A stretch of DNA of 64,000 bases. It comes from an uncultured Bdellovibrionales bacterium. Lineage in GTDB: Bacteria; Bdellovibrionota_C; UBA2361; SZUA-149. Of this stretch, positions 1 through 64,000 are shown one piece after another. Each line of letters starts with the position of its first letter. Positions within the stretch are counted from its first letter, which is position 1. The notes beneath the pieces are model-generated. The model did not search any database and was not told the origin of the DNA. It saw only the letters and a list, made by a program, of their open reading frames with translations. Both the position numbers and the translations under genes were made by a program. The DNA is taken from NCBI GenBank assembly GCA_965366815.1, contig CBDUGV010000001.1, positions 10,916-74,915 on the forward strand, read 5' to 3'.

Positions 1-155
1 AGCTAAATGTTTCTACTTTGAGTCCGGAGCTACGCTCGACATTTGAAACAATATCAGAAATTTTTCCAATGCTTGAAGACGATCGAGCACTCGAAGGTGA
101 ATTGCGGGCCGTCATAGACTTAATCCGTGACAAAGCATTCACTTTGTATCAATAG
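1..155 (+). CDS. partial CDS (3' end only); possible acyl-carrier-protein-like C-terminus
   Basis: Open frame from the window edge to TAG at 153-155. Translates ...VSTLSPELRSTFETISEIFPMLEDDRALEGELRAVIDLIRDKAFTLYQ; the helix pattern loosely resembles the ACP DSLD-helix region. Sits directly upstream of KAS/KR genes. Weak. Confidence 0.25.
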   Translation, partial: LNVSTLSPELRSTFETISEIFPMLEDDRALEGELRAVIDLIRDKAFTLYQ

Positions 156-182
156 AACGTCACGCGCGACAGCAAGGTTGTA

Positions 183-1805
183 ATGGATACGACCAAAAAC
201 CTCTCCCCAGATGTTGTCATTCTAGGCGGTGGATTGGCCGGATTAAGCCTTGCGCTCCAGCTCAAGCAGCAATCTCCTTCGATAGATATCTGCGTTTTGG
301 AGCGGCGCTGTTTCCCCATGCCAGAGGCGGCTCATAAAGTCGGAGAATCCACTGTTGAACTCGCGACACATTATTTTGCTGATGTGCTCGGGTTAAAAGA
401 ACATCTCGATACCGCGCAGCTACCGAAGCTTGGCTTGCGATTCTTTTTTAGTGCTGCGGAGAATCAGCAGATCGAGAAACGTTTGGAGGTCGGTGCACGA
501 GCCTTTCCACCCACGGCGAGCTATCAACTCGATCGCGGCATTTTTGAGAATTTCCTCGCCGATCGCTGCAAAGCGATGGGAATCACTTTGCTCGATGGGG
601 CCAAGGTGCGCACTGTGGAACTCGGAGAAACCAAGCACCAGGTATCGCTGCGCTGGGGTTCAGAAGAGCTGGCGATTCCATGCAGCTGGGTAGTCGATGC
701 GACGGGACGTGCCGCGGTGTTAAAACGTCAATTGGGCCTACAACAAAAATCCGATCACAAAGCGAACGCCGCCTGGTTTCGCGTTGATTCTAAAATAGAC
801 GTGCAATCTTGGAGCGATGACGCTGATTGGCAAGCTTTCAGTGAGAGTTCTCGTTGGTATAGCACCAATCATCTAATGGGAGATGGGTATTGGGTTTGGC
901 TTATCCCACTCTCTTCTGGAGCAACCAGTATTGGCATAGTTGCCGACGATCAGCTTCACCCACTCTCTTCATTTAACACCTTGGAGAAAGCACTTGCCTG
1001 GCTCGAAGAACATGAACCGCAGTGTGCTGCCAAGATTGCCGAGGCTGAGGCTGAGGTAATCGATTTTATTGCACTCAAACAGTACTCGCATGACTGCAAG
1101 CAGGTTTTTTCATCCAAGCGCTGGTGCCTTACCGGAGAAGCTGGTGTGTTCCTCGATCCCTTTTATTCGCCCGGAAGCGATTTTATCGCAATGAGTAATA
1201 CCTTTATCTGCGATCTCATTGTTCGAGACATCAGTGGTGAGCCATTTGCAGCCCAGGCAACTTTCTTCAACGATTTGTATCTCTCGCTCTATCGGAATAC
1301 TGCTACGATTTTTCAGGATCAATACAAGCTGTTTGGGCACCCGGAAGTAATGCCCATGAAAATAGTTTGGGATTTCGCAACGTATTGGACTTTTATGGCG
1401 TTCCTCTTTTTCCAGGGTAAGCTTTGCGATTTCAGTGCATTTATCGGAATGAGAAAAGACCTCGACCGAATAGCTGCATTAAACGCCTATATGCAGCGCT
1501 TCTTTCTCCAATGGCATGAGCAGGCACCTAAAGATTCGAACGCTTCTGGCCGCGTCGATCTTTTTTCCGTCGGCTACCTCCACGATCTCAATGTCGGACT
1601 GACGAAAGATGTCCAGCAGGGACTCAGCACCGAAGAAGTGCAACAGCGGCTTGCCGAAAACACCGAGAAACTCGAGCAGCTCGCGGTGGAAATGGTGACT
1701 CGCGCTACTAAAAGTCACCCAGAACTACAATCCGAGGAGTTGCCAGGTAAAGCAGCAACTCCGCATGCACAATTGGATCGATTCTGTGCCGGAATTCGCT
1801 TATAG
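183..1805 (+). CDS. flavin-dependent halogenase (tryptophan-halogenase family FAD enzyme)
   Basis: N-terminal GxGxxG FAD motif (ILGGGLAGLSLA). WxWxIP signature of flavin-dependent halogenases (GYWVWLIPL). Conserved Lys in AHKVGEST. 540 aa. Confidence 0.7.
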   Translation: MDTTKNLSPDVVILGGGLAGLSLALQLKQQSPSIDICVLERRCFPMPEAAHKVGESTVELATHYFADVLGLKEHLDTAQLPKLGLRFFFSAAENQQIEKRLEVGARAFPPTASYQLDRGIFENFLADRCKAMGITLLDGAKVRTVELGETKHQVSLRWGSEELAIPCSWVVDATGRAAVLKRQLGLQQKSDHKANAAWFRVDSKIDVQSWSDDADWQAFSESSRWYSTNHLMGDGYWVWLIPLSSGATSIGIVADDQLHPLSSFNTLEKALAWLEEHEPQCAAKIAEAEAEVIDFIALKQYSHDCKQVFSSKRWCLTGEAGVFLDPFYSPGSDFIAMSNTFICDLIVRDISGEPFAAQATFFNDLYLSLYRNTATIFQDQYKLFGHPEVMPMKIVWDFATYWTFMAFLFFQGKLCDFSAFIGMRKDLDRIAALNAYMQRFFLQWHEQAPKDSNASGRVDLFSVGYLHDLNVGLTKDVQQGLSTEEVQQRLAENTEKLEQLAVEMVTRATKSHPELQSEELPGKAATPHAQLDRFCAGIRL

Positions 1806-1832
1806 AATTTTGGAGCTGAGGTACTGCGTTCG

Positions 1833-3059
1833 ATGAGCAAGGCAACAGAAGCAACTGCAGCGGGAAAGACGGGCTATCGGCTTGCTGCCCTTGGCATGAT
1901 CAATGCTCTCGGACAAAGCGGAGATGAGATCTACGAGCGACTGCTCGACGCAGACACAAGTGTGCTAACGAAGCGAGACGATCTGATTCCCAATCGAGAA
2001 GTCTTGGTTGGCCAGGTACGAGCGCCACTACCGGAGATTCCAGAGGAGTTCAGCGACTACGCCTCGAGAAATTCACAACTAACTGCAGCAGCCTATCAGC
2101 AGATCGCCGCTGAGGTGCAGCTTGCAGCTCAGACCCATGGTGCCCATCGAATCGGAATTGTCCTTGGGTCGAGCACCTCTGGGATTGCCGAAAGTGAACG
2201 AGCGATAGAGCACTTGGTTGAGACCGGTTCCATGCCAAGCGACTATCGGTACTCTCGACAAGAGATCGGCAGCGTTGCAGAGTTTTTGTCGAAATACGCC
2301 GGATTAACTGGACCAAGCTACACGGTATCAACTGCTTGCACCTCGAGTACGAAAGCGTTTCTATCAGCTCGCTCGTTGCTCGAGAACGATCTGTGCGACG
2401 CGGTAGTCGTTGGGGGTGCTGACTCACTTTGCAAGTACACCCTTAATGGATTTAACTCGCTCGGACTTCTTTGTGAGGGAATCAGCAATCCCTTTAGCGT
2501 ACATCGCTCAGGAATCGTGATTGGAGAGGCGGCTAGTTTGTTCCTACTGACAAGAGAGGCTGGAGGAATTCAGTTATTAGGCGTAGGACATTCCGCCGAC
2601 GCATATCATATGTCGACTCCGGATCCTGAAGGCAAAGGTGCTGATAGCTCCATGCGCATGGCATTGCAGGACGCAGATCTCGCCCCGAAGGATATCTGCT
2701 ATATCAATTTACATGGAACGGGTACACCAGCGAATGATTCAGCTGAGGCAAGCGCAGTTCGAAAGATTTTTTCCGAAGATACACCTTGTAGTTCAACTAA
2801 ACCGTTGACCGGTCATACACTTGGAGCAAGTGGAGCGACGGAAATTGGCTTTTGCTGGCTCTGCCTCGAGAGACAACTGCAAGAAGGCATCCCCATACCT
2901 CCTCATAGCTGGGATGCGCAGGTTGACGAGCAGTTTCCGAGTCTGCGATTAGCAACAAAAGGACTGCACCTTCGCGCAGATGCGCCGATGGCGTTCTTGA
3001 GTAACTCATTTGCGTTTGGTGGGAGTAATTGCACAGTAATAATAGGCCGCGAGGGCTGA
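1833..3059 (+). CDS. beta-ketoacyl-ACP synthase (KAS I/II family, FabB/FabF-like)
   Basis: Active-site Cys in GPSYTVSTACTSS. HGTGT and GHTLGASG His motifs. About 410 aa. Confidence 0.85.
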   Translation: MSKATEATAAGKTGYRLAALGMINALGQSGDEIYERLLDADTSVLTKRDDLIPNREVLVGQVRAPLPEIPEEFSDYASRNSQLTAAAYQQIAAEVQLAAQTHGAHRIGIVLGSSTSGIAESERAIEHLVETGSMPSDYRYSRQEIGSVAEFLSKYAGLTGPSYTVSTACTSSTKAFLSARSLLENDLCDAVVVGGADSLCKYTLNGFNSLGLLCEGISNPFSVHRSGIVIGEAASLFLLTREAGGIQLLGVGHSADAYHMSTPDPEGKGADSSMRMALQDADLAPKDICYINLHGTGTPANDSAEASAVRKIFSEDTPCSSTKPLTGHTLGASGATEIGFCWLCLERQLQEGIPIPPHSWDAQVDEQFPSLRLATKGLHLRADAPMAFLSNSFAFGGSNCTVIIGREG

Positions 3060-3505
3060 TGACCGTACCAGAAATCGAAAATAACACGTTTCCGGCGATT
3101 GCTGACTGTCTTCCCCATGCGGGCGAGATGGTGCTACTCGATGAGATCCTCGCCGCCGGTCAAGAGTTCGCTGAATGCAGTGTGGTCGTTGGAGCCGATA
3201 GCTTGTTGCATACGGCAGTGGCGGAAGTACCTGTTTGGGTAGGCATCGAGTACATGGCACAATGCGCGGCGATTTTTGCTGGTTTATCGGCGAGCGACGA
3301 CGGACCGAAAGTCGGATTTCTTCTTGGGTCCCGCAAAGTGACTTGTTCGACCGAAGCATTTTATCCCGGACAAGAGCTCAGGGTACGGGCGGAAATCGCT
3401 GGCACCTTTGGAACTATGTGCTCATTTAATTGCAGTGTTGTTGATCGTAAGACGAATGACGTGCTCATTACAGGTAAGTTGAATGTCTACCTCCTCGAAG
3501 ACTAA
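3059..3505 (+). CDS. hotdog-fold 3-hydroxyacyl-ACP dehydratase-like protein
   Basis: Track ORF 3029-3505. Likely start is the ATG at 3059-3061 overlapping the KAS stop (TGATG). Small (about 148 aa) protein between KAS and ketoreductase, as in aryl-polyene/FAS-like cassettes. Family assignment is from context and size only. Confidence 0.45.
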   Translation: MTVPEIENNTFPAIADCLPHAGEMVLLDEILAAGQEFAECSVVVGADSLLHTAVAEVPVWVGIEYMAQCAAIFAGLSASDDGPKVGFLLGSRKVTCSTEAFYPGQELRVRAEIAGTFGTMCSFNCSVVDRKTNDVLITGKLNVYLLED

Positions 3506-4229
3506 ATTACAGCGTATTCTAGTGACTGGCTCAAGCCGTGGGATCGGTCGTGCCTGTGCCGAGCGCCTCGCTCGCGATGGATTTCATGTTATCCTTCACT
3601 GCGTACGTAATCTCGCAGCAACCCAAGAAGTTGCGGAAAACATTACTTCACTCGGTGGTGAGTGCTCCCTATTGCAATTCGATGTGTCAGACCGAGAGCA
3701 ATGTCGAACTTTAATCGCTGCGGAGATTGAAGAACATGGGCCGCTGTTTGGCCTCGTTTCAAACGCCGGTATTATATCTGATGCTCAGTTTACCGCACTC
3801 GCTGGAGAAGATTGGGATAGCGTCATTCACACCAACCTCGACAGCTTCTACAACGTAGTTCAGCCGATGGTCGGACCGCTCATCGCCTCGCGTATGAAAG
3901 GCCGAGTAGTCTGCATGTCTTCGATATCGGGAATTATCGGCAATAAGGGCCAGGTAAACTATAGCGCTGCAAAAGCGGGAATAATTGGTGCAAGCAAAGC
4001 GCTCTCTCAAGAGGTCGCGCGCCGTGGGATCACGGTAAATTGTGTCGCGCCAGGTTTGATAAAGACCGACATGGTCGCCGACGTTCCGCTTGAACAAGTC
4101 ATGCAACATATTCCGATGCGACGCCTCGGTAAGCCCGAAGAAGTTGCTGGAGTCGTATCCTTTCTTTGCTCGAGTGATGCATCCTATGTGACGGGGCAGG
4201 TTATCTCAGTCAATGGCGGGATGATCTAG
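3483..4229 (+). CDS. 3-oxoacyl-ACP reductase (SDR family, FabG-like)
   Basis: TGSSRGIGRA cofactor motif, NAG, catalytic YSAAK. 248 aa. Confidence 0.85.
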   Translation: MSTSSKTKLQRILVTGSSRGIGRACAERLARDGFHVILHCVRNLAATQEVAENITSLGGECSLLQFDVSDREQCRTLIAAEIEEHGPLFGLVSNAGIISDAQFTALAGEDWDSVIHTNLDSFYNVVQPMVGPLIASRMKGRVVCMSSISGIIGNKGQVNYSAAKAGIIGASKALSQEVARRGITVNCVAPGLIKTDMVADVPLEQVMQHIPMRRLGKPEEVAGVVSFLCSSDASYVTGQVISVNGGMI

Positions 4230-4297
4230 CGATGCAGGGCTATGAGAGCAAACTACTTCTCTGTCACCTAGTTGCTGCCTCAGAGTAGGAGAGACTT

Positions 4298-5086
4298 TTG
4301 ATTCGTCGTCGGTTTCAGTTGTTTGAGTTTGGAGACCAAGCCTATTTACCGGAAGCTGTTCGCCGGGTGTACCACGACTGTCTTGGTTTTGTCTCACGCG
4401 CGTGCGGGTTCTACGATCGGATGTATGTCCCGTTCTCAACTTGGACGAAAGATTCGCACGAACAAGCTGTTTTGGATCTTGCGTCGGGGGCGGCCGGACC
4501 AATTGAAACCATGTTGGGACGGGCAAAAGAAAACAACGTCAAACTGCCAAAAATCGTCCTCTCGGATCTCTATCCAAACGAAGAACAGTTTGAAACCTTA
4601 CGCAACAGATTCGGATCAGAACACGTCGCTTTTATGAAAGCTCCCGTTTCAGTTACCGATGCAAGCACAGAGGGATATCCTCTACTCAGCATTTGTGCGG
4701 CTTTTCATCATTTTCCCCCAGAGGTCGCACAAAGCATTATTGCGCAATCTATCAACAAGGGGCGCGGTATTTTCATTGTCGAACCGTTTGAACGCAAGTT
4801 CAGCACCGTTCTCACCACTGCGCTCATCGGTCCCCTACTTGGATTTGCATCTCCGTTCTTTCGCTTCCCCTGGCGCGCCCGGAATTTCTTACTTTGTAGT
4901 ATCTTCCCAGTTGTTCCACTGATGGTCGCCTTCGATGGGATTATCAGCGTTTTACGGAGCTACTCGAGCGATGAACTACAGGCGATGCTTCCCAAAGAAA
5001 GGCTCGATCAGCTCCGAGTACGTTCGGGGCGACTACCGACTCGTATACGGCAACCCGCAACTTTCTTCTACGCGATTCGTCGCTAG
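4298..5086 (+). CDS. putative class I SAM-dependent methyltransferase-like protein
   Basis: TTG start preceded by AGGAGAG. VLDLASGAAGP resembles MTase motif I, LSDLYP resembles motif II. Weak. Confidence 0.35.
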   Translation: MIRRRFQLFEFGDQAYLPEAVRRVYHDCLGFVSRACGFYDRMYVPFSTWTKDSHEQAVLDLASGAAGPIETMLGRAKENNVKLPKIVLSDLYPNEEQFETLRNRFGSEHVAFMKAPVSVTDASTEGYPLLSICAAFHHFPPEVAQSIIAQSINKGRGIFIVEPFERKFSTVLTTALIGPLLGFASPFFRFPWRARNFLLCSIFPVVPLMVAFDGIISVLRSYSSDELQAMLPKERLDQLRVRSGRLPTRIRQPATFFYAIRR

Positions 5087-5398
5087 AATGTCTGTTCAAG
5101 CAAACTCATGCGAGCCTGCCCTAAGTGTCCCACGATCTTGCCTTTGCTCACGTCGGCGCGGCCAATATTTCTATCTGGCTTACACATCTCCTGTTCTTTT
5201 CAGGGCTTGAGGACCAAGACAAACGAAGGAGTCACCCACAATTAGAATTTAAGGTAATAACTACAGATAGTTACAGATTGTCATAATTGCACTCGGCGTG
5301 TTACCAAATTACTACCTAATAATTTGCTATCCTTTGACATTATTTCCGCATGAATTCGCATAACATATCACGTGTGAGTAAATTGGTGTGAGGATGCA

Positions 5399-5785
5399 AT
5401 GAAGATGAGGGCTACGGCAGTCGCAGCACTCTTATGTATGGGCGTATTGGCAATTACGCCACTGGCCCATGCGGAGGCAGAAAGACATTCATCAGTTGAC
5501 GAAGAGCAGACTTGGCTCGTCAAACGACGACAATGGCTCGCCGATCGATGTTCGCGTAAACCGAAAGACCCGCGGTGTCGCCGTTACCTCCAGCAAAGAG
5601 CGGCGATGCAAGTTGAACGAACAACTGTCATTCTCGATTGTGAATCCGATCCCTATGACAAGCGCTGTATCAATGTTGATCGCATGCAGGAGCGCCAGCT
5701 CAGATGGAAAATGCGTTCAGAGCTTGGCGCCTACTGCCGTGAAAATCCAGATGTGCCTCGCTGTCAAAAAGACAACTCTGAATAA
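5399..5785 (+). CDS. secreted Cys-repeat protein (hypothetical)
   Basis: Signal peptide MKMRATAVAALLCMGVLAITPLAHA. Three tandem C-x8-C units (CSRKPKDPRC, CESDPYDKRC, CRENPDVPRC). Lies downstream of a 310-bp AT-rich intergenic region. Confidence 0.5.
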   Translation: MKMRATAVAALLCMGVLAITPLAHAEAERHSSVDEEQTWLVKRRQWLADRCSRKPKDPRCRRYLQQRAAMQVERTTVILDCESDPYDKRCINVDRMQERQLRWKMRSELGAYCRENPDVPRCQKDNSE

Positions 5786-5893
5786 CTACCCCAAACACCT
5801 ACCCCATTCAGCGCATGAGCGATTCTCGGCCGAGTCTTAAATAGTCCAATCACCTGTTGAACCAGTACTCGAGTCCTCGAAGCGAGGCTTCAG

Positions 5894-7789
5894 CTATACC
5901 GAAGGGGCATCAGGAGTCATTGCTGAGTACGAATGTAGCCTGGCATCCGCTTTGCCATTCTGATGATACGGCAAGGCACCATATCGGCGATTGCGTTTTA
6001 GAAAATCCAGTAAGCAGGAGCGGTAGAGCAGTTCATCAAAATCTGGCCAATACTCAGGTATAAACAGCAATTCGCTATATGCCGCTTGCCAAAGGAGAAA
6101 GTTCGATAGACGTCGCTCCCCACCCGTGCGAATGAGTAGATCGGGATCGGGTACATCCGGTGAATACAGAAAACGACGAATCTCTAAACTGTCGAGTTCC
6201 TCTGGAGTAACTTCACCACGAGCTACCCTATCGGCGACTGTGCGCAGGGCTGAATCTATCTCATGTCTACTACCATAGGAGATAGCCAGGATAGCATCGA
6301 GAGAGTCGCAGTTCTCGGTTAAGGCTTCGCAATCAGCAATGAGCTCTTGCAACACCGGAGAAAGCCGCGAGCGGTCGCCAACTACCCGCAGGCGAATGTT
6401 GTTTTCAACTAATTTCTCCTGCTCTGTTCTTAGATATCGCTCCATTAACCGAAAGAGACCATCAACTTCAGCCTGTGGGCGAGACCAGTTCTCGGTCGAA
6501 AAAGCATAGAGCGTCACATAGCGAACGCCCAATCGCTTCGACCACTCAATAATTTGCTGTACCCTTTGAATACCAGCGGCATGCCCCTGCAAACGTGGCA
6601 ATCCACGAGCCCGGGCCCAACGACCATTGCCATCCATAATGATTGCGACATGCTGAGGAGCTTTCCCTGGGAGCGGCTTCGGCTCAGCACCTTCACGAGC
6701 ATCAGAAAAAAATGCGATCACTACGGTTCCACATAGCCAACCAAAGGGAATATAACCGAGATACCCCAAGAGCGGCATCTCGAACACATGAAACACATCG
6801 ACATAGGAAACGTGATAAACCCATTTCGGGGCACTGTAGAAGTTCCACATCTCCCATAAAAATCCACAGAGGAGACCTCCTCCCGACCAACAAATGAGTG
6901 AACGGCTATCCCCGTGTATCAGATCCGAATACACATGACGCTGTGCGCATATCTGTTGGAATGCGGGGACTGCAAATGCTGGCGCAAGCCAAACCATCGG
7001 GTAGAGCTCTGTCGGATAGTGGACAAGTAGTATCAAGGGTATTAATGACCCGAGAAGCAAACACCACCAAAAGACACGATCTTGCAGCATAGGAATGGCA
7101 CAGCTGGTAGAAATGAGCGTCAGCCGCTCTAACAAAAGTTCACAGAGTTCTTTGCTGACGTGAACCGCTGGGAGCACAGTCGCAAATGAAAAACTCGCAA
7201 GTACTATGTAGCCAAGCGGCGAAATTGTTCCTAGCTCGATATAGGCCCAATTCTCAACCACTCGATTCATGTATTCGAAACTCCACCAAAAGAGAGCGCT
7301 CACCGGGAAAAGCAGTAGATAGGCCATGGGGCGGCGATGGAATGGCGCTGTGCCGGAGAGGCAAATGCAAAGCGCATTGGCGAAAAAAATATAGCCAAAC
7401 CAGATGCCGCTAAAGGTGAAAAAGCGCAGAGTATTCTCTTCCGAGGCAAAACCCCAAGCAGTAACCCAAGAAGCCAGCATGAGAACTAGCGAGAAATACC
7501 CCCAGATTGGGAATGCTGCGACAACTGGTGGAAGGGTACATTGATGATCGAGTGAATCCATCACGCGTTCAAATAACACGATGCAGCAAGTTGCGATGAA
7601 TAACAAACCGAGTACAACTAACCACAGCGACGTGGGCTGGTGGTCAATCCGTGTAGAGACTGGAGGGAATTCAAAAAGGTGTTCATACGGCACCCCGAAC
7701 TGGAGCCCGCTCAGCACAACTAGTACAGTACACACCAGCATTCCAAGGCTCGCGACTGAGGCGTTTTTGTACTTGTTCAGCGCGATCAA
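5894..7789 (-). CDS. fusion protein: N-terminal polytopic membrane domain (about 390 aa, unknown) + C-terminal undecaprenyl-diphosphate synthase (cis-prenyltransferase)
   Basis: C-terminal domain has canonical UppS motifs HVAIIMDGNGRWA, YAFSTENWSRP, RTGGERRLSNFLLWQ. N-terminal part is multiple hydrophobic helices. Confidence 0.8.
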   Translation of the reverse strand: MIALNKYKNASVASLGMLVCTVLVVLSGLQFGVPYEHLFEFPPVSTRIDHQPTSLWLVVLGLLFIATCCIVLFERVMDSLDHQCTLPPVVAAFPIWGYFSLVLMLASWVTAWGFASEENTLRFFTFSGIWFGYIFFANALCICLSGTAPFHRRPMAYLLLFPVSALFWWSFEYMNRVVENWAYIELGTISPLGYIVLASFSFATVLPAVHVSKELCELLLERLTLISTSCAIPMLQDRVFWWCLLLGSLIPLILLVHYPTELYPMVWLAPAFAVPAFQQICAQRHVYSDLIHGDSRSLICWSGGGLLCGFLWEMWNFYSAPKWVYHVSYVDVFHVFEMPLLGYLGYIPFGWLCGTVVIAFFSDAREGAEPKPLPGKAPQHVAIIMDGNGRWARARGLPRLQGHAAGIQRVQQIIEWSKRLGVRYVTLYAFSTENWSRPQAEVDGLFRLMERYLRTEQEKLVENNIRLRVVGDRSRLSPVLQELIADCEALTENCDSLDAILAISYGSRHEIDSALRTVADRVARGEVTPEELDSLEIRRFLYSPDVPDPDLLIRTGGERRLSNFLLWQAAYSELLFIPEYWPDFDELLYRSCLLDFLKRNRRYGALPYHQNGKADARLHSYSAMTPDAPSV

Positions 7790-8151
7790 GACTTCACCGG
7801 CTTGGCCAGAGGCGAAACGGATTCGGTTTTCTCGAGCGCACGGGCTCGTTTTGCCGCCTGCTTCAAGACATTCTCCAATACGCTCAGGTATTCCAGAAAC
7901 TGTTTTCGACCTGATGCAGTCGCAGAGATAGTAGTGCGCGGTTTCGATCCGACAAATCCTTTCTTAATCTTTACAACTCTGGCTTTTTGCAAGGTGGAAA
8001 GATGTCGACTGAGATTTCCGTCGGTTAAACCACAGGCCGACTTTAGATCGTTAAACGCCGCACCCTCCGGCGTACCGCAGAGTTCCGACATAATGGCGAG
8101 CCGATTCGGTTCATGAAACAGTTTCTCAAGTGCATCATACTCGATTGACAT
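7786..8151 (-). CDS. ArsR/SmtB-like winged-helix transcriptional regulator
   Basis: Track ORF extends to 8304 but overlaps the upstream gene. ATG at 8151 (MSIEYD...) sits 1 nt past the upstream stop. HEPNRLAIMSELC ... GNLSRHLSTLQKARVV fits the ArsR HTH pattern. The 3' end overlaps the start of the UppS-fusion gene (ATGA-type overlap). Confidence 0.55.
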   Translation of the reverse strand: MSIEYDALEKLFHEPNRLAIMSELCGTPEGAAFNDLKSACGLTDGNLSRHLSTLQKARVVKIKKGFVGSKPRTTISATASGRKQFLEYLSVLENVLKQAAKRARALEKTESVSPLAKPVKS

Positions 8152-8155
8152 ACTA

Positions 8156-8785
8156 CTCAACTCCCAGTTCAAATGAAGTTCGTCCTCGCTCTTGCCGGCG
8201 AAGAAAATATCCCGCAAACAATTCACCGACAAAGAAAACAATCGCCATTGGCCAAGGGTTGGTAAATGGGATACTCGGATGAAAGATGACGAGGAGTGCC
8301 CCACAGGAAATGTAGTACAAGCCGACGTACCACATCGCTATCGGCAGGGAGCGACGAGAGGAAACATTCACCAGACCGTAGACACACATCCACACTATAA
8401 ACAGCAGATCATAGGCACCATATTTGTAGAGCGCCGCAGTACAGATTCCACCCACCACAAGCGGTGGAAGTGCATCAATCGCTGGACGCAAGAGCAAGAG
8501 TTCTCGCTCGCTTTGTCGCCGATACCAAATACCGAGAGCACCGTAGTTCAAGAGAATACCGATGAGGCAGACAAGTCCCCAGCCAAGAAAATGCATTTCA
8601 ACTTCTTTGGGAAATGTTGGCGTACTCATGATCGCGGCACAGAGAATCGCCGCAGAACCGCCCAAAACTCTCGCAAACCCCGAATAGCCTTGAAATTCCT
8701 GGTTTTCAATTACGCGAGCCCGAAGTTCTCGCACCTGATCAAGAGCGTGATGTATGTGATTAAACACTAAGCCGTCCGAAGTCAT
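8156..8785 (-). CDS. integral membrane protein (hypothetical)
   Basis: Multiple hydrophobic helices. First gene of the minus-strand operon 8785->5894. Confidence 0.5.
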
Positions 8786-10563
8786 GCTACTTTCTTGGTC
8801 CGATATAAACTACATTCATTAATAATATGCCTCATGATGGTATCTGGGTCATACCGATGGAGCGCCTGCTGCTCGGCTGGGCTGGCATGAGAGACGAACG
8901 CATCATTAACTCCGAATCTTCGAAGCGATCCTTGCAGGGGTATTTGCAAGTCGTTCACAAGCTCGAGTACCGCGCTTCCAAACCCCGCCATGAGTGAATG
9001 GTCTTCAATAGTGCAAACCAAAGGATAGTAAGGCAGTTCCTCTGCAAAGAGTGCAGTATCAAGCGGTTTTACGAATCGTGGATTCAGCACTGCCACATTG
9101 ATACCGAAGTTCTCTTGAAGCTGCTGGCGTATGGTCAAGGCGGTATGGACAAGCGGCCCAAGTGCAATGAGCAAAGCATCGTCGCCTTCAGCCACAAGTT
9201 CGCCCCTCCCAATAGGCAACTCTTTTAGCGAATCATCCATTGCAACTCCAACCCCTCGTCCTCGAGGATATCGTATCGCCGACGGGCCTTCTCTCATCAG
9301 CGCAGTAAAGAGCATATGCTGCAATTCGTTCTCGTCTTTTGGCGAGTAGAGGGCCAAATTCGGAATAGATCGGAGATACGCAATATCGAATACACCTTGA
9401 TGCGTTTCGCCGTCATTGCCAACCACACCACTTCGATCTAGGGCAAAGACGACCGGAAGATTCTGGATACAGACATCATGGAGCACTTGGTCAAATCCGC
9501 GCTGTAAGAAGCTTGAATAGATGGCGCAGAATGGTCGAGCACCTTCACAAGCCAAACCGGCAGCAAAGGTTACCGCGTGTTGCTCACTGATCCCGACATC
9601 GAAGAACGAATTCGGAAACTCTTTGGCAAATCGACTCAACCCCGTACCTCCGGGCATCGCAGCAGTCACCGCAATGACTCGAGGATCCTGGCGAGCGAGC
9701 TCACTCATCGTCTGCCCAAACACCTCTGAATATGTCGGAGGAACTAGGAGCTCGCGGACAGTCGCCTGGCAGGGAGGCTTGAGAGCGTGAAATGCCAGAG
9801 GATCAGCTTCGGCTCTCTCAACGCCCTTCCCCTTGACCGTTTTTACATGGAGCACGACTGGGCCTTGCAGCGTTTTCGCATGGTTTAATGCTTCAAGCAG
9901 AGAGGATACGCAGTGACCATCGCTGGGTCCCAGATAGCTAAAACCGAGCGTCTCGAAAAAACCCCTCAGCTCAGATTGCTGCGCGAGCGCTCCGACATTT
10001 TCGGCGATCGACATGCCATTGTCATTGAGCACGACAATAAAGCGTTCGAGTTGGGCGCCGCCAACTTGATTTAAGGCTTCAAAGGCCATACCAGCAGTAA
10101 GCGAACCATCTCCTATCACACTCACGACATAGTTCTCATTGCCGCGACGCCGAAACTCAGACGCAATGCCAGCTGCGGCGGAAATACTGGTCCCGGCGTG
10201 ACCCGCGCCAAAAGTATCGAAGTGGCTCTCGCTTCGCTTGAGGTACCCAGATAGACCACCCCGAGTGCGTATAGTGCCAAGCAGCTCTCTCCTGCCCGTG
10301 AGCATCTTGTGAATGTAGGCTTGGTGACCAACATCCCAAACGAGTCGGTCATCAGGAGTCTCGAAGCAATAATGGAGAGCGAGGGTAAGCTCTACTACTC
10401 CTAAGCTCGGCGCAAAATGACCACCGACGGCGGTAATCACTTCAACCAGCTCCTCTCGAAGCTCAGCGGCAAGTAGTTCCAAGCTTCCCGCATCCATCTG
10501 TCGAAGCTCTGCGATCGGATGTAAGTCTTTCATAAATCCCACTTCTGTTGCTACTACAGCCAA
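8782..10563 (-). CDS. dxs: 1-deoxy-D-xylulose-5-phosphate synthase
   Basis: N-terminal GGHFAPSLGVVELTLALHY, DVGHQAYIHKMLTGRR, TPP-binding GDG...NDN region. 593 aa. Confidence 0.95.
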   Translation of the reverse strand: MAVVATEVGFMKDLHPIAELRQMDAGSLELLAAELREELVEVITAVGGHFAPSLGVVELTLALHYCFETPDDRLVWDVGHQAYIHKMLTGRRELLGTIRTRGGLSGYLKRSESHFDTFGAGHAGTSISAAAGIASEFRRRGNENYVVSVIGDGSLTAGMAFEALNQVGGAQLERFIVVLNDNGMSIAENVGALAQQSELRGFFETLGFSYLGPSDGHCVSSLLEALNHAKTLQGPVVLHVKTVKGKGVERAEADPLAFHALKPPCQATVRELLVPPTYSEVFGQTMSELARQDPRVIAVTAAMPGGTGLSRFAKEFPNSFFDVGISEQHAVTFAAGLACEGARPFCAIYSSFLQRGFDQVLHDVCIQNLPVVFALDRSGVVGNDGETHQGVFDIAYLRSIPNLALYSPKDENELQHMLFTALMREGPSAIRYPRGRGVGVAMDDSLKELPIGRGELVAEGDDALLIALGPLVHTALTIRQQLQENFGINVAVLNPRFVKPLDTALFAEELPYYPLVCTIEDHSLMAGFGSAVLELVNDLQIPLQGSLRRFGVNDAFVSHASPAEQQALHRYDPDTIMRHIINECSLYRTKKVA

Positions 10564-10639
10564 GGTAGCACAAAGTACTTTGCTTCACAAAGTGAATTCG
10601 CGGTGAAGTGCCCTTAAGTAGTTGTAACCGCTGATTAAT

Positions 10640-11620
10640 TTAGCTCTGGGCTTGTTTGCGAAAGCGTGTGAGTTCTTCTGCCATCGACTGGATGTCATCC
10701 CGCTCGAGGTTGCTCGTATGAATTAGAGCTTCTAGTTCGTGAATTCGCTGATCGAGCACACGGGCCACAGCCGAACGAAGGTCTCGGCAATAGCCATTCG
10801 GACCAGCTGAGATAAGCTGCCAAAACACCTCTTGTTCTGTGAGATGATCCGGCACTGTTACACAGATCTCGGGGGGCAGAGAATCGGGATTCTGTTCATA
10901 GAAGCGCATCCAGGTCTCCAGGCCCCGCATTTTGTGTTCTGCTGTTTTCCAATTTGCCCAAAAATGAAACACCGTTGGCTCAGAGACAAAGCGAAAACTC
11001 CCAGCACCACCATATTGAATGATTCGTGCGTAGAGATCCCAATCGCCATTTCGAAGAAGTGCTTCATCCCAGTAACCAACACTTTCTTGGCACCGACGTC
11101 GGTACATAACTGCAGAAGCCGGAATGGCATTGAAATTTCGCTCGAGAAATCCTTTGCAAATGTGGGGATTCTCCAAATTAAACGCGAGGGGAATAACATA
11201 TCCTCTATCGGTAACCCAGAGAGGGCGAGTCTGCACCAGAAGCACATCGGAATGGCCAAACGCCTTCAGGCAAAGCGCTAAGTGATCGGGGAATAAGAGA
11301 TCATCATGTGCGATAAAGCCGACATACTCCCCCTGAGCTTCTCGAAGGGCCACATTTCGGTTGCCATAGCCAAATCCGGGACCTTTCGGCAAATCAAACC
11401 AGCGGATTCGCTCATCGCCGAACGCGGTAACAACGTCAGCGGAATTGTCTGTGCAGCCATCCCCTACTACGAGCAGTTCGAAATCCTCCTGCGTTTGTGC
11501 AAGCACAGAGCGAATAGCAAACTGCAAGACGTCAGCTCGGTTATGGGTGGGCAAAAGAAGTGAAAATCGTGGGGCGGAGCTCAAACTTGTCTTACCTTTA
11601 ATAGCCGAGCGAATAGTCAA
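10640..11620 (-). CDS. family 2 glycosyltransferase
   Basis: LLLPTHNRADVLQFAIRSVLAQT...FELLVVGDGCTDNS GT-A N-terminal motif and DxD. Confidence 0.8.
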   Translation of the reverse strand: MTIRSAIKGKTSLSSAPRFSLLLPTHNRADVLQFAIRSVLAQTQEDFELLVVGDGCTDNSADVVTAFGDERIRWFDLPKGPGFGYGNRNVALREAQGEYVGFIAHDDLLFPDHLALCLKAFGHSDVLLVQTRPLWVTDRGYVIPLAFNLENPHICKGFLERNFNAIPASAVMYRRRCQESVGYWDEALLRNGDWDLYARIIQYGGAGSFRFVSEPTVFHFWANWKTAEHKMRGLETWMRFYEQNPDSLPPEICVTVPDHLTEQEVFWQLISAGPNGYCRDLRSAVARVLDQRIHELEALIHTSNLERDDIQSMAEELTRFRKQAQS

Positions 11621-12137
11621 ACTTATAGGGAATTTGATCGGTATCTAACGGAAGTCGATATTTGTCCGGGTCAGCGTGGTCATAGGGAATTGTCGGAAAA
11701 TTAGTCAGTACCACTTCCTTCTCACTCACGCAGCGCACCGCATGCCAAATCCCGGCTGGTATATTCATTAGGCGGCGATTGAATTCAGTCAGTACTACTT
11801 TTGCGACAAGACCAAAGGTTGCTGACTCGGGTCGAGAGTCGTAGAACACGACCTCCATTTCCCCAAACATTACAAAATAGCGATCTTCGTGACGCTTGTG
11901 CATTGCCCAGCCTTTCACTTTGCCAGGGCGAATAGTGCAGCAATAGCAATAGACAAGTGGATCGGGATGCCAGGCCCACTCTGGATTAAACAACTCAAAC
12001 AAGGAACCTCGCGAGTCAACATGTGTTGGCGTCTCTCGAAAGGTAACCCCAGCAGGAAGCGGATCAACGCTGACTCCTTCAGGAGTTACTGTTTGTCGAT
12101 CTTGAACCTCGCCTTTGGGAATTGGTACTGTTGCCAT
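11598..12137 (-). CDS. cupin-fold sugar-nucleotide epimerase-like protein (dTDP-4-dehydrorhamnose 3,5-epimerase RmlC family?)
   Basis: Probable start MATVPIP at 12137; track start 12221 is further upstream. DSRGSLFELF and IPAGIWHAV resemble RmlC motifs. Confidence 0.45.
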   Translation of the reverse strand: MATVPIPKGEVQDRQTVTPEGVSVDPLPAGVTFRETPTHVDSRGSLFELFNPEWAWHPDPLVYCYCCTIRPGKVKGWAMHKRHEDRYFVMFGEMEVVFYDSRPESATFGLVAKVVLTEFNRRLMNIPAGIWHAVRCVSEKEVVLTNFPTIPYDHADPDKYRLPLDTDQIPYKFDYSLGY

Positions 12138-12322
12138 AGACCTAGTTGATTGTCCGCTACTGGAAAATGGGTTTACATCAGTGGTTGTGTCTACTTTGAA
12201 ACGAAGAACCAAACAAATCAAGTCGGCTCCAATCCAGGAATTTCAGAGAATGCAATTAGCAGTAGTTCGATGTTACAATCCGATCATATTGCTTCTCTGT
12301 CGCCTAGCCAAGTAGTAGCTAC

Positions 12323-14242
12323 TTATGATTTCCGGACAAGAATGCGACCGTCGCCTTTTCGCTTGGTGAGGCCGCGAGAGTCGAAGTGCTCGAGGACATG
12401 TACCGCAACATTGCGGCTTGTTGCCGTTGCGTCGCGAAACTCCTTGAGTTCGACGATTTCTTTGGTAGCAAACAGTTCCAAAAGCTTCTGCTCCAAATAA
12501 TCAACAACAGATCGGGAAACGAGGTTGCTACCGAATACGGCAATTTCTCCTTCGTCAGACAAGAGCTTGATGATACGCCGCCATTCTTTTTCGGCGATTT
12601 TTAGCTCTGCTTGGAGATTTCCCTTTGCAATACTTTGCATACCGGCTTTCTCTAGCGCCCCGAGAATGGCATCACGTAGGGCAATCTCTCTAGCGCTAAT
12701 CGCTGGTTCAAAGTCGCTAAGTGCCAAACAATTGTTCCTGAGCTTTAAATCACTATCACCCTTGAGGTGTTTCCACAGGCCGACAAATCCACTTTTCGGA
12801 ATACGAAGCAAATCGCAGACGTAGCTTTGCTGCATTCCTAAGGATAGAGGGTTTGCCTTATGATAGCCGCGCAATTGCCGTTTTAGTACATCGCGAAACT
12901 CATTTACCCTTGGCACGACCAACCAACTATCATCGCCGATTTCAGCAAGGATTTGTTCTTTGATCAAGGCCGCAATGCTCTGCTTGACCTCGGTTTCATC
13001 GAGCTCAGTGCTCAGTATAGCCTGCTTGAGTTCAACAATTGGCTGCTCATTCCCATAGCAAAGGGCTCGTACAAACTCACCAGCTTCAACCGCAGCAGCA
13101 GCCTCCGTGAGTCGTTGGCAAAAAGCTGGTCCTTGGGTAGTAACTCTCTGGTCGCGCAGGGAGAGTACTCGACCGCCTCCTATCGTCTCCGCCGGGGAAA
13201 GAGTTCTCAAGATGCAGCTGTCGCCAACGCAAAATATCTGTGGGTAGTGAAAAGAAAGCGCCACTAAACCGCTCTCACCAGGCTCTATCGCTTTCTCAGT
13301 CAGCGAATGGGCATCAGCAACTGCCGCAATCGTCCCCAAGTGAAATCGCAGCTTAATGCGCTTGCCCAAAACAGGAGAGGTACCGTGATTGCGAACGGTA
13401 GTCACTGCATGTTTTGTTGTTCGAAACGAACCTGGCGTCACCAGCGCCATTCCACGCTGAAGCTCTCTTGGCTCGATATCGCGCAAGTTTATTGCCGTAC
13501 TTATATGAGCCCGTACAGTCTTCGCCTCATGACGATAGTTCTGTAGAGCTCTTATTCCACAGAGCCTGTCTGGGGGTAACAGCTGGATTCGGTCTCCGCT
13601 TTGACACTCACCACTCTGAGGCACTCCGGTGACCACCGTCCCATAGCCCTTCATGGTAAACGCCTTGCGCACATACATTCGAAACGCTTTTGCTTCCTGT
13701 CGTCGCGGAATTTCAGCAACGAGCGAAGTAATTTTCGAACGAACCTCCTCGATGCCTTGACCAGTTTCATTTGAAACGTGGACGACAGGCACATCTTTGT
13801 ATCCAAGGTCCTCAAGAAACTCTCGCAGATCATCTTCAACGATTGCAATCGTTTCTTCATCCACGAGATCAATCTTAGTCAGTGCAACCATCAACCGAGA
13901 CATGCCCAACATACTGGCAATACGCATATGTTCAGCTGTTTGCGGCATTACAGAATCATCCGCCGCAACAACAAGCATCAAAACATCAATTGAAGATGCC
14001 CCGGCTACCATATTTCGGATAAAATCCCGATGACCCGGCACATCAATGATACCGACCATTCGCTCGTCAGTCAGTCGACAGGGAGCGACTCCAAAATCAA
14101 TCGTCAAACCGCGTTCTCGCTCTTCTTTAAGAGTATCGGTTTCCACTTGGGTGAGGTTTCGCACGAGCGAAGTCTTACCGTGGTCTACATGCCCGGCAGT
14201 ACCAACCATCACTTGAAGAATTTCAGATGCGGTATCGGTCAT
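12323..14242 (-). CDS. selB: selenocysteine-specific elongation factor
   Basis: GTPase G1 [19 protein letters not shown]. 639 aa with long C-terminal winged-helix extension. Directly downstream of selA. Confidence 0.9.
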
Positions 14243-14251
14243 CTATTTGAT

Positions 14252-15655
14252 CTACTCAGCCTCAGAGAAGACGTCGAGCAATACTGCTGAAAGTCGATCG
14301 AGATCATCAGAGAAAAGAGTACGCATATCAAAGACGAGTTGACCTTCATGGATTCGACAAAACACCGGTGGAATCGAAAGACGAAGCATCCGAGCATAGA
14401 CATCAGCATCATCGCCTTGCTTATCCGACTGCGTCGTTCGAATTTCAACTACAATGGTCGGGATCGCCTCAGTCGGTAGAGAACCACCACCAACGTAGGA
14501 GGTATCTTCAGCAATAGTGCAAGAGATGTTTGTAATCGGCTTCAAGCGAGCGACAAGTGTCTGTGCTCGAGAGCGCAACTGTTCCTGGGAAACGGAAAGC
14601 ATCTGATAGAGCGGTAGGTTCTGCTCCTGAGTACCAGCAACAAACTCGGCGATAGTTGCCTCAGTTCCGGCAAGGGTGAGTTTGTCAGTTCGAAACATTC
14701 GCATAAAAGGCGATTTGCGCACGCGCTGCACCAGATCCGCGCGCCCACAAATTATTCCGGCTTGCGGTCCCCCAATCAGCTTGTCTCCACTCGAACAGGT
14801 AATCGCAGCTCCAGCGCTAATCGCGTCAGCAATAGTAATGACTTTCTTCAACCCGTACTGAGCCATCGGCACCAAGGCACCACAGCCCAAATCGGCAATA
14901 ACTGGCACCTTGTGTTTCTGTCCGAGATTGCAAAGTTCTTCCAAAGATGGATACCCGGCAAACCCTTGTACACAGTAGTTCGAAGGCTCAACGTAGATTA
15001 TCGCAGCGGTGTTTTCATTAATTGCCCGCTCGTAGTCATACAGATGCGTTTTATTGGTGGTCCCAACCTCACGCATCACTGCTCCACTCTGCTCCATCAC
15101 GTCGGGCATACGGTAGGAACCGCCGATCTCAACCATCTGACCTCGACTGAGAATAACTTCGCCTCCCGCCGAGATAATATGCAACAGCATAAAAGTGGCT
15201 GCGGCATTATTGTTGACGAGCGTCGCTGCCTCACAACCAGTCAGCTCAATGAGCATTTGTTGAATTTTTTCTTCCCGGAGCGAGCGGCTGTTATCAGCCA
15301 AATTTATCTGCACTACCCCAAATCCGGAGCCCGCCGCGACTGCCTCCAATACGGTGCCACCCAGTGGGGCGCGCCCCAATCCCGTATGGAGTAACACGCC
15401 AGTTGCATTAATCGCATGGCGCGCTTGGGGATTTGTCAAACGTTCGAGGCGCTCAATTACCTCATCGACTAATTCATCGATGTCCGGAACAGCGCTTCGC
15501 TCATTGGATTGAATTTCAGAGCGGATTTCTTCAACCCGCTGACGAACGAAGAACTTAACCAAGCCCTCCCCATAACGACCACAAAGGTCTCTGCCCACCG
15601 AAGATGTGAGCAACTTTGATACTGCAGGCAGTGAACGCAGCAAGTCTTGGCTCAT
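14252..15655 (-). CDS. selA: L-seryl-tRNA(Sec) selenium transferase (selenocysteine synthase)
   Basis: 467 aa. N-terminus LRSLPAVSKLL typical of SelA; PLP-enzyme core. Adjacent to selB and tRNA-Sec. Confidence 0.9.
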   Translation of the reverse strand: MSQDLLRSLPAVSKLLTSSVGRDLCGRYGEGLVKFFVRQRVEEIRSEIQSNERSAVPDIDELVDEVIERLERLTNPQARHAINATGVLLHTGLGRAPLGGTVLEAVAAGSGFGVVQINLADNSRSLREEKIQQMLIELTGCEAATLVNNNAAATFMLLHIISAGGEVILSRGQMVEIGGSYRMPDVMEQSGAVMREVGTTNKTHLYDYERAINENTAAIIYVEPSNYCVQGFAGYPSLEELCNLGQKHKVPVIADLGCGALVPMAQYGLKKVITIADAISAGAAITCSSGDKLIGGPQAGIICGRADLVQRVRKSPFMRMFRTDKLTLAGTEATIAEFVAGTQEQNLPLYQMLSVSQEQLRSRAQTLVARLKPITNISCTIAEDTSYVGGGSLPTEAIPTIVVEIRTTQSDKQGDDADVYARMLRLSIPPVFCRIHEGQLVFDMRTLFSDDLDRLSAVLLDVFSEAE

Positions 15656-15675
15656 GAGCTTACGCCTAACGAGAA

Positions 15676-15769
15676 TGGCGGAGACGTATGGGAATCGAAC
15701 CCACCCAGGACCCTAAAGCCCTACAACGGTTTTGAAGACCGAGAGCACCACCAGGCACCAAACGCCTCC
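15676..15769 (-). tRNA. selC: tRNA-Sec (anticodon UCA)
   Basis: Reverse complement reads GGAGGCGT...CTTCAAA (U33, UCA, A37)...long variable stem-loop...GGGTTCGATTCC T-loop...ACGTCTCC-G-CCA. 8-bp acceptor stem and about 94 nt length, typical of bacterial tRNA-Sec. Genomically encoded CCA. Confidence 0.8.
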
Positions 15770-16017
15770 CCGAAACATAAACGAGAATTATTTCAACTGC
15801 TTGCCCAACAGTCAAAGCTTCTTCCTAGGATGCAGCCAGCATCCACTAGGGTTTTGCTGATGTGAGAACTCTTAGCTACTTCTTTTAGTAATATTGCCTT
15901 GTTTTAAGCAGAAATATCTAGTGAAATCAAACGTCTAAGCAGGAGATGTCTTTTCTAATACCCATCACTTAGATTAGAGTTAATAACAAGGTAGGTACCC
16001 ATAAACAGTCGGGAATA

Positions 16018-16974
16018 ATGAAATACACTTGCCACGTAGTGATGATTGTCTTGCTTCTCTATCCGGCGCTGCTGAGCGCTCAGGTAGAGCTGCCTCCCGG
16101 CACTACGGTCGACAAGAATGCCAAGGGCGATTTTTTCGACAAGCAAAAGAGAGATGCCATTTTTGACGCTTCACCAGGGGAGCTCAAAAGTGATACACAG
16201 CCTCGACCGAGGGCGACTCCTGTCCCGGTTGAAGCAACTCCGACACCGACTCCAGAAGCCGAACCAGAAGAACAGTCTTCACCACGCAGCAACCTCAAGA
16301 ATCAAATTCTCGATCGCGCTCAAAGCGATCGCGGCATGATGGACCTGCTCAATCGCTCTCGACAGATCAAGGAACAGCTCGGTGTAAATGGCTCTGACAA
16401 TAAAACTGCGGCACCAAGTAGATCGGATTTGAGAAAAATCATTGAAGGGGTTAAGGAAACTGCCGACGAAGATCCCAAAAAAAAAAACAAACGAATCGCT
16501 TTTAATGGTCCTGACCTAGGTGGATCAGAATCGAAGGAAAGCTACACGCCGAAAAGTGTTCTCAGTCTAATCGTATCCGGGGCCGATACCGAACACCTCA
16601 GTCGCCACACCCGAAAATTGAGCTGGATGGCAAAACACCGCAACGTGAAAATCGGCAATGTGTTCATTGTCGGAATGAGCACTATTGGTGCGAGTCTTTC
16701 CGATGAGAAGGGGAAAAAGCAACGTTCCCGCCGGTCGTCGAAAAAAGTATTGCCCTCTAAGGTGTGGCTCGAGAAACACTATGCAGAACTATCTGAAGCC
16801 GGGTTAGGCAACTATGAGATGGTCCAAGCCGACCGTTTGTTTGATCGGCTTGATATCAACTTTTCGCCAACCTGGGTCGTGCGGCATCTTGGAAGAGATT
16901 ATCTTTTTGAAGGATACAATGATCCAGTACATTTCTTCACGAAGAAAGGAGAGTTCGTCCGTGCGGACTACTAG
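16018..16974 (+). CDS. secreted hypothetical protein, Pro/Thr/Glu-rich linker
   Basis: Signal peptide MKYTCHVVMIVLLLYPALLSAQ. Low-complexity PTPTPEAEPEE region. C-terminal globular part. Confidence 0.5.
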   Translation: MKYTCHVVMIVLLLYPALLSAQVELPPGTTVDKNAKGDFFDKQKRDAIFDASPGELKSDTQPRPRATPVPVEATPTPTPEAEPEEQSSPRSNLKNQILDRAQSDRGMMDLLNRSRQIKEQLGVNGSDNKTAAPSRSDLRKIIEGVKETADEDPKKKNKRIAFNGPDLGGSESKESYTPKSVLSLIVSGADTEHLSRHTRKLSWMAKHRNVKIGNVFIVGMSTIGASLSDEKGKKQRSRRSSKKVLPSKVWLEKHYAELSEAGLGNYEMVQADRLFDRLDINFSPTWVVRHLGRDYLFEGYNDPVHFFTKKGEFVRADY

Positions 16975-17542
16975 TCGTATATTCGCTTTGATAGCGACGC
17001 CATTGCTGCTTTCGTTCTTCACACCGCAGCAAGTTGCTGCCCAAGACTATCTACTGGATAAAAACGTAAAGATCCATCGACACGACAAGCGAACCACTCC
17101 CTACCGCTTTCCTCGTGGCGAAAAAGCTCCTGCACTGGATGGCTGGGGAATGATGTTCGAGCGCAGTGTCTGGAACCCGGAAACTCCGGAAGAAGCTCGC
17201 TTGATCAATTATGAGAAACTACCAACCTGCGAAAAGAGCGATGTCGCTCTACATGAAGTAGTTCAGTACACCAAAGGAACAGAGAAAACAGACGTTCTGT
17301 ATTACTCAAAGAGCGATCCGCTTCAACGCAAGCGAGCGGCGGAGTATCCTGCCCTCAAGATCGCCTACGAGCCGGCCCTGATGCGAGACAGCTCGACAAA
17401 CCAAGCTGAGTACTGGCAGATGTTTGCCCGTTTTATACAAATAGACTGCCTCCCCACCCGCTTTCGCTTTACCTACGTTGGCAGCCAACGCTACATGGAG
17501 TATCGCTACGGCGACGCCGTATGGGAGCCAACGTCGAAATAG
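16961..17542 (+). CDS. secreted hypothetical protein
   Basis: GTG at 16961 gives signal peptide MRTTSRIFALIATPLLLSFFTPQQVAAQ. Track start 16814 would overlap the previous gene. Start overlaps the upstream stop. Confidence 0.45.
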   Translation: MRTTSRIFALIATPLLLSFFTPQQVAAQDYLLDKNVKIHRHDKRTTPYRFPRGEKAPALDGWGMMFERSVWNPETPEEARLINYEKLPTCEKSDVALHEVVQYTKGTEKTDVLYYSKSDPLQRKRAAEYPALKIAYEPALMRDSSTNQAEYWQMFARFIQIDCLPTRFRFTYVGSQRYMEYRYGDAVWEPTSK

Positions 17543-17555
17543 AGCTAGCCCGTGA

Positions 17556-20009
17556 TCACTTCCCCCGCTTTGCTCGAACGAGCAGAATCACTGAAATCAA
17601 TGTCACTGCGTAGCCAAGCCAGGTTGAAACATGGCTAAACAAAGAATAGCGCAACGTCGCTTCCGTCGTCGTCGGAGCATAGAATATCCGCTCACCGGAG
17701 CCGCGATAGACTCGGCCCTTCTCGGCGGTCCAATAGGGGAAATAGCTATAATTTATGCGATAGAGTTGTCCTGGCGTAAGGTGCTTCAGATCTATTTCTT
17801 GATTTCTTGCTCGCCAACTAAATAGCGGGGTTTTGGCGGCAACCCCTGGTTCTGGACCAACGAGTGGAAATAACTTACTGGCGATACGAACTTCGTGAGC
17901 AAGATATTTCTCGAGACTGTTGTACTCATCCAGCTCAATATTGTGTTGATACCAGACTGAGTAATGATCGATGAGGTATGGATTCTCATAATTAATTGGT
18001 ATGAGCGCCAGTCTCCCATTCGTCGCAAGGCTTGGAAACAAAGTCCGCAATCGCCGCTCTGTGATTGCACCGTTGACCACTATACCCACAGCAGCTTTGG
18101 GCAGATTCATGCCTGGTTTGACTTCCAGCAGTTCGAACCGTGCCCCCAAGCTTTCTCGGGCGTAGAGAAAAAACTCAAAAAAATGAAATGGTACATTTCC
18201 CTTCAAATCCAAGTAGAGGATAACTCGCTTTTGCACCGCCTCAATACGGGGACTGGCCGACTCTGCGATTCTCACAATTGCGTAGGGTCCAATCTCCGTG
18301 ATCGGCTCTAGAGCTAGATCTTTGATTTTTTGCGTGACCTCCTTTTTGCCAATCACCAGATGACTCACGCCAAACTCGCGCAGCTGCTGGGCTTTGTAGC
18401 GGTCGCTCAATTCTGCTCCGTCAACGAACAACAGGGGAATATGGTATCCAGAGACACCAAGCAAACGAGCAGAAGCAACGGGCATTCGATAGGCAAGCGA
18501 GCTTTGAATGAACAAACCATTGAGCGTCTCCTTGCCAAGCTCCTTCTGCAATCTCGACTCCATATAATGAGCTGAGAGAAAGGGAAACTCTTTGTAATCA
18601 GAGAAGTAGCCAAACAATACTCTATCGACATTCTCTTGTTTTCGAAGATAGGCCAATACTGTACGAGCATCTTCGAGATGCTTGCGATCCTTGTGTTCGA
18701 GAATGAGCGGACGCTCGTAATGAGGAAAAAGCACATTCGATGCGATCGAGAGTAGACAAACGAGAACTATAATACTTTCACGAATCTCGCTTCGCTGCCG
18801 ATTGGCAAACCAAACAAGCGGCACGACAGCACAGATCACCGTTCCCAGCAGAAAGAGGTACCCGTAAAATCGATAATAGTGAAATCCAATTGGCAGACTG
18901 GTTGCAACAAATCCGCTCGAGAAAATCAGTAACCCCAGCAGGAGGCTCAGCCCGAGCGTGGAGAACAGACGGCATTTTTGAAGCACTGAACTGCAAATCG
19001 CGGTCGCAATGAGAATCAGTACCAGTAGGTTGGTAATTTCGATGCCCTCGAATCGCCCACCGAGCCAAGCTCGAGCCGTCCTCAACAGACCATAGAGCGG
19101 ATAACGGAAGAATATTTCAAGAAAATCACCAGCGGGTCGGTATATATCCTGCCCCAGATACTGTGGAGAAAACCAAAAGAAAGGAACTATCCAAAAACCC
19201 GCTAGACCAATCGCCAAAAAATGTGATTTCAGGATCAACGCTCGGCGCTCTGGGTAGCGGCAATAGACAACGAGCGCGATAAAAAGCGAGCAGGCCGCGG
19301 TCAAAGAATGCGTAATGAAAAGGAAAAAATACGCCAGGCTAGTCGTCCGTTTGTATCTGGCACCGTATCGCGCCAAACGCAGCAAAGCCCCCACATGCAC
19401 AAGAAGGAAATGCCAGCCGAGCCCCTGAGAAAAAAGACCTACGTTGAACAGTGCAGCACCGCCTATTCCAAACCATTGTCGATCGTGGTTGAGAAACCAA
19501 AAACCCAATGCGCAGACCAAGACGGCCAGAAGCCAATCGTAGCATTCAATCAAGTCCTTCTTTTCCTCAAACAACTCGACAGCCAAAGCCCGGGCAAGGT
19601 AGCGCATTGAAAACGGTAGAAACGCGCAACAACTGAGAAGCACAAGATGAGATGCGAGACGGACCGGTTCCGCCGAACAAAGCGCAAGCGGAAATGCGAG
19701 AATCGCTGTGAGAAGATGTGCGAAAAAAGCATAGAACTGAAAAGCGGGCCAGCCACTAAACCAGGAAGGATCGTAGAATCGCACTCGAAATGAGAGTAAC
19801 TGGTCGACGAGGCGTTCGGTAATCGCAATATGGCCTGGAAGATCTACAGAAGCGACAGGATTCGAAGTGAAATAGGTTCCGTACCAGTAGAAAATACAAA
19901 GGGCAAAACAGGAAATAATGCAGTCACCAGCCCTAAGGATGAAGGTGCGCGTCTCGCTGTAGCGAAGCTCAAATAGCCTAGTTTGAGATATATAGCGAAG
20001 GCTGGACAT
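17556..20009 (-). CDS. large polytopic membrane protein with C-terminal soluble domain (GT-C-like? function unknown)
   Basis: 817 aa. More than 10 hydrophobic helices in the first 450 aa, then a soluble domain. No confident motif. Confidence 0.5.
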   Translation of the reverse strand: MSSLRYISQTRLFELRYSETRTFILRAGDCIISCFALCIFYWYGTYFTSNPVASVDLPGHIAITERLVDQLLSFRVRFYDPSWFSGWPAFQFYAFFAHLLTAILAFPLALCSAEPVRLASHLVLLSCCAFLPFSMRYLARALAVELFEEKKDLIECYDWLLAVLVCALGFWFLNHDRQWFGIGGAALFNVGLFSQGLGWHFLLVHVGALLRLARYGARYKRTTSLAYFFLFITHSLTAACSLFIALVVYCRYPERRALILKSHFLAIGLAGFWIVPFFWFSPQYLGQDIYRPAGDFLEIFFRYPLYGLLRTARAWLGGRFEGIEITNLLVLILIATAICSSVLQKCRLFSTLGLSLLLGLLIFSSGFVATSLPIGFHYYRFYGYLFLLGTVICAVVPLVWFANRQRSEIRESIIVLVCLLSIASNVLFPHYERPLILEHKDRKHLEDARTVLAYLRKQENVDRVLFGYFSDYKEFPFLSAHYMESRLQKELGKETLNGLFIQSSLAYRMPVASARLLGVSGYHIPLLFVDGAELSDRYKAQQLREFGVSHLVIGKKEVTQKIKDLALEPITEIGPYAIVRIAESASPRIEAVQKRVILYLDLKGNVPFHFFEFFLYARESLGARFELLEVKPGMNLPKAAVGIVVNGAITERRLRTLFPSLATNGRLALIPINYENPYLIDHYSVWYQHNIELDEYNSLEKYLAHEVRIASKLFPLVGPEPGVAAKTPLFSWRARNQEIDLKHLTPGQLYRINYSYFPYWTAEKGRVYRGSGERIFYAPTTTEATLRYSLFSHVSTWLGYAVTLISVILLVRAKRGK

Positions 20010-20132
20010 CGGCTATTTCTGGTTCAAACACTGCGTAAATACAAGACCAGCATACGGCACAACCAGGTGTACATTGGTCATAACAGAAATAGCATAGGAA
20101 GGAACAAACTTCCATAACTTACTGATATTACT

Positions 20133-20570
20133 ATGAAATTAAGTACTGACGCCCCGGAACAGCATTTGGCAATCCTCTGTGTTGCAGGATTTTGCGTATT
20201 TGTAAGTGTGATTAGCGCTTTCACCTCTGGAGACGAGGCCGATCAGGATGTTGCCAATCAGCAAGCGAGCTACTTGGAAAGCGGTGTTACCAAGTACGAC
20301 AACCCCCAACTTACCTGGTGGGAAAAACTGTTTTGTCGGGGATATCAACGTTCTCAGGGCTGCGGCTATCGCTTTATGCATCCACTCAAACAGAAGTTTG
20401 AAGACTTGGGAATTGAAGTACAAGAAGCTCCGGCAAACAAAGTCAATGCCGTAGATTACAACGGCTCACTTCCGACGAATCGTGCCTTTTCAGGACGTAT
20501 CAAGGTTGAGCACCGACATTGGGAACAGCCCGCCTGGGTTAAGAGAAACTCTACTGCACAAGAGCGCTAG
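20133..20570 (+). CDS. hypothetical protein with N-terminal membrane anchor
   Basis: ORF only; one hydrophobic helix. Confidence 0.3.
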   Translation: MKLSTDAPEQHLAILCVAGFCVFVSVISAFTSGDEADQDVANQQASYLESGVTKYDNPQLTWWEKLFCRGYQRSQGCGYRFMHPLKQKFEDLGIEVQEAPANKVNAVDYNGSLPTNRAFSGRIKVEHRHWEQPAWVKRNSTAQER

Positions 20571-20959
20571 AGACGCTTTTTGGCAAACCAAGCAGTCCAA
20601 GAAATAGAAATAAGAAAGCATAGAGCGGTTAATCCCTTAAGCGGGATACTCTCTGCAGCCACACCAATCACTGCAAGGGGCAAGGCCAAGGCTAAACACA
20701 TTCCGAAATCAAACAGCTCATAGCCAAAACGAGAGAGAACCATCGCAACTACTCCGAGAAAAAAAATCACGAACGTCAGCGGGGTAAGGATACTCACGCG
20801 CAACATCCCTCCAAAATTGTAGTAGCTCGGCAATGGGAGGAAGAGAAAAACAAACCAGAGTGCAACCAATGCAAACCCGAGCGCCAAGACAACGCGGCCC
20901 CAATTGAGTCTCTCTAGAGCAAGATTATTTCCTAGTAATTTCAAAGACATACCTTCCAA
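20567..20959 (-). CDS. small integral membrane protein (hypothetical)
   Basis: Four hydrophobic helices in 130 aa. Confidence 0.4.
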   Translation of the reverse strand: MEGMSLKLLGNNLALERLNWGRVVLALGFALVALWFVFLFLPLPSYYNFGGMLRVSILTPLTFVIFFLGVVAMVLSRFGYELFDFGMCLALALPLAVIGVAAESIPLKGLTALCFLISISWTAWFAKKRL

Positions 20960-21093
20960 ACTAGAAGCCTTTTAAGCCCCTCCCTTAGTAAGTCGACTAT
21001 AGAACTGTAATTCTTCAATTATTTATCGAGCACTGCTGCCATTGGATGGCCTGTCTGTAGCACAGTGTCTTTGACAAGAGGTTCTAACAAAAA

Positions 21094-22917
21094 TTGCGTT
21101 TTTCGAGCGGAACACGAATTGCAGAGCGCTATGAAGTAGTAAAATTGCTCGGGAGCGGGACCGTTGGAACAGTCGTGCATGTACTCGATCGAAGCCTCGA
21201 TCAACAATCGCTCGCCTTAAAGATTCTACACGCTGATTTGATAGGGAACGATACTATCTTACAAAGGTTCCAAAGTGAGGTGATGTTCGCTCGTCAGCTC
21301 GCGCACCCGCACATCGTGCGAGTCTACGATTTTGAGCAGAAAGACAACTATTACTTCCTTTCCATGGAGTATGTGGTGGGCTGTGACCTCGATGTAATCA
21401 TCCGAAGTTATCAAAGCCGCAAATTGCCGCTCCAGGAGGCGCTCTTCTTGCTCAGTCAAATTGCCGAAGGGCTTAGTTTTGCGCATCAGAAAAACATCGT
21501 TCATCGAGATCTCAAACCGCACAATATCTTGATCGATAGCACGGGCTTAGCAAAGCTCACAGATTTCGGACTCGCTCACAGTCTTGAGTCCTCGCTCGGG
21601 CTCACTCGTACGGGACAAATGCCAGGTACGCCCCTCTACATGGCTCCGGAACAGTTTCTCGGTGCACCTCCAACCCCAAAGGTCGATATATACGCCTTTG
21701 GAATACTCGCCTTTGAACTCCTTACCGGCAGCCCCCCTTTTGTAAGCGAGAATTTCATCGCTATCGGTGAACAGCACAGGAGCGAGCCACTGCCAATTGA
21801 GCTGCTGCGACAGAATGCAGTTCCGGATTGGCTTGAGCAGCTGATTGTTGATTGCACCAAGAAAGATCCGGCGGACCGCGTGCAATCGATGAGGCATGTG
21901 TTAGGCAGGCTCAGTGACCGAGCCACTATCGACGTTGGACAAAGCAAGACGATATTGCGGACGGTGGTTCGGCGGCGCCAGCGCAGCTACAATTTGCTGA
22001 GTACAAGAAACTTGAAAGTATTGCGGCTTGGCTGGTGCTTGTTTGTGCTCTCCCTCTTCTGCCAACTCACCCTTTTCGAAAAGAATGCGAATCTTCGATT
22101 GGCATCGTACCTATATCAAATTGAACAGCAGCTCGGATACGATATGTCCATTCTCCGCAAGGGCATCGGTTTTGGGAAATTTTCCATAGGATCGGATGCA
22201 GATCTCTTCGCTGCTGCACAGTTTGGAATTTTTGAAGAACTGGAGGCCCTCATTCGAGCTGGTATGAACCCGAACATCAGAGACAAAGAAGGCAATACCT
22301 TACTCCACCACGCAGCTCGACTCCCCGCTAGAGTTCCGCAATATCTAATCAGCGATGAGGGCGTGGCCGATCCGAATCTGCAGAACAAAAACGGAGAGAC
22401 ACCACTGCTCGTTGCAGTAAAGGCTGGAAACAAACGAATCGTTGATGAGTTTCTAATGAACAATGCGTCTCCTACGATAGCGGATAAAGAGGGCAACACC
22501 CCTTTGCTTTGGGCAGTGTCTGTTGGCGATTTGGCAATTGTAGAATCGCTCGTCAAACCGATGATGAGATATCGACCGCTGAGAGGAACCAAAATATACA
22601 CACCTACACAAAGAACCAGAGAGGGGCTTACTGCGCTACACCTCGCTGTTGAAGCCGGTCGAGTCGCAATTCTCAAAATTTTGATCAACGAATTCGCTGA
22701 TGTGAATGAAAGAGATTCTCAGGGTCAAACTGCGATCATGCGGCTTGTGCAACAAGCACCTACGGACAATACCATTCAAACACTCGAATTGCTTTTGCAG
22801 CACAATGCCAGTCTAAGTGCGCGAGATGATGAGGGGCTCACTGCATTTCAGTATGCCGATGCCAATTCAAACCAATATTGGGCCGATAGATTGCGCCAAC
22901 ACCGAGCAGATTCCTGA
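21094..22917 (+). CDS. Ser/Thr protein kinase with predicted TM helix and C-terminal ankyrin repeats
   Basis: Hanks motifs LGSGTVGTV, HRDLKPHNILID, DFGLA, APE. Hydrophobic segment LGWCLFVLSLFCQLTLF. At least 5 ankyrin repeats (GNTLLHHAARL, GETPLLVAVKAGN, GNTPLLWAVSVGD, GLTALHLAVEAG...). TTG start. Confidence 0.85.
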   Translation: MRFSSGTRIAERYEVVKLLGSGTVGTVVHVLDRSLDQQSLALKILHADLIGNDTILQRFQSEVMFARQLAHPHIVRVYDFEQKDNYYFLSMEYVVGCDLDVIIRSYQSRKLPLQEALFLLSQIAEGLSFAHQKNIVHRDLKPHNILIDSTGLAKLTDFGLAHSLESSLGLTRTGQMPGTPLYMAPEQFLGAPPTPKVDIYAFGILAFELLTGSPPFVSENFIAIGEQHRSEPLPIELLRQNAVPDWLEQLIVDCTKKDPADRVQSMRHVLGRLSDRATIDVGQSKTILRTVVRRRQRSYNLLSTRNLKVLRLGWCLFVLSLFCQLTLFEKNANLRLASYLYQIEQQLGYDMSILRKGIGFGKFSIGSDADLFAAAQFGIFEELEALIRAGMNPNIRDKEGNTLLHHAARLPARVPQYLISDEGVADPNLQNKNGETPLLVAVKAGNKRIVDEFLMNNASPTIADKEGNTPLLWAVSVGDLAIVESLVKPMMRYRPLRGTKIYTPTQRTREGLTALHLAVEAGRVAILKILINEFADVNERDSQGQTAIMRLVQQAPTDNTIQTLELLLQHNASLSARDDEGLTAFQYADANSNQYWADRLRQHRADS

Positions 22918-22925
22918 GCGAGCTA

Positions 22926-24671
22926 ATGGAAGGAGCATACCAACAGTTTCTCAAACCAAATACGCTCCTCGACGGGAGGTATCAACTGGTCTCTGCCTTG
23001 GGCTCTGGAGCAACGGGAACTGTGTTTCTCGCAGAGGATCAGAATCTCAACTCCGAAGCGCTCGCAATAAAGATTCTTCACCCGCACTTGTTGCTGAGTG
23101 ACGAGAGCTACAGTCGATTCCGTGCGGAAACGCGAATCACCATGCGCTTGTCTCACCCCAATATACTCACTTGTTTCGGAATGGGACAGCACGGCAATCA
23201 GATCAGTTTCTTAAAAATGGAGTACTGTGATGGAACTTCCTTGGCTGATTTGATCGATAGGAAACCTCAGCATCGAAAGCTAACAGAGCTCATTTGCATC
23301 CTACGAGATATCGCTTCAGCGTTAGAGTATGCACATTTGCAAGGAGTAATTCACCGAGATTTGAAGCCGGAAAATATTCTGATCGGCGAAGATAGAGAAG
23401 TGCGAGTCGCGGACTTCGGTATTGCTCAGATAGTCCGGCAAGAGGCGCGTTTGACGGGCCAGGGCGATATACTTGGAACTCCTTATTATATGTCACCAGA
23501 GCAGTTGCGCTCGGAACTCATTGACGGCAGGTCAGACATGTACTCGTTTGGCATCATGGCCTACGAGGTTATTACCGGACAACTGCCCTTTACTGCCGAT
23601 TCCTTCTGGGAACTTGCCGAATTACATATCTCGGCCCCATTGCCAGTTGAGCCTCTAGAAAGGGTGCATACCCCGCCCTGGTTAATCGACTTAGTAGCCG
23701 GCTGCGTGGAAAAGGATCGTCACAAGCGTTTGAACTCCATGTCGGAAATCTACAATATTCTAGAACAACACTGTCCCCTCGAGCAGAGCCCGGATCGGGA
23801 TCGAAAGCGAAGCCCTAGTTTTTTAGAGCAGCCAAGCCAGGAAGAGAGTTCCAAATTCGTTTTTACTTTTCAGAAAAATTACGATCGAGTGGTGAGGTAC
23901 GCCTTTTCCGTTTTCATCCTATTGGTTTTATTTCTGGCACCTCGCATCAACAGCTCGGTCGATTGGCGCTACAATATCGTAGCGTTTCGAATAGAGCGGA
24001 TTTTCGGAGTGAAGCTGCCATGGGTTCGAAAACTGATGCACGTACCTGCCCACATTTCCTATCCGGAAAGCATGTTTGGATCTGGACCCGAGTTTAAGCA
24101 CGAAACGCTATCTCTCTTAAAAGCCGGATACGAAGTCAATGTCTACAGTGAATCACGCGGTGAATACCCGATTCATTATGTAGTGTACAGGTTCGCAGAT
24201 TGTCAGATAGTACGGTATCTCGTCGAATACGGCGCTCTGGTAAACGTAAGCAATCGAGCCGGGCAAACTCCCCTCTTCATCGCTGTTTTGAGGGGTGAAC
24301 CCGAAACCGTTGAATTCTTGCTCTCAGAAAAAGCCGACCCGAATATCGCGACACTAGAAGGATTAGTCCCCCTCAGCCAGGCCGCAAAGAGTTCTCGGTA
24401 CGATATTGCTCGCAGTCTGCTAGAGCAAAGTCGAGTTCCAATAGACGTGAATCGAGCGGATCTTCAGAATCAAACTCCACTCCACTTTGCAGTGCCAAGC
24501 GGCCACCGAAAACTGGTCGAGTTGCTTTTAACGCACGGAGCAGACCCTACCTTGGTCAACGATGATGGCGATAGTCCACTGACCCTGGCGAAGAGCCTTC
24601 AGCCGAGAAAACGCTATGCCGCAGTAATTGAACTATTGGAGAAACAGAGTGTACCGGAAGACGCTCGGTAG
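22926..24671 (+). CDS. Ser/Thr protein kinase with predicted TM helix and C-terminal ankyrin repeats (paralog)
   Basis: HRDLKPENILIG, DFGIA, SPEQ. Hydrophobic FSVFILLVLFLAP. Ankyrin repeats (GQTPLFIAVLRGE, NQTPLHFAVPSGH...). 8 bp after the previous kinase gene. Confidence 0.85.
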   Translation: MEGAYQQFLKPNTLLDGRYQLVSALGSGATGTVFLAEDQNLNSEALAIKILHPHLLLSDESYSRFRAETRITMRLSHPNILTCFGMGQHGNQISFLKMEYCDGTSLADLIDRKPQHRKLTELICILRDIASALEYAHLQGVIHRDLKPENILIGEDREVRVADFGIAQIVRQEARLTGQGDILGTPYYMSPEQLRSELIDGRSDMYSFGIMAYEVITGQLPFTADSFWELAELHISAPLPVEPLERVHTPPWLIDLVAGCVEKDRHKRLNSMSEIYNILEQHCPLEQSPDRDRKRSPSFLEQPSQEESSKFVFTFQKNYDRVVRYAFSVFILLVLFLAPRINSSVDWRYNIVAFRIERIFGVKLPWVRKLMHVPAHISYPESMFGSGPEFKHETLSLLKAGYEVNVYSESRGEYPIHYVVYRFADCQIVRYLVEYGALVNVSNRAGQTPLFIAVLRGEPETVEFLLSEKADPNIATLEGLVPLSQAAKSSRYDIARSLLEQSRVPIDVNRADLQNQTPLHFAVPSGHRKLVELLLTHGADPTLVNDDGDSPLTLAKSLQPRKRYAAVIELLEKQSVPEDAR

Positions 24672-24672
24672 A

Positions 24673-25182
24673 TTAGAAATTTCCGATATCAAAAGGATCT
24701 GGCGGTCCAGCCAGGTTGTCATCAAAAGGTACTGCACCCCCACCACCGGCTCCCGCACCACCAGCTTGGGCTCCAGCACCCTGGGCTTGTTGCGCACCTG
24801 CCTGCTGAGTTCCACAACCGAAATCCCCAAAGTAGAGGCTCACGCCAACTGCAACCGTGCCAGCTCCGCAAGCAGTCATCACCGCAGCCTTGGCGTTCTT
24901 GAAATCACCTAAGGCAGCAGAACAGATCGCCATAAAGCCGCTTGCGGCCAAAATAAGCGCTCCAAGCTCTCCTTCCATTAAGAAATAGATATCGCAGATA
25001 ACCGAGCGAATAGCTCCGTTGGCAAATTGCGGCGCGTTGTAGGCGTATTGCCAAGGTGCCTGCGCTTGCGCGTGGGCAGAATCTGGAAAGCCGAAACCAA
25101 GCAGCAAGGCGCAGACTATGAGCTGCGCTCCCAATACGGGCGTGCTCTGAAGATGCAGAGTTCGAGAGTGCTGGTAGTTCAT
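24673..25182 (-). CDS. VirB2/TrbC-like pilin-like protein with Gly/Ala/Gln-rich linker and conserved C-terminal tail (paralog 5)
   Basis: Core ICDIYFLMEGELGALILAASGFMAICSAALGDFKNAK. Linker QQAGAQQAQGAGAQAGGAGAGGGG. Tail AVPFDDNLAGPPDPFDIGNF nearly identical to paralog 4 at DNA level. Confidence 0.6.
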   Translation of the reverse strand: MNYQHSRTLHLQSTPVLGAQLIVCALLLGFGFPDSAHAQAQAPWQYAYNAPQFANGAIRSVICDIYFLMEGELGALILAASGFMAICSAALGDFKNAKAAVMTACGAGTVAVGVSLYFGDFGCGTQQAGAQQAQGAGAQAGGAGAGGGGAVPFDDNLAGPPDPFDIGNF

Positions 25183-25188
25183 AACGCC

Positions 25189-25695
25189 TTAGAAATTCCC
25201 GATATCGAAGGGATCTGGCGGTCCAGCCAAATTGTCATCAAAAGGCACCGGGCCACCACCGCCCGCACCAGCACCGCCAGCACCGCCAGCACCACCGGCA
25301 CCACCGGCACCACCGGCACCACCACCGCCATTTCCGGTAGCACCACCGTTGGCCGCGCCTTGGGAACAGGTAGCAGCAGCATCTTCGAAATAAAGACTCA
25401 TCATTGCTGAAATCGAAAATGCGCCGATTCCAACGATCACAAAACTATAACTGGCTCGGAAATTTCCCATTGCCGCAGAAACGACGGCACCGACTCCGGC
25501 TGCCGACATCAAGAGAGCTCCAAGACTACCTTCCATATGGGCGCAAAGCTCTTGGATTGCCCATTCGGCACTCGCAAAGGCAAAAGCCACTTCTGGAAGT
25601 GACAGACCCAGCATTAACAGTCCGAAACAGAACACGGTAACGCGATGTATGCGCCCGATTGTTCTATCTAGTTCGGCAATTCGTTTTGATTTCAT
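25189..25695 (-). CDS. VirB2/TrbC-like pilin-like protein with Gly/Ala-rich linker and conserved C-terminal tail (paralog 4)
   Basis: GAGGAGG SD. Pilin-like core GALLMSAAGVGAVVSAAMGNFRASY...LYF. Then (GGA)n-type linker and tail PVPFDDNLAGPPDPFDIGNF. Confidence 0.6.
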   Translation of the reverse strand: MKSKRIAELDRTIGRIHRVTVFCFGLLMLGLSLPEVAFAFASAEWAIQELCAHMEGSLGALLMSAAGVGAVVSAAMGNFRASYSFVIVGIGAFSISAMMSLYFEDAAATCSQGAANGGATGNGGGGAGGAGGAGGAGGAGGAGAGGGGPVPFDDNLAGPPDPFDIGNF

Positions 25696-25729
25696 TTAGA
25701 GAAAACCTCCTCACTTTGGTTCGTGCCAG

Positions 25730-26128
25730 CTAACAAGCCAACGAAGGAAACAACATTGCAACCATGTCGGGAAAGATAAACGAACCAACTGAGACGAATA
25801 TCAAAGCCCATGCTCCCTTAAAGGAACCAGCCGCAGCCGCAACAAGCGCGAGAATACCAGTAAGCGCTGTTACCATTGCACCAAAATCTTTCTTGAGAAC
25901 GTCTTCGAGAATATTACAAGCTGCGGTTTGGAAGATGCCGCCGCCTTGTTGAGCCAACGCCGGTTCGATCAATGCTGAACAAATAAGCACTGCACCAATT
26001 GCGTATAAGCCAAGCGAGAGGTTCACCTGCTGTGAACAATCGCGAACAAAACTGAAAATCTTAGAAAACCCTTTGCCCATCATGCACCACCAGTTTGCAT
26101 CGAGGAAGCTAAATGCCGTGTTGCTCAT
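25730..26128 (-). CDS. VirB2/TrbC-like pilin-like small protein (paralog 3)
   Basis: Track ORF extends to 26338 and overlaps paralog 2. ATG at 26128 with GGAG SD gives a 133 aa protein. Leader ...IEPALA-QQG. Mature ACNILEDVLKKDFGAMVTALTGILALVAAAAGSFKGAW. Confidence 0.55.
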   Translation of the reverse strand: MSNTAFSFLDANWWCMMGKGFSKIFSFVRDCSQQVNLSLGLYAIGAVLICSALIEPALAQQGGGIFQTAACNILEDVLKKDFGAMVTALTGILALVAAAAGSFKGAWALIFVSVGSFIFPDMVAMLFPSLAC

Positions 26129-26145
26129 CTCTAGCTCCGCTCGAA

Positions 26146-26535
26146 CTAGCCTCCAGAACATTGAGGAAAGAACAATGTCATATAGCCCCGTAAAATAAAC
26201 CCACCGACTGCGACCACCACACAGGCCCAAGCGGCTTTGAATCCACCCATCGCTGAAGCAATAATGGCGCCGATGCCCGCAATTGCGGTAAGCATCGCAC
26301 CAAACGTGCCATCGGCCATATCCAACACGTTGTTGCATATGGTGCCGTACTTCGCGCCGTCATACGCCAGTGCCGGTTCGACACTCACTGCGCATAAGAG
26401 CAGGGCGGCCCCTATTAGCAAGAGCGCTGTTCGCTCATCTTGTATACAGGTACGTAACCCTTTCATTTGCTGTACACCTTCACCCCGTATCTCGGACCGC
26501 CAATGATACCGATTCACCCGTATTGGTATCATCAA
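26146..26535 (-). CDS. VirB2/TrbC-like pilin-like small protein (paralog 2)
   Basis: 129 aa. Leader ...VEPALA-YDG. Mature ICNNVLDMADGTFGAMLTAIAGIGAIIASAMGGFKAAWACVVVAVGGFIL. Confidence 0.6.
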   Translation of the reverse strand: MMIPIRVNRYHWRSEIRGEGVQQMKGLRTCIQDERTALLLIGAALLLCAVSVEPALAYDGAKYGTICNNVLDMADGTFGAMLTAIAGIGAIIASAMGGFKAAWACVVVAVGGFILRGYMTLFFPQCSGG

Positions 26536-26577
26536 CGACCGTCATTGCTCACCAAGCGAAAAGATCCGCTTAGGCGA

Positions 26578-26976
26578 CTAACACGCGGCGAAAAATAGAG
26601 TAATCCACGCACGAAGAATAAATGCGCCAACCGCAACTACCACAAGAGTCCATGCCATTTTGAATCCACCAACCGCAGAAGCGATAATGGCTCCAATACC
26701 AGCACCAACCGTTATCAAGGCACCAAATGGGCCCTCAATAAATCCAAGTAGAAATCCACAAGCAGCCTGATATAGCCCGCCTCCAGTCGTATCCCCCTGC
26801 GCAAAAACTGCACCAGCAGTTCCTACACTCAACAGGAGTACACCAAGAGCAAAAAGCAATGTGTTTGCATTTCGCTCAACTGAAAGACTCAACCCGACAC
26901 AGGAGTTGCGATACAGTTTCGCTATCGCGTTTTCCTTGTAAGAACGCTCAGTCATCGTCCCACCATTCATATCCAT
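26578..26976 (-). CDS. VirB2/TrbC-like type IV secretion pilin-like small protein (paralog 1)
   Basis: 132 aa. Long leader with hydrophobic segment ending AVFA-QG. About 72-aa mature part with two hydrophobic helices. GPFGALITVGAGIGAIIASAVGGFK...VVVAVGAFIL resembles recalled A. tumefaciens VirB2 (ICTFILGPFGQSLAVLGIVAIGIS...). Recalled homology, not searched. Confidence 0.6.
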   Translation of the reverse strand: MDMNGGTMTERSYKENAIAKLYRNSCVGLSLSVERNANTLLFALGVLLLSVGTAGAVFAQGDTTGGGLYQAACGFLLGFIEGPFGALITVGAGIGAIIASAVGGFKMAWTLVVVAVGAFILRAWITLFFAAC

Positions 26977-27173
26977 TTAATAAAACAACCATTATATCTA
27001 ATGAGGTCACTTACATTTGTTATGGGTACCGAATTGGGGGGTGTTACTTAAAAATACTAGAGCAAATCTTTGGAGATTTAGGGCACTTAGTAGCTATTTC
27101 CTAGGTAATTTACTTAGTTATGGGCGGTGGGATTAAATAGTGCGGTTCAGATGACAATCGACTTAACTAGCTG

Positions 27174-27809
27174 CTATTGCTTGCTTTTTACCGGAAATAC
27201 CTCAACAATTTCGAGTAAGTCTCCGGCATAGCCAATCTCGCCAAGGACGATTTTTTCGCACGAAGTGCCCATTCCCAAGGCGGGTTGAATCGAGTCTAGC
27301 CGCTCAAATAGGGAATTTTTCTTCAATTTTGCCAACGTTATATGTGGAAAATAGTTCTCGCCGACGAAGCGAATACCATAGCGGCTCACCAACTCTCTCT
27401 CCTGCTCCGAGGTATCGGGACTCTTTAACTTGTCCTCATACCGAAGCATCAGCAAGCCAGAACGCAGTTGATTTACCGCGGTAACAACCCGCATGTGAAA
27501 ACTCACGAGCTCTGGCGCGATGACCACATTCCAGAAGACATTTCTCGACACCACCGACAAATACAGCTCATTCACAAACTCAATCCCCGGCACTTCGCCC
27601 CGAGCAAGCACTCCAGCAACTGCCTGCTTCAATTCATCGAGCACCGCGACAGGAAATCTCCCTTGAAACAAGGTGACATGGGGCAAATTATCCAGCGAGT
27701 AGAGCGGATCTATCTCAACCGTCTCAGCAATTGCCGAACGCAGACGACAAGCCTCGGCTTCAACCGCACCTTCGACGAGAATTGCAATTCCAAGATCTAT
27801 AGTTTCCAT
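27174..27809 (-). CDS. 2H phosphoesterase superfamily protein (LigT / 2'-5' RNA ligase-like)
   Basis: Two H-x-T-x motifs (PHVTLFQG and FPHITLAKL) about 100 aa apart. Confidence 0.6.
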   Translation of the reverse strand: METIDLGIAILVEGAVEAEACRLRSAIAETVEIDPLYSLDNLPHVTLFQGRFPVAVLDELKQAVAGVLARGEVPGIEFVNELYLSVVSRNVFWNVVIAPELVSFHMRVVTAVNQLRSGLLMLRYEDKLKSPDTSEQERELVSRYGIRFVGENYFPHITLAKLKKNSLFERLDSIQPALGMGTSCEKIVLGEIGYAGDLLEIVEVFPVKSKQ

Positions 27810-27855
27810 AGTGCAGTTAGAAGTTCAGAGTTGCATCACAGAGAGGGAACACGGG

Positions 27856-30800
27856 TCAGCGAATCCCTAGCGCTCTAAGCCAAAAGGCCGGAGCATCCGA
27901 GGTGCGACAGCGTTCTGCTTTTGCTGAGTCACTGAGCTCTGCCAGCTCTTTTTGTTCCGCCTCGAACTTTCCTCCCTCGCGAAGACTGAGTAAGAGATAG
28001 TGCTTTGCCCTCGTACAGGCAACGTAGAATACCCGGCGTTCTTCGCTGTAGTACATCGCTTGTTGGTTCTCTTCGAGCAACTGCATAGTCAGCGTTTTCT
28101 TTCGGCGGTAGTCATCCGTCGGATCTTCGATCCTTACTCCAAGCATGCTGCGCCCGGAGCCATCGGGGATTTCTGATTTGATGAAATCGTGCTCCCTTCG
28201 CTGGCGACCGGCAAGAAAGGGAAGTACCACCATCGGATACTCCAAGCCCTTTGACCCGTGAATGGTGCTTAACACAATCGGATGAGAGACACTATTTGCC
28301 GTTGGCGCATCCGAACCAGCAACGCGCTCGTTGATCAGCCAATTCAGGGCATCCTGTGGATTTACACCACATTCGTTCTTTCTCTCCGCCGATGCGAGTC
28401 GGTCAATAAAGCGCTCAATATTGCCAAATGCTTCACCCTTCCCCACTGCAACATATGCTTCCCGCAATCCGGAGGTCCTCGCAATATGCTCAAGTAAGTT
28501 GGAACATGGAACCATGCGACTCAAGCGCTGCCAATCGGCCAATCTCCCTTGGACAAAGCTTAGAAGCTCGCTCGGTGAAGTGTGTTCACCTTCGAGAGTA
28601 ATCCAAGCCCCGTTTAACTCGGCGTAGAGGTCTACAATGTGCCGATCGCTGAGGCCCATTAAAGGAGAGCGCAAAACTCCAACTAAGGCAATCGCATCGT
28701 CGGGGTGAACGAGGAGTCGCAACACATGCTCGAGCTGGGCAATCTCCGCTAGTTCATAGAAGCCACTACTGTGCGAAATACTAAACTCCAGTTTCTCCGC
28801 CTCCAGAGCATTCGCAACTCGCGAAAGCTGCCGCACAGTCCGAGTAAGAACTGCAATTTGCGGAGAACCACTGTGGAGCGAAAGCTCCGGGTACTGTGAA
28901 GAGCGACCATCTGTATCGAAAGAAGACAACAGCTGCTTGAGGTGCGCAGCGAGGAATTTCGCTTCACCCGTATCGCTATTTTCTTGGCGACCAGCCCCCT
29001 TTTCGTAAGGTTTCCACAACTGTTGAACCTTCGGCTCACCTGCAGTATTCACTGGTGTTTTCGCGTGCATCTGCTGGGCCCGAAGCGCAGTTGGAGAGAG
29101 CGCTTTTGGAACCTTGCACGCTTCGTCTGTAGCAAAATCTACCGCAAAAAGCTTCTCAAACAAGTCGTTCACGAAATCGACGATCTCAGGCTGCGAACGG
29201 TAATTATCGTCCAGGCTCAGCGAAATTCCGCCAACCCGCTCAAGCTGCTCTCGAGCCAAGTCAAACACTCGGCTATCCCCGCCGCGAAAACCGTAGATCG
29301 ACTGCTGGGCATCGCCGACGAGAAAGAGTGTATCTGCCGCGAGCTCCGTGCCGCAGAGGCCAGCGATCTTCGATAGAAGCTCCCATTGCTGGCGATCGGT
29401 ATCCTGAAACTCATCGACCATGATGTGATGAAATTGCTGCTGGAGGCGTTGGCAAACTGCTGCCTGCCGGGCTCGATACCGGGGCTCCACCTCTTGGCAC
29501 AGCATCCGATGGGCCCCAGAAATCAGATCGTCGAAATCTACTAGCTGTTTGCCGGCCTTAAGCCGCTGGTAGCGTTGGCGCACCATAGCTGCAAGCTGCG
29601 CAACACCTTGGACGAGCTGCCAAGCCTGTCGCTCTGCTACATCTGAAAGCGTGAATACTGCGCGCTGCTCCTGTAATGTCCCGAGTGTATCTCGTACATC
29701 GTTCATAAAATTGCGAGGCGTGTGCTTACTTTTACGCTTCGCAAATCCTTGATTCTCCTGAATATAAAGCCGAAGCGATGCTATCTGCGAGAGCCAGTCG
29801 GTATCGTCGGCTTTCAGTAGCTTCTCAACTTCCGCCTCGAGGTATCGATGTGCAGCCAGCTGATCTGCTGGCATCTCCCCACCCTTCCCCGCCAACCATT
29901 CTGCAAGGTCTTGAAGCCAAAGGGCGAAGTATGCAGCGTGCTCTTGTTGGAGTTCGCCGCGTTTTCGCTTTTGATACTCGGAGACTAGCTCAGTTAGGTA
30001 GCTGCGTTTAGACTCATCGAGTACCTCATTGAGATCGTCTAGGAGTTGTGGACTCAAGGCAAGCCGTGCGAGTTGTTGTTGCAACGTTCGGGCATGCACG
30101 CCGAAATCCAATACGCGCTCGGCAGTTTCGCGCCCATCTTCTGAACGCACCACTGCTCTCACCGCTGCGCCAAGTTGAGTCTGCTGCTCGCTAGAGGTAA
30201 GAATTCGATTAAAGTGCTCGAGTCCGGAAAGCCGTAAATCCATTGCAACAATCCTCGTGGCCAACCCGTGGATTGTGCTTATCTGGGCCTGGGAAACAGC
30301 GGCTTTTGCCTGAGTAAACCGACCTCGCTCAACATCGCTCAGCACCGATCCCCGATAGCTATTGCTTGCAAGGACCCCGCTCAAGGCCTGCTCAACTCGT
30401 TGGCGAATCTCCTCGGCTGCCTTTTCGGTAAAAGTGACGGCCAACAAGGACTCAATTGACTCGCCGCGGTGAATCAGCTCAAGCACGCGGGCTCGCAGCA
30501 CTGCGGTTTTCCCTGAACCAGCACCAGCGCTAAGACATATCGGCTGCTCCAATCGACATGCCGCTTGCTGCTCCGCTGAGAGCCGAAGCTCACGAGAAGA
30601 ATGCTGGTTCTGAAGAAAGTCCCTCGGCACAAGAGATCCAGCACGGATTTCAGCCAAAGGCTCCTTGCTAGTCGCTTCTTCGCTGGTCGCTTCTTCTCTG
30701 GATTTCCACTTCTTTTCAAGCAGCACTTCATCACGGCAATGAAGCGCTGCATGCTGCGAATAGCGATCGATATCGGCCTCAAGCGGCTGCAGGAACGAGC

Positions 30801-33800
30801 CTTCGGCCAGCATCCAAAGAAGCGATCGCACATGGGCCAGAGTTTGTTCTACGCGACGCTCAACCGCCTCGCTCGAAAATGAACTTCCCCGTGCCTCAAG
30901 TGCTAAAAGCTCCCGACAGACTCCTTTTCGCGGCGATGGCATATCGAGATCGCTGCGGTTGGGCTGCGACAAATCTATGATCCCCCCTCTCGCGGGCAGT
31001 GTCTCAAAGCATTGGCGTAGGGCAGCTGCATAGAGAGGCAACTGCAAGCTCTTTTGCGAATCTATATCTCGCAAAGTAGCTGCCCCCCCGGTCTTATAGT
31101 CCCATATCGCCAGGGGCGTACCGCTGCCTTGATCTACGACAATGTGCCGATCGATACGGTCAATGCATCCAGTCACTTCAAGGCTAAGCCCAATGTCAGC
31201 CTCTGGCTGAACGAGCAACGCTGGTGCATCTTCGCTGAGCCCAAATCGGTATTCGACCCGTTCTGGAACAGTTTGGAGAAAGTCGCGCTGGTAAATCAGG
31301 GCGGCAAACAACGGCCCTTGTCTCCCCTGAACTGCCGATGGTCGCTTGTTCGACTGCAGACCCGCTAAGAGCCAATTCTTTCGGCTGCGGAGCAAGGGGT
31401 GAGAATCCCAATCGAGAGGATGATCGGCAAACGCAGCCATGGCTATTGCGATCATCCTCTTGCAGGCCTGCTCGAGGTCTCCTTGCAAGGACTCGGGCGA
31501 AAAGCCTTGGCCTGGATCAAAGAATCGCTCAAGGCAGCGATGGACAATCGTTCCAACATACAGAGGTATCTCCGACTCAAAGCCGCTGGAGCGTGGTTGG
31601 AGACCTAAGAGTTCTTGGAATAAAAACTGGAGGGGATTCTCGGAAAGCAATTCTAGCGATGAAACAGAAAGCCGAAGCGAAAGAGCTCCCTCTTGCTGTT
31701 CTAGCCCGGCATTCTTCGCCCTAATTCGACAGAGCCGCATCGAACTTTCAGGCCCTAATTGGCCGTCATATTCGGTAAAATGGGGCGAAAGGCGTCCGCG
31801 CAGTAGCGCCAGGGCCCGCGGACAGGGTTCTACCGGAGCAAGACTTCCATCAGTGGCGATCACCTCGCTATCCGCATCTGCGAGTAACCTGAGTTCATTT
31901 CTTGCGAGCTGATCTGGAAATAATGAGGCGAGATCCGTGAGAAAGGTCATCGGTAAGACCTCATTCTGCTCATCGCGATCTGGCACGCTAAAGACGAGCT
32001 CTTTCGCATTCCGGCATAGCTGCGCTAGGAGCCAATGACTCTCTTGGACGCGGGAGACAGCCCGACCCCGTCTATTCAACTGGTTGGTCACCACATCGAG
32101 CTCGCCATTCTCCGGGGCTGAGCCGCCTTGGATCCAAGCGTTGAGTTCGCGGGCACTGCATCCCAAAAGTACAACCGCAGGGCTAAAGATCGTCCGCCCA
32201 TCGAGAAACTCAGTTAGGCGCACCGCATCGGGCTGGAAATCTACCTGCAGCTGAATCCGATCAACATACTCTAGAAGATGGCTGACAAAACGAGCTAAAC
32301 TCACCCGTTCGAAATCAGCAGCGGCATAGCGAAAGACCTGTTGCACTTGGCGTGTTGCTCGAACCAGTTGCTGGAGGGGCGCTTGCGGATTTGAGGAAGA
32401 GCTACGCAAAGTCGATAGACGAAGGCGTATTCGATTGTAGTACTGCCGAATAGCAGCAGCATACTGCGGTGCCGTTTCATTTGCTGACTGTAATTTCGCG
32501 GCATACTCAGCTTCCTGCTCGAAAATCGCCAAACTAGCTATACCGCTGAGCAGAAGCTCTACTTCTCGGCGAACAGAGTCTCGCAGCTCGCGGCCGCCAC
32601 GAGTTTCTTGATATGAACGCGGACTGTCGCAGCAGTACCGCAATCGACCGACCAATTGCTGGAGCAGATGCTCGCTCCCAGCGCTTTCTTCCGATGGAAG
32701 GAGTTCGAGCGCGACTATGCCCTGCTCTATACAAGAAAATAACGGTCGAACGCCGGCAACCTGGGCTACTAAGAAGTCCTCAACACTGCGATTTCCTCGC
32801 TGTTTCTGTAGCTGCGGATGCTCGAGTATCGGATGAACTACCTCACGATGCCGCTTTAAGAAGCGCTTGGTCGACGCAGTAGCAAGCTTTGGCGAAGCAG
32901 CAAACGGGTGGCTAAAAAGAGCCTCGGCGCTCGCAAGATTCTGCTCTTGGAGCCAAGAAATCAGTTTTCGAAGGAAATCAGCCGGTAGCGTGCCAGCTAA
33001 GGCGGTGCCCTTGGTAATTTGCAACGGGATATTGAGACGATCAAACTCAGCTTCCATTAAGGAGCGATATGGTTCAACGTCAAACGCCAAGATGTGATAC
33101 TCAGCTGGTTGCGCCCTGCCTGCGGTTCGAGCTGCGGCTATCGCCTCAGCCAAGCGGCGGGCTTCGTCACGGCGCTCAGCAGAACGCCAAATAGCAACGC
33201 CGTCCAAGGACGCCCCCAGGTCAGTTTCCCCCAATAGCTTAGAGTCGATCAATTGATCGACAAGCAGGGCTCGATCGGGAACGGTACTGGGGTGTTGCTC
33301 GACTGCCGCGATTTTAGCGCTTGAAGTGCTAAGGAAATACCGCAGCGATTGGAGATAGGCTTCCGAAGGCTTTGGAAATTGTACGCTATCGCTCGCAGTG
33401 CTTTGATCGACTTTTTGCGATCCCCTCGCTGGTTCTGCCTCAAAAAGTGATGTTTGAACCGCTGTGGATGAAGAGCTGCGATTGGCTGTTTCAGTGGTCT
33501 TCGTATCAGAATTTCTCGTATGATCACGATACTCGTTTTGGCAAACGACTGCATCGACAGAGACTCGGAACTCGCAAAGATGAGAGAGTCTATCATAGAC
33601 ACTTTGCTCTAGCGGAAACACCTGCATTGGCCGAAACAAGAGTATGGTGTCTACGTCAATCGTCTCTACACGGTTGAGCGCGACGAGCAACTGTTCGAGC
33701 ACGGCTGGCCCATCGTAGGCGCCGACGAACGATTGTACTTCCTGATAGGCAGCTATCAGCGAAATGAGTTCTTCTCGACGGTCGAGAATAACATTGCCGT

Positions 33801-34188
33801 GCTCATCAATTGCACTTCGAATCAGCTGATCTTCGGTCTGGTGGAGGCGAACCGAATCGAGAAACCGCAAAAGCCGGTCTATCTCCTTCGGAATGCCGTG
33901 AATGGCGCTCGATAGCTCCTGACGAAGCAAGGGGAACTGGCTCTGCTCAGTAATGAGCCGCCACAGCGCAGTTCTTCGAGCCGGATGATGCAGGCGTCTG
34001 ACGGACTGCTCGGGTCTAAGCTCTCGTAGCAAACGCACTGCGGCATCAGCAGTCGTTAAGACAGTAGGCTCTAGCCCAGCATTTCGACGAAGCGATTCAA
34101 CTACGAATCGAGTCTCGCATAAAATCCAGGAATCGGAGGAAAGACTCTCAAACAGCTTCATCACTCCGCGACTAAAATTCTTCGGCAA
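27856..34188 (-). CDS. 2110-aa fused AddB-like (RecB-family PD-(D/E)xK nuclease) + AddA/UvrD-like SF1 helicase
   Basis: RecB nuclease motifs GCIDRIDRH...DYKTGG...QLPLY at about aa 1000. Then UvrD motifs: AGAGSGKT (I), TFTEKAAEE (Ia), VDEFQDTD (II), GDAQQSIYGFRG (III), YRSQ (IV), IHGSKGLE (V), VACTRAK (VI). No second nuclease domain at the C-terminus. Confidence 0.8.
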   Translation of the reverse strand: MPKNFSRGVMKLFESLSSDSWILCETRFVVESLRRNAGLEPTVLTTADAAVRLLRELRPEQSVRRLHHPARRTALWRLITEQSQFPLLRQELSSAIHGIPKEIDRLLRFLDSVRLHQTEDQLIRSAIDEHGNVILDRREELISLIAAYQEVQSFVGAYDGPAVLEQLLVALNRVETIDVDTILLFRPMQVFPLEQSVYDRLSHLCEFRVSVDAVVCQNEYRDHTRNSDTKTTETANRSSSSTAVQTSLFEAEPARGSQKVDQSTASDSVQFPKPSEAYLQSLRYFLSTSSAKIAAVEQHPSTVPDRALLVDQLIDSKLLGETDLGASLDGVAIWRSAERRDEARRLAEAIAAARTAGRAQPAEYHILAFDVEPYRSLMEAEFDRLNIPLQITKGTALAGTLPADFLRKLISWLQEQNLASAEALFSHPFAASPKLATASTKRFLKRHREVVHPILEHPQLQKQRGNRSVEDFLVAQVAGVRPLFSCIEQGIVALELLPSEESAGSEHLLQQLVGRLRYCCDSPRSYQETRGGRELRDSVRREVELLLSGIASLAIFEQEAEYAAKLQSANETAPQYAAAIRQYYNRIRLRLSTLRSSSSNPQAPLQQLVRATRQVQQVFRYAAADFERVSLARFVSHLLEYVDRIQLQVDFQPDAVRLTEFLDGRTIFSPAVVLLGCSARELNAWIQGGSAPENGELDVVTNQLNRRGRAVSRVQESHWLLAQLCRNAKELVFSVPDRDEQNEVLPMTFLTDLASLFPDQLARNELRLLADADSEVIATDGSLAPVEPCPRALALLRGRLSPHFTEYDGQLGPESSMRLCRIRAKNAGLEQQEGALSLRLSVSSLELLSENPLQFLFQELLGLQPRSSGFESEIPLYVGTIVHRCLERFFDPGQGFSPESLQGDLEQACKRMIAIAMAAFADHPLDWDSHPLLRSRKNWLLAGLQSNKRPSAVQGRQGPLFAALIYQRDFLQTVPERVEYRFGLSEDAPALLVQPEADIGLSLEVTGCIDRIDRHIVVDQGSGTPLAIWDYKTGGAATLRDIDSQKSLQLPLYAAALRQCFETLPARGGIIDLSQPNRSDLDMPSPRKGVCRELLALEARGSSFSSEAVERRVEQTLAHVRSLLWMLAEGSFLQPLEADIDRYSQHAALHCRDEVLLEKKWKSREEATSEEATSKEPLAEIRAGSLVPRDFLQNQHSSRELRLSAEQQAACRLEQPICLSAGAGSGKTAVLRARVLELIHRGESIESLLAVTFTEKAAEEIRQRVEQALSGVLASNSYRGSVLSDVERGRFTQAKAAVSQAQISTIHGLATRIVAMDLRLSGLEHFNRILTSSEQQTQLGAAVRAVVRSEDGRETAERVLDFGVHARTLQQQLARLALSPQLLDDLNEVLDESKRSYLTELVSEYQKRKRGELQQEHAAYFALWLQDLAEWLAGKGGEMPADQLAAHRYLEAEVEKLLKADDTDWLSQIASLRLYIQENQGFAKRKSKHTPRNFMNDVRDTLGTLQEQRAVFTLSDVAERQAWQLVQGVAQLAAMVRQRYQRLKAGKQLVDFDDLISGAHRMLCQEVEPRYRARQAAVCQRLQQQFHHIMVDEFQDTDRQQWELLSKIAGLCGTELAADTLFLVGDAQQSIYGFRGGDSRVFDLAREQLERVGGISLSLDDNYRSQPEIVDFVNDLFEKLFAVDFATDEACKVPKALSPTALRAQQMHAKTPVNTAGEPKVQQLWKPYEKGAGRQENSDTGEAKFLAAHLKQLLSSFDTDGRSSQYPELSLHSGSPQIAVLTRTVRQLSRVANALEAEKLEFSISHSSGFYELAEIAQLEHVLRLLVHPDDAIALVGVLRSPLMGLSDRHIVDLYAELNGAWITLEGEHTSPSELLSFVQGRLADWQRLSRMVPCSNLLEHIARTSGLREAYVAVGKGEAFGNIERFIDRLASAERKNECGVNPQDALNWLINERVAGSDAPTANSVSHPIVLSTIHGSKGLEYPMVVLPFLAGRQRREHDFIKSEIPDGSGRSMLGVRIEDPTDDYRRKKTLTMQLLEENQQAMYYSEERRVFYVACTRAKHYLLLSLREGGKFEAEQKELAELSDSAKAERCRTSDAPAFWLRALGIR

Positions 34189-34205
34189 AGCGGTTTTCGA
34201 GAACC

Positions 34206-35075
34206 CTACTGGTTCTCAATAATGTCCCGCATATACGCTTTTAATCGGGGAGCAATATCGCGCCGCTTCAACCCGTAGGCAATATTCGCCTGTAGGAAAC
34301 CGAATTTATCACCAGCATCGTAGCGGTCTCCGGTAAATTCGTAGCCCATGAAACCCTCAACTTTCATCATACGCTCCATGGCGTCAGTAAGTTGAACCTC
34401 TCCACCTGCACCAGTGTCGGTCTCTTCCAGATACTTGAAAATCGACGGCTTGAGGATATAGCGGCCGACAATAGAGAGATTCGATGGGGCCGCTTCCAGA
34501 GATGGCTTTTCAACCATGGTATCTAAGTTATAGACGCGGTCTTCGGCCGGATGCCCACCGACTATCCCAAATCGCGGCACATCCTCTTCCGGTACACGCA
34601 ACAAGGCGACGACTGATTTGTCGTATTTATCGTACACATCGATCATTTGCCGAGTACAGGGCACTGAAGAATCGACTAAGTCATCGCCGAGCAATACGAT
34701 AAAAGGCTCGTCGCCAACCAGATCTTTCGCACAAAGCACAGCATCACCAAGACCACGGGGTTTTTGCTGACGAGTTGTAATGATCTTAGCCATATTGCTG
34801 GCTTGTCTCAGAGCATTGAGCAAATCGATCTTGCCCTCGCGCTCGAGTTTATCTTCCAACTCAGGATATAAATCGAAGTGATCGACAATCGAACTCTTGC
34901 CGCGCGCTGTCACAAAGATGATATCTTCTATGCCGGAATCGACTGCTTCTTTGACAATGTACTGAATCGTCGGAATATCGACGATAGGCAATAGCTCCTT
35001 GGGAACAGATTTTGTCGCCGGAAGAAACCTGGTGCCTAGACCTGCTGCTGGAATGACTGCTCGCTTAATTGACAT
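34206..35075 (-). CDS. galU: UTP--glucose-1-phosphate uridylyltransferase
   Basis: N-terminus KAVIPAAGLGTRFLPATKSVPKELLPIVD, typical GalU; 289 aa. Confidence 0.9.
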   Translation of the reverse strand: MSIKRAVIPAAGLGTRFLPATKSVPKELLPIVDIPTIQYIVKEAVDSGIEDIIFVTARGKSSIVDHFDLYPELEDKLEREGKIDLLNALRQASNMAKIITTRQQKPRGLGDAVLCAKDLVGDEPFIVLLGDDLVDSSVPCTRQMIDVYDKYDKSVVALLRVPEEDVPRFGIVGGHPAEDRVYNLDTMVEKPSLEAAPSNLSIVGRYILKPSIFKYLEETDTGAGGEVQLTDAMERMMKVEGFMGYEFTGDRYDAGDKFGFLQANIAYGLKRRDIAPRLKAYMRDIIENQ

Positions 35076-35136
35076 AATTTGTCCTTAAATCGCTAGAAAC
35101 TCGGTGGTTTTCGATGCTCATGGTATATTATAGTTC

Positions 35137-35619
35137 TTGCTAGAATGCCATCCAAACCACATCTGCCTTATGCTTCTTTGCCTCGAAAGTAACATCGATG
35201 ACCTAAATCCAGAGCTCTACCCCTACATAATCCGCCGTATACTCGAGGCTGGGGCAAAAGATGCCTGGCTCACCCCGATAATAATGAAACATGGCCGGCC
35301 GGCGGTAACACTCTCTGTTTTGCTAGACTCCAGCTTGTTAGAGCCGGTATCGGACCTGGTTTTCTCTGAGACAAGCACCTTTGGAATTCGTTGGTACGAA
35401 GTTGCGCGAAAAGAGCTGGCACGCTCTATCGCCCGTGTCAGTACTCCCCATGGTGAGGTTGCGGTAAAGATAGCCCTCGACGCTGATGGCCGAGAATTAC
35501 ATGCGGCCCCGGAGTTTCAGGACTGCCAGAGCATAGCTGAAAACAGCTCTACTTCACTAAAATCGGTATATAGGGAGGCCCTAATAGCCTACGAAAAGCA
35601 CAAAAACACTATGAAATAA
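35137..35619 (+). CDS. LarC C-terminal domain (DUF111) stand-alone fragment
   Basis: LESNIDDLNPELYPYIIRRILEAGAKDAWLTPIIMKHGRPAVTLSVL matches the LarC ...LETNIDD...GALDV..TPI.MKKGRPG..LSVL region. No upstream N-terminal half and no other lar genes in the window. Confidence 0.45.
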   Translation: MLECHPNHICLMLLCLESNIDDLNPELYPYIIRRILEAGAKDAWLTPIIMKHGRPAVTLSVLLDSSLLEPVSDLVFSETSTFGIRWYEVARKELARSIARVSTPHGEVAVKIALDADGRELHAAPEFQDCQSIAENSSTSLKSVYREALIAYEKHKNTMK

Positions 35620-35830
35620 CTATCCTGTTGCGAACACTTTTGCCCATTTTTGTCGCGGATCGACGCAAATCGCTAATGACCGAGACCCATCCAATCAGGA
35701 AAGCCCTTTTCTTCCCCGGCAGCAAGCATTGCAATTAACTAGCTGATTTTACTACAAAAACCCTCACCTCCGCAGAGCTCAAGCCAAAGGGTTTCACGAG
35801 AAACCGTTTCCGACCTACGGTTGCGGTTAT

Positions 35831-35846
35831 TGGCATTGAAATTGCA
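35831..35846 (+). promoter_or_regulatory. sigma-54 (-24/-12) promoter-like element TGGCAT-N5-TTGCA
   Basis: TGGCATTGAAATTGCA with GG and GC at canonical 10-nt spacing, about 60 nt upstream of the NtrC-family gene start. Confidence 0.45.
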
Positions 35847-35906
35847 CCTCCCTATTTGGGAATACTCCCTTCGAAATGGCTCTTTCAACATTGGTGTCTA
35901 GGTGAA

Positions 35907-37262
35907 ATGGAAAACGTACTTGTCGTAGAAGATACAGATTCGCTAAGGGATGTACTCTGCTCCGTGCTGAGTAATGAAGGGTACAAGGTTACTGCGGCGG
36001 CAACTGCTGAAGAGGGCCTCAATCTCTTTCGAGAAAACGACTTCAACGTCGTGCTCACCGATCTAAAGTTGCCGAATAAGAGTGGTTTGGACTTTATTGA
36101 AGAGTCGACGGCGATAGACAAAACGGTGCCGGTAGTGGTGATGACCGCATACGGCAGTATTGAAATTGCCGTCCAAGCCATGCGACTTGGCGCAACGAAT
36201 TTCATCACGAAACCCTTTGACCCATCCTCACTCTGTGACCTCCTAGAACAGGTCAGCAAATCTCGAGCTCTCCTGGATAGAGGACTGGGTCGAACAAAAC
36301 GACCAAAAGGTAAAATCATTACGCAGTGTCCCTCCATGGAGAATGTGATGGAAGAGGCTCGAAAAGTAGCTCCGCTGAGCACTCCGGTGCTCATTCTCGG
36401 TGAAAGTGGTACGGGAAAAGAACTCCTTGCTCAGTACCTCCACCAACAAGGACCGCGAATCGACGAGCCATTTGTCGCAGTCAACTGTGGCTCAATGCCA
36501 AGCCAGTTGCTCGAAAGCGAGTTTTTTGGTCATGAGGCTGGAGCCTTTACCGGTGCCACCGATAGTCGCGAAGGCCTATTCGAAGTCGCCGACGGTGGAA
36601 CGATTTTTCTCGATGAAATCGGCAATATGCCCTACGAACTGCAAGTGAAACTGCTGCGCACACTACAGGAATCAGAGGTCAAACGCATTGGAAGCACTAA
36701 AGTCAACAAAGTAAATGTGCGAGTCGTTTCCGCGACAAATTGCGATATCCAGGATGCCGTTCGACGCGGGCAATTTCGAGACGACCTCTATTATCGACTG
36801 GGCGTTTTTGTGATTGAGCTCCCGCCCCTTCGCGAACGACGCGGTGACATTCGACTATTGGCAAACTTCTACGTGAAGACACTTTCACTAGAGCTCGGCG
36901 ATAAGATTAGAACGATAACTCCCCGCGCGTTAAAACTTCTTGAAACCTACCATTGGCCTGGCAACGTTCGAGAGCTTGAGAACGTGATCGAACGAGCTTT
37001 GATTTTTTCTCAAGGCCCGCTCGACGCCGATTGCTTTGAACTGGGACCAGCACTACCGAGCTCGGATTCCGGCACCCGAAGAACCCTGCCGGAGATTACC
37101 GCGAGTGCCACCAAAGACGCAGAAATAGAGGCTATCGTAGGGACTCTCCGCAGAACCCGTGGCAACAAATCGAAGGCATCGAGGATCTTGGGGGTGAGCT
37201 ACAAGACGCTACTCAACAAGATCAAGCTATACGATTTGAAGGACGTGCCACTCGGAAACTAA
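35907..37262 (+). CDS. sigma-54-dependent response regulator (NtrC family: receiver + AAA+ + Fis-type HTH)
   Basis: Receiver domain (VLVVEDTDS...D in VVLTDLKLP). Sigma-54 interaction Walker A GESGTGKE, GAFTGA, ESELFGH-like FFGHEAGAF. C-terminal HTH. Track ORF begins at TTG 35856; ATG 35907 with AGGTGA SD is preferred. Confidence 0.85.
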   Translation: MENVLVVEDTDSLRDVLCSVLSNEGYKVTAAATAEEGLNLFRENDFNVVLTDLKLPNKSGLDFIEESTAIDKTVPVVVMTAYGSIEIAVQAMRLGATNFITKPFDPSSLCDLLEQVSKSRALLDRGLGRTKRPKGKIITQCPSMENVMEEARKVAPLSTPVLILGESGTGKELLAQYLHQQGPRIDEPFVAVNCGSMPSQLLESEFFGHEAGAFTGATDSREGLFEVADGGTIFLDEIGNMPYELQVKLLRTLQESEVKRIGSTKVNKVNVRVVSATNCDIQDAVRRGQFRDDLYYRLGVFVIELPPLRERRGDIRLLANFYVKTLSLELGDKIRTITPRALKLLETYHWPGNVRELENVIERALIFSQGPLDADCFELGPALPSSDSGTRRTLPEITASATKDAEIEAIVGTLRRTRGNKSKASRILGVSYKTLLNKIKLYDLKDVPLGN

Positions 37263-37293
37263 GTCGCTGCTGCATGAGATGCGGCTATTTGGC

Positions 37294-38190
37294 CTATTTC
37301 TGGCGATCGAGGACGAACTGAATCATCCAGTGGAGGAAGTCTGCCGATCTGCCAAATGGAGCTAGACTGGCCTCTGCTTTCCGGGAGACTTCAGTTGCGA
37401 GCTTTTGCGCCTCAGCCAATCCGAAAACTGAAACATAGGTTGGCGTACCCTGGCGGGCGTCAGCGCCCACTTCTTTCCCCAGTTGCTCGCTACTCGACGT
37501 CGCGTCTAGCAAGTCGTCAGTAATCTGAAATAACAGTCCTAAGTGGGTGCCATAATCGTAGAGCAATCTAGTCGGCTCCTGCGCATCCTCCTTTGGTAGG
37601 AACTGTACCGCTGAGAGTACCGCTGCCCTGATGAGTGCTGCGGTTTTGCGATCGTGTCTGCTGACCAACTCCTCCCCCAGTAAGCTTTTTTGCCCGGAAA
37701 AAGCGGCTTTTTTCGCCGTTGCCTGTAAATCGAGCAGCTGCCCGTCGCATACAGCCGCTGTCGCTTGAGCAAGGAGTACGGCCTGGCGATTTCGCACAAC
37801 TGGGTCAACCGATTCTGCAGCCGCCAAAACCTCAAAGGCAGCAGCAAAGAGCCTATCTCCCACTAAAATGGCTGTTGCTTCGTCGAATTTCTTGTGACAG
37901 CTCGGCTGACCACGCCGCAAATCGTCGTCGTCCATTGCCGGGAGATCGTCATGCACCAAGGTCGAGGCGTGAATTAGTTCAATTGCTACTGCAAATGCTT
38001 CTTGCTGGGAATGCGGGATGCCGAGTAACTCGCCTGCGCTCAGCGATAACACGGCACGAACGCATTTGCCTCCAGAGAGTACCGCATATCTCGATGCTGC
38101 CTCTAGCTCAGTGTCACTGAACAGCTCATCGGCGTATGCATCGAGGGACAGCAATGCCGAATCGCGTAACTCATTGTATTTATTGAGCAA
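37294..38190 (-). CDS. (E)-isoprenyl diphosphate synthase (FPP/GGPP synthase family)
   Basis: First DDxxD in LVHDDLPAMDDDDLRRG, second in FQITDDLLD. 298 aa. Confidence 0.85.
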   Translation of the reverse strand: MLNKYNELRDSALLSLDAYADELFSDTELEAASRYAVLSGGKCVRAVLSLSAGELLGIPHSQQEAFAVAIELIHASTLVHDDLPAMDDDDLRRGQPSCHKKFDEATAILVGDRLFAAAFEVLAAAESVDPVVRNRQAVLLAQATAAVCDGQLLDLQATAKKAAFSGQKSLLGEELVSRHDRKTAALIRAAVLSAVQFLPKEDAQEPTRLLYDYGTHLGLLFQITDDLLDATSSSEQLGKEVGADARQGTPTYVSVFGLAEAQKLATEVSRKAEASLAPFGRSADFLHWMIQFVLDRQK

Positions 38191-38250
38191 TTCTACTTCT
38201 CTTTCCTATGCGTCGCTTAGCGAGGTTTTGTGTCCCACCGTGGTACACCC

Positions 38251-39135
38251 CTATCTCGTGGTTAGGCGCTCGTATAACTCAGTGAGATCTTCGTCACTGT
38301 AGAATTCGAGGGTCAGGCGACCAGCAGCCTTATTCCCAGCCTTTCGCACAAGATGAACCTTGGTTCCAAGCGCCTTCTGGAGATCTCCGACGATTCTTTG
38401 ATCTTCAACGCTGAGCTTCTTTGCGGGTGATTTCCTAGCTGTACCACCGTGGGACACCACCTCTAATTGGGACGCACCGCTGATGATGTCCTCCAATTGA
38501 GACCTAGTGATATCTGCCAGCTGGGGAATGATTTTCTTGCGTTCTGCTTTATCCTCGAGCTGTGCGAGTAACAGCACCTTGCTTTCAGAAGCACCAGCAA
38601 TCAAAGCAGCCTGCAGATCGTCGGGTAAAGACAGCACATCGAGACTGCGCTGAACCACTGACTTAGAGATACCCAGCTTCTTAGAAATATCGCGAATGCT
38701 CAAACTGAACTTTTCTCGCAGATGCCCTATCGCTAGAGCCCGTTCCATCGGAGCCAGATTCTCTCGTTGGATGTTCTCTACAAGCTGCTTACCGAGGACA
38801 GTCGCATCATCTCCTACTTCCGAATCGATGATCGCGGGAATTGTCGACAGACCAAGAGCTCGGGACGCTCTCAACCTTCGCTCACCGGCGATAAGGCGAT
38901 AGGTCCCACCAGGAGTGACCTGAACGAGCACTGGGCTGAGTACACCGTATTCTTTAATAGAATTGGCAAGTTCAGCTAAGGACTCATCGCTAAATACTCG
39001 CCGGGGCTGATCCGGGTCTACATCGATGTCTACGACTGAAAGATAACGAAACGGACTTCCAGACCGAGCCCGTTCCGCCAAGCTAGGGCCACCAAACAAA
39101 GGGTTGTTATCCAGAGTTACAGGCTTACGACTCAT
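38251..39135 (-). CDS. parB: ParB/Spo0J partition protein
   Basis: ParB box GERRLRASRALGL, HTH region; 294 aa. Overlaps parA stop. Confidence 0.85.
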   Translation of the reverse strand: MSRKPVTLDNNPLFGGPSLAERARSGSPFRYLSVVDIDVDPDQPRRVFSDESLAELANSIKEYGVLSPVLVQVTPGGTYRLIAGERRLRASRALGLSTIPAIIDSEVGDDATVLGKQLVENIQRENLAPMERALAIGHLREKFSLSIRDISKKLGISKSVVQRSLDVLSLPDDLQAALIAGASESKVLLLAQLEDKAERKKIIPQLADITRSQLEDIISGASQLEVVSHGGTARKSPAKKLSVEDQRIVGDLQKALGTKVHLVRKAGNKAAGRLTLEFYSDEDLTELYERLTTR

Positions 39136-39892
39136 TATTCAGCACCTCATCAGCTAGCTTCCGATAGTCTTCAGCTCCCGGACTACGAGTATCGTATTTA
39201 AAAATAGAAGTGCCGCGTGCGGGTGCTTCTGCTAAGGCCACGTTCGTCCGTATTATTGTATCGAACACTAAATCCCCAAAGTATTCCCGAACTGTGTCGG
39301 CAACGGTTTTAGAGAGTCGACGGCGGGCGTCGTGGAGGCAAAGCAACACTCCCCCAACTTCTAAGCTGGGGTTATAGGCTGTTCTCACTTGGTCGATGGT
39401 GTCGAGAAGTTGTCGCACTCCGTGCAAAGCCAGAAACTCACTTTGCACCGGAACAATAACCTTGGACGCAGCGACCAAGCCGTTTAAAGATAGGAGGCCA
39501 AGAGATGGTGGGCAGTCCACCATTATATAGTCGAACTTATCCTGGACATCCGCCAGCGCTTGCCGAAGTAGTAGCTCTCGACCAATCACTCCACCAAGGT
39601 CTAAGTCGGCCGCACTGAGCAATAGACTAGCTGGGGCAAGAAAGAGATTCTCGTCTATCGTAACAATGATGTCCTCTATCTTACTCCCGTGTCGAAGGAC
39701 ATCATACATGCTGCCCTCACTACCGTCGTCGTCGGCAGAGTATCCGAGGTGGGCGGAGAGATTAGCCTGGGCATCGATATCAACGGCCAACACTCGCTTC
39801 CCTCGCTCGGCAAGCCCGGCGGCGAGATTCGCTGTGGTCGTAGTCTTACCAACGCCACCCTTCTGATTTACAATTGCATACGTACTTTGCAC
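39125..39892 (-). CDS. parA: ParA/Soj partition ATPase
   Basis: Deviant Walker A AIVNQKGGVGKTTT; 255 aa. Confidence 0.9.
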   Translation of the reverse strand: MQSTYAIVNQKGGVGKTTTTANLAAGLAERGKRVLAVDIDAQANLSAHLGYSADDDGSEGSMYDVLRHGSKIEDIIVTIDENLFLAPASLLLSAADLDLGGVIGRELLLRQALADVQDKFDYIMVDCPPSLGLLSLNGLVAASKVIVPVQSEFLALHGVRQLLDTIDQVRTAYNPSLEVGGVLLCLHDARRRLSKTVADTVREYFGDLVFDTIIRTNVALAEAPARGTSIFKYDTRSPGAEDYRKLADEVLNNES

Positions 39893-40197
39893 TGGAGGGT
39901 CACCATATAGAATTCTGGCTTGATAGGGTTCCGAGTCTTATGTCGGTACACGTGCTCTGACATAAGTAAACCAGCATACCGCAATTATCAAGGATTGAGC
40001 GCGAAGCTTTGGATTTTGGGAAAATCTAAGAAAATTGGTGGCTTGTACGACTTACTCCCAGGCCCGATAGAGGGGATGAAAGCTCTCTCAATCATCGATC
40101 TTAGCTTGGAAACACCCCCTACCCCGCGATCGCAAACCCGATTTTAATTAATCTTTTTAACTACTTAGCCAAATTCCTGGCTTAGTACCGAACGCGC

Positions 40198-40466
40198 CTC
40201 GTGTATTCAACTAAGTACATTTCCAAAAAAAGCTCGTGTATTGAAGTAAGGCTCGTGCTTTCGACTAAGTATTTTGCAAAAAAATCTTATCCACAGCTCA
40301 TGTCGAATACACTATCGAGCTTTCAACCCAAGTCCATCGTGTTTTGGACCAAAGAATCTCGCTTTCGAACTATAGTTCTATCGAGTTTTGGGCTAAGTCA
40401 TATCGTGTTTCGAACCCAAGTAGTATCGTGTTTCAGCCGAAGGATCCTCGTGTTTCGAAATAAAAA
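40198..40466. repeat. iteron array: about 11 direct copies of a 13-bp core (A/C)TCGTGTTTCGAAC spaced about 21-23 bp
   Basis: Copies begin near 40198, 40233, 40252, 40294 (weak), 40315, 40336, 40358, 40379, 40402, 40425, 40447. Flanked by AT-rich DNA, between divergent parAB and the RepA-like gene. Confidence 0.7.
40287..40295 (+). promoter_or_regulatory. consensus DnaA box TTATCCACA within the iteron region
   Basis: Exact 9-mer match to the DnaA box consensus. A single copy, as typical for iteron-plasmid origins. Confidence 0.5.
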
Positions 40467-40647
40467 TGCGCAGGTAAGGCTCTAGAATTACTTACTTATT
40501 TCCGGCTGTACTACAGTACTTAGATCAAAAAAGTACCTTGTAAAAACTAACAGTACTCTGTTAGGTATCCCAACATAACTTAAAGCAACTTAAAGTTGTT
40601 GTTGAATGATTTTGATTTAGAAAAAAGAAGCCCGATAGAAGCAGGAT

Positions 40648-42054
40648 ATGAACTTACCTCAGTTTGCAGAGGACAGCAGTATTTCTGAAGATCATCAGAG
40701 TTCCGAGAGTCGAAAGGCCAGGGGTCGTGATGGGGGATCGAATCAGAGCGCCAGTGTTGCATGGTCACGAGATGAGATGAATCTGGCGGAATTCCCGCTA
40801 GCGGTGCTCTCCACTCGAGTGAATCACAACATTAAGACGCTTGAGTTCACTGATACGCATAGAGCCCCTTCTGGTGAGCTAGTAGAGCGCCGCTGGATAA
40901 TCACCGGTGCTGACAAATTTGGACTTCCAACTTCGACTGACGACGACGTCGTGCTCGGATTGATGCGGCTCTCTATGTCCAAGGGATTTCGCGAGCGAAA
41001 AGTCTACTTTACTCGCTATGAATTGCTCAAGACACTGCGATGGAGCACTGAAGGGCGGAGTTATCAGCGACTGATCAAGTCGCTCGATCGTCTCAGCGGA
41101 GTGCGAATTCGTTCATCGAACTCGTTTTACGACAATTCCTCAAAGGCCTATCAGACCTGCAACTTTGGTATCATCGATGCTTATGAAATCAACGATGGTC
41201 GAAAGCATCCAGGCGGGGAAGGGGAGTTACCGAAGTCCTACTTCATTTGGAGCGAGCGAATTTTTGACTCCTTTAAGGCGGGCTACATCAAGAAGCTCAA
41301 TCTCGATCTCTATTTTCAACTAAATAGCGCAGTTGCACGGCGGCTCTACCGCTATCTCGACAAGCATTTTTACTATAAATCCAGTATCGAGCGTGTGTTA
41401 ATGCCATTTGCCTTCGAGAAAGTCGGGCTTTCTCGAAGCTATAAGTACGTCTCTAGTATTAAGCAGCAGCTCGAACCGGGTCTGGAAGAGCTCAAGAATG
41501 TCGGCTTTTTGCGAGGGTATGAATTCACGGGTCGTGGGAGTGCCGCGAAGATTCGCTTTTTCGCCGGGAATGGGAATGGGGCAGCTGCCGCGACCAGTAC
41601 GGGCAGTAGTGTTGCGCCAACTCCTGGACCAACACCACAGCCAGCTCAGCAGGTGGACGCCGCTTTGACTCCCGCTGCCTCCAGAGAGCAGAGTTTTGGT
41701 AATATTGCATCAGCTCGTAATCGCTTTGTAACTGGAGAGCATGCGACGAGCCATCCCTTGGTCCAGAAACTCGTTGAACGAGGTATGGCGTCACCACAAG
41801 CACATCGCTTGATAGCGAAGCAACCTACTGCACGCTATTCGCAAATCGAAAGAATTATTTGCTACTACGATCATCTCGTAGCCCAGCAGGACTACAAAGT
41901 ATCGAAAAACAAAGTTGGATTTCTCTACCGGGCAGTAGAGCGCTCTGATGAGTTTGTCCTACCAAAGGAGTTTTCGGGAGATGTCGCGACTCCGCGAAAA
42001 CGGTCGAATCGCCCTGAATTGAAGTTATTTAAGTCGAGTCGCCGAGGGGAGTAG
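40648..42054 (+). CDS. putative plasmid-type replication initiator (RepA-like)
   Basis: Immediately downstream of the iteron array and divergent from parAB. N-terminal domain with NLAEFPLAVLS, Pro/Thr-rich linker, basic C-terminal domain. Family not verified. Confidence 0.45.
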   Translation: MNLPQFAEDSSISEDHQSSESRKARGRDGGSNQSASVAWSRDEMNLAEFPLAVLSTRVNHNIKTLEFTDTHRAPSGELVERRWIITGADKFGLPTSTDDDVVLGLMRLSMSKGFRERKVYFTRYELLKTLRWSTEGRSYQRLIKSLDRLSGVRIRSSNSFYDNSSKAYQTCNFGIIDAYEINDGRKHPGGEGELPKSYFIWSERIFDSFKAGYIKKLNLDLYFQLNSAVARRLYRYLDKHFYYKSSIERVLMPFAFEKVGLSRSYKYVSSIKQQLEPGLEELKNVGFLRGYEFTGRGSAAKIRFFAGNGNGAAAATSTGSSVAPTPGPTPQPAQQVDAALTPAASREQSFGNIASARNRFVTGEHATSHPLVQKLVERGMASPQAHRLIAKQPTARYSQIERIICYYDHLVAQQDYKVSKNKVGFLYRAVERSDEFVLPKEFSGDVATPRKRSNRPELKLFKSSRRGE

Positions 42055-42058
42055 GCTA

Positions 42059-42547
42059 CTAGCTCTTAAAGGCATTTCTGTCTGCAGCCCAGTCGGCAAC
42101 GAGTAACTTCTTGCCAAATAGATTGTCTTTTGTGACAAGCCAGCCACTACCTGACCAAATCATTTCGATTTTGATCATCGGATATTTCTTGTTTTTGGAC
42201 GCTTTTCGCAGATACACGGTGGCTTCATCGCCATACCATTTCAGTTCTTCAACCTTAAGTCCGAGCAGCGGGTGCTCCTCTGCTGTCCAACGGTTCTGTA
42301 GACTTCGCACTTGTCGCAGGTACTCTTGCTTATCGATGTCGGCCTGTTTGAGAAAATCGGTCCAGAGAATCGATCCTCCAATCCTCGCTTCATCGGCATT
42401 CACTACATGTTTGACGTAATCGGCTGATACACGGATCAGCAGGGCACCGAGTTCTGGCCCTGGCGATTTGCCGGCAATGCTCGAACAAGCGGTTGTTGAA
42501 AATAACAACAAAGCTAGGAGAAGACGTATTACTGAAACTCTATTCAT
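42059..42547 (-). CDS. putative lipoprotein / secreted protein (hypothetical)
   Basis: Start at MNRVSVIRLLLALLLFSTTACSS (signal peptide with Cys). Track ORF starts further upstream. Confidence 0.45.
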   Translation of the reverse strand: MNRVSVIRLLLALLLFSTTACSSIAGKSPGPELGALLIRVSADYVKHVVNADEARIGGSILWTDFLKQADIDKQEYLRQVRSLQNRWTAEEHPLLGLKVEELKWYGDEATVYLRKASKNKKYPMIKIEMIWSGSGWLVTKDNLFGKKLLVADWAADRNAFKS

Positions 42548-43535
42548 TGACCTTTCGCTTTTGTGGGAGTGTATGGGGGACGTTCGAAGACTCGAGAATT
42601 TCAAGAGATCGAACGCGTTCTAACAGGTCTTCCATGAGGCTGCGGTTTACCGAAAGCAGTTCTCCTAAAATACCAAGAACTACCAGCAATACGGAGATTA
42701 CCAACATTGCACCAGCAATCACCAGTGATTGAATATGGCCCGCTCCGTCTCCAGTTACATAAAAGTAGATAAAGCGACTAAGCACTGCCAGGGCTGGAAC
42801 TGCAAATACCGCGCTCAATAAGGCAAAAGTCTTAAAAGGGGCATAGACCGCAGTCAATCGAAGTATAGTCGTCCCAGACTTTCCAACTTTGGCAAAAATG
42901 CTGGTAATTAGCCTGGAATCACGGGTTTTGTCGTTAACAGCAATTGGAACCCAGGCGATATCTAAACCTTTTTTGTGCGCCTGCATCAATGTGTCGACCG
43001 TGTAGGTATAGTTGGTCATTACATGAATCTTTAGTAAGGCACGGCGTGAATAAGCCCGAAAGCCACTCACTGCATCTCGCACCTGCTCTCCACAGAGCTG
43101 CGCGACGACACCGCTTCCAAAGCGCTGCAAAAAGCGCTTGAGCGGTGAAAATTCATCGATACAACCGGGATCGCGATCACCGATAGCCACATCAACCTCA
43201 CCATTGAGAATCGGCTGTAGCAAAGCGGGAATGGCCTCAGAGGGATATTGATTGTCGCCGTCGGTGTTGACCACAATATCCGCACCCTGTTGAAGAGCAT
43301 GATCGATGCCCGCCTTAAAGGCTCGTCCTAGCCATCGACGATTACGTCCTGGAATGCGTACTATATGATGAACTCCGAGCGAGCGGGCAATTTCTATAGT
43401 TCTGTCAGTTGAGCCATCATCGATAATTTGAAACTCAAGGATATCAACGCCGGGAATTGATCTGGGCATATTGGCGAAGACAAGTGGTAGCGTCTCAGCT
43501 TCGTTAAAACAGGGAATTTGAACTATTACTTTCAC
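42540..43535 (-). CDS. GT2 polyprenyl-phosphate glycosyltransferase (DPM1/ArnC/GtrB-like) with C-terminal TM helices
   Basis: IPCFNEAETLPLVFANM...IIDDGSTDRT...DGDNQ motifs. Two C-terminal hydrophobic helices. Confidence 0.8.
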   Translation of the reverse strand: MKVIVQIPCFNEAETLPLVFANMPRSIPGVDILEFQIIDDGSTDRTIEIARSLGVHHIVRIPGRNRRWLGRAFKAGIDHALQQGADIVVNTDGDNQYPSEAIPALLQPILNGEVDVAIGDRDPGCIDEFSPLKRFLQRFGSGVVAQLCGEQVRDAVSGFRAYSRRALLKIHVMTNYTYTVDTLMQAHKKGLDIAWVPIAVNDKTRDSRLITSIFAKVGKSGTTILRLTAVYAPFKTFALLSAVFAVPALAVLSRFIYFYVTGDGAGHIQSLVIAGAMLVISVLLVVLGILGELLSVNRSLMEDLLERVRSLEILESSNVPHTLPQKRKVNE

Positions 43536-43704
43536 TGCGTGGCTCGTTTGGGCTTGGGCAGAAAGGCCCCATGTTTTCCAGCAGGTAAATTAACGAGTTT
43601 AACGGTCAATTACAATAGAATCCGCCAGCAGGGTGCCGGTAGCATCGCTACCGGACCATGCAAGCGTATGAAATTAAAAGGATATCTTCGCTTTTATCTA
43701 GCTT

Positions 43705-43890
43705 TTATCTGAAGGAGGTCCAAACTATCACGAAGGTGAAAATCAGTGATAAGCCGACGACGAATCCGTTCGGACCAGCCAAAGCACTCATCCCATCCAT
43801 CAGGATTCCTACAGTGCTAGTAAGCGAAGTTATAATAGACTCCAATTCGCTGAGAAAATTGGAGATAAAGCTACTGAGAGTGTTCGACAT
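43705..43890 (-). CDS. small (61 aa) membrane protein, hypothetical
   Basis: Strong SD (GGAGG 7 nt upstream of ATG). Amphipathic N-terminus plus C-terminal TM FVVGLSLIFTFVIVWTSF. Confidence 0.4.
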   Translation of the reverse strand: MSNTLSSFISNFLSELESIITSLTSTVGILMDGMSALAGPNGFVVGLSLIFTFVIVWTSFR

Positions 43891-44043
43891 GACATTTCCT
43901 CCAATATTGCTCTAAGCCAACCATTTCAAAAGTGTGTATCTATAGTTCTATTGTACACATAAGTGTGTATAAGGGTCAAGGTGCGCTTCCTCCCCTCTGG
44001 CTCAAAACCCTAGATTTGGTATGGAATGTTAGAGCCTTAGCTC

Positions 44044-44667
44044 TTATTGGTCTTCATCGAACAGTTTGAGGAATTCAGCATATCCCTCTTTCTCAAGCTG
44101 TTCTTTGGGGATGAAGCGCAGGGCAGCGGAGTTGATACAATACCGCTGTCCGCTCGGTTTCGGACCGTCAGGGAATACATGTCCTAGGTGTGAATCAGAT
44201 TTCTTGCTGCGAACTTCGATGCGCGTCATGCCGTAACTCTTGTCTTTCACTTCGACAATGCTCTCTGCATCGAGTGGCGCAAAGAAGCTTGGCCAGCCAG
44301 TGCCTGAAACAAATTTCGTGGTCGAACTAAACAGAGGTTCCCCGGAAATAACATCAACATAAATTCCTGGCTTTTTGTTATCCCAGTACTCGTTAGAGAA
44401 TGGTCGCTCGGTGCCGTTTTCCCGAGTGATATGATACTGATCTGGGGTCAGGCGCTTCTTCAGTTCGTCATCACTTTCCATCACATACTCCTTGTAATGC
44501 GGTCTTTCTCTAGATTCCTTGGACGTCTCCAATCGAGATTGGTTCTCCGACTCAACCGATTTCGCCACACTTTGAGCTTTAGTACCGGCGTCATCTTCTC
44601 TAGAAGTGCAAGAAAGTGGAGCCGCTAAATAAAGCGAAGCAATAAGGGTACAGGCTATCGTTTTCAT
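44044..44667 (-). CDS. msrB: peptide methionine-(R)-S-oxide reductase, secreted/lipoprotein form
   Basis: MsrB motifs [44 protein letters not shown]-terminal signal peptide. Confidence 0.85.
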
Positions 44668-44702
44668 ATCTCACTTACCTCCACTAAAAAAGTTTCTGCT
44701 AC

Positions 44703-46109
44703 TTAGGCCTGTCGTACTGCGGAGAGGAACTTCAACAAAGACTGTATTTTACGCCCTAACCAGAGCTTTTGCACGTTGCGGTTGAGGAAAGTAACCGTCC
44801 GATGGCCGAAAGACGTCATTGCATAGGCTTGACCCCAGAGCATTTCTGCCTGTTGTCGGGCAACCAGCAGAGTTGGTCCGAGCCGATGCTGCCCCAATTT
44901 CCGCCACTCGATAAGCTCGGCAAGCGCCGTTTGGGAGTCCGGAGCAACCTTCTGTAGTTGATCGCGCAAACTCAGCAATTCCTCTCGCTCTGAACCAGCT
45001 TGCTCCGCCGCGGCCAAGAGTTTCTTGATCTTTGCAGCTTGAAGAGAAATCGTTTGTTCATAAGCAGCCGTATTATTCGAGTCGGCGTTCCTTCCTTGTT
45101 TGAGATCCTTTTTGAGTAGATCAATCTCTTCAAATCGCTTTCGATCCAGGGCTTGATAGTGGGTGAGCTCCGCTTGCAAATGCTGCAATTCCCGGGCGGC
45201 CTGACCCATGCGCTCAATCTCGAGACGTTCGTTCGTGTCGAGCAGCACGCTGTGCGTTTGCCGATTCGGAATTTCGCTCGGTGAGGCAATTGCATAGAGA
45301 AAGGTGCCCTCCGCCGAGGATGAATCACTCAATGAAGCGACGAGCCCAACTGGGTTCAGCCAATTAACAAACTTAGCATGCGTAAGTGATGGTGCCTCGG
45401 AATCTGTCTCAATTGGAAATATGCAGTTTGCCGATGCTCCAATCTGAGAATAGAGCTGCACATGGGCAAAACTCTGGCGAAGCAGGGAGCGGAACTCGTT
45501 TTTTGTGAGCTCATGTTCGTGAAACTCATTCGGCTCAGTTCTATGCTCTGCATAGATTTCTTTTTCCGGCGTACTGACAAGAAAAAGAGTTTTTTCGTGA
45601 AACGGGGACTCAGCAGAGGCAATTATCTTACAAAGTTGAGCTTGAGTCTCTGAGGGTACATGCTCAATGAACTCATGACACACCACTACGTCAATGCGCC
45701 TGTCTTTGATTGCCGATATCTGTGCAAGCTGCGTAGCATCGCCGCACACACATTGGATGTTATCGATGCCCGTTGTAGAAACACAGTCCTCCAACGCAGC
45801 TATGCATGTTTCACTGCGGTCGAGCGAGATCACCTGTTTGGCTCGCTCTGAGAGCAACACACTGCCATAGCCAATACCACACCCCAAATCGAGTACCGTG
45901 GTCGTGGAATCAATGAACTGCAATGCGAATGCATAGCGACTGTAGTGCTCATAACAGATCTCAACACCGGCTCCAGGGATATACTGCTCTCCGGTGAATG
46001 CCATTTTCCCCGAAAGCGCAGATATCGCCTTATCAAAACGAGTGGTCAACGGCGTGGTTCCTTCTGTCGTCGGCATGCTTCGTTGAGTATTGTCTTTACT
46101 CATAGCCAA
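44703..46109 (-). CDS. class I SAM-dependent methyltransferase with C-terminal coiled-coil domain
   Basis: Motif I VLDLGCGIGYGS. C-terminal 180 aa Ala/Glu/Leu/Gln-rich coiled coil. Overlaps upstream GT gene end. Confidence 0.7.
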   Translation of the reverse strand: MAMSKDNTQRSMPTTEGTTPLTTRFDKAISALSGKMAFTGEQYIPGAGVEICYEHYSRYAFALQFIDSTTTVLDLGCGIGYGSVLLSERAKQVISLDRSETCIAALEDCVSTTGIDNIQCVCGDATQLAQISAIKDRRIDVVVCHEFIEHVPSETQAQLCKIIASAESPFHEKTLFLVSTPEKEIYAEHRTEPNEFHEHELTKNEFRSLLRQSFAHVQLYSQIGASANCIFPIETDSEAPSLTHAKFVNWLNPVGLVASLSDSSSAEGTFLYAIASPSEIPNRQTHSVLLDTNERLEIERMGQAARELQHLQAELTHYQALDRKRFEEIDLLKKDLKQGRNADSNNTAAYEQTISLQAAKIKKLLAAAEQAGSEREELLSLRDQLQKVAPDSQTALAELIEWRKLGQHRLGPTLLVARQQAEMLWGQAYAMTSFGHRTVTFLNRNVQKLWLGRKIQSLLKFLSAVRQA

Positions 46110-47947
46110 GCTCTCTCTGTCATGCGGTTGTTCTTTTTCGCTGCGAGCATTCCCTGCCGCAGTTGATTCTCAATCGAATCCTTAAACGCTGGAAAAGAAT
46201 GTGCATCGGCTTGCTGTAGGCAGTTTACAAACAATCGTTGATGGAAGGCTTTTCCAAACTGAGAACTAAGCAAAGACATAACGTCTTTCAGTTCATCACT
46301 ATCAGCAAAGCAATACCCGCTCGAACCATGGTCGACGATGTGGGTCATACCGCCGCGATGATAGACAACTGGAATAACCCCGTAACAATAACAATCGAGT
46401 GCGACGAGGCCGAGGTGTTCACAGCGTTCTGGCTGCTTTCCGAAACCCAACTGAATTCCTGTAAATTGCCAAAGACAGGAGGCGCGCCGATAGAGCGATT
46501 GTAAAGAATCGAGCGTTGCATTGGTGCGTATTTCAACATTTGAGTCCTGAGCCGCAGCCCGGCATTGGTCGACGTAGGCATTGTTTTCGGGACTTTCATT
46601 GACGTAGCCAGCGACAACCATTCTCCATTCGGAGTCAAGTACACCCTGTTTGCTGAGTTTCACAAATTCCTGGATAGCTTCCAGTTGGCATTTGTTGTGC
46701 CCCTTGACGTTAAAGCGTCCCAAAGTGAGGATCAACTTTTCCTTCTCCCAAAGTGAGACTGGATTCCTACTGATATGTGTCTCAGAGATCGGAGGAGCGA
46801 GCACCGCGGTTGGTAAGTTCGCGGCCCAACGAGTGTGTACATACTCCCTGGTGAAGTGAGAATTACAAGCTATCAGCTGGTAACTACCCAAGCGCTGTAA
46901 CTCATCGGCGGTATTAGGGTAGGGGAACATAACCATGTACCAGCCCAGTGGCGCTGGGTTAGCCATATAAGAGCAAAAAGTGTGATTTACAAAAAGTTCT
47001 ATGTTCTCGGTGCGCACAGCTTCGGCGAGTTCTACTTCACTAAGGTACTGCTTCAAGGGCCAGTTGTACGACTTTGGAATTCCGAAAGAAGCTTTGAGCT
47101 TCTCCATACAGACGTCGGTGAGCTGAGCCGTGGCAAGGGTAACGTCGAATCCAAGATTGTCGAGTGCCAGTGCAAGGTCAAGCGTTGAACGCTCACCCCC
47201 TCCAGCGGTGTGAAAATAATTGTTGTATATCAGCGCACGCGGTCGATATCCGACTCTGCTACGAAACGCTGCCGTCGTGCGGTGAGTGACCCGTCGAGCT
47301 GCGAGTGCGACTGGTTTCTGCAGTTTGGCTCTAATTCTAATCGCGGAGCTGTGCTCAGAGGTTTGCAATCCAAGCACCTCGAATAGATGCTGGAAGGCTT
47401 GCAGTGTGTTGTTTTCAGCGTAGATAGTGCCGAAAAAACCACTTGGTATCAGTTGATCGAGAAAGGTTCTAAACGGATTCTTTGATAGGGGTGTGGATAG
47501 CGTTTGAGGCGTCAAATTCGCTTCATTCTGCAACTGACAGAGAAAGACTCCGTTCTTGAGAAGATTGAAATAGGCGCTGTGCAGTAGTGCGAGTAGACCA
47601 TTTTTTTCCGAAAGTCTACTTTCGAACAGATCTGATCCAAGCACTACCACAAAATCAAGCCAAGGTTCAGCATTTTCCAGCTGCGCAATTGCATCTGTTG
47701 AATCGTCAAATTGAATGACCGCAAGGTCTGCGATACGACCCAACTGCTCCCGAAGTGTTCTCTTCAAGGGAGAGTGAGTCAACAAGGCTACCTGCGGTCG
47801 CATCGTCGGATTACGATCAATCCACTCAGACAACAGCTGACACAAAACGCTCAGGAGATAAGGATCGGCAATACCTTTAAGAAGCTCCCAGTCAACTAGA
47901 GAAGCGGCCGCACTTGAATCGTTCCTGAAATTGAGCACCTGACTCAT
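46100..47947 (-). CDS. glycosyltransferase, GT-B fold (GT4-like) with N-terminal extra domain
   Basis: C-terminal region with E...G GT4-type motif EHLGLVALDCYCYGVIPVV; 615 aa. Confidence 0.55.
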   Translation of the reverse strand: MSQVLNFRNDSSAAASLVDWELLKGIADPYLLSVLCQLLSEWIDRNPTMRPQVALLTHSPLKRTLREQLGRIADLAVIQFDDSTDAIAQLENAEPWLDFVVVLGSDLFESRLSEKNGLLALLHSAYFNLLKNGVFLCQLQNEANLTPQTLSTPLSKNPFRTFLDQLIPSGFFGTIYAENNTLQAFQHLFEVLGLQTSEHSSAIRIRAKLQKPVALAARRVTHRTTAAFRSRVGYRPRALIYNNYFHTAGGGERSTLDLALALDNLGFDVTLATAQLTDVCMEKLKASFGIPKSYNWPLKQYLSEVELAEAVRTENIELFVNHTFCSYMANPAPLGWYMVMFPYPNTADELQRLGSYQLIACNSHFTREYVHTRWAANLPTAVLAPPISETHISRNPVSLWEKEKLILTLGRFNVKGHNKCQLEAIQEFVKLSKQGVLDSEWRMVVAGYVNESPENNAYVDQCRAAAQDSNVEIRTNATLDSLQSLYRRASCLWQFTGIQLGFGKQPERCEHLGLVALDCYCYGVIPVVYHRGGMTHIVDHGSSGYCFADSDELKDVMSLLSSQFGKAFHQRLFVNCLQQADAHSFPAFKDSIENQLRQGMLAAKKNNRMTERAWL

Positions 47948-49326
47948 CCTTTATCCGGTAGATGGTGAGGAAACGCTTTGAGACGTTTTCCGGGCTGGAT
48001 AAAGAGGTTCTGGAGACGATTTTTCGCAAAATAAGGGAATCGCTTGATGTATCGACAATAGGCGGTCAAATGAGGCTTATAGGACAGCGTCCCATCAATT
48101 TTGAAAGTTTGAAACTCTTGGAAGGCGAGCTTCTTACATTCTTGTTTCTTTGCCTGCCAGCCCTTCTGACTCATCATTTTGCTCGCAAAGATCAAATGCG
48201 AGCAGGCAACGTTCTTATTAAAGTAGTCAGAGAATTCAACTCCACTGCCACAGTGTATATGTCGAAGAACCGACCGTGGAGCGTAGACGCATTTCCAGCC
48301 GGCAATGCGAGCGCGCAAGCAGAGGTCCGTATCTTCGTAATAGGCAAAATACTTCTCGTCGAATCCGCCAGTCTCCGTCCAAACCGCATCACGGACAAAC
48401 ATAGAAACACCGCAGATAGAGGCACATTCTTCCTCCTGATCGAAGCGTCCGTCGTCAGGCTGTAGAAATCCACGATCTCCCCCGTGCCAGCTCGGCGTAA
48501 CGAAGGAGCCGGCGTTTTGTACGAGACTTTGATATTGCTCTGGGAGTAGTTCGATTCGAACGGTTTCCGAATGGTGTCCGCTCACCGTTACCTCTAGAAT
48601 CTTCTCTTGCTTCGGAGCGCCAATGCGCACGCGCAGCTGATCTTCTGTCGGGTGGCGGTTTTCGAGTTGAAAGGAAATTGACGCCTTCTTGCTTGGGTCA
48701 ACAATCGGAACATAGAATATACTTTCTTGCGCGAGTGGGCAGCCGGCTTCTTCCTTAGAGTATGCATTCACCAACTTGCAGCGCTTCATTTCAGTTCGCA
48801 CATTTTGACCTTCAAAGGTCGAATGGAGAAATACACCGAATTCTCGATCATCGGGGAAGCCAAGCTCCGAGGGTCGATAGCAGTCATAGGTGCTTATAGT
48901 GAGCGGTACAAAATGGTCGTAGAACAGCGCTTTACTGCCAACGATGCCGACATCCGCATCGCGTTCCAGCACTTCGGCAGCACCGAGCAACCAGTTGTGC
49001 TCTACTTTCGTGTCGTTATTGAGCAACACATGCACATCTGCCTGGCGACCTTCCAGTGCGAGCTGCTTTTTTCTGGCAATCACACCGAGATTATTCCCCT
49101 TGGAAAAGCCGTAGTTGTTGCCAAGCGGGATATAGTTCACTTCGGGAAAATCCTTTGCCACAAGAGCTTGGGACCGGTCAGTTGACCCATTGTCGACTAC
49201 ATTGACGTTGAGAGAATTCGAGCCCAGCTCTACGCTGCGAAGACTCTTCAAACACTCAGGCAAAAAGACTGAGCCGTTGTAATTAAGTATATAAACCTCG
49301 AAGTGTGCCACCAGTTGCCTTTCCAT
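47944..49326 (-). CDS. family 2 glycosyltransferase with C-terminal extension
   Basis: VYILNYNGSVFL...VVDNGSTDRS and DxD. 460 aa. ATGA overlap with downstream gene. Confidence 0.8.
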   Translation of the reverse strand: MERQLVAHFEVYILNYNGSVFLPECLKSLRSVELGSNSLNVNVVDNGSTDRSQALVAKDFPEVNYIPLGNNYGFSKGNNLGVIARKKQLALEGRQADVHVLLNNDTKVEHNWLLGAAEVLERDADVGIVGSKALFYDHFVPLTISTYDCYRPSELGFPDDREFGVFLHSTFEGQNVRTEMKRCKLVNAYSKEEAGCPLAQESIFYVPIVDPSKKASISFQLENRHPTEDQLRVRIGAPKQEKILEVTVSGHHSETVRIELLPEQYQSLVQNAGSFVTPSWHGGDRGFLQPDDGRFDQEEECASICGVSMFVRDAVWTETGGFDEKYFAYYEDTDLCLRARIAGWKCVYAPRSVLRHIHCGSGVEFSDYFNKNVACSHLIFASKMMSQKGWQAKKQECKKLAFQEFQTFKIDGTLSYKPHLTAYCRYIKRFPYFAKNRLQNLFIQPGKRLKAFPHHLPDKG

Positions 49327-50173
49327 TGTACGGTGCTAAGGTAATCCATAGCTTAATTATCTTTTTTTTTAGAAAGCGTCCAACTTATGAATGCGGCAAT
49401 TCTAAAAGCAGTAGCCTGTCCACTGTTGCTCTCGCGACCAGTGCTACTAATCGAAAAGTTCAATCTTCAAATGCAGTTACAAGGGTGGTGGTTGCCAGTC
49501 AATAGTGCAGATACGGGCTCGTACCTTATGGGCCAACAGAGCAAAGTAGTTATTTCAAGCGGTTCTGACGTGCTTCTCAAAGTCGAATTTGTCGTCGATG
49601 CCTTCCAGGGAGAGCCCCAGGGTCTCAAAGTGCACCAAGGAGATAGGGAGATATTTTCAAGATCTGAGCAAGACATGGCCATGGAACTGGGACTTAGACA
49701 ACAAATGTACTGCTCAGCGGCACAAGGGCCAAATGAGCTAATATTCTCAACTTCCTCGACCTCTCGGGCCGTTTCTACCGTATTTTGCACTTTTGTCGAC
49801 ATGCTCCCGTTGTCGACGAGGCGGAATAATTTCTAATGTTCCAGTAATATCAGGGACTTATTAGATTTATGCCTATTTTCCCACGAAAGGGCACGGTTTT
49901 TTCTGAAGCAAAACTCGTTCCAACTTTGATTAGCTTACAAGAGCTGAGTTACTAAGCTTGATGCTGAAGCCTTTATTGGCGGAAGCTGTGCTGGTGGTGT
50001 GGTGGTTGCTTCTTAGTGATTTCAGTTTGGTTCAGTAATCCCCTTCGCGACCTGCTATTAATGTAATCCCGTTAAATGAAGGTCGTTGGAGGGGTTCTTT
50101 TTTGCTTTCGCTACTAGATTCCGTCGATCGACGAGAGCCTTTCTAGTCTTACCGTTTAATTTTATGATAGAAG

Positions 50174-50536
50174 ATGCAAGCCATGCAAGCTGGCTTTCTG
50201 AGAAGCGTACAGATTTGGAGTGATAGCACTATGTCGAAGGGATTTGATGAAATGCGTAGAGCCAAAGAAGGCTCCTATTTCGAGAAGAAGAATCGCGAGG
50301 CACTCGAGCGACTAGCTAAGAAGCAAGAGGAAACGGCTCCACGAATGAGCCCAATTACTGGCGAGCCGATGGTCCAGGAAGTACTTAATGGCGTGGTCAT
50401 TGATCGCTGTGAAAAGTCCGGTGGTATTTGGCTCGATGCTGGTGAGTTGGAAGAATTGATCGAGGCCGCACTTTCCGATGAAGAGGAAAAGAAAGCGGGG
50501 ATTACGGGATTTCTTCGGGCGCTGTCGGGCAAGTAG
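50174..50536 (+). CDS. zinc-ribbon (zf-TFIIB-like) domain protein
   Basis: [19 protein letters not shown] matches the C..C..G.WLD.GEL zinc-ribbon pattern. 6 bp upstream of queF. Confidence 0.45.
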
Positions 50537-50541
50537 GTTTC

Positions 50542-50898
50542 GTGACGACTCAAGCATCAAAAGATTTACAGACGTTTCCCAATCCCTGTCCAGAGCGCGA
50601 TTACGATATCCACTTTCGTATTCCAGAGTTCAGCTGTCTTTGTCCTGTTACGGGGCAGCCGGACTTTGCCTGCTTTGACATTACCTATATCCCAGATCAA
50701 CTCTGTGTAGAGCTGAAGTCGCTTAAGCTTTATTTCTGGTCGTTTCGCGATGAGGGACATTTTCACGAGGCGGTGACCAATCGCATATTAGATGATCTTG
50801 TCAAGCTGTTACAGCCGCGGCGAATTGAGGTCCTTGGTGATTTTAATGTTCGCGGTGGGATCTACACGAAAGTACGAGTGCAGTACGTCAAAGAGTAA
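50542..50898 (+). CDS. queF: NADPH-dependent 7-cyano-7-deazaguanine (preQ0) reductase, unimodular type
   Basis: Catalytic Cys in [13 protein letters not shown]. QueF motif [15 protein letters not shown]-terminal GDFNVRGG. Confidence 0.85.
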
Positions 50899-50909
50899 TC
50901 ACTTTCGAA

Positions 50910-52379
50910 TTAAGAGCTAGCAGCAGCTTTTTTCTTAGCGGCCAACTCCTTTAGTATTTTTGCGTGTCGTTCTGCGGTCAGCGGATACTTGATCGAGAGT
51001 ATCGCTGCTGCGATGAGCAGCATCGCCGGGGCAGGTCCGATCAAAAAGCGAATCGCTGCACCTGCCATCGGTGATTGTGCGACGTTGGCAGTGTAGCCGG
51101 CAAGCCAGAGAATAAAAGCCGAAATCAAAAAAGCGATTCCAGTAGCAGCTTTGTAGGCAAACGTAGTTCCACCGTAGAAAAGACCTTCTCTTCGAAGTCC
51201 GGTCTTTAATTGATCGTATTCGACTACATCCGGAACGATTGCCCAGGGTAAGGTTAAAGCTGCGGCATAGGCAAAGCCAAGAATTGCCGAGATGAGATAG
51301 ATCCAATTGCCGACACCAGGGCCGACAAAGGGCATGCCGCAAAGCACATATACATAAAACAGCATCGCAAAACGATAACACTCGGTTTTTCCGAAGCGTT
51401 TTGCGAGCCCCACCCAGATAGGGACCGAAAGTATAGCCGCAGAAAAAATCGTCAGCAGAATCCGTGGGCGGGCCTCCGACATTTCCAGTACATACTCAAT
51501 GTAGTAGGCCAGATTCGCTGCTTGAAGAGTTGCGGCACAATTGCTCAGTAGGAGAATCAGGACTGAGATAAGAAAAGGGCGGTTGCCCATGAGTTCTTCG
51601 AGAATTGATGAAGCATAGCTGAGCGGTGTCTTATTATTCGTTCCATCATCTGGCTTCTCATCAACGTCACGCTCGGTTGTGCCGAAGAACGTTATCAAGA
51701 TCGAGATAACCATTACCAGGCCAAAGAGCGCTGCGACAATCATATGCCCTTGTCGCGCGGTCCCAGCCCAAGTTCCAAAGTATTGATTAAACGAATGGGA
51801 CGCTTCAGATTGCTCGACTCGATCAATGAGCCACGGAGTAAGGGAGGCTCCAAAGAGAAAAGCAATCTGCGAACAAAACATTCGATACCCAGTGAGCGAC
51901 GTGCGCTCATTGTAGTCGTTGGAAATCGCGGCGGTCAGGGAGGTATAGGGGACAAAGATAACAGTCAGGCAGGTGTTGAACACGATAAGCGCGATCGTCA
52001 CATAGACAAAAGTCTGCTTCTGGCTGGAAAATTCGGGCACTGCCCAGAGCATAAAGTAGGCAACAGCGTAAGGTACCGAGCCGTAGAGGAGATAGGGAAG
52101 GCGTTTTCCCCAGCGAGACTTCGTGTGGTCAGTTATCCAACCCATAATTGGGTCGGTGAGCGCATCCCAGAGTCGGCCGATCATTACCGCCGCTCCGGCG
52201 AGCAATACGAGAAGCCCCACAACATCGGTCAGGTAATACTGATACCAGACGGAAACTGAGGAAACGGCCAGTCCATTGCTTATGTCCCCCAGGCCGTATG
52301 CAACCTTTTCTTTGAACGTCAGTTTACTGGAAGTCGTCTTTTTTTCGGACATAACCACTTGATAAGACAATAGAAACAA
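50910..52379 (-). CDS. MFS transporter, glycoside-pentoside-hexuronide:cation symporter (MelB-like) family
   Basis: 489 aa, 12 predicted TM helices, GPH-like N-terminal GLGDISNG...W motif region. Confidence 0.65.
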   Translation of the reverse strand: MFLLSYQVVMSEKKTTSSKLTFKEKVAYGLGDISNGLAVSSVSVWYQYYLTDVVGLLVLLAGAAVMIGRLWDALTDPIMGWITDHTKSRWGKRLPYLLYGSVPYAVAYFMLWAVPEFSSQKQTFVYVTIALIVFNTCLTVIFVPYTSLTAAISNDYNERTSLTGYRMFCSQIAFLFGASLTPWLIDRVEQSEASHSFNQYFGTWAGTARQGHMIVAALFGLVMVISILITFFGTTERDVDEKPDDGTNNKTPLSYASSILEELMGNRPFLISVLILLLSNCAATLQAANLAYYIEYVLEMSEARPRILLTIFSAAILSVPIWVGLAKRFGKTECYRFAMLFYVYVLCGMPFVGPGVGNWIYLISAILGFAYAAALTLPWAIVPDVVEYDQLKTGLRREGLFYGGTTFAYKAATGIAFLISAFILWLAGYTANVAQSPMAGAAIRFLIGPAPAMLLIAAAILSIKYPLTAERHAKILKELAAKKKAAASS

Positions 52380-52625
52380 TTCCGGCTCAAATTGCCTAGG
52401 GATTATTGCTAGTTATTTAGAGTACTTAGCCCCTACCTGTACGCCAATCCCCTAAACCTGACAAGTATGGTTGACAAAAAGGCGTAAATTCACTACTCAT
52501 TTGCTGAGGATTGAAGCATAACTATGAAGAATCAAGACTATAGAATATCCAAGTGCTCAATAATGAACGAAGTGGTGGTGGAAATGCGTGGTGTGTCTCG
52601 GCACTTTATACTCGGCAAACGCTTG

Positions 52626-53420
52626 ATGCGTAGTGCAGCTTTTATTTGCCTATTTTTCTGTGGGTTGTTGGTTGGAGTCCTGTTCGGACTAACTTCAACA
52701 GCGAATGCAGTCACATTGGATAATGCAGGACAGGTGCGAGATGGCGTAAGTGTCGCCAGCCTCCTAGGCACGAGCTACGATGGCCCGGACTTCGATGCAT
52801 TCAAACCATTCCAAGGCTTTTCTGGCTCAGATATTCTCTCCTTAAGTTCGTTCACCGGACAAGCGAACGGTTCTCAACTTTCAGCAATTCTTCTTTCGGA
52901 AGCAGCGTGTTTCGACGGTAGAAACCCGAACTTGGCGAACAACTTTGGTGTCGTCGATGCTGCAGGAAATTTTATGTCGATTCTCGATACTGCAAATGTA
53001 GACCCAGGTGGAACGGGACTGATTGCCCAGGGTGCTGACGACGAGTTTACCTTTGCTTTGCAGAGCCCTGAAGCCTTGTTTAGTGCTGATGATAAGGCCA
53101 ATGCTGATGGCCGCGCCCATTTGATAGCGATGCAGGTCGATAAAGATACTACTATTACAATTGACCGACCGACGACTCGAGGCACCCCAGCAGTTAGCTT
53201 CGAGCTCTTTGCCGGCGATATCATTATTTTCATCGAAGATATGCTTGCCAGTGGCAATACCACGACAAGTCTAGTTCCTGGTCTTGGTGACTTTGATTAC
53301 AACGATATGGTCGTCGTAGTTCGCCAAACTGAAGTTCCCGAACCAAGCACATTGGCCTTGATGGGAATGGCGCTGTTGGGCCTCGGCAAGAAGCGACGAC
53401 GACGCAGTTTGCCAAGCTAA
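52626..53420 (+). CDS. PEP-CTERM sorting-signal protein (exosortase substrate)
   Basis: C-terminus VPEPSTLALMGMALLGLGKKRRRRSLPS (PEP motif + TM + basic tail). Signal peptide from M at 52626; upstream in-frame ATGs at 52524/52563/52584 are possible. Confidence 0.75.
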   Translation: MRSAAFICLFFCGLLVGVLFGLTSTANAVTLDNAGQVRDGVSVASLLGTSYDGPDFDAFKPFQGFSGSDILSLSSFTGQANGSQLSAILLSEAACFDGRNPNLANNFGVVDAAGNFMSILDTANVDPGGTGLIAQGADDEFTFALQSPEALFSADDKANADGRAHLIAMQVDKDTTITIDRPTTRGTPAVSFELFAGDIIIFIEDMLASGNTTTSLVPGLGDFDYNDMVVVVRQTEVPEPSTLALMGMALLGLGKKRRRRSLPS

Positions 53421-53428
53421 AGGTAACT

Positions 53429-53457
53429 GGCAGAGACACATCTGCGAAAGGCGTCTC
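53429..53457 (+). terminator. hairpin CAGAGAC-N15-GTCTCTG after the PEP-CTERM gene (possible intrinsic terminator)
   Basis: 7-bp perfect stem 9 nt after the stop; weak T-tract. Confidence 0.3.
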
Positions 53458-53591
53458 TGGAATAAATTTAGCTCACAACTCGGGTTAGGTCTTTGCCACC
53501 TAACTCGAACCAGCCTCAAACTTTATTTACTTTAAAATCGTGATATTGCCGCCTTCTTGAGGTATACTCTACGGTAACAGCAGCGGGAGAA

Positions 53592-54248
53592 TTGCCGCAG
53601 CATTTTTGTCACAAACTAGCAGCATCGATTTGTATGTCTAACGGCGCGACTTTAAATTCACGATTGCGAGTATTGGTTGCTAAAACCTTTCGGGCTGAGA
53701 AACTCTACAGCTCTATTCGCAACAAGAAACAAAGCGATACGATTTCCGTCTCAGCGCTGTCTGATCTCGCAAACGAGGTTCGTGCAAAGGAGTGGCAGAA
53801 TGCCCATTACCAACTTCGGACTGCGCTCAACGATGTGTTGTCCCAAGGTGGCAGTTCGCAGCAAAGCAAGGATTTGTTGCTGCTCCGTGAGCAGTTTGCC
53901 AAGCGTGCGAAAGAGGCCGCTGTTGCGGTAGAGAACGGAGTTCGAACGCTCAATGAGACTGCAAAGCGGCAAGAATTTGCCCATGTGTTTAAGCTTTCTT
54001 TAGAGCTTGTTCAACACAAAGCACGTGCCCAAGCGAGCAAGGTAATTTCTGAAGAACTTACTTCTCTGCTGAATAAGGCTGGCCGCTCGACTGATGCGAG
54101 TGGACTGGAAGACATTTCAAGCGATCATTTTGGGCTCGAAGCTGTCGCGATGCAGGAATCTGCAGAAGACGTCTTAGAAGAAGAACTACCTTCGAATGTG
54201 GTTTCTCTACTCAGTCGACGCGCTGCGGGGAGTCGACGAAACCGCTAA
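53592..54248 (+). CDS. hypothetical alpha-helical protein
   Basis: ORF only. Confidence 0.35.
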   Translation: MPQHFCHKLAASICMSNGATLNSRLRVLVAKTFRAEKLYSSIRNKKQSDTISVSALSDLANEVRAKEWQNAHYQLRTALNDVLSQGGSSQQSKDLLLLREQFAKRAKEAAVAVENGVRTLNETAKRQEFAHVFKLSLELVQHKARAQASKVISEELTSLLNKAGRSTDASGLEDISSDHFGLEAVAMQESAEDVLEEELPSNVVSLLSRRAAGSRRNR

Positions 54249-54314
54249 ATAGAGGTCTGTTTCTTCCCCCCTTTGCTTTTGCCCTTCTTGGTGTATCGCG
54301 CTAAAGAATAATTC

Positions 54315-55706
54315 ATGAACCATAACTCAATCAAAGAAGTCCTACAGGACTCGGCGGTAGATTCTGAGGTGCAGGTAGCCGGCTGGGTGCGCACCCGGAG
54401 AGATTCCAAAGGCTTTTCCTTTCTCGAGCTCAATGACGGCAGTTGTTTTTCCAGCGTGCAGATTGTGGCCGATGCCGATCTCGAAGGATATGCCGAGAAC
54501 GTGCTTCAAGCCCAGACTGGTGCGGCAATTGAGGTGCATGGCTTAGTAGTAGAGTCACCGGGGAAAGGTCAGCGAGTCGAGATAAAAGCCAAATCAGTAA
54601 AGCTAGTTGGTGCTTCCGCTTCTGAATATCCGCTTCAGAAAAAGCGACACACAAACGAATACTTGCGAACAATCGCCCATCTGCGACCGCGCACCAACAC
54701 GTTTGGGGCGGTGTTTCGCCTGCGGAGTGCGGTTGCCTTTGCGATTCATCAATTTTATCGTGAACGCGGCTTTCACTACGTGCATACGCCAATTATCACG
54801 ACGTCTGATTGCGAGGGCGCTGGCGAGCTTTTTGCCGTTTCAACACTGGATTTGAACAATGTTCCTAAGACGCAGGATGGAAAAGAAGTAGATTTCTCTG
54901 AAGATTTCTTTGCTGCCAAAGCGGGTTTGACCGTATCGGGACAGCTTGAGGCCGAAGCTTTCGCCTGTGCCCTTTCAAAAGTGTACACCTTCGGCCCTAC
55001 CTTTCGCGCTGAGAATTCAAACACTCCACGCCATTTAGCTGAGTTTTGGATGATAGAGCCGGAGATGGCTTTTTGCGATCTGCAAGGGAATATGCAGCTT
55101 GCCGAGGACTTTCTGAAGTACATTATCCGCTATGTCTTCGAGCACTGCCAAGAAGACATGGAGTTCTTCAATACATGGATCGAGAAAGGCATAGTTGACT
55201 CGCTTGAAAAAGTACTCAATGCGGATTTTGAACGAATTACCTACACCGATGCTATTGCCGCCTTGGAAAAGAGTGGCAAGAAATTCGAATTCCCTGTGAG
55301 TTGGGGAATGGATATTCAAACCGAGCATGAACGCTATTTGACGGAAGAGTTCATCGGGAAACCGGTGTTTGTAACCAATTACCCCAAGACCATTAAACCC
55401 TTCTATATGCGAGTCGATGAAGGTGAGAAGACTGTCTCGGCAATGGATCTCCTCGTGCCCCGGTTGGGTGAGATAATCGGCGGATCACAGAGGGAAGAGC
55501 GCGAAGATCTATTGAAGCTCCGCATGAAAGAATGCGATGTTCCACCCGATGATCTCTGGTGGTATGCGGAGCTACGTCGCTACGGCACGGTACCACATGC
55601 TGGTTTCGGTCTTGGATTTGAGCGAGTGTTGATGTACATCAGTGGCATCGCCAACATTCGCGATATAGTGCCATTTCCAAGGACACCGGGGAACGCGCAG
55701 TTTTAG
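54315..55706 (+). CDS. asnS: asparagine--tRNA ligase
   Basis: Class IIb aaRS. N-terminal OB fold; [38 protein letters not shown]; GGSQREER; C-terminal GFGLGFERV. Confidence 0.9.
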
Positions 55707-55819
55707 TTTTTACTTCCTTCATTTCTCGCGCTCCATTTTTCTCGAGTTCCAATCCCGCGCAATCTGATCCCAAAGAGGGTACTCGAATTGTTCATGTATT
55801 CGAGCCAAACTGCCAGATT

Positions 55820-58243
55820 TCAACTCGGTAGTTTGAACCCGTCAGCATGTTCGACAGTATCGATTCGGACTTCTTTAACGTGAAGCGGAGCGTTCCCGAG
55901 CCATTCAATCCTCACTGGCGCCTGTATCGGTGTATCGAATAGGCAATCCAATTCGATATCAGAAAAAGAGTCTTTCGGAAGTTCTCCCGCTAACAGCGGT
56001 CGACGGCATGTATCGCCGATTTGCAGCAGTGCAACTGGCGTGTCGGCCCGATCTGGCAGCAGCGATCGGTCAGAACCAGCGGAGACTATAAAATGTCCTT
56101 GATACAGACCCGGCGGAAGTCGAGCGGAATCGCCGTCGAGCAGCACTCCAGGTTTGTCGCGCCTGGGAAGCGCTGAAAGCAAGGGCCCCTGCGTAGCTGT
56201 TTCCGCCTCAAGGACAGTGCCGGTGGCATGATACATTTCAGCTATCTCAAAAATAATTGGCTGGGCTGGCTTGGGCACGGGAGGTTCATAAATCGAATAA
56301 ATCGGAATGCCTTCGACTTTGTATTGAAAGATCGGTTCACCGAATTTTGCCGGAATGTGATAGCGGCTCAAATGGGTAAAATGATCGTAGACTAGCAAGA
56401 ACATACCGTTGCTTCTCGGCCACCAAGGGTAGAAGCGAACCGACTGATCTCGGTCCTCAAGTACGCCATAAAGTCGTTTGTATTCGTAATTTAAAAGGCC
56501 AAACTCTTCGGTCGAGCTGACATACACCGGAGAGCCCTCCCGCCTGGCGCGCGCACGAAGAAAGCTGATTCCAGCTTCCTGTCCGTCGACGGAAATGGGA
56601 ACTCCGTGATCCAGCGCCGCTCGCAGCCCGCCGCTGAGTCGGTTAAAATACAGGGAATAGTCGGGGGCGACTCGCCAAAGCAGTAGCGCCTGCGTAGTGG
56701 TAGCGCCGATCAGGAAAGCCGTTGTGGCTACCCTGCGACGATCTACGGGGAGTAACCGCCGGAGCAGGGCTGCGGCTGAGAGCAAACCGAGGCTGGCAAG
56801 CAGGTAGAGCAGCGGCACGATGGGCATAGTGTAGCGAAATGTTTGTTTGGGTGAGATGTTTAGAACGAGCTCCCAGAGCAAGACGACTCCCAACAGCAGT
56901 GCCGCGGGTCGGGCTGCGGTGGGCGCCAATCTGTTTTTGCGGAAAAGGATAATATACAGTGCTGCGACAGCGAAACAGGCAAGTCCCAGCAGTGGAACGT
57001 CCGGTAACTTCCGGGCAAAGAGTTCGAAATACCCAAATGCTACAGGCTCCCAGGTTTCTCCATAGGCCTTGTGAGTCATCTCTCGCAGACCGAATACCCA
57101 ATTCGCGTATCCAACTAAGTTCTTAGGCAAGGCTGGTCGTAGCAGCGCGCTGACCGGAACCAGGCTCGATACGAGCAGCAGTCCCGCGATATGCCGCCCC
57201 GGATGCCTCGGTTCCCTCCGGCATCGGAGAAAGAGGGCAGCCGCAACGCTACACAGCAGTAGACAAATACCCCAGCTGGCAAGCGGGTGGCGATTCAGCC
57301 AATGGATCGTCTCATCGAATGCTCGAATGCGCCCCACCCCGATGTTCAAATGGCGGGAGAACTGATTGAGCGGATGCCAGAGCCGTTGCCAGAGCAGTAT
57401 GAACACAGCGATCCCCAGCGCGAAGGACCAGAATTCCGGCCAAGGGAGTGTGCGCAGCAAGGAATCAGAGCTAGAGCGGCGGCGCTGAAAAAGCCCAAAC
57501 AGCAGCACCACCGGTACGATGAACATTGCAGTCGGCTTCGTTGTAAAGGCGAGGCCCCACAATAGGCCGGCGAATAGAATGCCGCCGAGCGAACCGCGCA
57601 ATATCGAGTTTGCGTAGAGCAGTACCGAGGCAACTGAGAAAAGGATCAACACAGCGTCAATGTGAGCAAGCCGAGAAAGCCAGATGTGATTCGGATCAAA
57701 AGCCAGCAACAGGCCAGCGGTACAGGCGGTCGGTGCACCGAACAGCGCAGAGCCGCCGAGTATGAGAATCGGAATTACCAGTGAGGAGACAATTGCATTG
57801 CTCATGCGAGCGGCCGTAAGCCGGGTGCGGTATCCGGCCATGCCGAGGACAAGCGAGCGGCGCTCCATCAAGCGATCATTTAGCCATTGGCCGACCGCGA
57901 GTACGGCCGCCGCCGGTACGCCCGGATGGGCCATTCCGATACTAATCGAGCTGTAGCGGCCGTTCTGCACGGCTTCGACCATTTCCCAACTACGCTGCTG
58001 CCACAGGGGTTCGTCCGGCTGCGGAGTCGGTTGTTCAATACCGTAGAGCCGAATGGCCAGAGCCAAGATATAGACGCAGAAAGCCCAAACCACAGGGCGA
58101 AATAGTGTCAGCACCGCACCAGGGGGGGAAGAATCTTCCATCAAAAGAATCCCATTCAGAATAAGGGAAAATATATCCGATGGGCCAAAATGAGAAAAGC
58201 GATGCGAACATTGCCCCAAAATGAGAATTCTCACTGAGAGCAC
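55820..58243 (-). CDS. ArnT/PMT-like GT-C family glycosyltransferase (large polytopic membrane protein)
   Basis: 807 aa. More than 10 TM helices. Early periplasmic-loop motif QPDEPLWQQRSWEM resembles the DE...REM loop of ArnT-family enzymes. True start may be MEDSSPPG (about 58138). Confidence 0.45.
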   Translation of the reverse strand: MLSVRILILGQCSHRFSHFGPSDIFSLILNGILLMEDSSPPGAVLTLFRPVVWAFCVYILALAIRLYGIEQPTPQPDEPLWQQRSWEMVEAVQNGRYSSISIGMAHPGVPAAAVLAVGQWLNDRLMERRSLVLGMAGYRTRLTAARMSNAIVSSLVIPILILGGSALFGAPTACTAGLLLAFDPNHIWLSRLAHIDAVLILFSVASVLLYANSILRGSLGGILFAGLLWGLAFTTKPTAMFIVPVVLLFGLFQRRRSSSDSLLRTLPWPEFWSFALGIAVFILLWQRLWHPLNQFSRHLNIGVGRIRAFDETIHWLNRHPLASWGICLLLCSVAAALFLRCRREPRHPGRHIAGLLLVSSLVPVSALLRPALPKNLVGYANWVFGLREMTHKAYGETWEPVAFGYFELFARKLPDVPLLGLACFAVAALYIILFRKNRLAPTAARPAALLLGVVLLWELVLNISPKQTFRYTMPIVPLLYLLASLGLLSAAALLRRLLPVDRRRVATTAFLIGATTTQALLLWRVAPDYSLYFNRLSGGLRAALDHGVPISVDGQEAGISFLRARARREGSPVYVSSTEEFGLLNYEYKRLYGVLEDRDQSVRFYPWWPRSNGMFLLVYDHFTHLSRYHIPAKFGEPIFQYKVEGIPIYSIYEPPVPKPAQPIIFEIAEMYHATGTVLEAETATQGPLLSALPRRDKPGVLLDGDSARLPPGLYQGHFIVSAGSDRSLLPDRADTPVALLQIGDTCRRPLLAGELPKDSFSDIELDCLFDTPIQAPVRIEWLGNAPLHVKEVRIDTVEHADGFKLPS

Positions 58244-58355
58244 ACAATCGAATCATTTTCCCCTATTTCCACTCGGCCGAATCGACAAGCCAAGCAAGTT
58301 TTAACATAACCGCAGTAAGGGCAGAGGATCTTTTACACTAACAGAAAGATGAGAA

Positions 58356-58766
58356 ATGACTACCTGGTTGCGCAACCCTGTCGATGTAGATTGCGGGCGA
58401 ATTCAGCTCGAAGTCGAGACAGCAGTAGAAAATGCACTTGGACGCCCATTGGGAAAGCACTGGACCTTTCGAGGCCATCCCCAACAGGGACGAGAGTGGA
58501 TTTTCGGATTTCGCGCGAGCTCAGCGGCACGCGCAGAGATCTTCATCAAACTCACTTACGAGAACACCTTTGTGGTGGACTCGTTAGAAGTTGGAAACAA
58601 CCGCCTTCGTAAGCGTGCGCTACAAGCCGAACCCCGGCTTGTACAAAAGGTGAACCTGCACACTCATATCGAGCTTTCCTTTGGCGCGGTGCCGATGGAA
58701 GCCCAGATCCAGTGTGCGATCGACGTAATCGCCGAACTCGGGAAGGTGTTCACCGCCCCCAAATAG
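58356..58766 (+). CDS. hypothetical protein
   Basis: ORF only. Confidence 0.3.
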   Translation: MTTWLRNPVDVDCGRIQLEVETAVENALGRPLGKHWTFRGHPQQGREWIFGFRASSAARAEIFIKLTYENTFVVDSLEVGNNRLRKRALQAEPRLVQKVNLHTHIELSFGAVPMEAQIQCAIDVIAELGKVFTAPK

Positions 58767-59420
58767 CCTTTGGTGTTAGAGCACATCGGTGAATCCATGG
58801 AGGGCAGGGGAAGGTACATAATTTCTCCTTTTTTTATAAAGGTTGTGTCTCTTCCTCTGCCCTCGTCTAAAGTTCCTCTCTATATACTAGCCGTTTTGCC
58901 TGAACCCGCAAAATCTCCAACTCAAAGCGCAACGCCTTTCAGCCTACCTGTAACCGCCAGACAGAGTCATGTTCATCAAAGCTGAGCTTAGAAAAAACAA
59001 TCTCCGCTCAAACTCTCCACATAGGAGCCTTTGCTAGGCTCCGTTCAAGCAGATCCTTTAAAGGCTGAACTGGGTAGTGGTGGTTCAGCTGCTGTCTTGC
59101 GCTGCATGGGGATTCCCTGCAGCTATCAGAACAGCAGCTATTTGCATGCCTTCTGCTTCTATAAAGCTATATGCTGAAGCTTTTTAGAGACATAAGCAGC
59201 GCTATTGCATGGTTTTCAATCTTCACCTTCCTTCCGAGCTATTCTAGTCAGAAGCTCCATCTCATTGGTAAAGCTTTGTAGCTTCTATGGAGGTAAGAAA
59301 GCTTTACCACTTGGGGTGGTGGCATTGGAGTTCGCCGTAACGCGAACAAATCGAACCGGCTCTGTATTAACTAAAGCCGGTTTCCAGAATTCCTCTTGCT
59401 CTTTCCCTGAAGGAGAGAAC

Positions 59421-59972
59421 ATGAAAACGTGGACGTTCCACAACGGAACCCTCTACCAGGGGATGTCACTGGAGAGGAACGAGGAAAACAGGCGTATCAT
59501 TAAGCTGGGGGATCCGAACTCCCCGGACCGCAGCTGCTGGGTGCTAGTGAACGCAGAGTTGCCGCCGGAGATCGGCAATCACTGCGTCTGTTGGGAGGGG
59601 ATTCTCCGAAAGATAAAGTCGGAGAATCAAGCTGAGGGGCACCGCTGGGAGATCGTCCGCTCTCAGCACCCGGGTCTGGGGGACGAGTCCCCAGAAGACA
59701 ACCCCCTGCACCATCTGGTCCGGGTGCACACCATGAGCCCATCCGGTCGGCATGTGTCGGGTGGTGAATGGGGGCCATTCGAGGACGCTCCGATGCCGGA
59801 TGTGCTGGTTGTCGGACAGGGCAGATGCGACTCGCAGGTTCTCTGGTGGGACGGCATCGTAAAGATGGTACCGGGGAGCGTCTTGCGAGTCACCGAGGCC
59901 GGGGGGAAGAGTTGGTTGCTCTGCAGCAATAAGCGGACCGGCAACGTCTACGTGGTTCCCGCGCCGCAGTGA
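59421..59972 (+). CDS. hypothetical protein encoded in a GC-rich (about 65%) segment
   Basis: ATG at 59421 preceded by AGGAGA SD. Track ORF starts at 59205, but GC content and SD support 59421. Local GC is clearly above the roughly 50% window background (counted by eye). Confidence 0.5.
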   Translation: MKTWTFHNGTLYQGMSLERNEENRRIIKLGDPNSPDRSCWVLVNAELPPEIGNHCVCWEGILRKIKSENQAEGHRWEIVRSQHPGLGDESPEDNPLHHLVRVHTMSPSGRHVSGGEWGPFEDAPMPDVLVVGQGRCDSQVLWWDGIVKMVPGSVLRVTEAGGKSWLLCSNKRTGNVYVVPAPQ

Positions 59973-60021
59973 GGACCGAGAGCATCCTATCCTCTGCTCA
60001 GAAGCACCAGAGACTAGATCG

Positions 60022-60057
60022 CTGAGTAAGGGAGAAGATAGGTCTCCCTTTACTCAG
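60022..60057. terminator. 14-bp near-perfect hairpin (CTGAGTAAGGGAGA-N7-TCTCCCTTTACTCAG) between convergent genes
   Basis: Inverted repeat read directly; lies between the 59421-59972 (+) and 60153-61517 (-) gene ends. Confidence 0.4.
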
Positions 60058-60152
60058 CAAGTCCTAAGGTTTGTACCAAGGTGGTGACTTGGTGCTGTTA
60101 TGTCTCGTCTTAGTTTGCTTAGAAAGCGCCGGGCCAGAATCAATAGCTCCGA

Positions 60153-61517
60153 CTATTGTGGGGCGGCTCCATTCTTTTGGGGAGCAGCAGCGCCTAGTGC
60201 TTTCTCTAGAAGTTCGACGCGTTGCTTGTTTCCATTTCCTTCTTCCTCAGACAGCCTGTTCGTTAGCACTGTGGTCAGTCTACTCTCGAACGTCAAACCA
60301 GTAGGCCTTGTTTCTACAGGAAGGGCTTCAGGATACCTCGCTTCTGCTACCGCTTCATGTAGGAAATCATGATCTTCAAGTTCGCCACTATCTATACAGC
60401 TACGCATTTGCTTTAGAGTGTTAGTGAAACTGCTATCAGCTGTAAGTTCCGCATCGAGGTCAAGCCGGAGAATGTCTATCTGAGCGTACAACCCATAGTA
60501 GCGGTCAGAGCGTTCCAATGCATTTTGAATAGCTGTTGCGTCATGCACTTTGAGAGCATCATCGATTGCTGTTTCGACCCGAGTAAATCTGTCGCCTATG
60601 AACTTACGTGCACGCGGAGACATATGCTCCCGATCAGCGGTAACGATTCTCAAAGCCTGTCGGGCAAGTTTCTCCGTCGGTCTCTCCTCAAGCCAATTTA
60701 ACTGCGCTTCCCAGATTGGACGCGCAGTTTTAGCTGCTAATAAATCCTCGAGGCCAACTTCTTCGACTATGGAGAGTATCTTCTCGACTCTTGCCAACGA
60801 TTGAGGCGTCCCATTCAGCAGTTCTTTTTGATACCTCGACATTACCATTAAGCCTGCGCTCGGGTACGTACGATCTGACCAATCGTCAATCGCCGAACTC
60901 AGAACTGAGCTAGAATACTCTCGTATCTCTAGATCGGCTTCGACTAGCCTTTCTGCAAAGGCTCCAATTTTTTGCCGCATAGCCTCAATTTCTGTTTTCT
61001 TTGCGGCTATAGTTTGGAAAAGCGTTGTTGCCGCTTCGCTGCGACCACCTGTAACCGCGGTTTGAAGCTGCTTTTGCAAGGTAGTTTTCTGTTCGTCGCT
61101 AAACGGAGTGATGAGAAAATCTTTCTCAACGTTGAAGTCAGCTATTTGAATCTGAGCTTCTCGATCGAGCACTGCCCAGATTCTTTCTCTCTGTTCTCCA
61201 TCTACCCTAGGAATAGCGGACAGGAGTTCAGCATGAGCTTCGGGTCGATCAAATAACTCCTTCATGGCTCGATCTCGGACCTCATACGAACCATGGCCCA
61301 GTGCTTCAACTAACTCCTTATCTGTGCGTGTATCCTTCTTAGCAATAGCTGGAAGCTTCGCTTGTTCTCCGTCGACAGCGGTATCGGCAAGTACTTCGTC
61401 TAACGATTTTGTTTCCAACTTCTCAACTTGAGATTCCAACCCTGCATCCTGCTCTGGGTTGTCCTGGTCCTGCGTGGACCTATCTCTCGTTGTTATTTGG
61501 TTTAGACCGACTCGCAT
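60153..61517 (-). CDS. hypothetical all-alpha protein
   Basis: 454 aa ORF, Glu/Leu/Ala-rich, no recognised motif. Confidence 0.4.
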   Translation of the reverse strand: MRVGLNQITTRDRSTQDQDNPEQDAGLESQVEKLETKSLDEVLADTAVDGEQAKLPAIAKKDTRTDKELVEALGHGSYEVRDRAMKELFDRPEAHAELLSAIPRVDGEQRERIWAVLDREAQIQIADFNVEKDFLITPFSDEQKTTLQKQLQTAVTGGRSEAATTLFQTIAAKKTEIEAMRQKIGAFAERLVEADLEIREYSSSVLSSAIDDWSDRTYPSAGLMVMSRYQKELLNGTPQSLARVEKILSIVEEVGLEDLLAAKTARPIWEAQLNWLEERPTEKLARQALRIVTADREHMSPRARKFIGDRFTRVETAIDDALKVHDATAIQNALERSDRYYGLYAQIDILRLDLDAELTADSSFTNTLKQMRSCIDSGELEDHDFLHEAVAEARYPEALPVETRPTGLTFESRLTTVLTNRLSEEEGNGNKQRVELLEKALGAAAPQKNGAAPQ

Positions 61518-61937
61518 CTTTCGCTACTATTCGTATGTTAATCGCAGAATGCTGGTGAAGCTGTTCCAAACTGTGCGAGCGAATTTATTCGCTCGCAACA
61601 GTGCTACACTCTCCTTATGCCGTTCGTGTCCATTTCTATTGCCGATTCAACCACTCAAACATTGCAACTGTTCAAGATGTGACCCAACGATGTTCTACCT
61701 ATGATTTTCGGCCGCTTTTTCCCTAAAATAAGGCAAATGAAACGAGGAAATGGAGTAAAGAGACAAGGGGTAACTTGCAAAACTACATATTACTGATAGG
61801 ATTACTGAAGATCTATGAGAACTAGATTTCGAGTTGTTTTATTTACTTCGTGTCCGTTAAGCAGATTGCTTTGTTTTGTGGACACGAGGGCTATCCAGTA
61901 AAGAGGTTCTCATTCTCGTTCGCTTCGGAGTCGTGCT

Positions 61938-62735
61938 ATGCACTTCGATCCTTCGCTACCCGTAGAACATGATGTTCACGGCTATCATGCGCTTCACCTT
62001 GAGCAAGTGGCGCAGATGAGTGGCTGTGTGATCGGTGAAGTGGCTGACTTCCGTCACCGCCTTCAAACGATCCAAGCCGTTTCGCTTAACGAGTTCGGTC
62101 TGACCTTCATTGAAGGTTCGCATTCCTCTCAGTACGAAATGATTCCCGTTGGCGGAATCATCGGAACTTCCTCGGAAGACGATCGTAACTGGGATTTTTG
62201 TGATCAAGGCCTACCCACGGTGGAGCGTGAGCGCTACGTTTGGGACTACGCGAAGAAGATCCAACAGGGTCTTTTCTTGCTCAACACAGAGGCTCCCGAG
62301 CTCTATGTCCAAGAGTTTTGCGGCCTGTATTTTGTCACCTCGAACGGTCGACATCGTACTGCTGCGCTCAAAGGCATGGTTGGCTCGGAGCTTCACGTGA
62401 AAGCACGTGTGTCACGATGTACGTCCATTGATACGGTCATAGCCCGCGCTCCGTTGGGAACGGTTGAGTATCATGATGATACCATCCACTTTTCCGACGA
62501 GGCACTTGCTTCGCCTCTTACGTTTGAGAACTCTATTCCGGTTCTTGAGCAACGGCGTCGCGATGGGTTGTGGAGTGGTACACTCGTTGAGCTTGCTCAG
62601 GTTCCTCATCCATTCGGCGGTCCGGATCACATTCGAGCGGTTTGGCATTCGCCTACGCTCAATGTCCTCTGGGCTTTCGCAAAGGATTTGGAATTGGCTC
62701 AATCGGTGGTCAACGCAAGTGCTGCAGCTTCTTAG
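61938..62735 (+). CDS. hypothetical protein with possible ParB/sulfiredoxin-like nuclease (ParBc) motif
   Basis: FVTSNGRHRTAALKG resembles the DGxHR..A core of ParB-like nuclease domains. Weak. Confidence 0.3.
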   Translation: MHFDPSLPVEHDVHGYHALHLEQVAQMSGCVIGEVADFRHRLQTIQAVSLNEFGLTFIEGSHSSQYEMIPVGGIIGTSSEDDRNWDFCDQGLPTVERERYVWDYAKKIQQGLFLLNTEAPELYVQEFCGLYFVTSNGRHRTAALKGMVGSELHVKARVSRCTSIDTVIARAPLGTVEYHDDTIHFSDEALASPLTFENSIPVLEQRRRDGLWSGTLVELAQVPHPFGGPDHIRAVWHSPTLNVLWAFAKDLELAQSVVNASAAAS

Positions 62736-62869
62736 TGTCCACGACACTGAGAGGCTCTTGCGAGTCCATCTTCCTCTAACATTCGATCATAAGGTTCACT
62801 ATTGCGGCTTAGCCCTTGTGTCGAAATCTCTTTATAAGCGGTCAGCGAGACGCATTCTCTCTCGCTCTC

Positions 62870-63697
62870 TTAATAGGATTCGTCGTCACTGGGGAAGTCT
62901 GATGATCGCACATCCGCAATATACTTAGATACGGCTCCTGTAATTTCTTCGCCGAGATTGAGATATCTCCGCAGAAATCGCGGGCTAAAATCAGTGGTAA
63001 TTCCCAGCATGTCGTGGAGGACTAGCACCTGACCATCAACCTCACTGCCAGCACCGATACCAATAACTGGGATTTTGACTTTCGCTGACACGGCTGCGGC
63101 GAGTTTTGCTGGAATCTTTTCTAAGACGAGCGAGAAACAGCCTGCATCAGCCAAGGCGATCGCATCTGTAAGCACCTTTTCCGCTTCTTCTTCCTCTTTC
63201 GCTCGCACTACATAGGAGCCGAACTTGTAAATCGACTGCGGGGTTAAGCCGAGGTGGCCCATTACTGGAATTCCCGCTGTGAGAATCCGCTCGACTGATT
63301 CGAGTACCTCGACACCTCCTTCAAGCTTCACTGCGTGTGCGCCTGACTCTTTCATGATGCGAATTGCTGAATCCAGCGCCTTCTCGGAGTTGCCTTGGTA
63401 GGAGCCGAAGGGTAAGTCGACCACACAAAGTGCGCGCTCGAGACCACGCACTACAGATGAGGCGTGGTAAATCATTTGATCGAGAGTAATTGGCAGGGTC
63501 GTCTCATGACCGGCAATGACATTTGAGGCAGAATCGCCAACCAAAATTACGTCAATTCCCGCCGCATCTAGAAGTTTTGCCAAAGAGTAATCGTAGGCAG
63601 TGAGCATGGCGATTTTCTCGCCTTGTTGCTTCATCTCCTGGAGTACTCGGGTCGTGATTCGCGATCGTGTATCAGTCATGACAGAAGATTGTAGCAC
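62870..63697 (-). CDS. panB: 3-methyl-2-oxobutanoate hydroxymethyltransferase
   Basis: [24 protein letters not shown]...LPFGSY...KLEGG PanB motifs; 275 aa. Confidence 0.9.
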
Positions 63698-63731
63698 AAA
63701 CGCCTCTCTGTCACTTAGATATGTCTAACGA

Positions 63732-64000
63732 CTAGTGGATTGCGTCTGGGTCGATATACATCAGTTCGAAGCGCGGAATCTCCGCATCAAAGAACTCCCC
63801 ACTTTCGGAGTAGAAGGTATAGATCCCATACATTGAGCCGCTGGCGTCTACAATAGTGGTATAGCTGGTGTATTCGAACTCTTCACCGGGTTCGAGAACG
63901 GGTTGCTCGCCAACTACCCCTTCACCTTTTACGTCGGCAATCTGAATGCCGTCAGAGAGTACAATCCAGTGGCGATTGATCAGTTGGATTGCCTCATCGC
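63732..64000 (-). CDS. apaG: ApaG (DUF525) protein, 5'-truncated by window edge
   Basis: Open minus-strand frame to TAG at 63732-63734. Translation ...GEGVVGEQPVLEPGEEFEYTSYTT...YGIYTF...EIPRFEL...AIH closely matches recalled E. coli ApaG ([22 protein letters not shown]...LIH). Confidence 0.8.
   Translation of the reverse strand, partial: DEAIQLINRHWIVLSDGIQIADVKGEGVVGEQPVLEPGEEFEYTSYTTIVDASGSMYGIYTFYSESGEFFDAEIPRFELMYIDPDAIH

Follow-up and report, generated by a model that had tools for sequence, protein, structure and literature searches.

The bacterial aryl-polyene (APE) pathway is very common and well studied. Its ApeA-ApeS cluster is known from Xenorhabdus doucetiae and from E. coli CFT073, where it has been characterized both genetically and biochemically, and it is from this work that we take the roles of the E. 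coli Ape proteins (PMC8253772). Xanthomonadin (pig/xan, Xanthomonas) and arcuflavin (Azoarcus) are brominated, methylated aryl polyenes, and an entry in the reference list of PMC3949708 describes the xanthomonadin I of X. juglandis as dibrominated; in Xanthomonas clusters the halogenase gene adjoins a ketosynthase and chain-length factor (KS-CLF) pair (PMC3691225). In flexirubin biosynthesis (flx, Chitinophaga/Flavobacterium) a tyrosine ammonia-lyase (TAL) catalyses the first step of an aryl-polyene pathway that is type II FAS-like (PMC3992019), and in alterochromide biosynthesis (alt, Pseudoalteromonas piscicida) the TAL AltA yields coumarate, which passes to an ACP and is built into a polyene by KS, KR and DH enzymes (PMC5577590).

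The locus described here, at one end of the 64-kb window (the whole stretch of DNA analysed), is a trimmed variant of this pathway. Taken as a single explanation, it is likely that positions 1-5086 form the 3′ half of an APE-type cluster with 11 genes on one strand, which depends on a type II PKS/FAS-like system, and that its predicted product is a halogenated aryl-polyene lipid of the yellow-pigment type, with an aromatic amino acid, probably tyrosine, as precursor. The gene set and the homology to Ape proteins support the initial annotation, which had proposed an aryl-polyene- or xanthomonadin-type cassette for a halogenated polyketide or fatty acid. Three features depart from the canonical clusters: the absence of attachment and export genes within reach, a methyltransferase family without a Pfam model, and a lyase clade with a Phe-His selectivity pair.

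Gene content and recurrence of the cluster

Five co-oriented ORFs follow the end of a lyase gene (Table 1), the dehydratase frame being read from 3059 or from 3029. Both tight junctions described in the initial annotation were confirmed: base 3059 belongs both to the stop codon of the KAS gene and to the start codon of the dehydratase gene (..TGATG..), whose ORF in turn shares 23 nt (3483-3505) with that of the ketoreductase.

Table 1. Features of the cluster within the window
Feature	Position	Strand	Basis
Aromatic ammonia-lyase C-terminus, TAL/PAL-type, MIO-type	1..155	+	51 final codons, stop included, of a 516-aa protein; PF00221
Flavin-dependent halogenase, 540 aa, xanthomonadin/APE-associated family	183..1805	+	PF04820, motifs, AF2/Foldseek
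Elongating beta-ketoacyl-ACP synthase, ApeO-type, 408 aa	1833..3059	+	NF006618; E. coli CFT073 ApeO match
Hotdog 3-hydroxyacyl-ACP dehydratase, ApeP-type, 148 aa	3059..3505	+	PF22817; E. coli ApeP match
3-Ketoacyl-ACP reductase, FabG2/ApeQ type, 248 aa	3483..4229	+	TIGR01831; E. coli ApeQ match
Class I SAM-methyltransferase-fold protein, 262 aa, hydrophobic helical insert	4298..5086	+	AF2 + Foldseek; conserved motifs

The cluster continues upstream of the window, as had been anticipated, and this half was read from the near-identical metagenome contig L001. The full order runs from a 59-aa small protein through an ApeC-like CLF, an ApeE-like ACP, an ApeH-ApeI fusion (acyl-ACP synthetase and dehydratase) and the aromatic ammonia-lyase to the halogenase, the ApeO-like KS, the ApeP-like dehydratase, the ApeQ/FabG2 KR and the methyltransferase-fold protein. 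A 128-aa secreted protein is possibly the eleventh and last gene, or unrelated to the cluster. The ACP, the CLF and the ammonia-lyase or ligase for a starter unit, which the initial annotation had proposed to seek upstream, are thus all present, the ligase as an adenylating-enzyme/dehydratase fusion; the acyltransferase on the same list was not found in the 10 kb upstream or in the 64-kb window. Promoter and terminator scans gave nothing exceeding shuffled expectation, so that the operon limits are set by spacing alone.

The KAS, hotdog dehydratase and FabG-like KR assignments all pass profile cut-offs. The KS scores 494 bits against NF006618 (cut-off 407), has its Cys-His-His residues (TACTSS, HGTGT, GHTLGASG) and is 44% identical to E. 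coli CFT073 ApeO over its full length. The dehydratase, which carries an LPH..LLDE motif, scores 56.8 bits against the ApeP-like family PF22817 (cut-off 27) and is 27% identical to E. coli ApeP (E 9e-16), and the KR reaches 351.8 bits against TIGR01831 (FabG2; cut-off 338.85) with 58% identity to ApeQ. Upstream, the ACP is 48% identical to ApeE and the CLF 26% to ApeC, while the fusion protein matches ApeH over residues 7-478 (29%) and ApeI over residues 496-591 (35%).

At least six further independent contigs show this arrangement, which is more than chance. The core order of ACP, ligase-dehydratase, lyase, halogenase, ApeP and KR is kept in L083, L084 and L085/86, and L010 and L090 carry the same gene set with some of the genes on the opposite strand; L090 has a full attachment and export set beside this core. 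Neither a KS nor a CLF was found within the flanks of the close relatives L084 and L085, so a dedicated elongation KS is not an obligatory companion of the conserved core, and chain length is not predictable.

Halogenase, ammonia-lyase and methyltransferase-fold protein

The flavin-dependent halogenase with a WxWxIP motif named in the initial annotation is confirmed by a PF04820 (Trp_halogenase) score of 67.5 bits, against a cut-off of 21, and by the motif itself (W237-V-W239-L-I241-P242). GxGxxG, K82, WxWxIP and FxxPxxSxG are invariant across 30 homologues, and the best PDB sequence matches are PltA and CmlS. At 37 of 80 genome loci with a halogenase homologue, an APE-type KS and CLF lie within 3 kb.

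Positions 1-155 had been read as a possible C-terminal fragment of an ACP. This reading is rejected: their translation is identical to the end of a 516-aa ORF (L001 8423-9973) that matches PF00221 with 525 bits in a profile search, and the real ACP lies two genes farther upstream of this lyase, outside the window. The lyase has the MIO triad ASG and the motifs ‘TRFHGCGLG’ and ‘HNQD’, both strictly conserved in six cluster-linked lineages. The second carries Gln, as in PAL/TAL, where histidase has Glu; the first supplies the second switch residue, a His that aligns with His93 of the tyrosine aminomutase SgTAM, which contacts the phenol OH of tyrosine in that enzyme. The resulting Phe-His selectivity pair is unusual when set against the His-Leu of classical TALs and the Phe-Leu of PALs. 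None of the curated HAL, TAL, PAL or TAM cut-offs among the NCBIfam profiles is reached, the best scores (430 and 416 bits) being to histidase models and below their cut-offs, and the C-terminal active-site loop is most like that of plant PAL/PTAL. In FlxA, a proven TAL, motif 1 is likewise HAL-like and motif 2 likewise has Gln (PMC3992019). With no curated cut-off reached and a selectivity pair that matches neither TALs nor PALs, L-tyrosine as the most likely substrate is our inference and not a family assignment.

The 262-aa protein has no Pfam match, and its description as methyltransferase-like stands at the level of fold, because Foldseek searches of the PDB with its AlphaFold (AF2) model (pLDDT 92.7) find class I SAM methyltransferases (BpumL, E 1.7e-7; also ChlM, Coq5 and DnrK). 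Homologues with 38-45% identity occupy the same post-KR position in L083-L086, and the motifs LDLxSGxGGP, SDLYP, PVDAT and AFHHF are conserved. We regard it as a putative tailoring methyltransferase of a family without a Pfam model.

Proposed pathway and its alternatives

From enzyme families, catalytic motifs and conserved synteny we infer substrates and an order of steps that most likely follow the logic of flexirubin and alterochromide biosynthesis. Deamination by the lyase would turn an aromatic amino acid (L-tyrosine in the most likely case) into p-coumarate, which may be loaded directly onto the dedicated ACP by the adenylating portion of the ApeH-ApeI fusion. Iterative malonyl extensions would be carried out by the KS/CLF, the KR and a two-part dehydratase (the ApeI domain and ApeP); as there is no enoyl reduction, their product would be a hydroxyphenyl-polyenoyl-ACP. 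The FADH2-dependent halogenase could, at some stage, chlorinate or brominate the electron-rich phenol ring, and the methyltransferase-fold protein may methylate the head group. Chain release or attachment is not encoded nearby. Neither the 64-kb window nor the 10 kb upstream yielded thioesterase, acyltransferase, LolA-like, MMPL or DUF3261 genes, a second KS (ApeR), a flavin reductase, an NRPS or DarA/DarB, and none of the attachment and export genes ApeD/J/K/L/M/N is within reach, which leaves release, attachment and FADH2 supply unaccounted for by the cluster.

Sub-threshold matches of the 540-aa protein to geranylgeranyl reductase (67.5 bits against a cut-off of 158.8) and to UbiH-type hydroxylases, together with generic FabF/FabG similarity of the KAS and KR, could suggest housekeeping fabF/fabZ/fabG genes beside a non-halogenating FAD enzyme (a geranylgeranyl reductase or an aromatic hydroxylase), a possibility that the initial annotation had itself raised. 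Motif, profile and synteny tests refute this extremely improbable reading. All halogenase-specific motifs and, with them, the catalytic Lys82 are invariant; each of the 17 PDB sequence matches (E<=0.001) and of the top 47 Foldseek matches of the AF2 model (pLDDT 90) is either a halogenase or the uncharacterised flavoprotein 3nix, with no geranylgeranyl reductase among the 17. The KAS, ACP and KR score above the cut-offs set for the APE-linked families NF006618, NF006617 and TIGR01831 but miss those of housekeeping models (fabF TIGR03150, 205 against 494; TIGR01830, 271 against 298), the dehydratases match the ApeP and ApeI Pfam families, and the neighbours have their matches among the E. coli CFT073 proteins dedicated to the Ape pathway. 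Priming by 3- or 4-hydroxybenzoate made elsewhere, as in the xanthomonadin or E. coli pathways, would make the lyase a neighbouring catabolic histidase without a role in the pathway. The histidase scores of the lyase fit this, as does the finding that, among named organisms, Xanthomonas xanthomonadin clusters hold the nearest relatives of the halogenase, KS and CLF. We nevertheless consider it very unlikely, given the Gln in motif 2, the scores below the histidase cut-offs, the lack of a XanB2-type chorismatase among the cluster genes in profile searches, and the placement of the lyase gene within the operon, where only 27 nt separate it from the halogenase gene that follows; six lineages keep it there or elsewhere in the cluster.

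Other alternatives concern the two ends of the pathway. The lyase could be a PAL, or act on Phe, m-tyrosine or halotyrosine, giving a cinnamate or substituted cinnamate starter, with halogenation before deamination or at another position; its first selectivity residue and its C-terminal loop point this way. Flavin-dependent halogenases, by contrast, require an electron-rich ring and accept an unsubstituted phenyl poorly, and the second switch residue aligns with that of SgTAM. Lyase substrates are not predictable from sequence alone (PMC3992019), but the characterized lyase-primed aryl polyenes all start from tyrosine (PMC3992019, PMC5577590), and we judge a non-tyrosine starter unlikely. The halogenated aryl-polyenoyl-ACP might also be only an intermediate, handed to an acceptor whose genes lie elsewhere (an NRPS, a dialkylresorcinol, or a lipid via unlinked ApeD/J-type acyltransferases). 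The missing release enzyme, the transfers used for alterochromide and flexirubin (PMC5577590, PMC3992019) and the attachment set of L090 favour such a hand-over, whereas no gene for an acceptor or acyltransferase was found in the region searched; the idea, unlikely as it stands, is a refinement of the tyrosine-primed aryl-polyene lipid and not a true alternative to it.

Comparison with described aryl-polyene systems

Seven core functions of the E. coli cluster (ApeC, E, H, I, O, P and Q) have homologues here, with 26-58% identity. The order ApeO-ApeP-ApeQ is the same in both, and ApeH and ApeI, adjacent in E. coli, are fused here. The E. coli starter is 4-hydroxybenzoate, whereas here the starter would come from the in-cluster ammonia-lyase; a halogenase is present, unlike in E. 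coli, the methyltransferase is not a homologue of ApeB, and ApeA, B, D, F, G, J, K, L, M, N and R are without a counterpart in the window. With xanthomonadin and arcuflavin the locus shares the halogenase family, at 48-49% identity to Xanthomonas copies adjoining KS-CLF (including X. arboricola pv. juglandis), and we count their brominated, methylated products as a likeness. The xanthomonadin primer is 3-hydroxybenzoate, made by the XanB2 chorismatase, in place of which an ammonia-lyase is found here. The glycosyltransferase, acyltransferase, LolA and exporter genes that PMC3949708 gives for Xanthomonas-type clusters are absent here.

The flexirubin system differs in family assignment (the lyase scores 328 against an FlxA equivalog cut-off of 700, and the KR 280 against 340 for FlxB), in activating 4-coumarate with the CoA ligase FlxY where an ApeH-type ACP loader is found here, and in esterifying its polyene to a dialkylresorcinol made by DarA/DarB, whose genes are not in the window; the proposed opening by an ammonia-lyase is common to both. 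The alterochromide acyl chain is passed to a three-protein NRPS, absent here, to give a lipopeptide (PMC5577590). The likeness to that system is one of pathway logic, and extends to halogenation: the flavin-dependent halogenase AltN brominates the ring (PMC5577590), and a flavin-dependent halogenase is also encoded here.

Organization of the probable pigment gene cluster

The five consecutive ORFs on the plus strand of positions 1-5086 lie where the initial annotation had placed them, and their junctions are as tight as it had described: base 3059 is common to the stop codon of the ketosynthase (KS) and the start codon of the dehydratase, and the ORFs of the dehydratase and the reductase share 23 nt. 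The remaining intergenic gaps in the cluster are 27, 27 and 68 nt. The same annotation had suspected the tail of an acyl carrier protein (ACP) at 1-155, a frame that proved instead to be the end of an aromatic amino-acid lyase present in L001, a 200-kb ENA metagenome contig. The halogenases of the window and of L001 (P0001) are 100% identical at BLAST resolution, and the first 60 bases of the window are identical to L001 from position 9819, the equivalent of window position 1. Upstream of the lyase, L001 carries the remaining cluster genes, tightly spaced on the same strand. Base composition gives no hint of recent transfer, the GC content staying at ~0.50 throughout the cluster and the sequence on either side. 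A scan for promoters and terminators returned fewer sites than shuffled controls.

Features of the aryl-polyene cluster and its surroundings (window coordinates unless contig L001 is named; the last column gives the E. coli CFT073 protein and percentage identity)
Feature	Position	Strand	Family match or description	E. coli counterpart
Oxidoreductase-SelD fusion	L001 2788-5061		Pyridine-nucleotide-disulfide oxidoreductase fused to SelD; 13 nt separate it from the 59-aa ORF	
59-aa ORF	L001, upstream of CLF	Same as lyase		
Chain-length factor (CLF), 270 aa	L001 5262-6074	Same as lyase	Ketoacyl-synt_2, PF13723, 189.8 bits	ApeC, 26% (E 9e-23)
ACP, 97 aa	L001, upstream of fusion	Same as lyase	NF006617, 89 bits (cutoff 70); LDS serine motif	ApeE, 48%
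AMP-binding enzyme/ApeI-like dehydratase fusion, 594 aa	L001, upstream of lyase	Same as lyase	PF22818, 65.6 bits	ApeH, 29% (residues 7-478); ApeI, 35% (residues 496-591)
Aromatic amino-acid lyase, 516 aa	End at 1-155		PF00221, 525 bits	
Flavin-dependent halogenase (predicted), 540 aa	183-1805	+	Pfam Trp_halogenase, 67.5 bits (cutoff 21)	
Beta-ketoacyl-ACP synthase (KS), 408 aa	1833-3059	+	NF006618, 494 bits (cutoff 407)	ApeO, 44% (full length)
Hotdog dehydratase, 148 aa	3059-3505	+	ApeP-like PF22817, 56.8 bits	ApeP, 27%
Ketoreductase, 248 aa	3483-4229	+	'FabG2' TIGR01831, 351.8 bits (cutoff 338.85)	ApeQ, 58%
262-aa protein, unassigned by sequence	4298-5086	+	No Pfam match	
128-aa protein	5399-5785	+	Signal peptide; repeated 'P/K-R-C' motifs; 312 nt past the methyltransferase gene	
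UppS fusion	5894-7789	-	Undecaprenyl-diphosphate-synthase domain at residues about 375-605	
ArsR-type HTH protein	7786-8304	-		
210-aa unknown protein	8153-8785	-		
DXS, 583 aa	8782-10563	-	About 640 aa in relatives	
SelB	12323-14242	-		
SelA	14252-15655	-		
tRNA-Sec	15676-15769	-	Anticodon TCA	
Ser/Thr protein kinases (tandem)	21094-22917, 22926-24671	+	Each with C-terminal ankyrin repeats	
2110-aa protein	27856-34188	-	PD-(D/E)XK nuclease and UvrD-type helicase domains	
Polyprenyl synthetase	37294-38190	-		
ParB	38251-39135			
ParA	39125-39892			
Replication-initiator-protein-A family	40648-42054			
MsrB (SelR-domain) protein	44044-44667	-	N-terminal extension of about 70 aa	
PEP-CTERM protein	52524-53420	+		

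Direct comparison with the proteins of the characterized aryl-polyene (APE) cluster of E. coli CFT073 (L092, 23728-38749) bears out the neighbours of the halogenase as dedicated APE enzymes rather than housekeeping fab genes. The ApeO-ApeP-ApeQ order is common to both clusters, whereas ApeH and ApeI, encoded by adjacent genes in E. coli, form one fused protein here. In the E. coli system, direct loading of the aryl starter onto the ACP falls to ApeH, chain elongation to ApeO/ApeC, reduction to ApeQ and dehydration to ApeI/ApeP (PMC8253772). The corresponding catalytic residues are present in the KS (a Cys-His-His triad, with Cys in TACTSS and His in HGTGT and GHTLGASG), in both hotdog domains (His in LPH.. 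and GHFP) and in the ACP (Ser in LDS). With an ApeO-type KS, an ApeC-type CLF, ApeI and ApeP dehydratases and an ApeQ-type (FabG2) ketoreductase, together with an ApeE-type ACP and a predicted ApeH-type acyl-ACP synthetase, the biosynthetic core is in every function that of an APE type II polyketide synthase.

The full canonical cluster, with attachment and export, was not found in the window or the 10 kb upstream. When all 18 E. coli Ape proteins were compared with the 64-kb window by tblastn, the only matches were the KS, dehydratase and ketoreductase (ApeO, ApeP and ApeQ). Pfam calls for the window's larger ORFs and for the 10 kb upstream (the latter precomputed) included no thioesterase, acyltransferase, LolA-like, MMPL or DUF3261 protein; the canonical module consists of the ApeD/ApeJ acyl-/glycosyltransferases, the ApeK thioesterase, the LolA-like ApeL, the MMPL protein ApeM and the DUF3261 protein ApeN. 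A flavin reductase and a phosphopantetheinyl transferase were likewise absent from these calls, and a KS-III from scans of the window. There is also a single KS in the window, which the second E. coli KS, ApeR, matches at just 27%. Because the primary APE-lipid can still be detected when apeR is deleted in E. coli (PMC8253772), a missing second KS is no strong objection to the assignment.

Predicted halogenase, predicted ammonia-lyase and methyltransferase-fold protein

The motifs and modelled fold of the 540-aa protein identify it as a predicted flavin-dependent halogenase, in agreement with the initial annotation. In an alignment of 30 homologues (48-60% identity), the FAD motif (G15-G16-G17..G20), K52-x-G54-E55-S56, K82, the WxWxIP motif (W237-x-W239-x-I241-P242) and the FxxPxxSxG motif (F323..D325-P326..S329-P330-G331) are invariant (30/30), and K82 corresponds in alignment to the Lys pair found in PltA and CmlS. 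The sequence matches 17 solved structures, each of them a flavin-dependent halogenase or the uncharacterized flavoprotein 3nix, and the top 47 PDB matches of the AlphaFold (AF2) model (pLDDT 90) in Foldseek are phenol/pyrrole halogenases (CtcP, PltA, PltM, CmlS, Bmp2, CndH and others) or 3nix. The alternative that this protein is a geranylgeranyl reductase is contradicted by the invariant motifs and K82, by these structural matches and by the score of the geranylgeranyl-reductase model, which stays below its threshold (67.5 vs 158.8 bits).

In a scan limited to a single genome for each species, 588 relatives of the halogenase were found, and among the best 80 of these an APE-type KS and CLF lie within 3 kb of the halogenase gene in 37 loci. 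These linked loci include many Xanthomonas spp. (halogenase identity 48-49%), X. arboricola pv. juglandis among them. In Xanthomonas clusters a halogenase gene is placed directly beside the KS and CLF genes (PMC3691225), and X. arboricola pv. juglandis is the source in which dibrominated xanthomonadin I was described (cited in PMC3949708). As Planctomycetota relatives (49-53% identity) lack KS/CLF neighbours, the halogenase family is not confined to aryl polyenes.

The lyase has the MIO triad Ala-Ser-Gly (GSVGASGDL) and scores below every curated cutoff for histidase, tyrosine ammonia-lyase (TAL), PAL and aminomutase. In comparison with solved structures, its motif 1, LTRFHGCGLG, aligns to LVRSHSAGVG of the tyrosine aminomutase SgTAM and to LVLSHAAGIG of the Pseudomonas histidase, which places a Phe-His selectivity pair in TRFHGCGLG, the His aligning with SgTAM His93 and HAL His83. 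The classical TAL pair is His-Leu (His89 in RsTAL), and since the window's lyase has Phe-His instead, we do not file it as a classical TAL. Motif 2, STECHNQDKVSM, corresponds to HNQD in the solved parsley and grass PAL/PTAL enzymes and carries Gln, the PAL/TAL residue, rather than the Glu of histidase (PMC3992019). The same pairing, of a motif 1 resembling that of histidase and the Gln of PAL/TAL, is found in FlxA, the experimentally proven TAL of flexirubin biosynthesis (PMC3992019). Both motifs are identical in 6/6 cluster-linked homologues, namely those of the window contig and of L083, L084, L085/86, L010 and L090, loci that carry relatives of the halogenase; the MIO triad is conserved across the same six lineages. 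The predicted product of the enzyme is an aryl-acrylate, of which p-coumarate is the most probable, and its context would argue for tyrosine as the substrate. It provides an entry point to an uncharacterized Phe-His clade of aromatic ammonia-lyases.

The 262-aa protein matched no Pfam-A model, and its sole NCBIfam match, PRK06202, was far under the cutoff (31 vs 243 bits). A word-indexed search returned 19 homologues, and an exhaustive profile search 4,172 representative clusters at E<=0.001 (1,393 at E<=1e-30). The family is therefore large, although Pfam has no model for it. Foldseek matched the AlphaFold model (pLDDT 92.7) only to class I SAM-dependent methyltransferases (BpumL, ChlM, Coq5, DnrK and others), with TM 0.45-0.53, 10-16% identity and E down to 1.7e-7. 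The family alignment has a glycine-rich LDLxSGxGGP, an invariant Asp (D90) after strand 2, PVDAT and AFHHF, and the model has two hydrophobic helices inserted past strand 5. As modelled, the protein has a class I SAM-dependent methyltransferase fold, and we regard it as a putative methyltransferase. Homology to the E. coli methyltransferase ApeB was considered and rejected, as there is no BLAST similarity. In L083, L084 and L085/86, too, the reductase gene is followed by a homologue (38-45% identity); none was found in the proteobacterial loci, L010 or L090. Another homologue, P0127, adjoins a ketosynthase, and the more distant P0135 stands in an unrelated context. Linkage to ketosynthase or aryl-polyene genes is restricted to the closest members. 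The protein is an entry point to an uncharacterized family of ~260-aa methyltransferase-fold proteins with thousands of members.

Related loci and neighbouring genes

The loci L083, L084 and L085/86 (halogenase identity 57-60%) have in common a core of ACP, ligase-dehydratase fusion, lyase, halogenase, ApeP, ketoreductase and methyltransferase. L083 has a KS with an alpha/beta hydrolase upstream; downstream it carries a second paralogue of the halogenase. Neither KS nor CLF lies within the flanks of L084 or L085. L010, from a Vulcanimicrobiota MAG, has the same set of enzymes minus the methyltransferase. The cluster in L090 (53% identity) is of the canonical APE kind, with GT2/lipid-A acyltransferase, 4HBT thioesterase, LolA_3 and DUF3261 genes, and in addition it carries the halogenase, a lyase of the same clade and the same fusion. 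In L091 the order is halogenase, DUF3261, KS, ApeP, ketoreductase and second KS, which from DUF3261 onward is the N-O-P-Q-R order of E. coli. In the light of this variation, the window's cluster appears to have been derived by trimming from an APE lineage with lyase priming and a halogenase.

Halogenase paralogues stand side by side in some relatives (L083, 13569-15194; L089, 8197-11692). The L089 pair is accompanied by an RND efflux pair, an adenylation-PCP protein and a distantly related aromatic ammonia-lyase with 31% identity and another form of motif 1, a gene set that suggests a different halogenated aromatic pathway.

SelD genes touch this type of cluster in three different arrangements. 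In the window contig, the SelD fusion upstream of the cluster is of the Cys type (C-x-x-C-A-A-K motif). In L084 (13190-14122) and L085 (13783-14784), a stand-alone SelD directly follows the methyltransferase, and an in-frame TGA is found at the active-site position (..AGG-TGA-GSKIGP..; about 13150-13190 and about 13740-13783, respectively); these SelD proteins probably contain Sec, their N-termini having been cut off by the gene caller. In L072, from a Burkholderiales MAG, a SelD-like gene (5684-6922), a GT1 glycosyltransferase gene and a DinB_2/FGE-sulfatase (EgtB-like) gene (together 5684-9018) abut a xanthomonadin-type halogenase, a trio that we take to resemble the senC/senB/senA selenoneine cluster. 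SelD is absent from L089-L091.

The SelD domains of the different arrangements are only ~30% identical to each other, compared with 57-65% for the cluster enzymes, and the adjacency therefore looks independently acquired. The window also holds SelB, SelA and tRNA-Sec (12323-15769), the last being the sole result of an Rfam scan, and the SelD of the window contig may thus be a housekeeping gene; what separates that SelD from the other sel genes is the pigment cluster together with minus-strand genes spanning about 7 kb. By a rough estimate, chance would account for about 0.1 loci with SelD adjacency among those compared, and because the estimate is rough we treat the adjacency as a lead rather than a finding. 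A functional tie between the cluster and selenium metabolism is, in our judgement, very unlikely; were it true, a selenium-modified product or an antioxidant island under common regulation could explain the adjacency.

Other neighbours were also considered as cluster members. For the 59-aa and 128-aa proteins, none of the related loci contains a homologue. The isoprenoid genes downstream (UppS fusion and DXS) were set aside, being on the opposite strand, in an adjacency kept in no relative. The 128-aa protein, probably secreted and Cys-rich, probably lies outside the cluster. The UppS-domain protein has an N-terminal extension of about 350-370 aa that matched nothing in Pfam or NCBIfam. DXS is unusually short and has no relative above 64% identity, its named matches (~53%) being scattered over Deltaproteobacteria, Oligoflexia and Nitrospiraceae MAGs. 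Further into the window, the 2110-aa protein is like a single-chain AddAB/helicase-nuclease, and the ParB, ParA and replication-initiator genes (38251-42054) form a plasmid-like module for partition and replication within otherwise chromosomal-looking sequence.

Proposed pathway and comparison with known systems

From the enzyme families, their motifs and synteny we infer a pathway, including its substrates, order of steps, chain length, halide and fate of the product. An aromatic amino acid, probably tyrosine, would be deaminated to p-coumarate, which the ApeH half of the fusion protein would adenylate and load onto the ACP. Iteration by the KS/CLF, the ketoreductase and the ApeI-domain and ApeP dehydratases, with no enoyl reduction, would give a hydroxyphenyl-polyenoyl-ACP. 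The halogenase may place Cl or Br ortho to the phenol, and the methyltransferase-fold protein may methylate the head group.

Literature searches for aryl polyenes together with tyrosine ammonia-lyase, or together with both a halogenase and an ammonia-lyase, found nothing relevant. The halogenase links the cluster to that of xanthomonadin, but the two differ in the supply of the starter unit, which is the task of a XanB2-type chorismatase (3-/4-hydroxybenzoate) in the xanthomonadin cluster and of an ammonia-lyase here; no cluster gene matched such a chorismatase in Pfam or NCBIfam. The lyase start is common to flexirubin, the alterochromides and the window's cluster, whereas neither the DarA/DarB of flexirubin nor the NRPS of the alterochromides was found beside it (Pfam; window's larger ORFs and 10 kb upstream), and the equivalog thresholds for FlxA and FlxB were not reached (NF053541, 328 vs 700; NF053542, 279.8 vs 340).

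The cluster overturns no current understanding of these systems. It represents a natural 'minimal' version, in which seven core functions are carried by six proteins thanks to the ApeH-ApeI fusion, accompanied by a starter-unit lyase, a halogenase and a putative methyltransferase encoded within the same cluster. Coming from an uncultivated, deeply branching source, and with no lipid-anchoring or export genes nearby, it offers a compact template convenient for the heterologous production of halogenated aryl polyenes.

Follow-up and report, generated by a model that had tools for sequence, protein, structure and literature searches.

Five consecutive genes on the minus strand of the window (the whole 64,000-nucleotide stretch of DNA analysed here) encode small proteins that, by profile comparison, are remote homologs of the VirB2/TrbC pilins. 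We propose that this array, at positions 24673–26976, is a chromosomal operon passed on vertically, whose five ancient and non-redundant pilin-like proteins of the VirB2/TrbC superfamily would form a heteromeric set and work together with a lineage-specific 145-aa partner protein; we estimate the probability of this reading at about 0.5. The operon probably builds an undescribed envelope structure in uncultured Bdellovibrio-like bacteria. Counting against the proposal are the sub-threshold scores obtained with the Pfam TrbC model and the lack of local VirB3 and VirB4 genes, and the operon is known from its sequence alone.

Gene models and architecture of the array

ORF calling, together with homologous arrays from other genomes, confirmed the five consecutive, co-directional paralog genes reported in the initial annotation. 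In transcription order these are paralog A (26578–26976, 132 aa), paralog B (26146–26466, 106 aa when started at the ATG that follows GAAGG), paralog C (25730–26128, 132 aa, beginning with MSNTAF), paralog D (25189–25695, 168 aa) and paralog E (24673–25182, 169 aa), all on the minus strand and separated by gaps of 111, 17, 34 and 6 nt. The size range of 129–169 aa given previously holds at its upper end for E, but its lower end corresponds to a TTG-started ORF of B extending to position 26535 (129 aa). Public gene callers predict 106 aa for P0002, a homolog identical to B. Paralog C has other possible ATG codons at 26083 and 26080, which would yield proteins of 117 and 116 aa, and its mechanically defined ORF extends to 26338, overlapping B in a different frame; its ortholog is annotated as 132 aa in locus L008 and as 116 aa in L009.

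The ORFs of the array are genuine genes rather than chance ORFs, since homologs form 57 clusters in a set of 5.8 billion proteins, a 50%-identity library contains 616 representatives at E ≤ 1e-3, and the same array is found at about 20 other loci. The 197-nt region upstream of A (26977–27173, minus strand) presumably bears the promoter. It contains no sigma-54 consensus, though a sigma-54 activator gene is conserved nearby. Sigma-70-like matches upstream of the array were at or below the shuffle expectation, and a terminator scan likewise stayed at background level.

A common architecture, already noted in the initial annotation, was borne out by alignment and by a combined hydropathy and AxA scan. 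In each of the five proteins, an AxA site comes after a hydrophobic stretch at the N-terminus and before two further hydrophobic stretches, so that a leader and a cleavage site are predicted throughout the array. The alignment shows invariant G, A and F positions, including the GPFG/GxFGA and AGIGAIIASAxGGFK motifs. The hydrophobic two-helix core measures about 72 aa, and its helix 2 is rich in GxxxG/AxxxA motifs. In A (E-value of 4e-46 with the family HMM), a leader of 59 aa comprises a semi-conserved, putatively cytoplasmic LYRxxC stretch and a hydrophobic segment, and ends at the predicted cleavage site AVFA↓Q (the arrow marks cleavage); the mature part of about 73 aa has Cys as its C-terminal residue. 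The AF2 model of A places helices at residues 68–81, 83–102 and 105–128, with a core pLDDT of 85–91, and thus predicts a helix–helix core. The leaders of B and C end at PALA↓YD and PALA↓QQ, respectively, and are followed by mature parts of about 72 aa (C-terminus PQCSGG) and about 73 aa (last residue Cys).

Paralogs D and E carry extensions of this core. In D, the VirB2-like core is followed by a Gly-rich acidic C-terminal tail ending VPFDDNLAGPPDPFDIGNF. The core of E is the most divergent of the five and has a similar Gly-rich acidic tail; the last 19 residues of the two proteins are identical. The 108-nt segment coding for the tail of E (24673–24780, minus strand) is repeated in D at 25189–25296 with 80% identity. 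Orthologs of D have a tail beyond the conserved Cys in most of the 14 genomes compared, and 12 of 14 end in F.

Similarity to VirB2/TrbC pilins

The assignment of the array proteins to the VirB2/TrbC type, suggested in the initial annotation, is upheld by recurrent matches to Pfam TrbC (PF04956), by an in-register profile–profile alignment and by shuffle controls. Three proteins of the window aligned with the Pfam model over nearly its full length, scoring 20.7, 19.9 and 12.5 bits; none of the five reached the gathering threshold of 27.9 bits, the best score being the 20.7 bits of B (E 5e-4, model positions 9–88 of 98). Paralog C matched positions 7–88 of 98 with an E-value of 9e-4, and D and E did not match this model. 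The search recommended with PF04956 therefore yielded the near-full-length matches, but all of them below the curated limit. Across the family the model was matched by 31 of 61 members at E ≤ 0.1 (best E 4.1e-6), no rival Pfam family recurred among these 61 members, and precomputed PF04956 matches exist for the homolog P0026 and for one array gene of locus L042.

As references for profile–profile comparison, eight bona fide VirB2/TrbC proteins were taken from VirB1–VirB2–VirB3 operons of MPF_T plasmids; they were located via a T-pilin query sequence that proved 99.2% identical to an annotated virB2 in the database. Alignment of the array family with these references by hhalign gave a probability of 89.7% and an E-value of 1.9e-6 over 71 columns, and the register agrees for the cleavage site, the GPFG motif, the basic loop and both helices. 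The score was 42.6, against 15.4 for the reversed control. Shuffling in blocks with the hydrophobic layout of the sequence retained (n = 60) gave scores of 14.2 ± 3.4, with a maximum of 21.2, which places the real alignment about 8 SD higher. These controls show that the match is not compositional. The likeness to the A. tumefaciens T-pilin and RP4 TrbC concerns a long leader cut at A-x-A↓Q, a mature part of about 72–74 aa, an xGPFG motif opening the first long helix, and two membrane-length hydrophobic helices with a short basic loop between them. The C-terminal extension of D and E also has a counterpart in the RP4 TrbC precursor.

Other pilin families gave little. The small hydrophobic putative pilins of integrative conjugative elements of the MPF_G type (TIGR03745/DUF2976) were matched by E as the only family member, with scores far under the curated cut-offs: 16.8 bits (E 0.006, cut-off 28.2) for DUF2976 and 15.2 bits (E 0.014, cut-off 52.5) for TIGR03745. 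The five sequences and the family consensus all lack the class III motif for a prepilin peptidase (G↓FTLxE or G↓xxxxEY), and the Pfam type IV and Flp pilin models did not match any of the five. NCBIfam gave no above-cut-off match for the array proteins, a profile search of PDB sequences retrieved no pilin, and fold searches with the predicted structure returned generic helical matches only.

Distribution, chromosomal setting and the partner gene

In the family tree, the members from 14 arrays of uncultured Bdellovibrionota/Oligoflexia fall into five clades, A–E, with one member per genome and a constant gene order; housekeeping proteins of these genomes share only about 45–78% identity. Identity is 44–67% within clades (from 44% for E to 67% for A, the most conserved orthogroup) versus 25–53% between them. 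Five positional orthogroups in a fixed order argue, on phylogenetic grounds, that the paralogy is ancient and non-redundant. Exceptions are a lineage-specific triplication of A in locus L028 and a sixth clade in four genomes.

Co-occurring, co-assembled strains are 99.7–99.9% identical over the array and differ only by repeat-length indels. Public assemblies break inside the array, and their contig ends map to positions 25264–25345 of the window. We considered these breaks as a sign of hypervariability and rejected this interpretation: they are caused by the duplicated 108-nt tail and the GGN repeats, on which they fall, and lie outside the cores.

The array is chromosomal. When 72,556 plasmids were searched by tblastn with paralog B, nothing matched even at an E-value limit of 10; viral contigs yielded no family match, and a metagenome scan returned six short contigs only. 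In the literature we found no paper on VirB2 or type IV secretion systems (T4SS) in Bdellovibrionota/Oligoflexia that concerns this pilin-like family. The array occupies a syntenic position in Bdellovibrionota/Oligoflexia MAGs, including a 1.87-Mb contig, between selA/selB on one side and genes for an NTP-transferase, a sigma-54 activator, ParB, ParA and RPA on the other, and its flanking genes are housekeeping genes. A plasmid-type RepA/iteron/ParAB replication origin, with the RPA (PF10134) and ParA/ParB genes and iterons of about 22 nt, is located 13 kb from the array and near the minimum of cumulative GC skew; the same linkage is seen in loci L005, L014 and L027.

As had been stated initially, no gene for VirB4, VirB6, VirB8–10 or VirD4 is present in the 64 kb window, according to Pfam scans of essentially all ORFs of at least 120 aa. 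Phmmer searches with VirB1 and VirB3–11 of the Ti plasmid found no match in the window or in 485 kb of flanking sequence. T4SS genes are likewise missing within about 10 kb of the array in the roughly 20 related loci, precomputed Pfam calls included, so the array is a local orphan in all of them. Nor did we detect near the array a TraF-like cyclase, an ABC/PCAT exporter or a double-glycine leader, and an Rfam scan found tRNA-Sec only.

The suggestion that the array is functionally tied to its neighbours, the ankyrin kinases, the 2H phosphoesterase and the giant helicase–nuclease, found no support in a comparison across loci. A pair of kinase genes accompanies the array in the species of the window and in locus L012 alone, the 2H phosphoesterase gene adjoins it only in the species of the window, and the helicase–nuclease is found at 7 of the 20 loci compared and is absent from the examined flanks of other loci. 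The kinases and the helicase are thus lineage-specific neighbours. Further apparently conserved neighbour clusters were rejected as shadow ORFs on the opposite strand. TadE genes adjoin the array in locus L049 only, and motA/motB adjoin a distant family member in L015 only; both were treated as coincidental.

That reading of the neighbourhood had also overlooked the sole gene that does travel with the array. This gene (20133–20570, plus strand), present in 16 of 20 compared loci, encodes a bitopic protein of 145 aa that combines a KLNxDAPxQH motif in its N-terminal part with a single transmembrane helix and a domain in which the pattern NP..W..C-R-G..R...C.....HP (C-x8-C-x5-H) is invariant. 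It is placed either directly upstream of the array and co-directional with it, or downstream and convergent to it; in the window, the two kinase genes and a gene of 130 aa (20567–20959) stand between them. The partner has no Pfam match and only about 20 clusters in the database of 5.8 billion proteins, and its AF2 model is unreliable (pLDDT 60).

Proposed assembly and alternative explanations

In the operon that we propose, the precursors would be inserted by Sec and cut after AxA by signal peptidase I. The product would be a helical hairpin of about 72 aa in the inner membrane, with both ends periplasmic and the basic loop (GGFK) cytoplasmic. The Cys pair close to its ends may form a disulfide stapling the N- and C-termini, replacing the head-to-tail cyclisation that occurs in T-pilin and RP4 TrbC. 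The five kinds of hairpin could then be combined in a single heteromeric structure that resembles a pilus or lines a channel. By analogy and from the levels of conservation, A may be the major subunit and B and C minor subunits; D and E would have specialised roles, their acidic tails with an aromatic last residue being either processed or exposed. The analogy is with the T2SS and type IV (pseudo)pilin sets (GspG–K; PilA with FimU-PilVWX), which resemble the array in logic only: about five distinct subunits in a conserved order, presumed co-assembly and one most conserved major subunit. Their fold and signal are unrelated, the signal of the array proteins being of the Sec type with AxA and no G↓F/M-T-L-x-E, and no homology is implied.

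To our knowledge, membrane extraction and polymerisation of every known VirB2/TraA-family pilin depend on a VirB4-family ATPase. The array proteins would most likely be served by a VirB4-type machine encoded elsewhere, comparable with the T4SS of Rickettsiales, whose genes are split into distant loci (PMC3556328). The alternative is assembly independent of any T4SS. In this tentative explanation, orthogroups A–E and the partner would be a self-contained heteromeric filament or channel of the envelope, peculiar to an uncultured Bdellovibrionota/Oligoflexia lineage, built from disulfide-stapled conjugative-pilin folds and possibly devoted to predatory or host contact, and would represent a new class of surface or contact structure; such a complex of VirB2-like hairpins and the 145-aa protein could sit in the inner membrane or periplasm as a pore of the glycine-zipper type, as a lattice that stabilises the envelope or as a component of a contact organelle used in predation. 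This alternative would agree with the partner as the only co-travelling gene, with the failure to find T4SS genes in the 485 kb flanks or among precomputed Pfam calls, with the strictly vertical, origin-proximal and chromosomal position of the array, with the absence of the family from plasmid and viral collections, and with the GxxxG/AxxxA-rich helix 2. The ATPase requirement of known pilins speaks against it, and the scattered loci of Rickettsiales make local absence weak evidence. We consider it possible but doubtful. That a conjugative plasmid backbone was domesticated, and that pilin-like genes left from its mating apparatus have acquired a new role or are decaying, is unlikely. The nearby RPA, ParA/ParB and iterons close to the GC-skew minimum, and the recurrence of this linkage, are what such an origin would leave behind, but all five orthogroups are intact and conserved in divergent genomes, and consequently not decaying, no other transfer gene is located nearby and the flanks are housekeeping genes. 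Moreover, this scenario concerns origin rather than present function, and is compatible with a heteromeric operon.

Two further explanations would give the paralogs an offensive or a variable role. The products might be hydrophobic peptide toxins that are secreted, or pore formers of the bacteriocin kind, aimed at prey or competing bacteria; a Sec leader would precede a helical hairpin closed by a disulfide, and the 145-aa protein would confer immunity or assist maturation. In favour are their small size, their hydrophobic and Gly/Ala-rich composition, the leader and the Cys pair, the kinship of the host lineage with predatory bacteria and the small membrane partner encoded alongside. We nevertheless regard this as very improbable: sequence and register match specifically VirB2/TrbC, the exporter and leader expected of such peptides are missing nearby, a basic loop and two helices long enough to span the membrane suit a hairpin that stays there, and the stable retention of five orthogroups at a syntenic core position contrasts with the patchy distribution and fast turnover usual for toxin loci. 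Scarcely credible is recent tandem amplification that would serve to vary antigens or the binding of host receptors, an idea put forward for trwL of Bartonella and virB2 of Anaplasma and suggested in the initial annotation from the Bartonella Trw system. Tandem VirB2-like copies, the triplication of A, the sixth clade and the broken assemblies would all be expected from it. They are outweighed by single-copy orthogroups held in fixed order across 14 divergent genomes, by strains that differ only in repeat length, and by breaks that coincide with repeats and not with hypervariable cores.

The trwL copies of Bartonella share with the array a VirB2-type pilin gene multiplied in tandem, but they are a lineage-specific amplification within a complete trw T4SS locus, whereas the present array is ancient, ordered and locally without the rest of a system. 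The rvh T4SS of Anaplasmataceae includes arrays of virB2 paralogs, with 8–15 copies in A. phagocytophilum, and the Anaplasma array adjoins virB4-2 and differs in copy number and sequence between strains (PMC3556328). These arrays are also tandem and chromosomal, and encode two-helix VirB2 paralogs with signal peptides and an N-proximal Cys; here, in contrast, there are five fixed orthogroups in conserved order, nearly identical strains and no adjacent virB4.

More generally, the array differs from the VirB2/TrbC pilins in having five fixed paralogs instead of one gene, in its vertical inheritance on the chromosome, with no trace of it in plasmid collections, and in standing away from VirB1, VirB3 and VirB4, which all eight references adjoin. 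Where VirB2-type pilins are known, they are encoded within T4SS loci, either by a single gene or by variable copies that stem from recent amplification. In the array, one pilin fold would supply five subunits, each of them ancient and conserved in its own right, together with a dedicated partner, in an origin-proximal position and with no secretion machinery nearby. Should these relatives of predatory bacteria possess a scattered T4SS, they would join Rickettsiales as a second, independent example of pilin paralogy in a T4SS that is dispersed and inherited vertically; a heteropolymeric T4SS pilus, of which we know no description, would then be indicated. If there is none, the conjugative-pilin fold would have been reused for something new.

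The conserved terminal Cys pair is a further difference from VirB2/TrbC, and the array has no TraF-like cyclase beside it. Among 196 family members, 137 have Cys near both ends, 52 near neither and 7 near only one (Fisher p 2e-39, for sequences that are phylogenetically non-independent). This co-occurrence suggests a disulfide staple instead of pilin cyclisation, which would be a simple alternative to the enzymatic reaction.

Array proteins and their kinship with VirB2/TrbC

The array (24673-26976) consists of five co-directional minus-strand genes, A to E in transcription order, whose starts were set from ribosome-binding context and public gene calls: A (26578-26976, 132 aa), B (26146-26466, 106 aa), C (25730-26128, 132 aa, shorter starts being possible), D (25189-25695, 168 aa) and E (24673-25182, 169 aa). 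The initial annotation had correctly listed five consecutive genes on this strand, but its 129 aa for B came from a TTG ORF reaching 26535. Because the successive genes are separated by only 111, 17, 34 and 6 nt, they would fit an operon.

The proteins share an alignable core in which certain Gly, Ala and Phe residues are invariant. The motifs quoted previously were found in the aligned proteins (EGPFGAL and AGIGAIIASAxGGFK), as was the proposed architecture: every protein has an N-terminal hydrophobic stretch running to AxA, followed by two hydrophobic stretches. An AlphaFold2 model of A based on 61 homologs predicts helices at residues 68-81, 83-102 and 105-128 (core pLDDT 85-91).

None of the NCBI and Pfam models names the array proteins, a profile search of PDB sequences retrieved no pilin, and structure searches gave only generic, uninformative helical matches. 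B, C and A match the Pfam TrbC/VirB2 family PF04956 over almost the full model (E 5e-4, 9e-4 and 0.17), but all three fall under its gathering score of 27.9 bits; E weakly matches the ICE pilin-like families DUF2976 and TIGR03745. Scanned singly, 31 of 61 family members matched TrbC (best E 4.1e-6), and any other family was matched by at most two of the 61. The reference alignment comprised eight bona fide VirB2/TrbC proteins encoded on annotated conjugative plasmids of the MPF_T type; a VirB3 gene is adjacent in all eight cases and a VirB1-type gene also in most. Comparison of the family with this reference by hhalign gave a probability of 89.7% (E 1.9e-6, 71 columns), in a register superimposing the A-x-A|Q cleavage site, the xGPFG motif, the first long helix, the basic loop (GGFK in the family opposite FGR in the reference) and the second helix. 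The score of 42.6 exceeds those of the reversed reference (15.4), of column shuffles (12.4 +/- 2.6) and of shuffles confined to 12-column blocks so as to preserve the transmembrane layout (14.2 +/- 3.4, maximum 21.2); consequently, the match is not due to hydrophobic composition. On these sequence comparisons we place the family in the VirB2/TrbC superfamily, as a divergent branch, in agreement with the VirB2/TrbC-like identity initially assigned.

Both an N-proximal and a C-terminal Cys are present in 137 of 196 family members, neither in 52 and only one in 7 (Fisher p = 2e-39 for co-occurrence, the sequences not being phylogenetically independent). If both ends of the hairpin face the periplasm, the two Cys would be next to each other, which suggests an intramolecular disulfide closing the hairpin. 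T-pilin and RP4 TrbC undergo head-to-tail cyclisation, to which this putative disulfide may be functionally analogous.

D and E extend beyond the conserved C-terminal Cys as Gly-rich, acidic tails with identical last 19 residues (VPFDDNLAGPPDPFDIGNF). Low-complexity acidic tails occur on D and E orthologs in most genomes compared, and most of the tailed orthologs terminate in an aromatic residue, usually Phe. The RP4 TrbC precursor also bears a C-terminal extension and, by analogy, the tails may be processed; alternatively, they may be exposed interaction peptides. Their coding ends form a 108-nt direct repeat of 80% identity (24673-24780 in E and 25189-25296 in D), adjoined by GGN repeats of Gly codons at about 25230-25350. 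The contig ends frequently seen inside the array coincide with the GGN repeat and the duplicated tail segment, where contigs of four or five public assemblies of the window's species stop exactly; repeat-length indels make D vary from 165 to 168 aa between samples.

Orthology and chromosomal setting

When the mature cores of 14 complete arrays were compared in a neighbour-joining tree, they fell into five clades, each with exactly one gene per genome and one array position, from A to E. Identity within clades (A 67%, B 54%, C 52%, D 58%, E 44%) is generally higher than between them (25-53%). As housekeeping neighbours in array-bearing genomes are only about 45-78% identical to those of the window, the five-fold split is older than a deep divergence. 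The positional clades refute recent amplification on the model of Bartonella Trw, the precedent cited in the initial annotation. Population data agree, same-species contigs from several samples being 99.7-99.9% identical across the array. Two departures from the pattern were seen, a sixth clade at array position 2 in four genomes and a triplicated A in one (L028). The sixth-clade genes (L016 2933-3556, L021 6419-7117, L023 10386-11054 and L024 9611-10237) encode longer proteins (about 207-232 aa when read as open frames) that carry additional N-terminal sequence; they lack both conserved Cys and belong to the 52 Cys-free members. The representative library also includes fused doublets, members of 200-300 aa with two family stretches.

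The family formed 57 clusters in a word-indexed protein search; an exhaustive search retrieved 616 representatives at E<=1e-3 (504 at E<=1e-10), almost all without any annotation. Among species-representative genomes, all carriers are MAGs; their labels read Bdellovibrionota, 'uncultured Bdellovibrionales', Oligoflexia, Pseudomonadota/Proteobacteria or unclassified 'bacterium', and in one of them the family sits on a 1.87-Mb contig. It was not found in 72,556 plasmids or in the viral contigs searched. Wherever a locus has enough sequence, five to seven members stand in tandem, and the arrays occupy one conserved chromosomal neighbourhood comprising selA/selB/tRNA-Sec, an NTP-transferase, a Ni-insertion fragment, a sigma-54 activator, a polyprenyl synthase, ParB (38251-39135, minus strand) and ParA (39125-39892, minus strand), completed by a RepA-type initiator, RPA (PF10134; 40648-42054, plus strand).

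The ParB-ParA-RPA block is kept in L005, L014 and L027. The ParA/RPA intergenic region (39893-40647) contains at least eight iteron-like repeats of ~22 nt (ATCGTGTTTyGrACCnAAGT, 22/44-nt spacing) spanning 40188-40463, and resembles a RepA/iteron origin of the plasmid type; the replicon is of chromosome size and also bears dxs, uppS, selAB, an Asx-tRNA synthetase and panB. The cumulative GC-skew minimum of the window lies at 44-46 kb. The selenocysteine module is complete (selB, selA and tRNA-Sec at 15676-15769; 12323-15769, minus strand) and syntenic with the array in most loci.

Partner gene and other neighbours

Clustering of flanking ORFs from 20 distinct loci identified a single gene family accompanying the array: it is present in 16 (the other four have truncated flanks), either directly upstream and co-directional or downstream and convergent. 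In the window this partner gene (20133-20570, plus strand) encodes a 145-aa bitopic protein with a conserved N-terminal KLNxDAPxQH motif, one transmembrane helix and a domain with the invariants N-P, W, C-R-G, R, C and H-P (C-x8-C-x5-H). It has no Pfam match and relatives in only about 20 clusters, and structure prediction gave no reliable model. Further, apparently conserved flank clusters were rejected as opposite-strand shadow ORFs.

The neighbours named for the array in the initial annotation do not share this constancy. Two tandem Ser/Thr-kinase-ankyrin genes (21094-22917 and 22926-24671, plus strand), whose products have a hydrophobic segment in the middle and ankyrin repeats at the C-terminus, are inserted between partner and array in the window and L012 only, and a 2H phosphoesterase gene flanks the array only in the window's species. 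The helicase-nuclease (27856-34188, minus strand), a single 2110-aa AddA/AddB-like fusion of PD-(D/E)XK nuclease and UvrD-type helicase, flanks the array in 7/20 loci, being elsewhere outside the flanking sequence covered or absent from it; orthologs of 1988-2122 aa adjoin the array in L011, L012, L019, L028, L032 and L042.

Among other genes of the window, one (17556-20009, minus strand) encodes a polytopic membrane protein of 817 aa whose C-terminal domain is large and which has no Pfam match at E 0.1; its conserved counterparts in L012 and L033 measure 824 and 834 aa, and it gives the impression of a GT-C-type glycosyltransferase. In a 631-aa ORF (5894-7789, minus strand) the undecaprenyl-diphosphate synthase domain is confined to residues 384-604 and the N-terminal ~380 residues have no Pfam match; it may be a fusion or have a mis-set start. 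The left end (183-4229, plus strand) carries an aryl-polyene-like set: FAD halogenase-like, ketosynthase, ApeP dehydratase and SDR genes.

A putative heteromeric assembly

T4SS genes are absent locally, as initially reported for VirB4, VirB6, VirB8-10 and VirD4 in the 64 kb. No VirB/Tra component was detected by Pfam scan of essentially all window ORFs of at least 120 aa or in precomputed Pfam calls for flanks of up to 10 kb in metagenomic loci, and phmmer queries with VirB1 and VirB3-11 of the Ti plasmid, run on every ORF in 485 kb of sequence around the arrays, gave two chance-level matches only. In Anaplasma, T4SS genes are divided among distant loci, with 8-15 virB2 paralogs (PMC3556328); however, that virB2 array adjoins virB4-2 (PMC3556328), whereas the present one has no local T4SS gene.

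We propose, with a probability of roughly 0.5, that the array and its partner form a heteromeric VirB2-like assembly. Sec would insert the precursors and signal peptidase I would cut them, yielding disulfide-stapled hairpins of five distinct kinds, which would co-assemble, aided by the bitopic partner, into one pilus-like or channel-lining structure with A as the major subunit and B to E as minor or specialised ones. A VirB4-type machine encoded elsewhere would probably drive assembly. The main rival is that the same structure forms without any T4SS; we consider this a tentative possibility and, if true, the more novel outcome. That the array products are secreted pore-forming peptides is improbable, given the VirB2-specific register, the absence of a nearby exporter and the stable orthology. 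Least credible is recent amplification for variation, contradicted by the five ordered, one-per-genome clades of the 14-array tree. An origin as a domesticated plasmid backbone remnant seems unlikely, and would bear on the history of the array, not its function.

A literature search found no paper connecting VirB2 or Bdellovibrionota/Oligoflexia T4SS with such genes. The VirB2/TrbC fold family and tandem virB2 paralogs are already known; what is new is the fixed set of five orthogroups in conserved order with its dedicated partner, its putative Cys staple and its tailed D and E subunits, together with a location in the core chromosome, near the origin and with no machinery beside it.

Solitary family copies lie away from the array at L031 1172-1552 and L028 19031-19528 (minus strand), and a distant member, P0057, lies downstream of motA/motB-like genes at a single locus (L015 10001-10390). 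The window encodes a PEP-CTERM protein (52524-53420, plus strand), and exosortase genes are close to the array in L042 and L049. At the latter locus alone, on the 1.87-Mb STL-BDEC1 contig, two TadE-domain genes (14363-17991) are divergent from the array.

What the first reader, a model, noticed from the sequence alone, without database searches (positions are those of the whole stretch)
24673..25330. Two pilin-like paralogs carry Gly/Ala linkers and a conserved 20-aa C-terminal tail, with near-identical 3' DNA ends and 9-bp tandem repeats
Paralogs 4 and 5 extend beyond the pilin core with a poly-Gly/Ala(/Gln) linker and end in (P/A)VPFDDNLAGPPDPFDIGNF. The last roughly 58 bp of the two genes (24676-24735 vs 25192-25250) differ at only about 5 positions although the cores are diverged, suggesting gene conversion or recent duplication of the tail. 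In paralog 4 the linker is encoded by in-frame tandem 9-bp units (GCACCGCCA / GCACCACCG, about 25268-25330), a classic substrate for slipped-strand length variation. VirB2/TrbC pilins are normally C-terminally trimmed or cyclised, so the conserved tail could be a processing/sorting signal or a tip-adhesin module.
Basis: seen in the sequence. Interest (0 to 1): 0.55.

Follow-up and report, generated by a model that had tools for sequence, protein, structure and literature searches.

The report
Pilin-like proteins with tethered acidic tails
The two genes are the last members of a conserved five-to-six-gene operon of distant VirB2/TrbC-pilin-like membrane proteins found in uncultured Bdellovibrionota; their floppy glycine-rich spacer plus acidic, phenylalanine-ending tail is an old, selected feature of this family, probably a tethered docking peptide outside the cytoplasm, and no secretion machinery lies nearby.

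Summary
par4 (25189-25695, -) and par5 (24673-25182, -) each have a signal peptide, a two-helix hairpin core, a Gly/Ala(/Gln) linker and the tail (P/A)VPFDDNLAGPPDPFDIGNF. The par4 linker holds the strongest tandem repeat in the window (9 bp x 7.9). A second strain lacks exactly one unit.

The tail's DNA similarity is not recent conversion. The 19 shared codons carry 6 synonymous and 0 non-synonymous differences, so selection keeps the peptide.

The five genes form a chromosomal operon conserved in uncultured Bdellovibrionota MAGs (5-6 paralogs in fixed order). A conserved small bitopic protein, here called c1, accompanies it in 14 of 19 loci. Only the last two paralogs carry a disordered low-complexity linker and an acidic tail. 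That tail usually ends in Phe, with the motif FD[PDGN]x-hydrophobic ... [DE]xF.

Cores group by orthology and tails by genome. The two tails of a genome co-vary.

Homology to VirB2/TrbC is weak but coherent. No T4SS gene lies in the 64 kb window or in any flank examined.

Best reading: a tethered extracytoplasmic docking peptide. Rival: a cleaved propeptide, as in RP4 TrbC. I class it as a new variant of a known kind, of moderate-to-high interest.

The parts
26578..26976 (-). par1: first VirB2/TrbC-like paralog (132 aa). Signal peptide, two-helix hairpin, ends ...FFAAC. No tail.
   Evidence: ORF; family HMM E=8e-40; identical protein in the collection
26146..26535 (-). par2: second paralog (129-aa ORF; gene callers start it at MKGL, 106 aa). 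Ends ...FFPQCSGG. Gives the best Pfam TrbC match in the window.
   Evidence: (PF04956 E=3.3e-4, 21.2 bits against a cut-off of 27.9)
25730..26161 (-). par3: third paralog, start uncertain (ATG at 26083 or the gene-caller start near 26161; the ORF runs to 26338). Ends ...FPSLAC. No tail.
   Evidence: (TrbC E=2.7e-3)
25189..25695 (-). par4 (168 aa). Signal peptide aa 1-39 (AFA|F). Hairpin core aa 40-110 with Cys51 and Cys110. Linker aa 111-148. Tail aa 149-168.
   Evidence: AF2 helices 3-32, 41-75, 79-115, then disorder
25252..25365 (-). par4 low-complexity Gly/Ala/Asn linker (38 aa), predicted disordered.
   Evidence: pLDDT below 50 for residues 118-148
25254..25324 (-). In-frame 9-bp tandem array (7.9 copies) encoding (Gly-Gly-Ala)n. 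One unit (25268-25276) is absent in strain L001.
25192..25251 (-). par4 C-terminal tail PVPFDDNLAGPPDPFDIGNF.
24673..25182 (-). par5 (169 aa). Signal peptide aa 1-38 (AHA|Q). Core with Cys63 and Cys123. Linker aa 124-149. Tail aa 150-169.
24736..24813 (-). par5 Gly/Ala/Gln linker (26 aa).
   Evidence: weak 15-bp repeat at 24737-24766
24676..24735 (-). par5 C-terminal tail AVPFDDNLAGPPDPFDIGNF.
20133..20570 (+). c1: conserved 145-aa bitopic protein (N-terminal TM; basic ectodomain motif NPQ(L/M)xW(Y/W)E(R/K)xFCRGYQRSxxCxYRxxHP). It lies next to the array in 14 of 19 related loci, usually just upstream. Here the two kinase genes separate it from the array. Candidate partner.
   Evidence: no Pfam, NCBIfam, PADLOC or PHROGs match

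Best explanation
SHOWN. par4 and par5 are the fifth and sixth-type members of a chromosomal operon restricted, as far as sampled, to uncultured Bdellovibrionota. The operon holds 5-6 distinct, orthologously conserved paralogs in fixed order. Each is a small protein built like a VirB2/TrbC propilin: a signal peptide, then two hydrophobic helices joined by a short basic loop. A small bitopic protein, c1, lies next to the array in most loci, usually just upstream. Only the last two paralogs carry a low-complexity, predicted-disordered spacer of very variable length. That spacer is followed by an acidic peptide with a bipartite motif, (F/Y)-D-[PDGN]-x-hydrophobic ... [DE]-x-F-COOH. The window's PFDDNL...DPFDIGNF is a local version of it.

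INFERRED, topology. The n-region of the signal peptide and the Lys/Arg loop are cytoplasmic, so the linker and tail are extracytoplasmic, in the periplasm or on a filament surface.

INFERRED, mechanism. The tail is a tethered short linear motif. A flexible leash presents a C-terminal acidic peptide whose terminal Phe and carboxylate dock into a pocket of one shared partner. This resembles the way the Gly-rich linker and acidic ...DDDIPF tip of bacterial SSB work in the cytoplasm (my own knowledge; an analogy, not homology). Because both paralogs must fit the same partner, the two tails change together between lineages. Within a lineage they are held by strong purifying selection. The basic periplasmic domain of c1 is the most obvious candidate partner.

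The leash itself is under little length constraint. It turns over by replication slippage, so the 9-bp array and its one-unit strain polymorphism are a by-product, not a switch.

A Cys before helix 1 and a Cys just after helix 2 probably form a disulfide that staples the two ends of the core. This would be a non-enzymatic counterpart of pilin head-to-tail cyclisation. The tail begins right after that staple.
For: Operon and clade:
- 20 genome loci were found. 15 carry Bdellovibrionales, Bdellovibrionota or Oligoflexia titles; the other 5 are titled only 'bacterium', 'Pseudomonadota' or 'Proteobacteria'.
- Fixed gene order, with tails only on the last two genes. Syntenic metagenome loci L005-L010 agree.
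- c1 lies next to the array in 14 of 19 loci.

Family size and tails:
- 576 representative proteins at E<=1e-3.
- By a rough regex-and-offset heuristic, 64 proteins carry an extension of at least 20 aa and 34 of those end in Phe; the tally includes three near-identical copies of par5.
- The bipartite motif aligns across 30+ proteins.

Selection: 0 non-synonymous and 6 synonymous differences in 19 tail codons, against dN 0.57 in the core. The par5 tail and linker are identical in all the contigs and cluster members seen.

Co-variation:
- Cores group by orthology, tails by genome.
- The terminal residues of the two tails of a genome are more alike than random genome pairings. For the last 2, 3, 4 and 6 residues, 0 of 20,000 shuffles reached the observed score. 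Examples: MELF/NDLF, AEDF/PFDF, AGVF/EGIF, IGNF/IGNF. Even the non-Phe lineage L029 shares (S/D)RSW in both.

Disorder: pLDDT below 50 over residues 118-148 of par4.

Partner candidate: the c1 ectodomain is basic, with pI of 8.0 or higher in 12 of 13 homologues, and each tail has net charge -5.

Paired Cys: 91 members have both, 11 neither, 1 only one, of 103. The N-side Cys aligns with the Cys of true VirB2.

Slippage: a one-unit indel between strains that are 99.7% identical. Lineage-specific repeat units occur in relatives, e.g. (GGGGT)n with period 15 in L008.
Against: - No binding partner was shown. The c1 idea rests on synteny and charge alone, and its single-sequence model was useless (pLDDT 45).
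- Topology is inferred from sequence rules, not measured.
- The co-variation test does not correct for phylogeny. Old gene conversion followed by selection would give the same pattern.
- Some members end in ...DPFxxLD...NPFE or ...SRSW..., not Phe, so the terminal-Phe pocket cannot be universal.
- RP4 TrbC shows that C-terminal extensions of such pilins can simply be cut off (PMC13434634).
Confidence: 0.45

Rival explanations
1. The linker plus tail is a C-terminal propeptide. A periplasmic C-terminal-processing protease recognises the conserved acidic, Phe-ending terminus. The extension is removed during maturation of these two pilin-like subunits, as in RP4 TrbC, and the mature protein is only the hairpin core.
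For: RP4 TrbC loses 27 C-terminal residues to an unknown host protease and 4 more to TraF. R27 TrhA is also cut at the C-terminus (PMC13434634). The extension starts right after the conserved post-helix-2 Cys, where paralogs 1-3 simply end. Linker length and sequence are unconstrained, as expected for a discarded segment. Hydrophobic C-terminal residues are typical ligands of the PDZ domains of such proteases (my own knowledge).
Against: No TraF/S26-type or Ctp/Prc-type peptidase lies in the window or in the conserved neighbourhood. Only two of the six paralogs would need the propeptide. The tail changes between lineages while staying matched between the two paralogs; a general housekeeping protease would be expected to demand a more uniform signal. 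A 20-90 aa leash is unnecessary for a cleavage signal.
Confidence: 0.25
2. These are pilins of a T4SS encoded elsewhere in the genome, in split loci as in Rickettsiales. The tails decorate the outside of a pilus as a prey- or host-binding adhesin, and the 9-bp repeats give strain-to-strain surface variation.
For: Remote VirB2/TrbC homology. Anaplasma keeps 8-15 tandem virB2 paralogs apart from most vir genes, with variability near an N-terminal Cys and near the C-terminus (PMC3556328). In cyclic pilins the joined termini lie on the pilus surface (abstract of PMC13031515, seen). There is a repeat-number polymorphism between strains. In strain L001 the SNPs of the array cluster in the par4 linker and tail.
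Against: No T4SS gene lies in the 64 kb window, in 10 kb beyond its right end, or in up to 10 kb of flank in the related loci examined. Paralog number and order are fixed and orthologous across the clade, not strain-variable. The tail is under strong purifying selection and is matched between the two paralogs, the opposite of diversifying surface variation. The polymorphism seen changes only 3 of 38 linker residues.
Confidence: 0.2
3. The shared tail is just the footprint of a gene-conversion tract between neighbouring paralogs in low-complexity DNA, with no function of its own.
For: Tails are more alike within a genome than between orthologues. The flanking Gly-codon repeats could promote recombination.
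Against: 6 synonymous against 0 non-synonymous differences in the tail. The same class of acidic, Phe-ending motif sits on the same two operon positions across many related lineages, where the two tails are not DNA-similar; L005 shows no blastn match above chance.
Confidence: 0.05

Closest known systems
VirB2/TrbC T4SS propilins (Pfam PF04956), e.g. A. tumefaciens VirB2 and RP4 TrbC
   Same: Size. A long signal peptide ending in A-x-A. Two hydrophobic helices joined by a short basic loop. A Cys and a G-x-F-G motif before helix 1 that align in register. The only family hit in Pfam and the only PDB sequence hit. TrbC also has a C-terminal extension beyond the core (PMC13434634).
   Different: All Pfam scores listed for individual proteins, including the window's, are below the gathering score. 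No plasmid homologue by tblastn. No VirB1, VirB3-B11 or TraF genes nearby. Five to six fixed paralogs rather than one gene. A long disordered leash with an acidic, mostly Phe-ending tip. A conserved Cys pair rather than a known cyclase.
Tandem virB2 paralog arrays of Anaplasmataceae (split rvh-type T4SS)
   Same: Many tandem VirB2-like genes in the chromosome, away from most secretion genes. Variability is concentrated near an N-terminal Cys and near the C-terminus (PMC3556328).
   Different: There the copy number (8-15) and sequence vary between strains, and the array sits next to virB4-2. Here the number and order are conserved across a whole clade, each position has its own orthologue, and no virB4 is adjacent. 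No leash-and-tip extension is described in the passages of PMC3556328 read here.
SSB intrinsically disordered linker plus acidic C-terminal tip (...DFDDDIPF); mechanistic analogy only, from my own knowledge
   Same: A folded core, then a Gly/Gln/Pro-rich low-complexity linker of variable length, then a short acidic peptide ending in Phe that docks to partner proteins.
   Different: No homology. SSB is cytoplasmic and soluble. These proteins are membrane hairpins with the tail predicted to lie outside the cytoplasm.
TIGR03745 / DUF2976 ICE membrane proteins (pilin-like proteins of integrating conjugative elements)
   Same: par5 gives weak matches (PF11190 E=0.006; TIGR03745 E=0.014) over helix 1 and the loop.
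   Different: Far below the cut-offs (15-17 bits against 28-52). The locus shows no integrating-conjugative-element context.

Membership tests
TrbC/VirB2 pilin family (PF04956) | Sequence match to the family model at or above its gathering score (27.9 bits) | tested here: not met
   Window proteins: par2 21.2 bits, par3 18.3, par1 12.5, par4 and par5 none. Family level: 31 of 103 members hit at E<=0.01, best E = 2.3e-7. By extrapolation from the bits/E-value pairs that is about 31-32 bits, but I did not identify that member. Against true VirB2, hhalign gives P = 0.0042 and 0.021. The PDB profile search finds only VirB2 8cue, E = 3.1.
TrbC/VirB2 pilin family (PF04956) | Propilin architecture: long signal peptide, two hydrophobic helices, short basic cytoplasmic loop | tested here: met
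   A-x-A sites, helices and the FK/FR loop can be read in the sequences. AF2 helices at 3-32, 41-75 and 79-115.
TrbC/VirB2 pilin family (PF04956) | Encoded with T4SS machinery (VirB3/B4/B6/B8-B11 or Trb equivalents) | tested here: not met
   No such Pfam family among about 45 window ORFs, in 10 large flanking ORFs of related loci, in the gene tables of L001-L010, or 10 kb beyond the right end of the window. The rest of the genome could not be seen.
TrbC/VirB2 pilin family (PF04956) | C-terminal trimming and/or head-to-tail cyclisation; polymerisation into a pilus | not testable with these tools
   Needs mass spectrometry or cryo-EM. No TraF-like peptidase was found nearby.
Anaplasmataceae-type variable virB2 arrays | Copy number and sequence of paralogs vary between strains; linkage to virB4-2 | tested here: not met
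   5-6 paralogs in the same order, with position-specific orthologues, in the 19 loci compared. Strains of this species are identical in par1-3 and par5. No virB4.
Slipped-strand contingency (phase-variable) locus | Tandem repeat whose copy-number change shifts the reading frame or promoter spacing | tested here: not met
   The unit is 9 bp and in frame, inside the coding region. The observed polymorphism removes 3 aa.
Slipped-strand contingency (phase-variable) locus | Repeat number differs among close strains | tested here: met
   L001 lacks one unit. Three assemblies break in the array. This is only one intact second allele, from a short-read assembly.
C-terminal sorting signals (PEP-CTERM, LPXTG, GlyGly-CTERM type) | Short motif followed by a hydrophobic helix and a basic cluster at the C-terminus | tested here: not met
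   The tail is acidic (net -5), has no hydrophobic helix and ends ...IGNF. No Pfam hit.

The most novel reading that the evidence does not exclude
The c1 gene plus the 5-6 VirB2-like paralogs form a self-contained, T4SS-independent envelope assembly specific to a Bdellovibrionota clade. It would be a hetero-oligomeric ring or filament of disulfide-stapled 'pseudo-cyclic' pilin-like hairpins. Two of its subunits would reach across the periplasm on disordered leashes and latch onto a co-evolving partner through their acidic C-terminal peptides. This would be a new kind of cell-envelope machine derived from conjugative pilins.
Probability: 0.25. Interest if true: 0.8.

Novelty: new variant of a known kind. 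Interest (0 to 1): 0.6.

Why it matters
VirB2/TrbC pilins are known as single, small, often cyclised subunits encoded inside T4SS operons. Here a distant branch of that fold has become a conserved chromosomal operon of six specialised paralogs in an uncultured Bdellovibrionota clade, with no secretion genes in sight. Two of the paralogs have a leash-and-tip architecture so far associated with cytoplasmic hub proteins such as SSB.

If the tails dock to a shared partner, this gives a concrete, testable handle on an unknown envelope structure: a 6-20 residue peptide, a candidate receptor (c1), and natural co-variation across many genomes. The phylum is best known for bacterial predators, though the lifestyle of these MAGs was not examined.

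The conserved Cys pair suggests a disulfide alternative to enzymatic pilin cyclisation.

For genome scanning there is a cautionary point. Near-identical 3' ends of neighbouring paralogs can be produced by peptide-level selection alone. Counting synonymous against non-synonymous differences separates that from recent conversion.

Tried and rejected
- Word-indexed protein searches with the linker included were swamped by Gly/Ala words. The index-free search and a tail-less query worked.
- Foldseek of the par4 model against the PDB gave only non-significant helical matches. A helix hairpin is not discriminating.
- tblastn of par2 against 72,556 plasmids found nothing.
- NCBIfam, PADLOC and PHROGs gave no credible match for any paralog or for c1; only two far-sub-threshold NCBIfam hits to par5. 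I therefore dropped the defence-system and phage-protein ideas.
- The exact tail (17 aa) and its last 9 residues, back-translated, have no match in JGI metagenome contigs. This version of the tail is species-specific, and I obtained no further alleles of the repeat.
The single-sequence model was unusable (pLDDT 45).
- The family alignment A5 was too diverse for the genome scan; the tighter A6 worked.
- I tried to identify the family member with the best TrbC score and failed in two batches.
- Walking beyond the left end of the window failed because the protein is not on record.
- Eukaryotic-type DPF/NPF endocytic motifs in the tail: rejected. The nearest relative (L005) has no DPF, and the motif class is better described as acidic plus terminal Phe.
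- OMP beta-signal and PEP-CTERM-type sorting signals: rejected on sequence pattern.
- Promoter and terminator scans around the array were not above background in any informative way.
- No literature on this family was found.
Full report
1. THE OBSERVATION

Five tandem genes on the minus strand occupy 24673-26976. They are par1 26578-26976, par2 26146-26535, par3 25730 to about 26161, par4 25189-25695 and par5 24673-25182.

All five share a signal peptide ending in A-x-A, a Cys-containing segment, a Gly-rich hydrophobic helix, a short loop with Lys or Arg, a second hydrophobic helix, and a Cys.

par1-3 end at or within four residues of that second Cys. par4 and par5 continue with a Gly/Ala/Asn (par4) or Gly/Ala/Gln (par5) stretch and then (P/A)VPFDDNLAGPPDPFDIGNF.

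A degenerate back-translation of the tail matches only these two sites, with none expected by chance.

The par4 linker holds a 9-bp, 7.9-copy in-frame array at 25254-25324. It is the strongest tandem repeat in the window.

2. SELECTION RATHER THAN RECENT CONVERSION

The 19 identical tail codons differ at 6 of 57 nt. All six differences are synonymous: pS 0.47, dS about 0.75, dN 0. The hairpin core has pS 0.66 and dN 0.57.

So the DNA similarity of the 3' ends is what a fixed peptide allows. With only about 12.7 synonymous sites the estimate is rough, but a recent copy event is not indicated.

3. STRAIN VARIATION

The species occurs in a few metagenome assemblies.

One contig, L001, is 99.685% identical to the window over 15.9 kb. 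It differs in par4 by loss of exactly one GGTGCTGGC unit (168 to 165 aa) and by three SNPs. One SNP changes the tail from FDDNL to FDDKL.

All three SNPs of the 2.3-kb array fall in the par4 linker and tail. Three other assemblies end inside the repeat.

The par5 tail and linker are invariant in all copies seen.

The slippage idea is therefore supported by one intact second allele. The effect is a 3-aa change in a 38-aa disordered linker.

4. WHAT THE GENES ARE

Sequence evidence:
- Pfam gives only sub-threshold TrbC/VirB2 matches in the window (par2 E = 3.3e-4).
- 31 of 103 family members hit that model, and no other family hits more than one member.
- A family profile finds only A. tumefaciens VirB2 among all PDB sequences (E = 3.1).
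- I fetched true virB2 genes from plasmids. Profile-profile alignment to them gives P = 0.004 and 0.02. The signal-peptide site, the Cys, the G-x-F-G motif, helix 1 and the basic loop align in register.
- The AF2 model of par4 is a signal helix plus a helical hairpin, followed by disorder at residues 118-148.

This is a distant VirB2/TrbC-like family. It does not meet Pfam's membership threshold.

5. THE FAMILY AND ITS OPERON

An index-free HMMER search finds 576 representative proteins at E<=1e-3.

Twenty loci in species-representative genomes were found. Fifteen are MAGs titled Bdellovibrionales, Bdellovibrionota or Oligoflexia. Five carry only generic titles.

Across these and the metagenome loci L005-L010 the architecture is constant:
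- a 122-162-aa bitopic protein, c1, with the motif WYERxFCRGYQRSxxCSYRxLHP, lies next to the array in 14 of 19 loci, usually just upstream;
- then come 5-6 paralogs in fixed order, each position with its own orthologues.

The neighbourhood is core chromosome: NTP-transferase, a giant PD-(D/E)XK-UvrD helicase, selA/selB, ispA and parAB.

No T4SS component appears in the 64 kb window, 10 kb beyond its right end, or in the flanks of related loci.

In the window and in L005, two Ser/Thr-kinase-ankyrin genes are inserted between the array and c1.

6. THE TAIL IS A FAMILY TRAIT

Only the last two operon positions carry extensions.

By a rough heuristic, 64 of the proteins held carry an extension of at least 20 aa, and 34 of those end in Phe.

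The extensions begin with lineage-specific low-complexity sequence of 20-90 aa. Examples are GGA, GGGGT and GN repeats, and Ser/Thr/Ala-rich stretches.

They end in an acidic peptide. Aligned, it shows (F/Y)D[PDGN]x-hydrophobic, then 4-8 residues, then [DE]x[LTDEP]F. Examples are GFDNAVAEIADTF, DFDGGFNDFGEEF and QFDPTTAETADQF. The window has PFDDNLAGPPDPFDIGNF.

7. CO-VARIATION

The window's par4 core is 71% identical to its L005 orthologue but 33% identical to par5. The last 20 residues are 95% identical between par4 and par5 and at most 47% identical to either L005 tail. The two L005 tails are 69% alike.

Over 15 genomes, the ends of the two tails of one genome are much more alike than random pairings. 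For the last 2-6 residues, 0 of 20,000 shuffles reached the observed score.

This test does not correct for phylogeny. What it shows is that the two tails change together along the tree.

8. MECHANISM

The n-region of the signal peptide and the basic loop place the C-terminus outside the cytoplasm, whether or not the signal peptide is cleaved.

The features are a disordered leash of free length, a short acidic peptide (usually ending in Phe) under strong purifying selection, and matched evolution of the two tails. Together they are best explained by a tethered docking motif for one shared, co-evolving extracytoplasmic partner.

c1 is a candidate. It is syntenic, it has a periplasmic domain with two invariant Cys, and its pI is 8.0 or higher in 12 of 13 homologues, against a tail net charge of -5. 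This is inference only.

The main rival is a discarded propeptide. RP4 TrbC loses 27 + 4 C-terminal residues (PMC13434634). A pilus-surface adhesin on a T4SS encoded elsewhere, as in the split loci of Anaplasma (PMC3556328), remains possible. It fits the purifying selection and the fixed paralog set poorly.

9. AN ADDITIONAL FEATURE

The Cys before helix 1 and the Cys after helix 2 occur together in 91 of 103 members. Both are absent in 11, and only one is present in 1.

Both lie on the extracytoplasmic side. A disulfide that ties the two ends of the core would mimic pilin cyclisation without a cyclase. This is inferred, not shown.

10. VERDICT

It is a defining feature of two members of an undescribed, clade-specific VirB2-like operon.

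I found no literature on it.

Function is unproven. The mechanism offered is testable with multimer modelling, whole-genome T4SS scans and mass spectrometry.

Noticed in passing
window 39893-40647: About ten iteron-like direct repeats (roughly (A/C)TCGTGTTTCGAAC...AAG; TRF reports 22 bp x 2.6 at 40401-40459) fill the gap between parA (39125-39892, -) and a gene matching Pfam 'Replication initiator protein A' (40648-42054, +). The parB-parA-RPA arrangement recurs in L007. This is a plasmid-style origin module in what looks like core chromosome.
   Followed up: partly
window 20133-20570 (+): c1, a conserved small bitopic protein with invariant P-x-Q-H near the N-terminus and an NP...W...CRG..R...C.....HP ectodomain. 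It lies next to the pilin-like array in 14 of 19 loci. It matches no known family, and its structure prediction failed.
   Followed up: partly
window 21094-24671 (+): Two tandem Ser/Thr protein kinases with C-terminal ankyrin repeats, convergent with the array. They lie between the array and c1 only in this species and in L005; in most other loci c1 directly abuts the array.
   Followed up: partly
window 27856-34188 (-), about 30691: A giant 2110-aa PD-(D/E)XK nuclease plus UvrD-helicase fusion (AddAB-like). Strain L001 carries a 15-bp in-frame insertion, one extra 'EEATx' unit (EEATGEEATSEEATS against EEATSEEATS). This is a second slippage polymorphism in the same 16 kb.
   Followed up: partly
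window 25189-25365 compared with L001: All three SNPs that distinguish strain L001 within the five-gene array fall in the par4 linker and tail (25357, 25327, 25231; the last changes Asn to Lys in the tail). The other 15.7 kb carry 23 SNPs.
   Followed up: partly
par1-par5; family alignment A5: Paired cysteines, one before helix 1 and one just after helix 2. Both are present in 91 of 103 family members, neither in 11, only one in 1. The Cys-less members have termini like the extra second-position paralog of six-gene arrays. The N-side Cys aligns with the Cys of true VirB2.
   Followed up: partly
L011, L014, L015, L019-L022, L027 (second gene of the array): Six-gene arrays contain an extra paralog of about 200 aa (ending ...FFGTNYxAY...) that is absent from the window's five-gene array.
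   Followed up: no
L029 10569-11793 and 18212-20483: One MAG has a different tail type on both tailed paralogs (...SRSWAALAESGS and ...DRSWNTSADDSD, no terminal Phe). It is the only locus with a non-basic c1 ectodomain (pI 6.3), and it has a second group of three family genes 7 kb away on the opposite strand.
   Followed up: no
window 16018-20009: Two secreted proteins without a Pfam family (318 and 242 aa; the two longest ORFs overlap at 16814-16974, so one start is probably miscalled) and an 817-aa polytopic membrane protein without a family. All three are conserved near the array in several relatives (clusters c7, c8 and c13).
   Followed up: no
window 12323-15655; L022 3054-5351: A selenocysteine machinery (selA, selB) sits beside the locus in several relatives. 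L022 encodes a pyridine-nucleotide-disulfide oxidoreductase fused to AIR-synthase-related (AIRS) domains, possibly SelD-like.
   Followed up: no
window 52524-53420 (+): A PEP-CTERM-tailed protein, implying an exosortase system in this organism.
   Followed up: no
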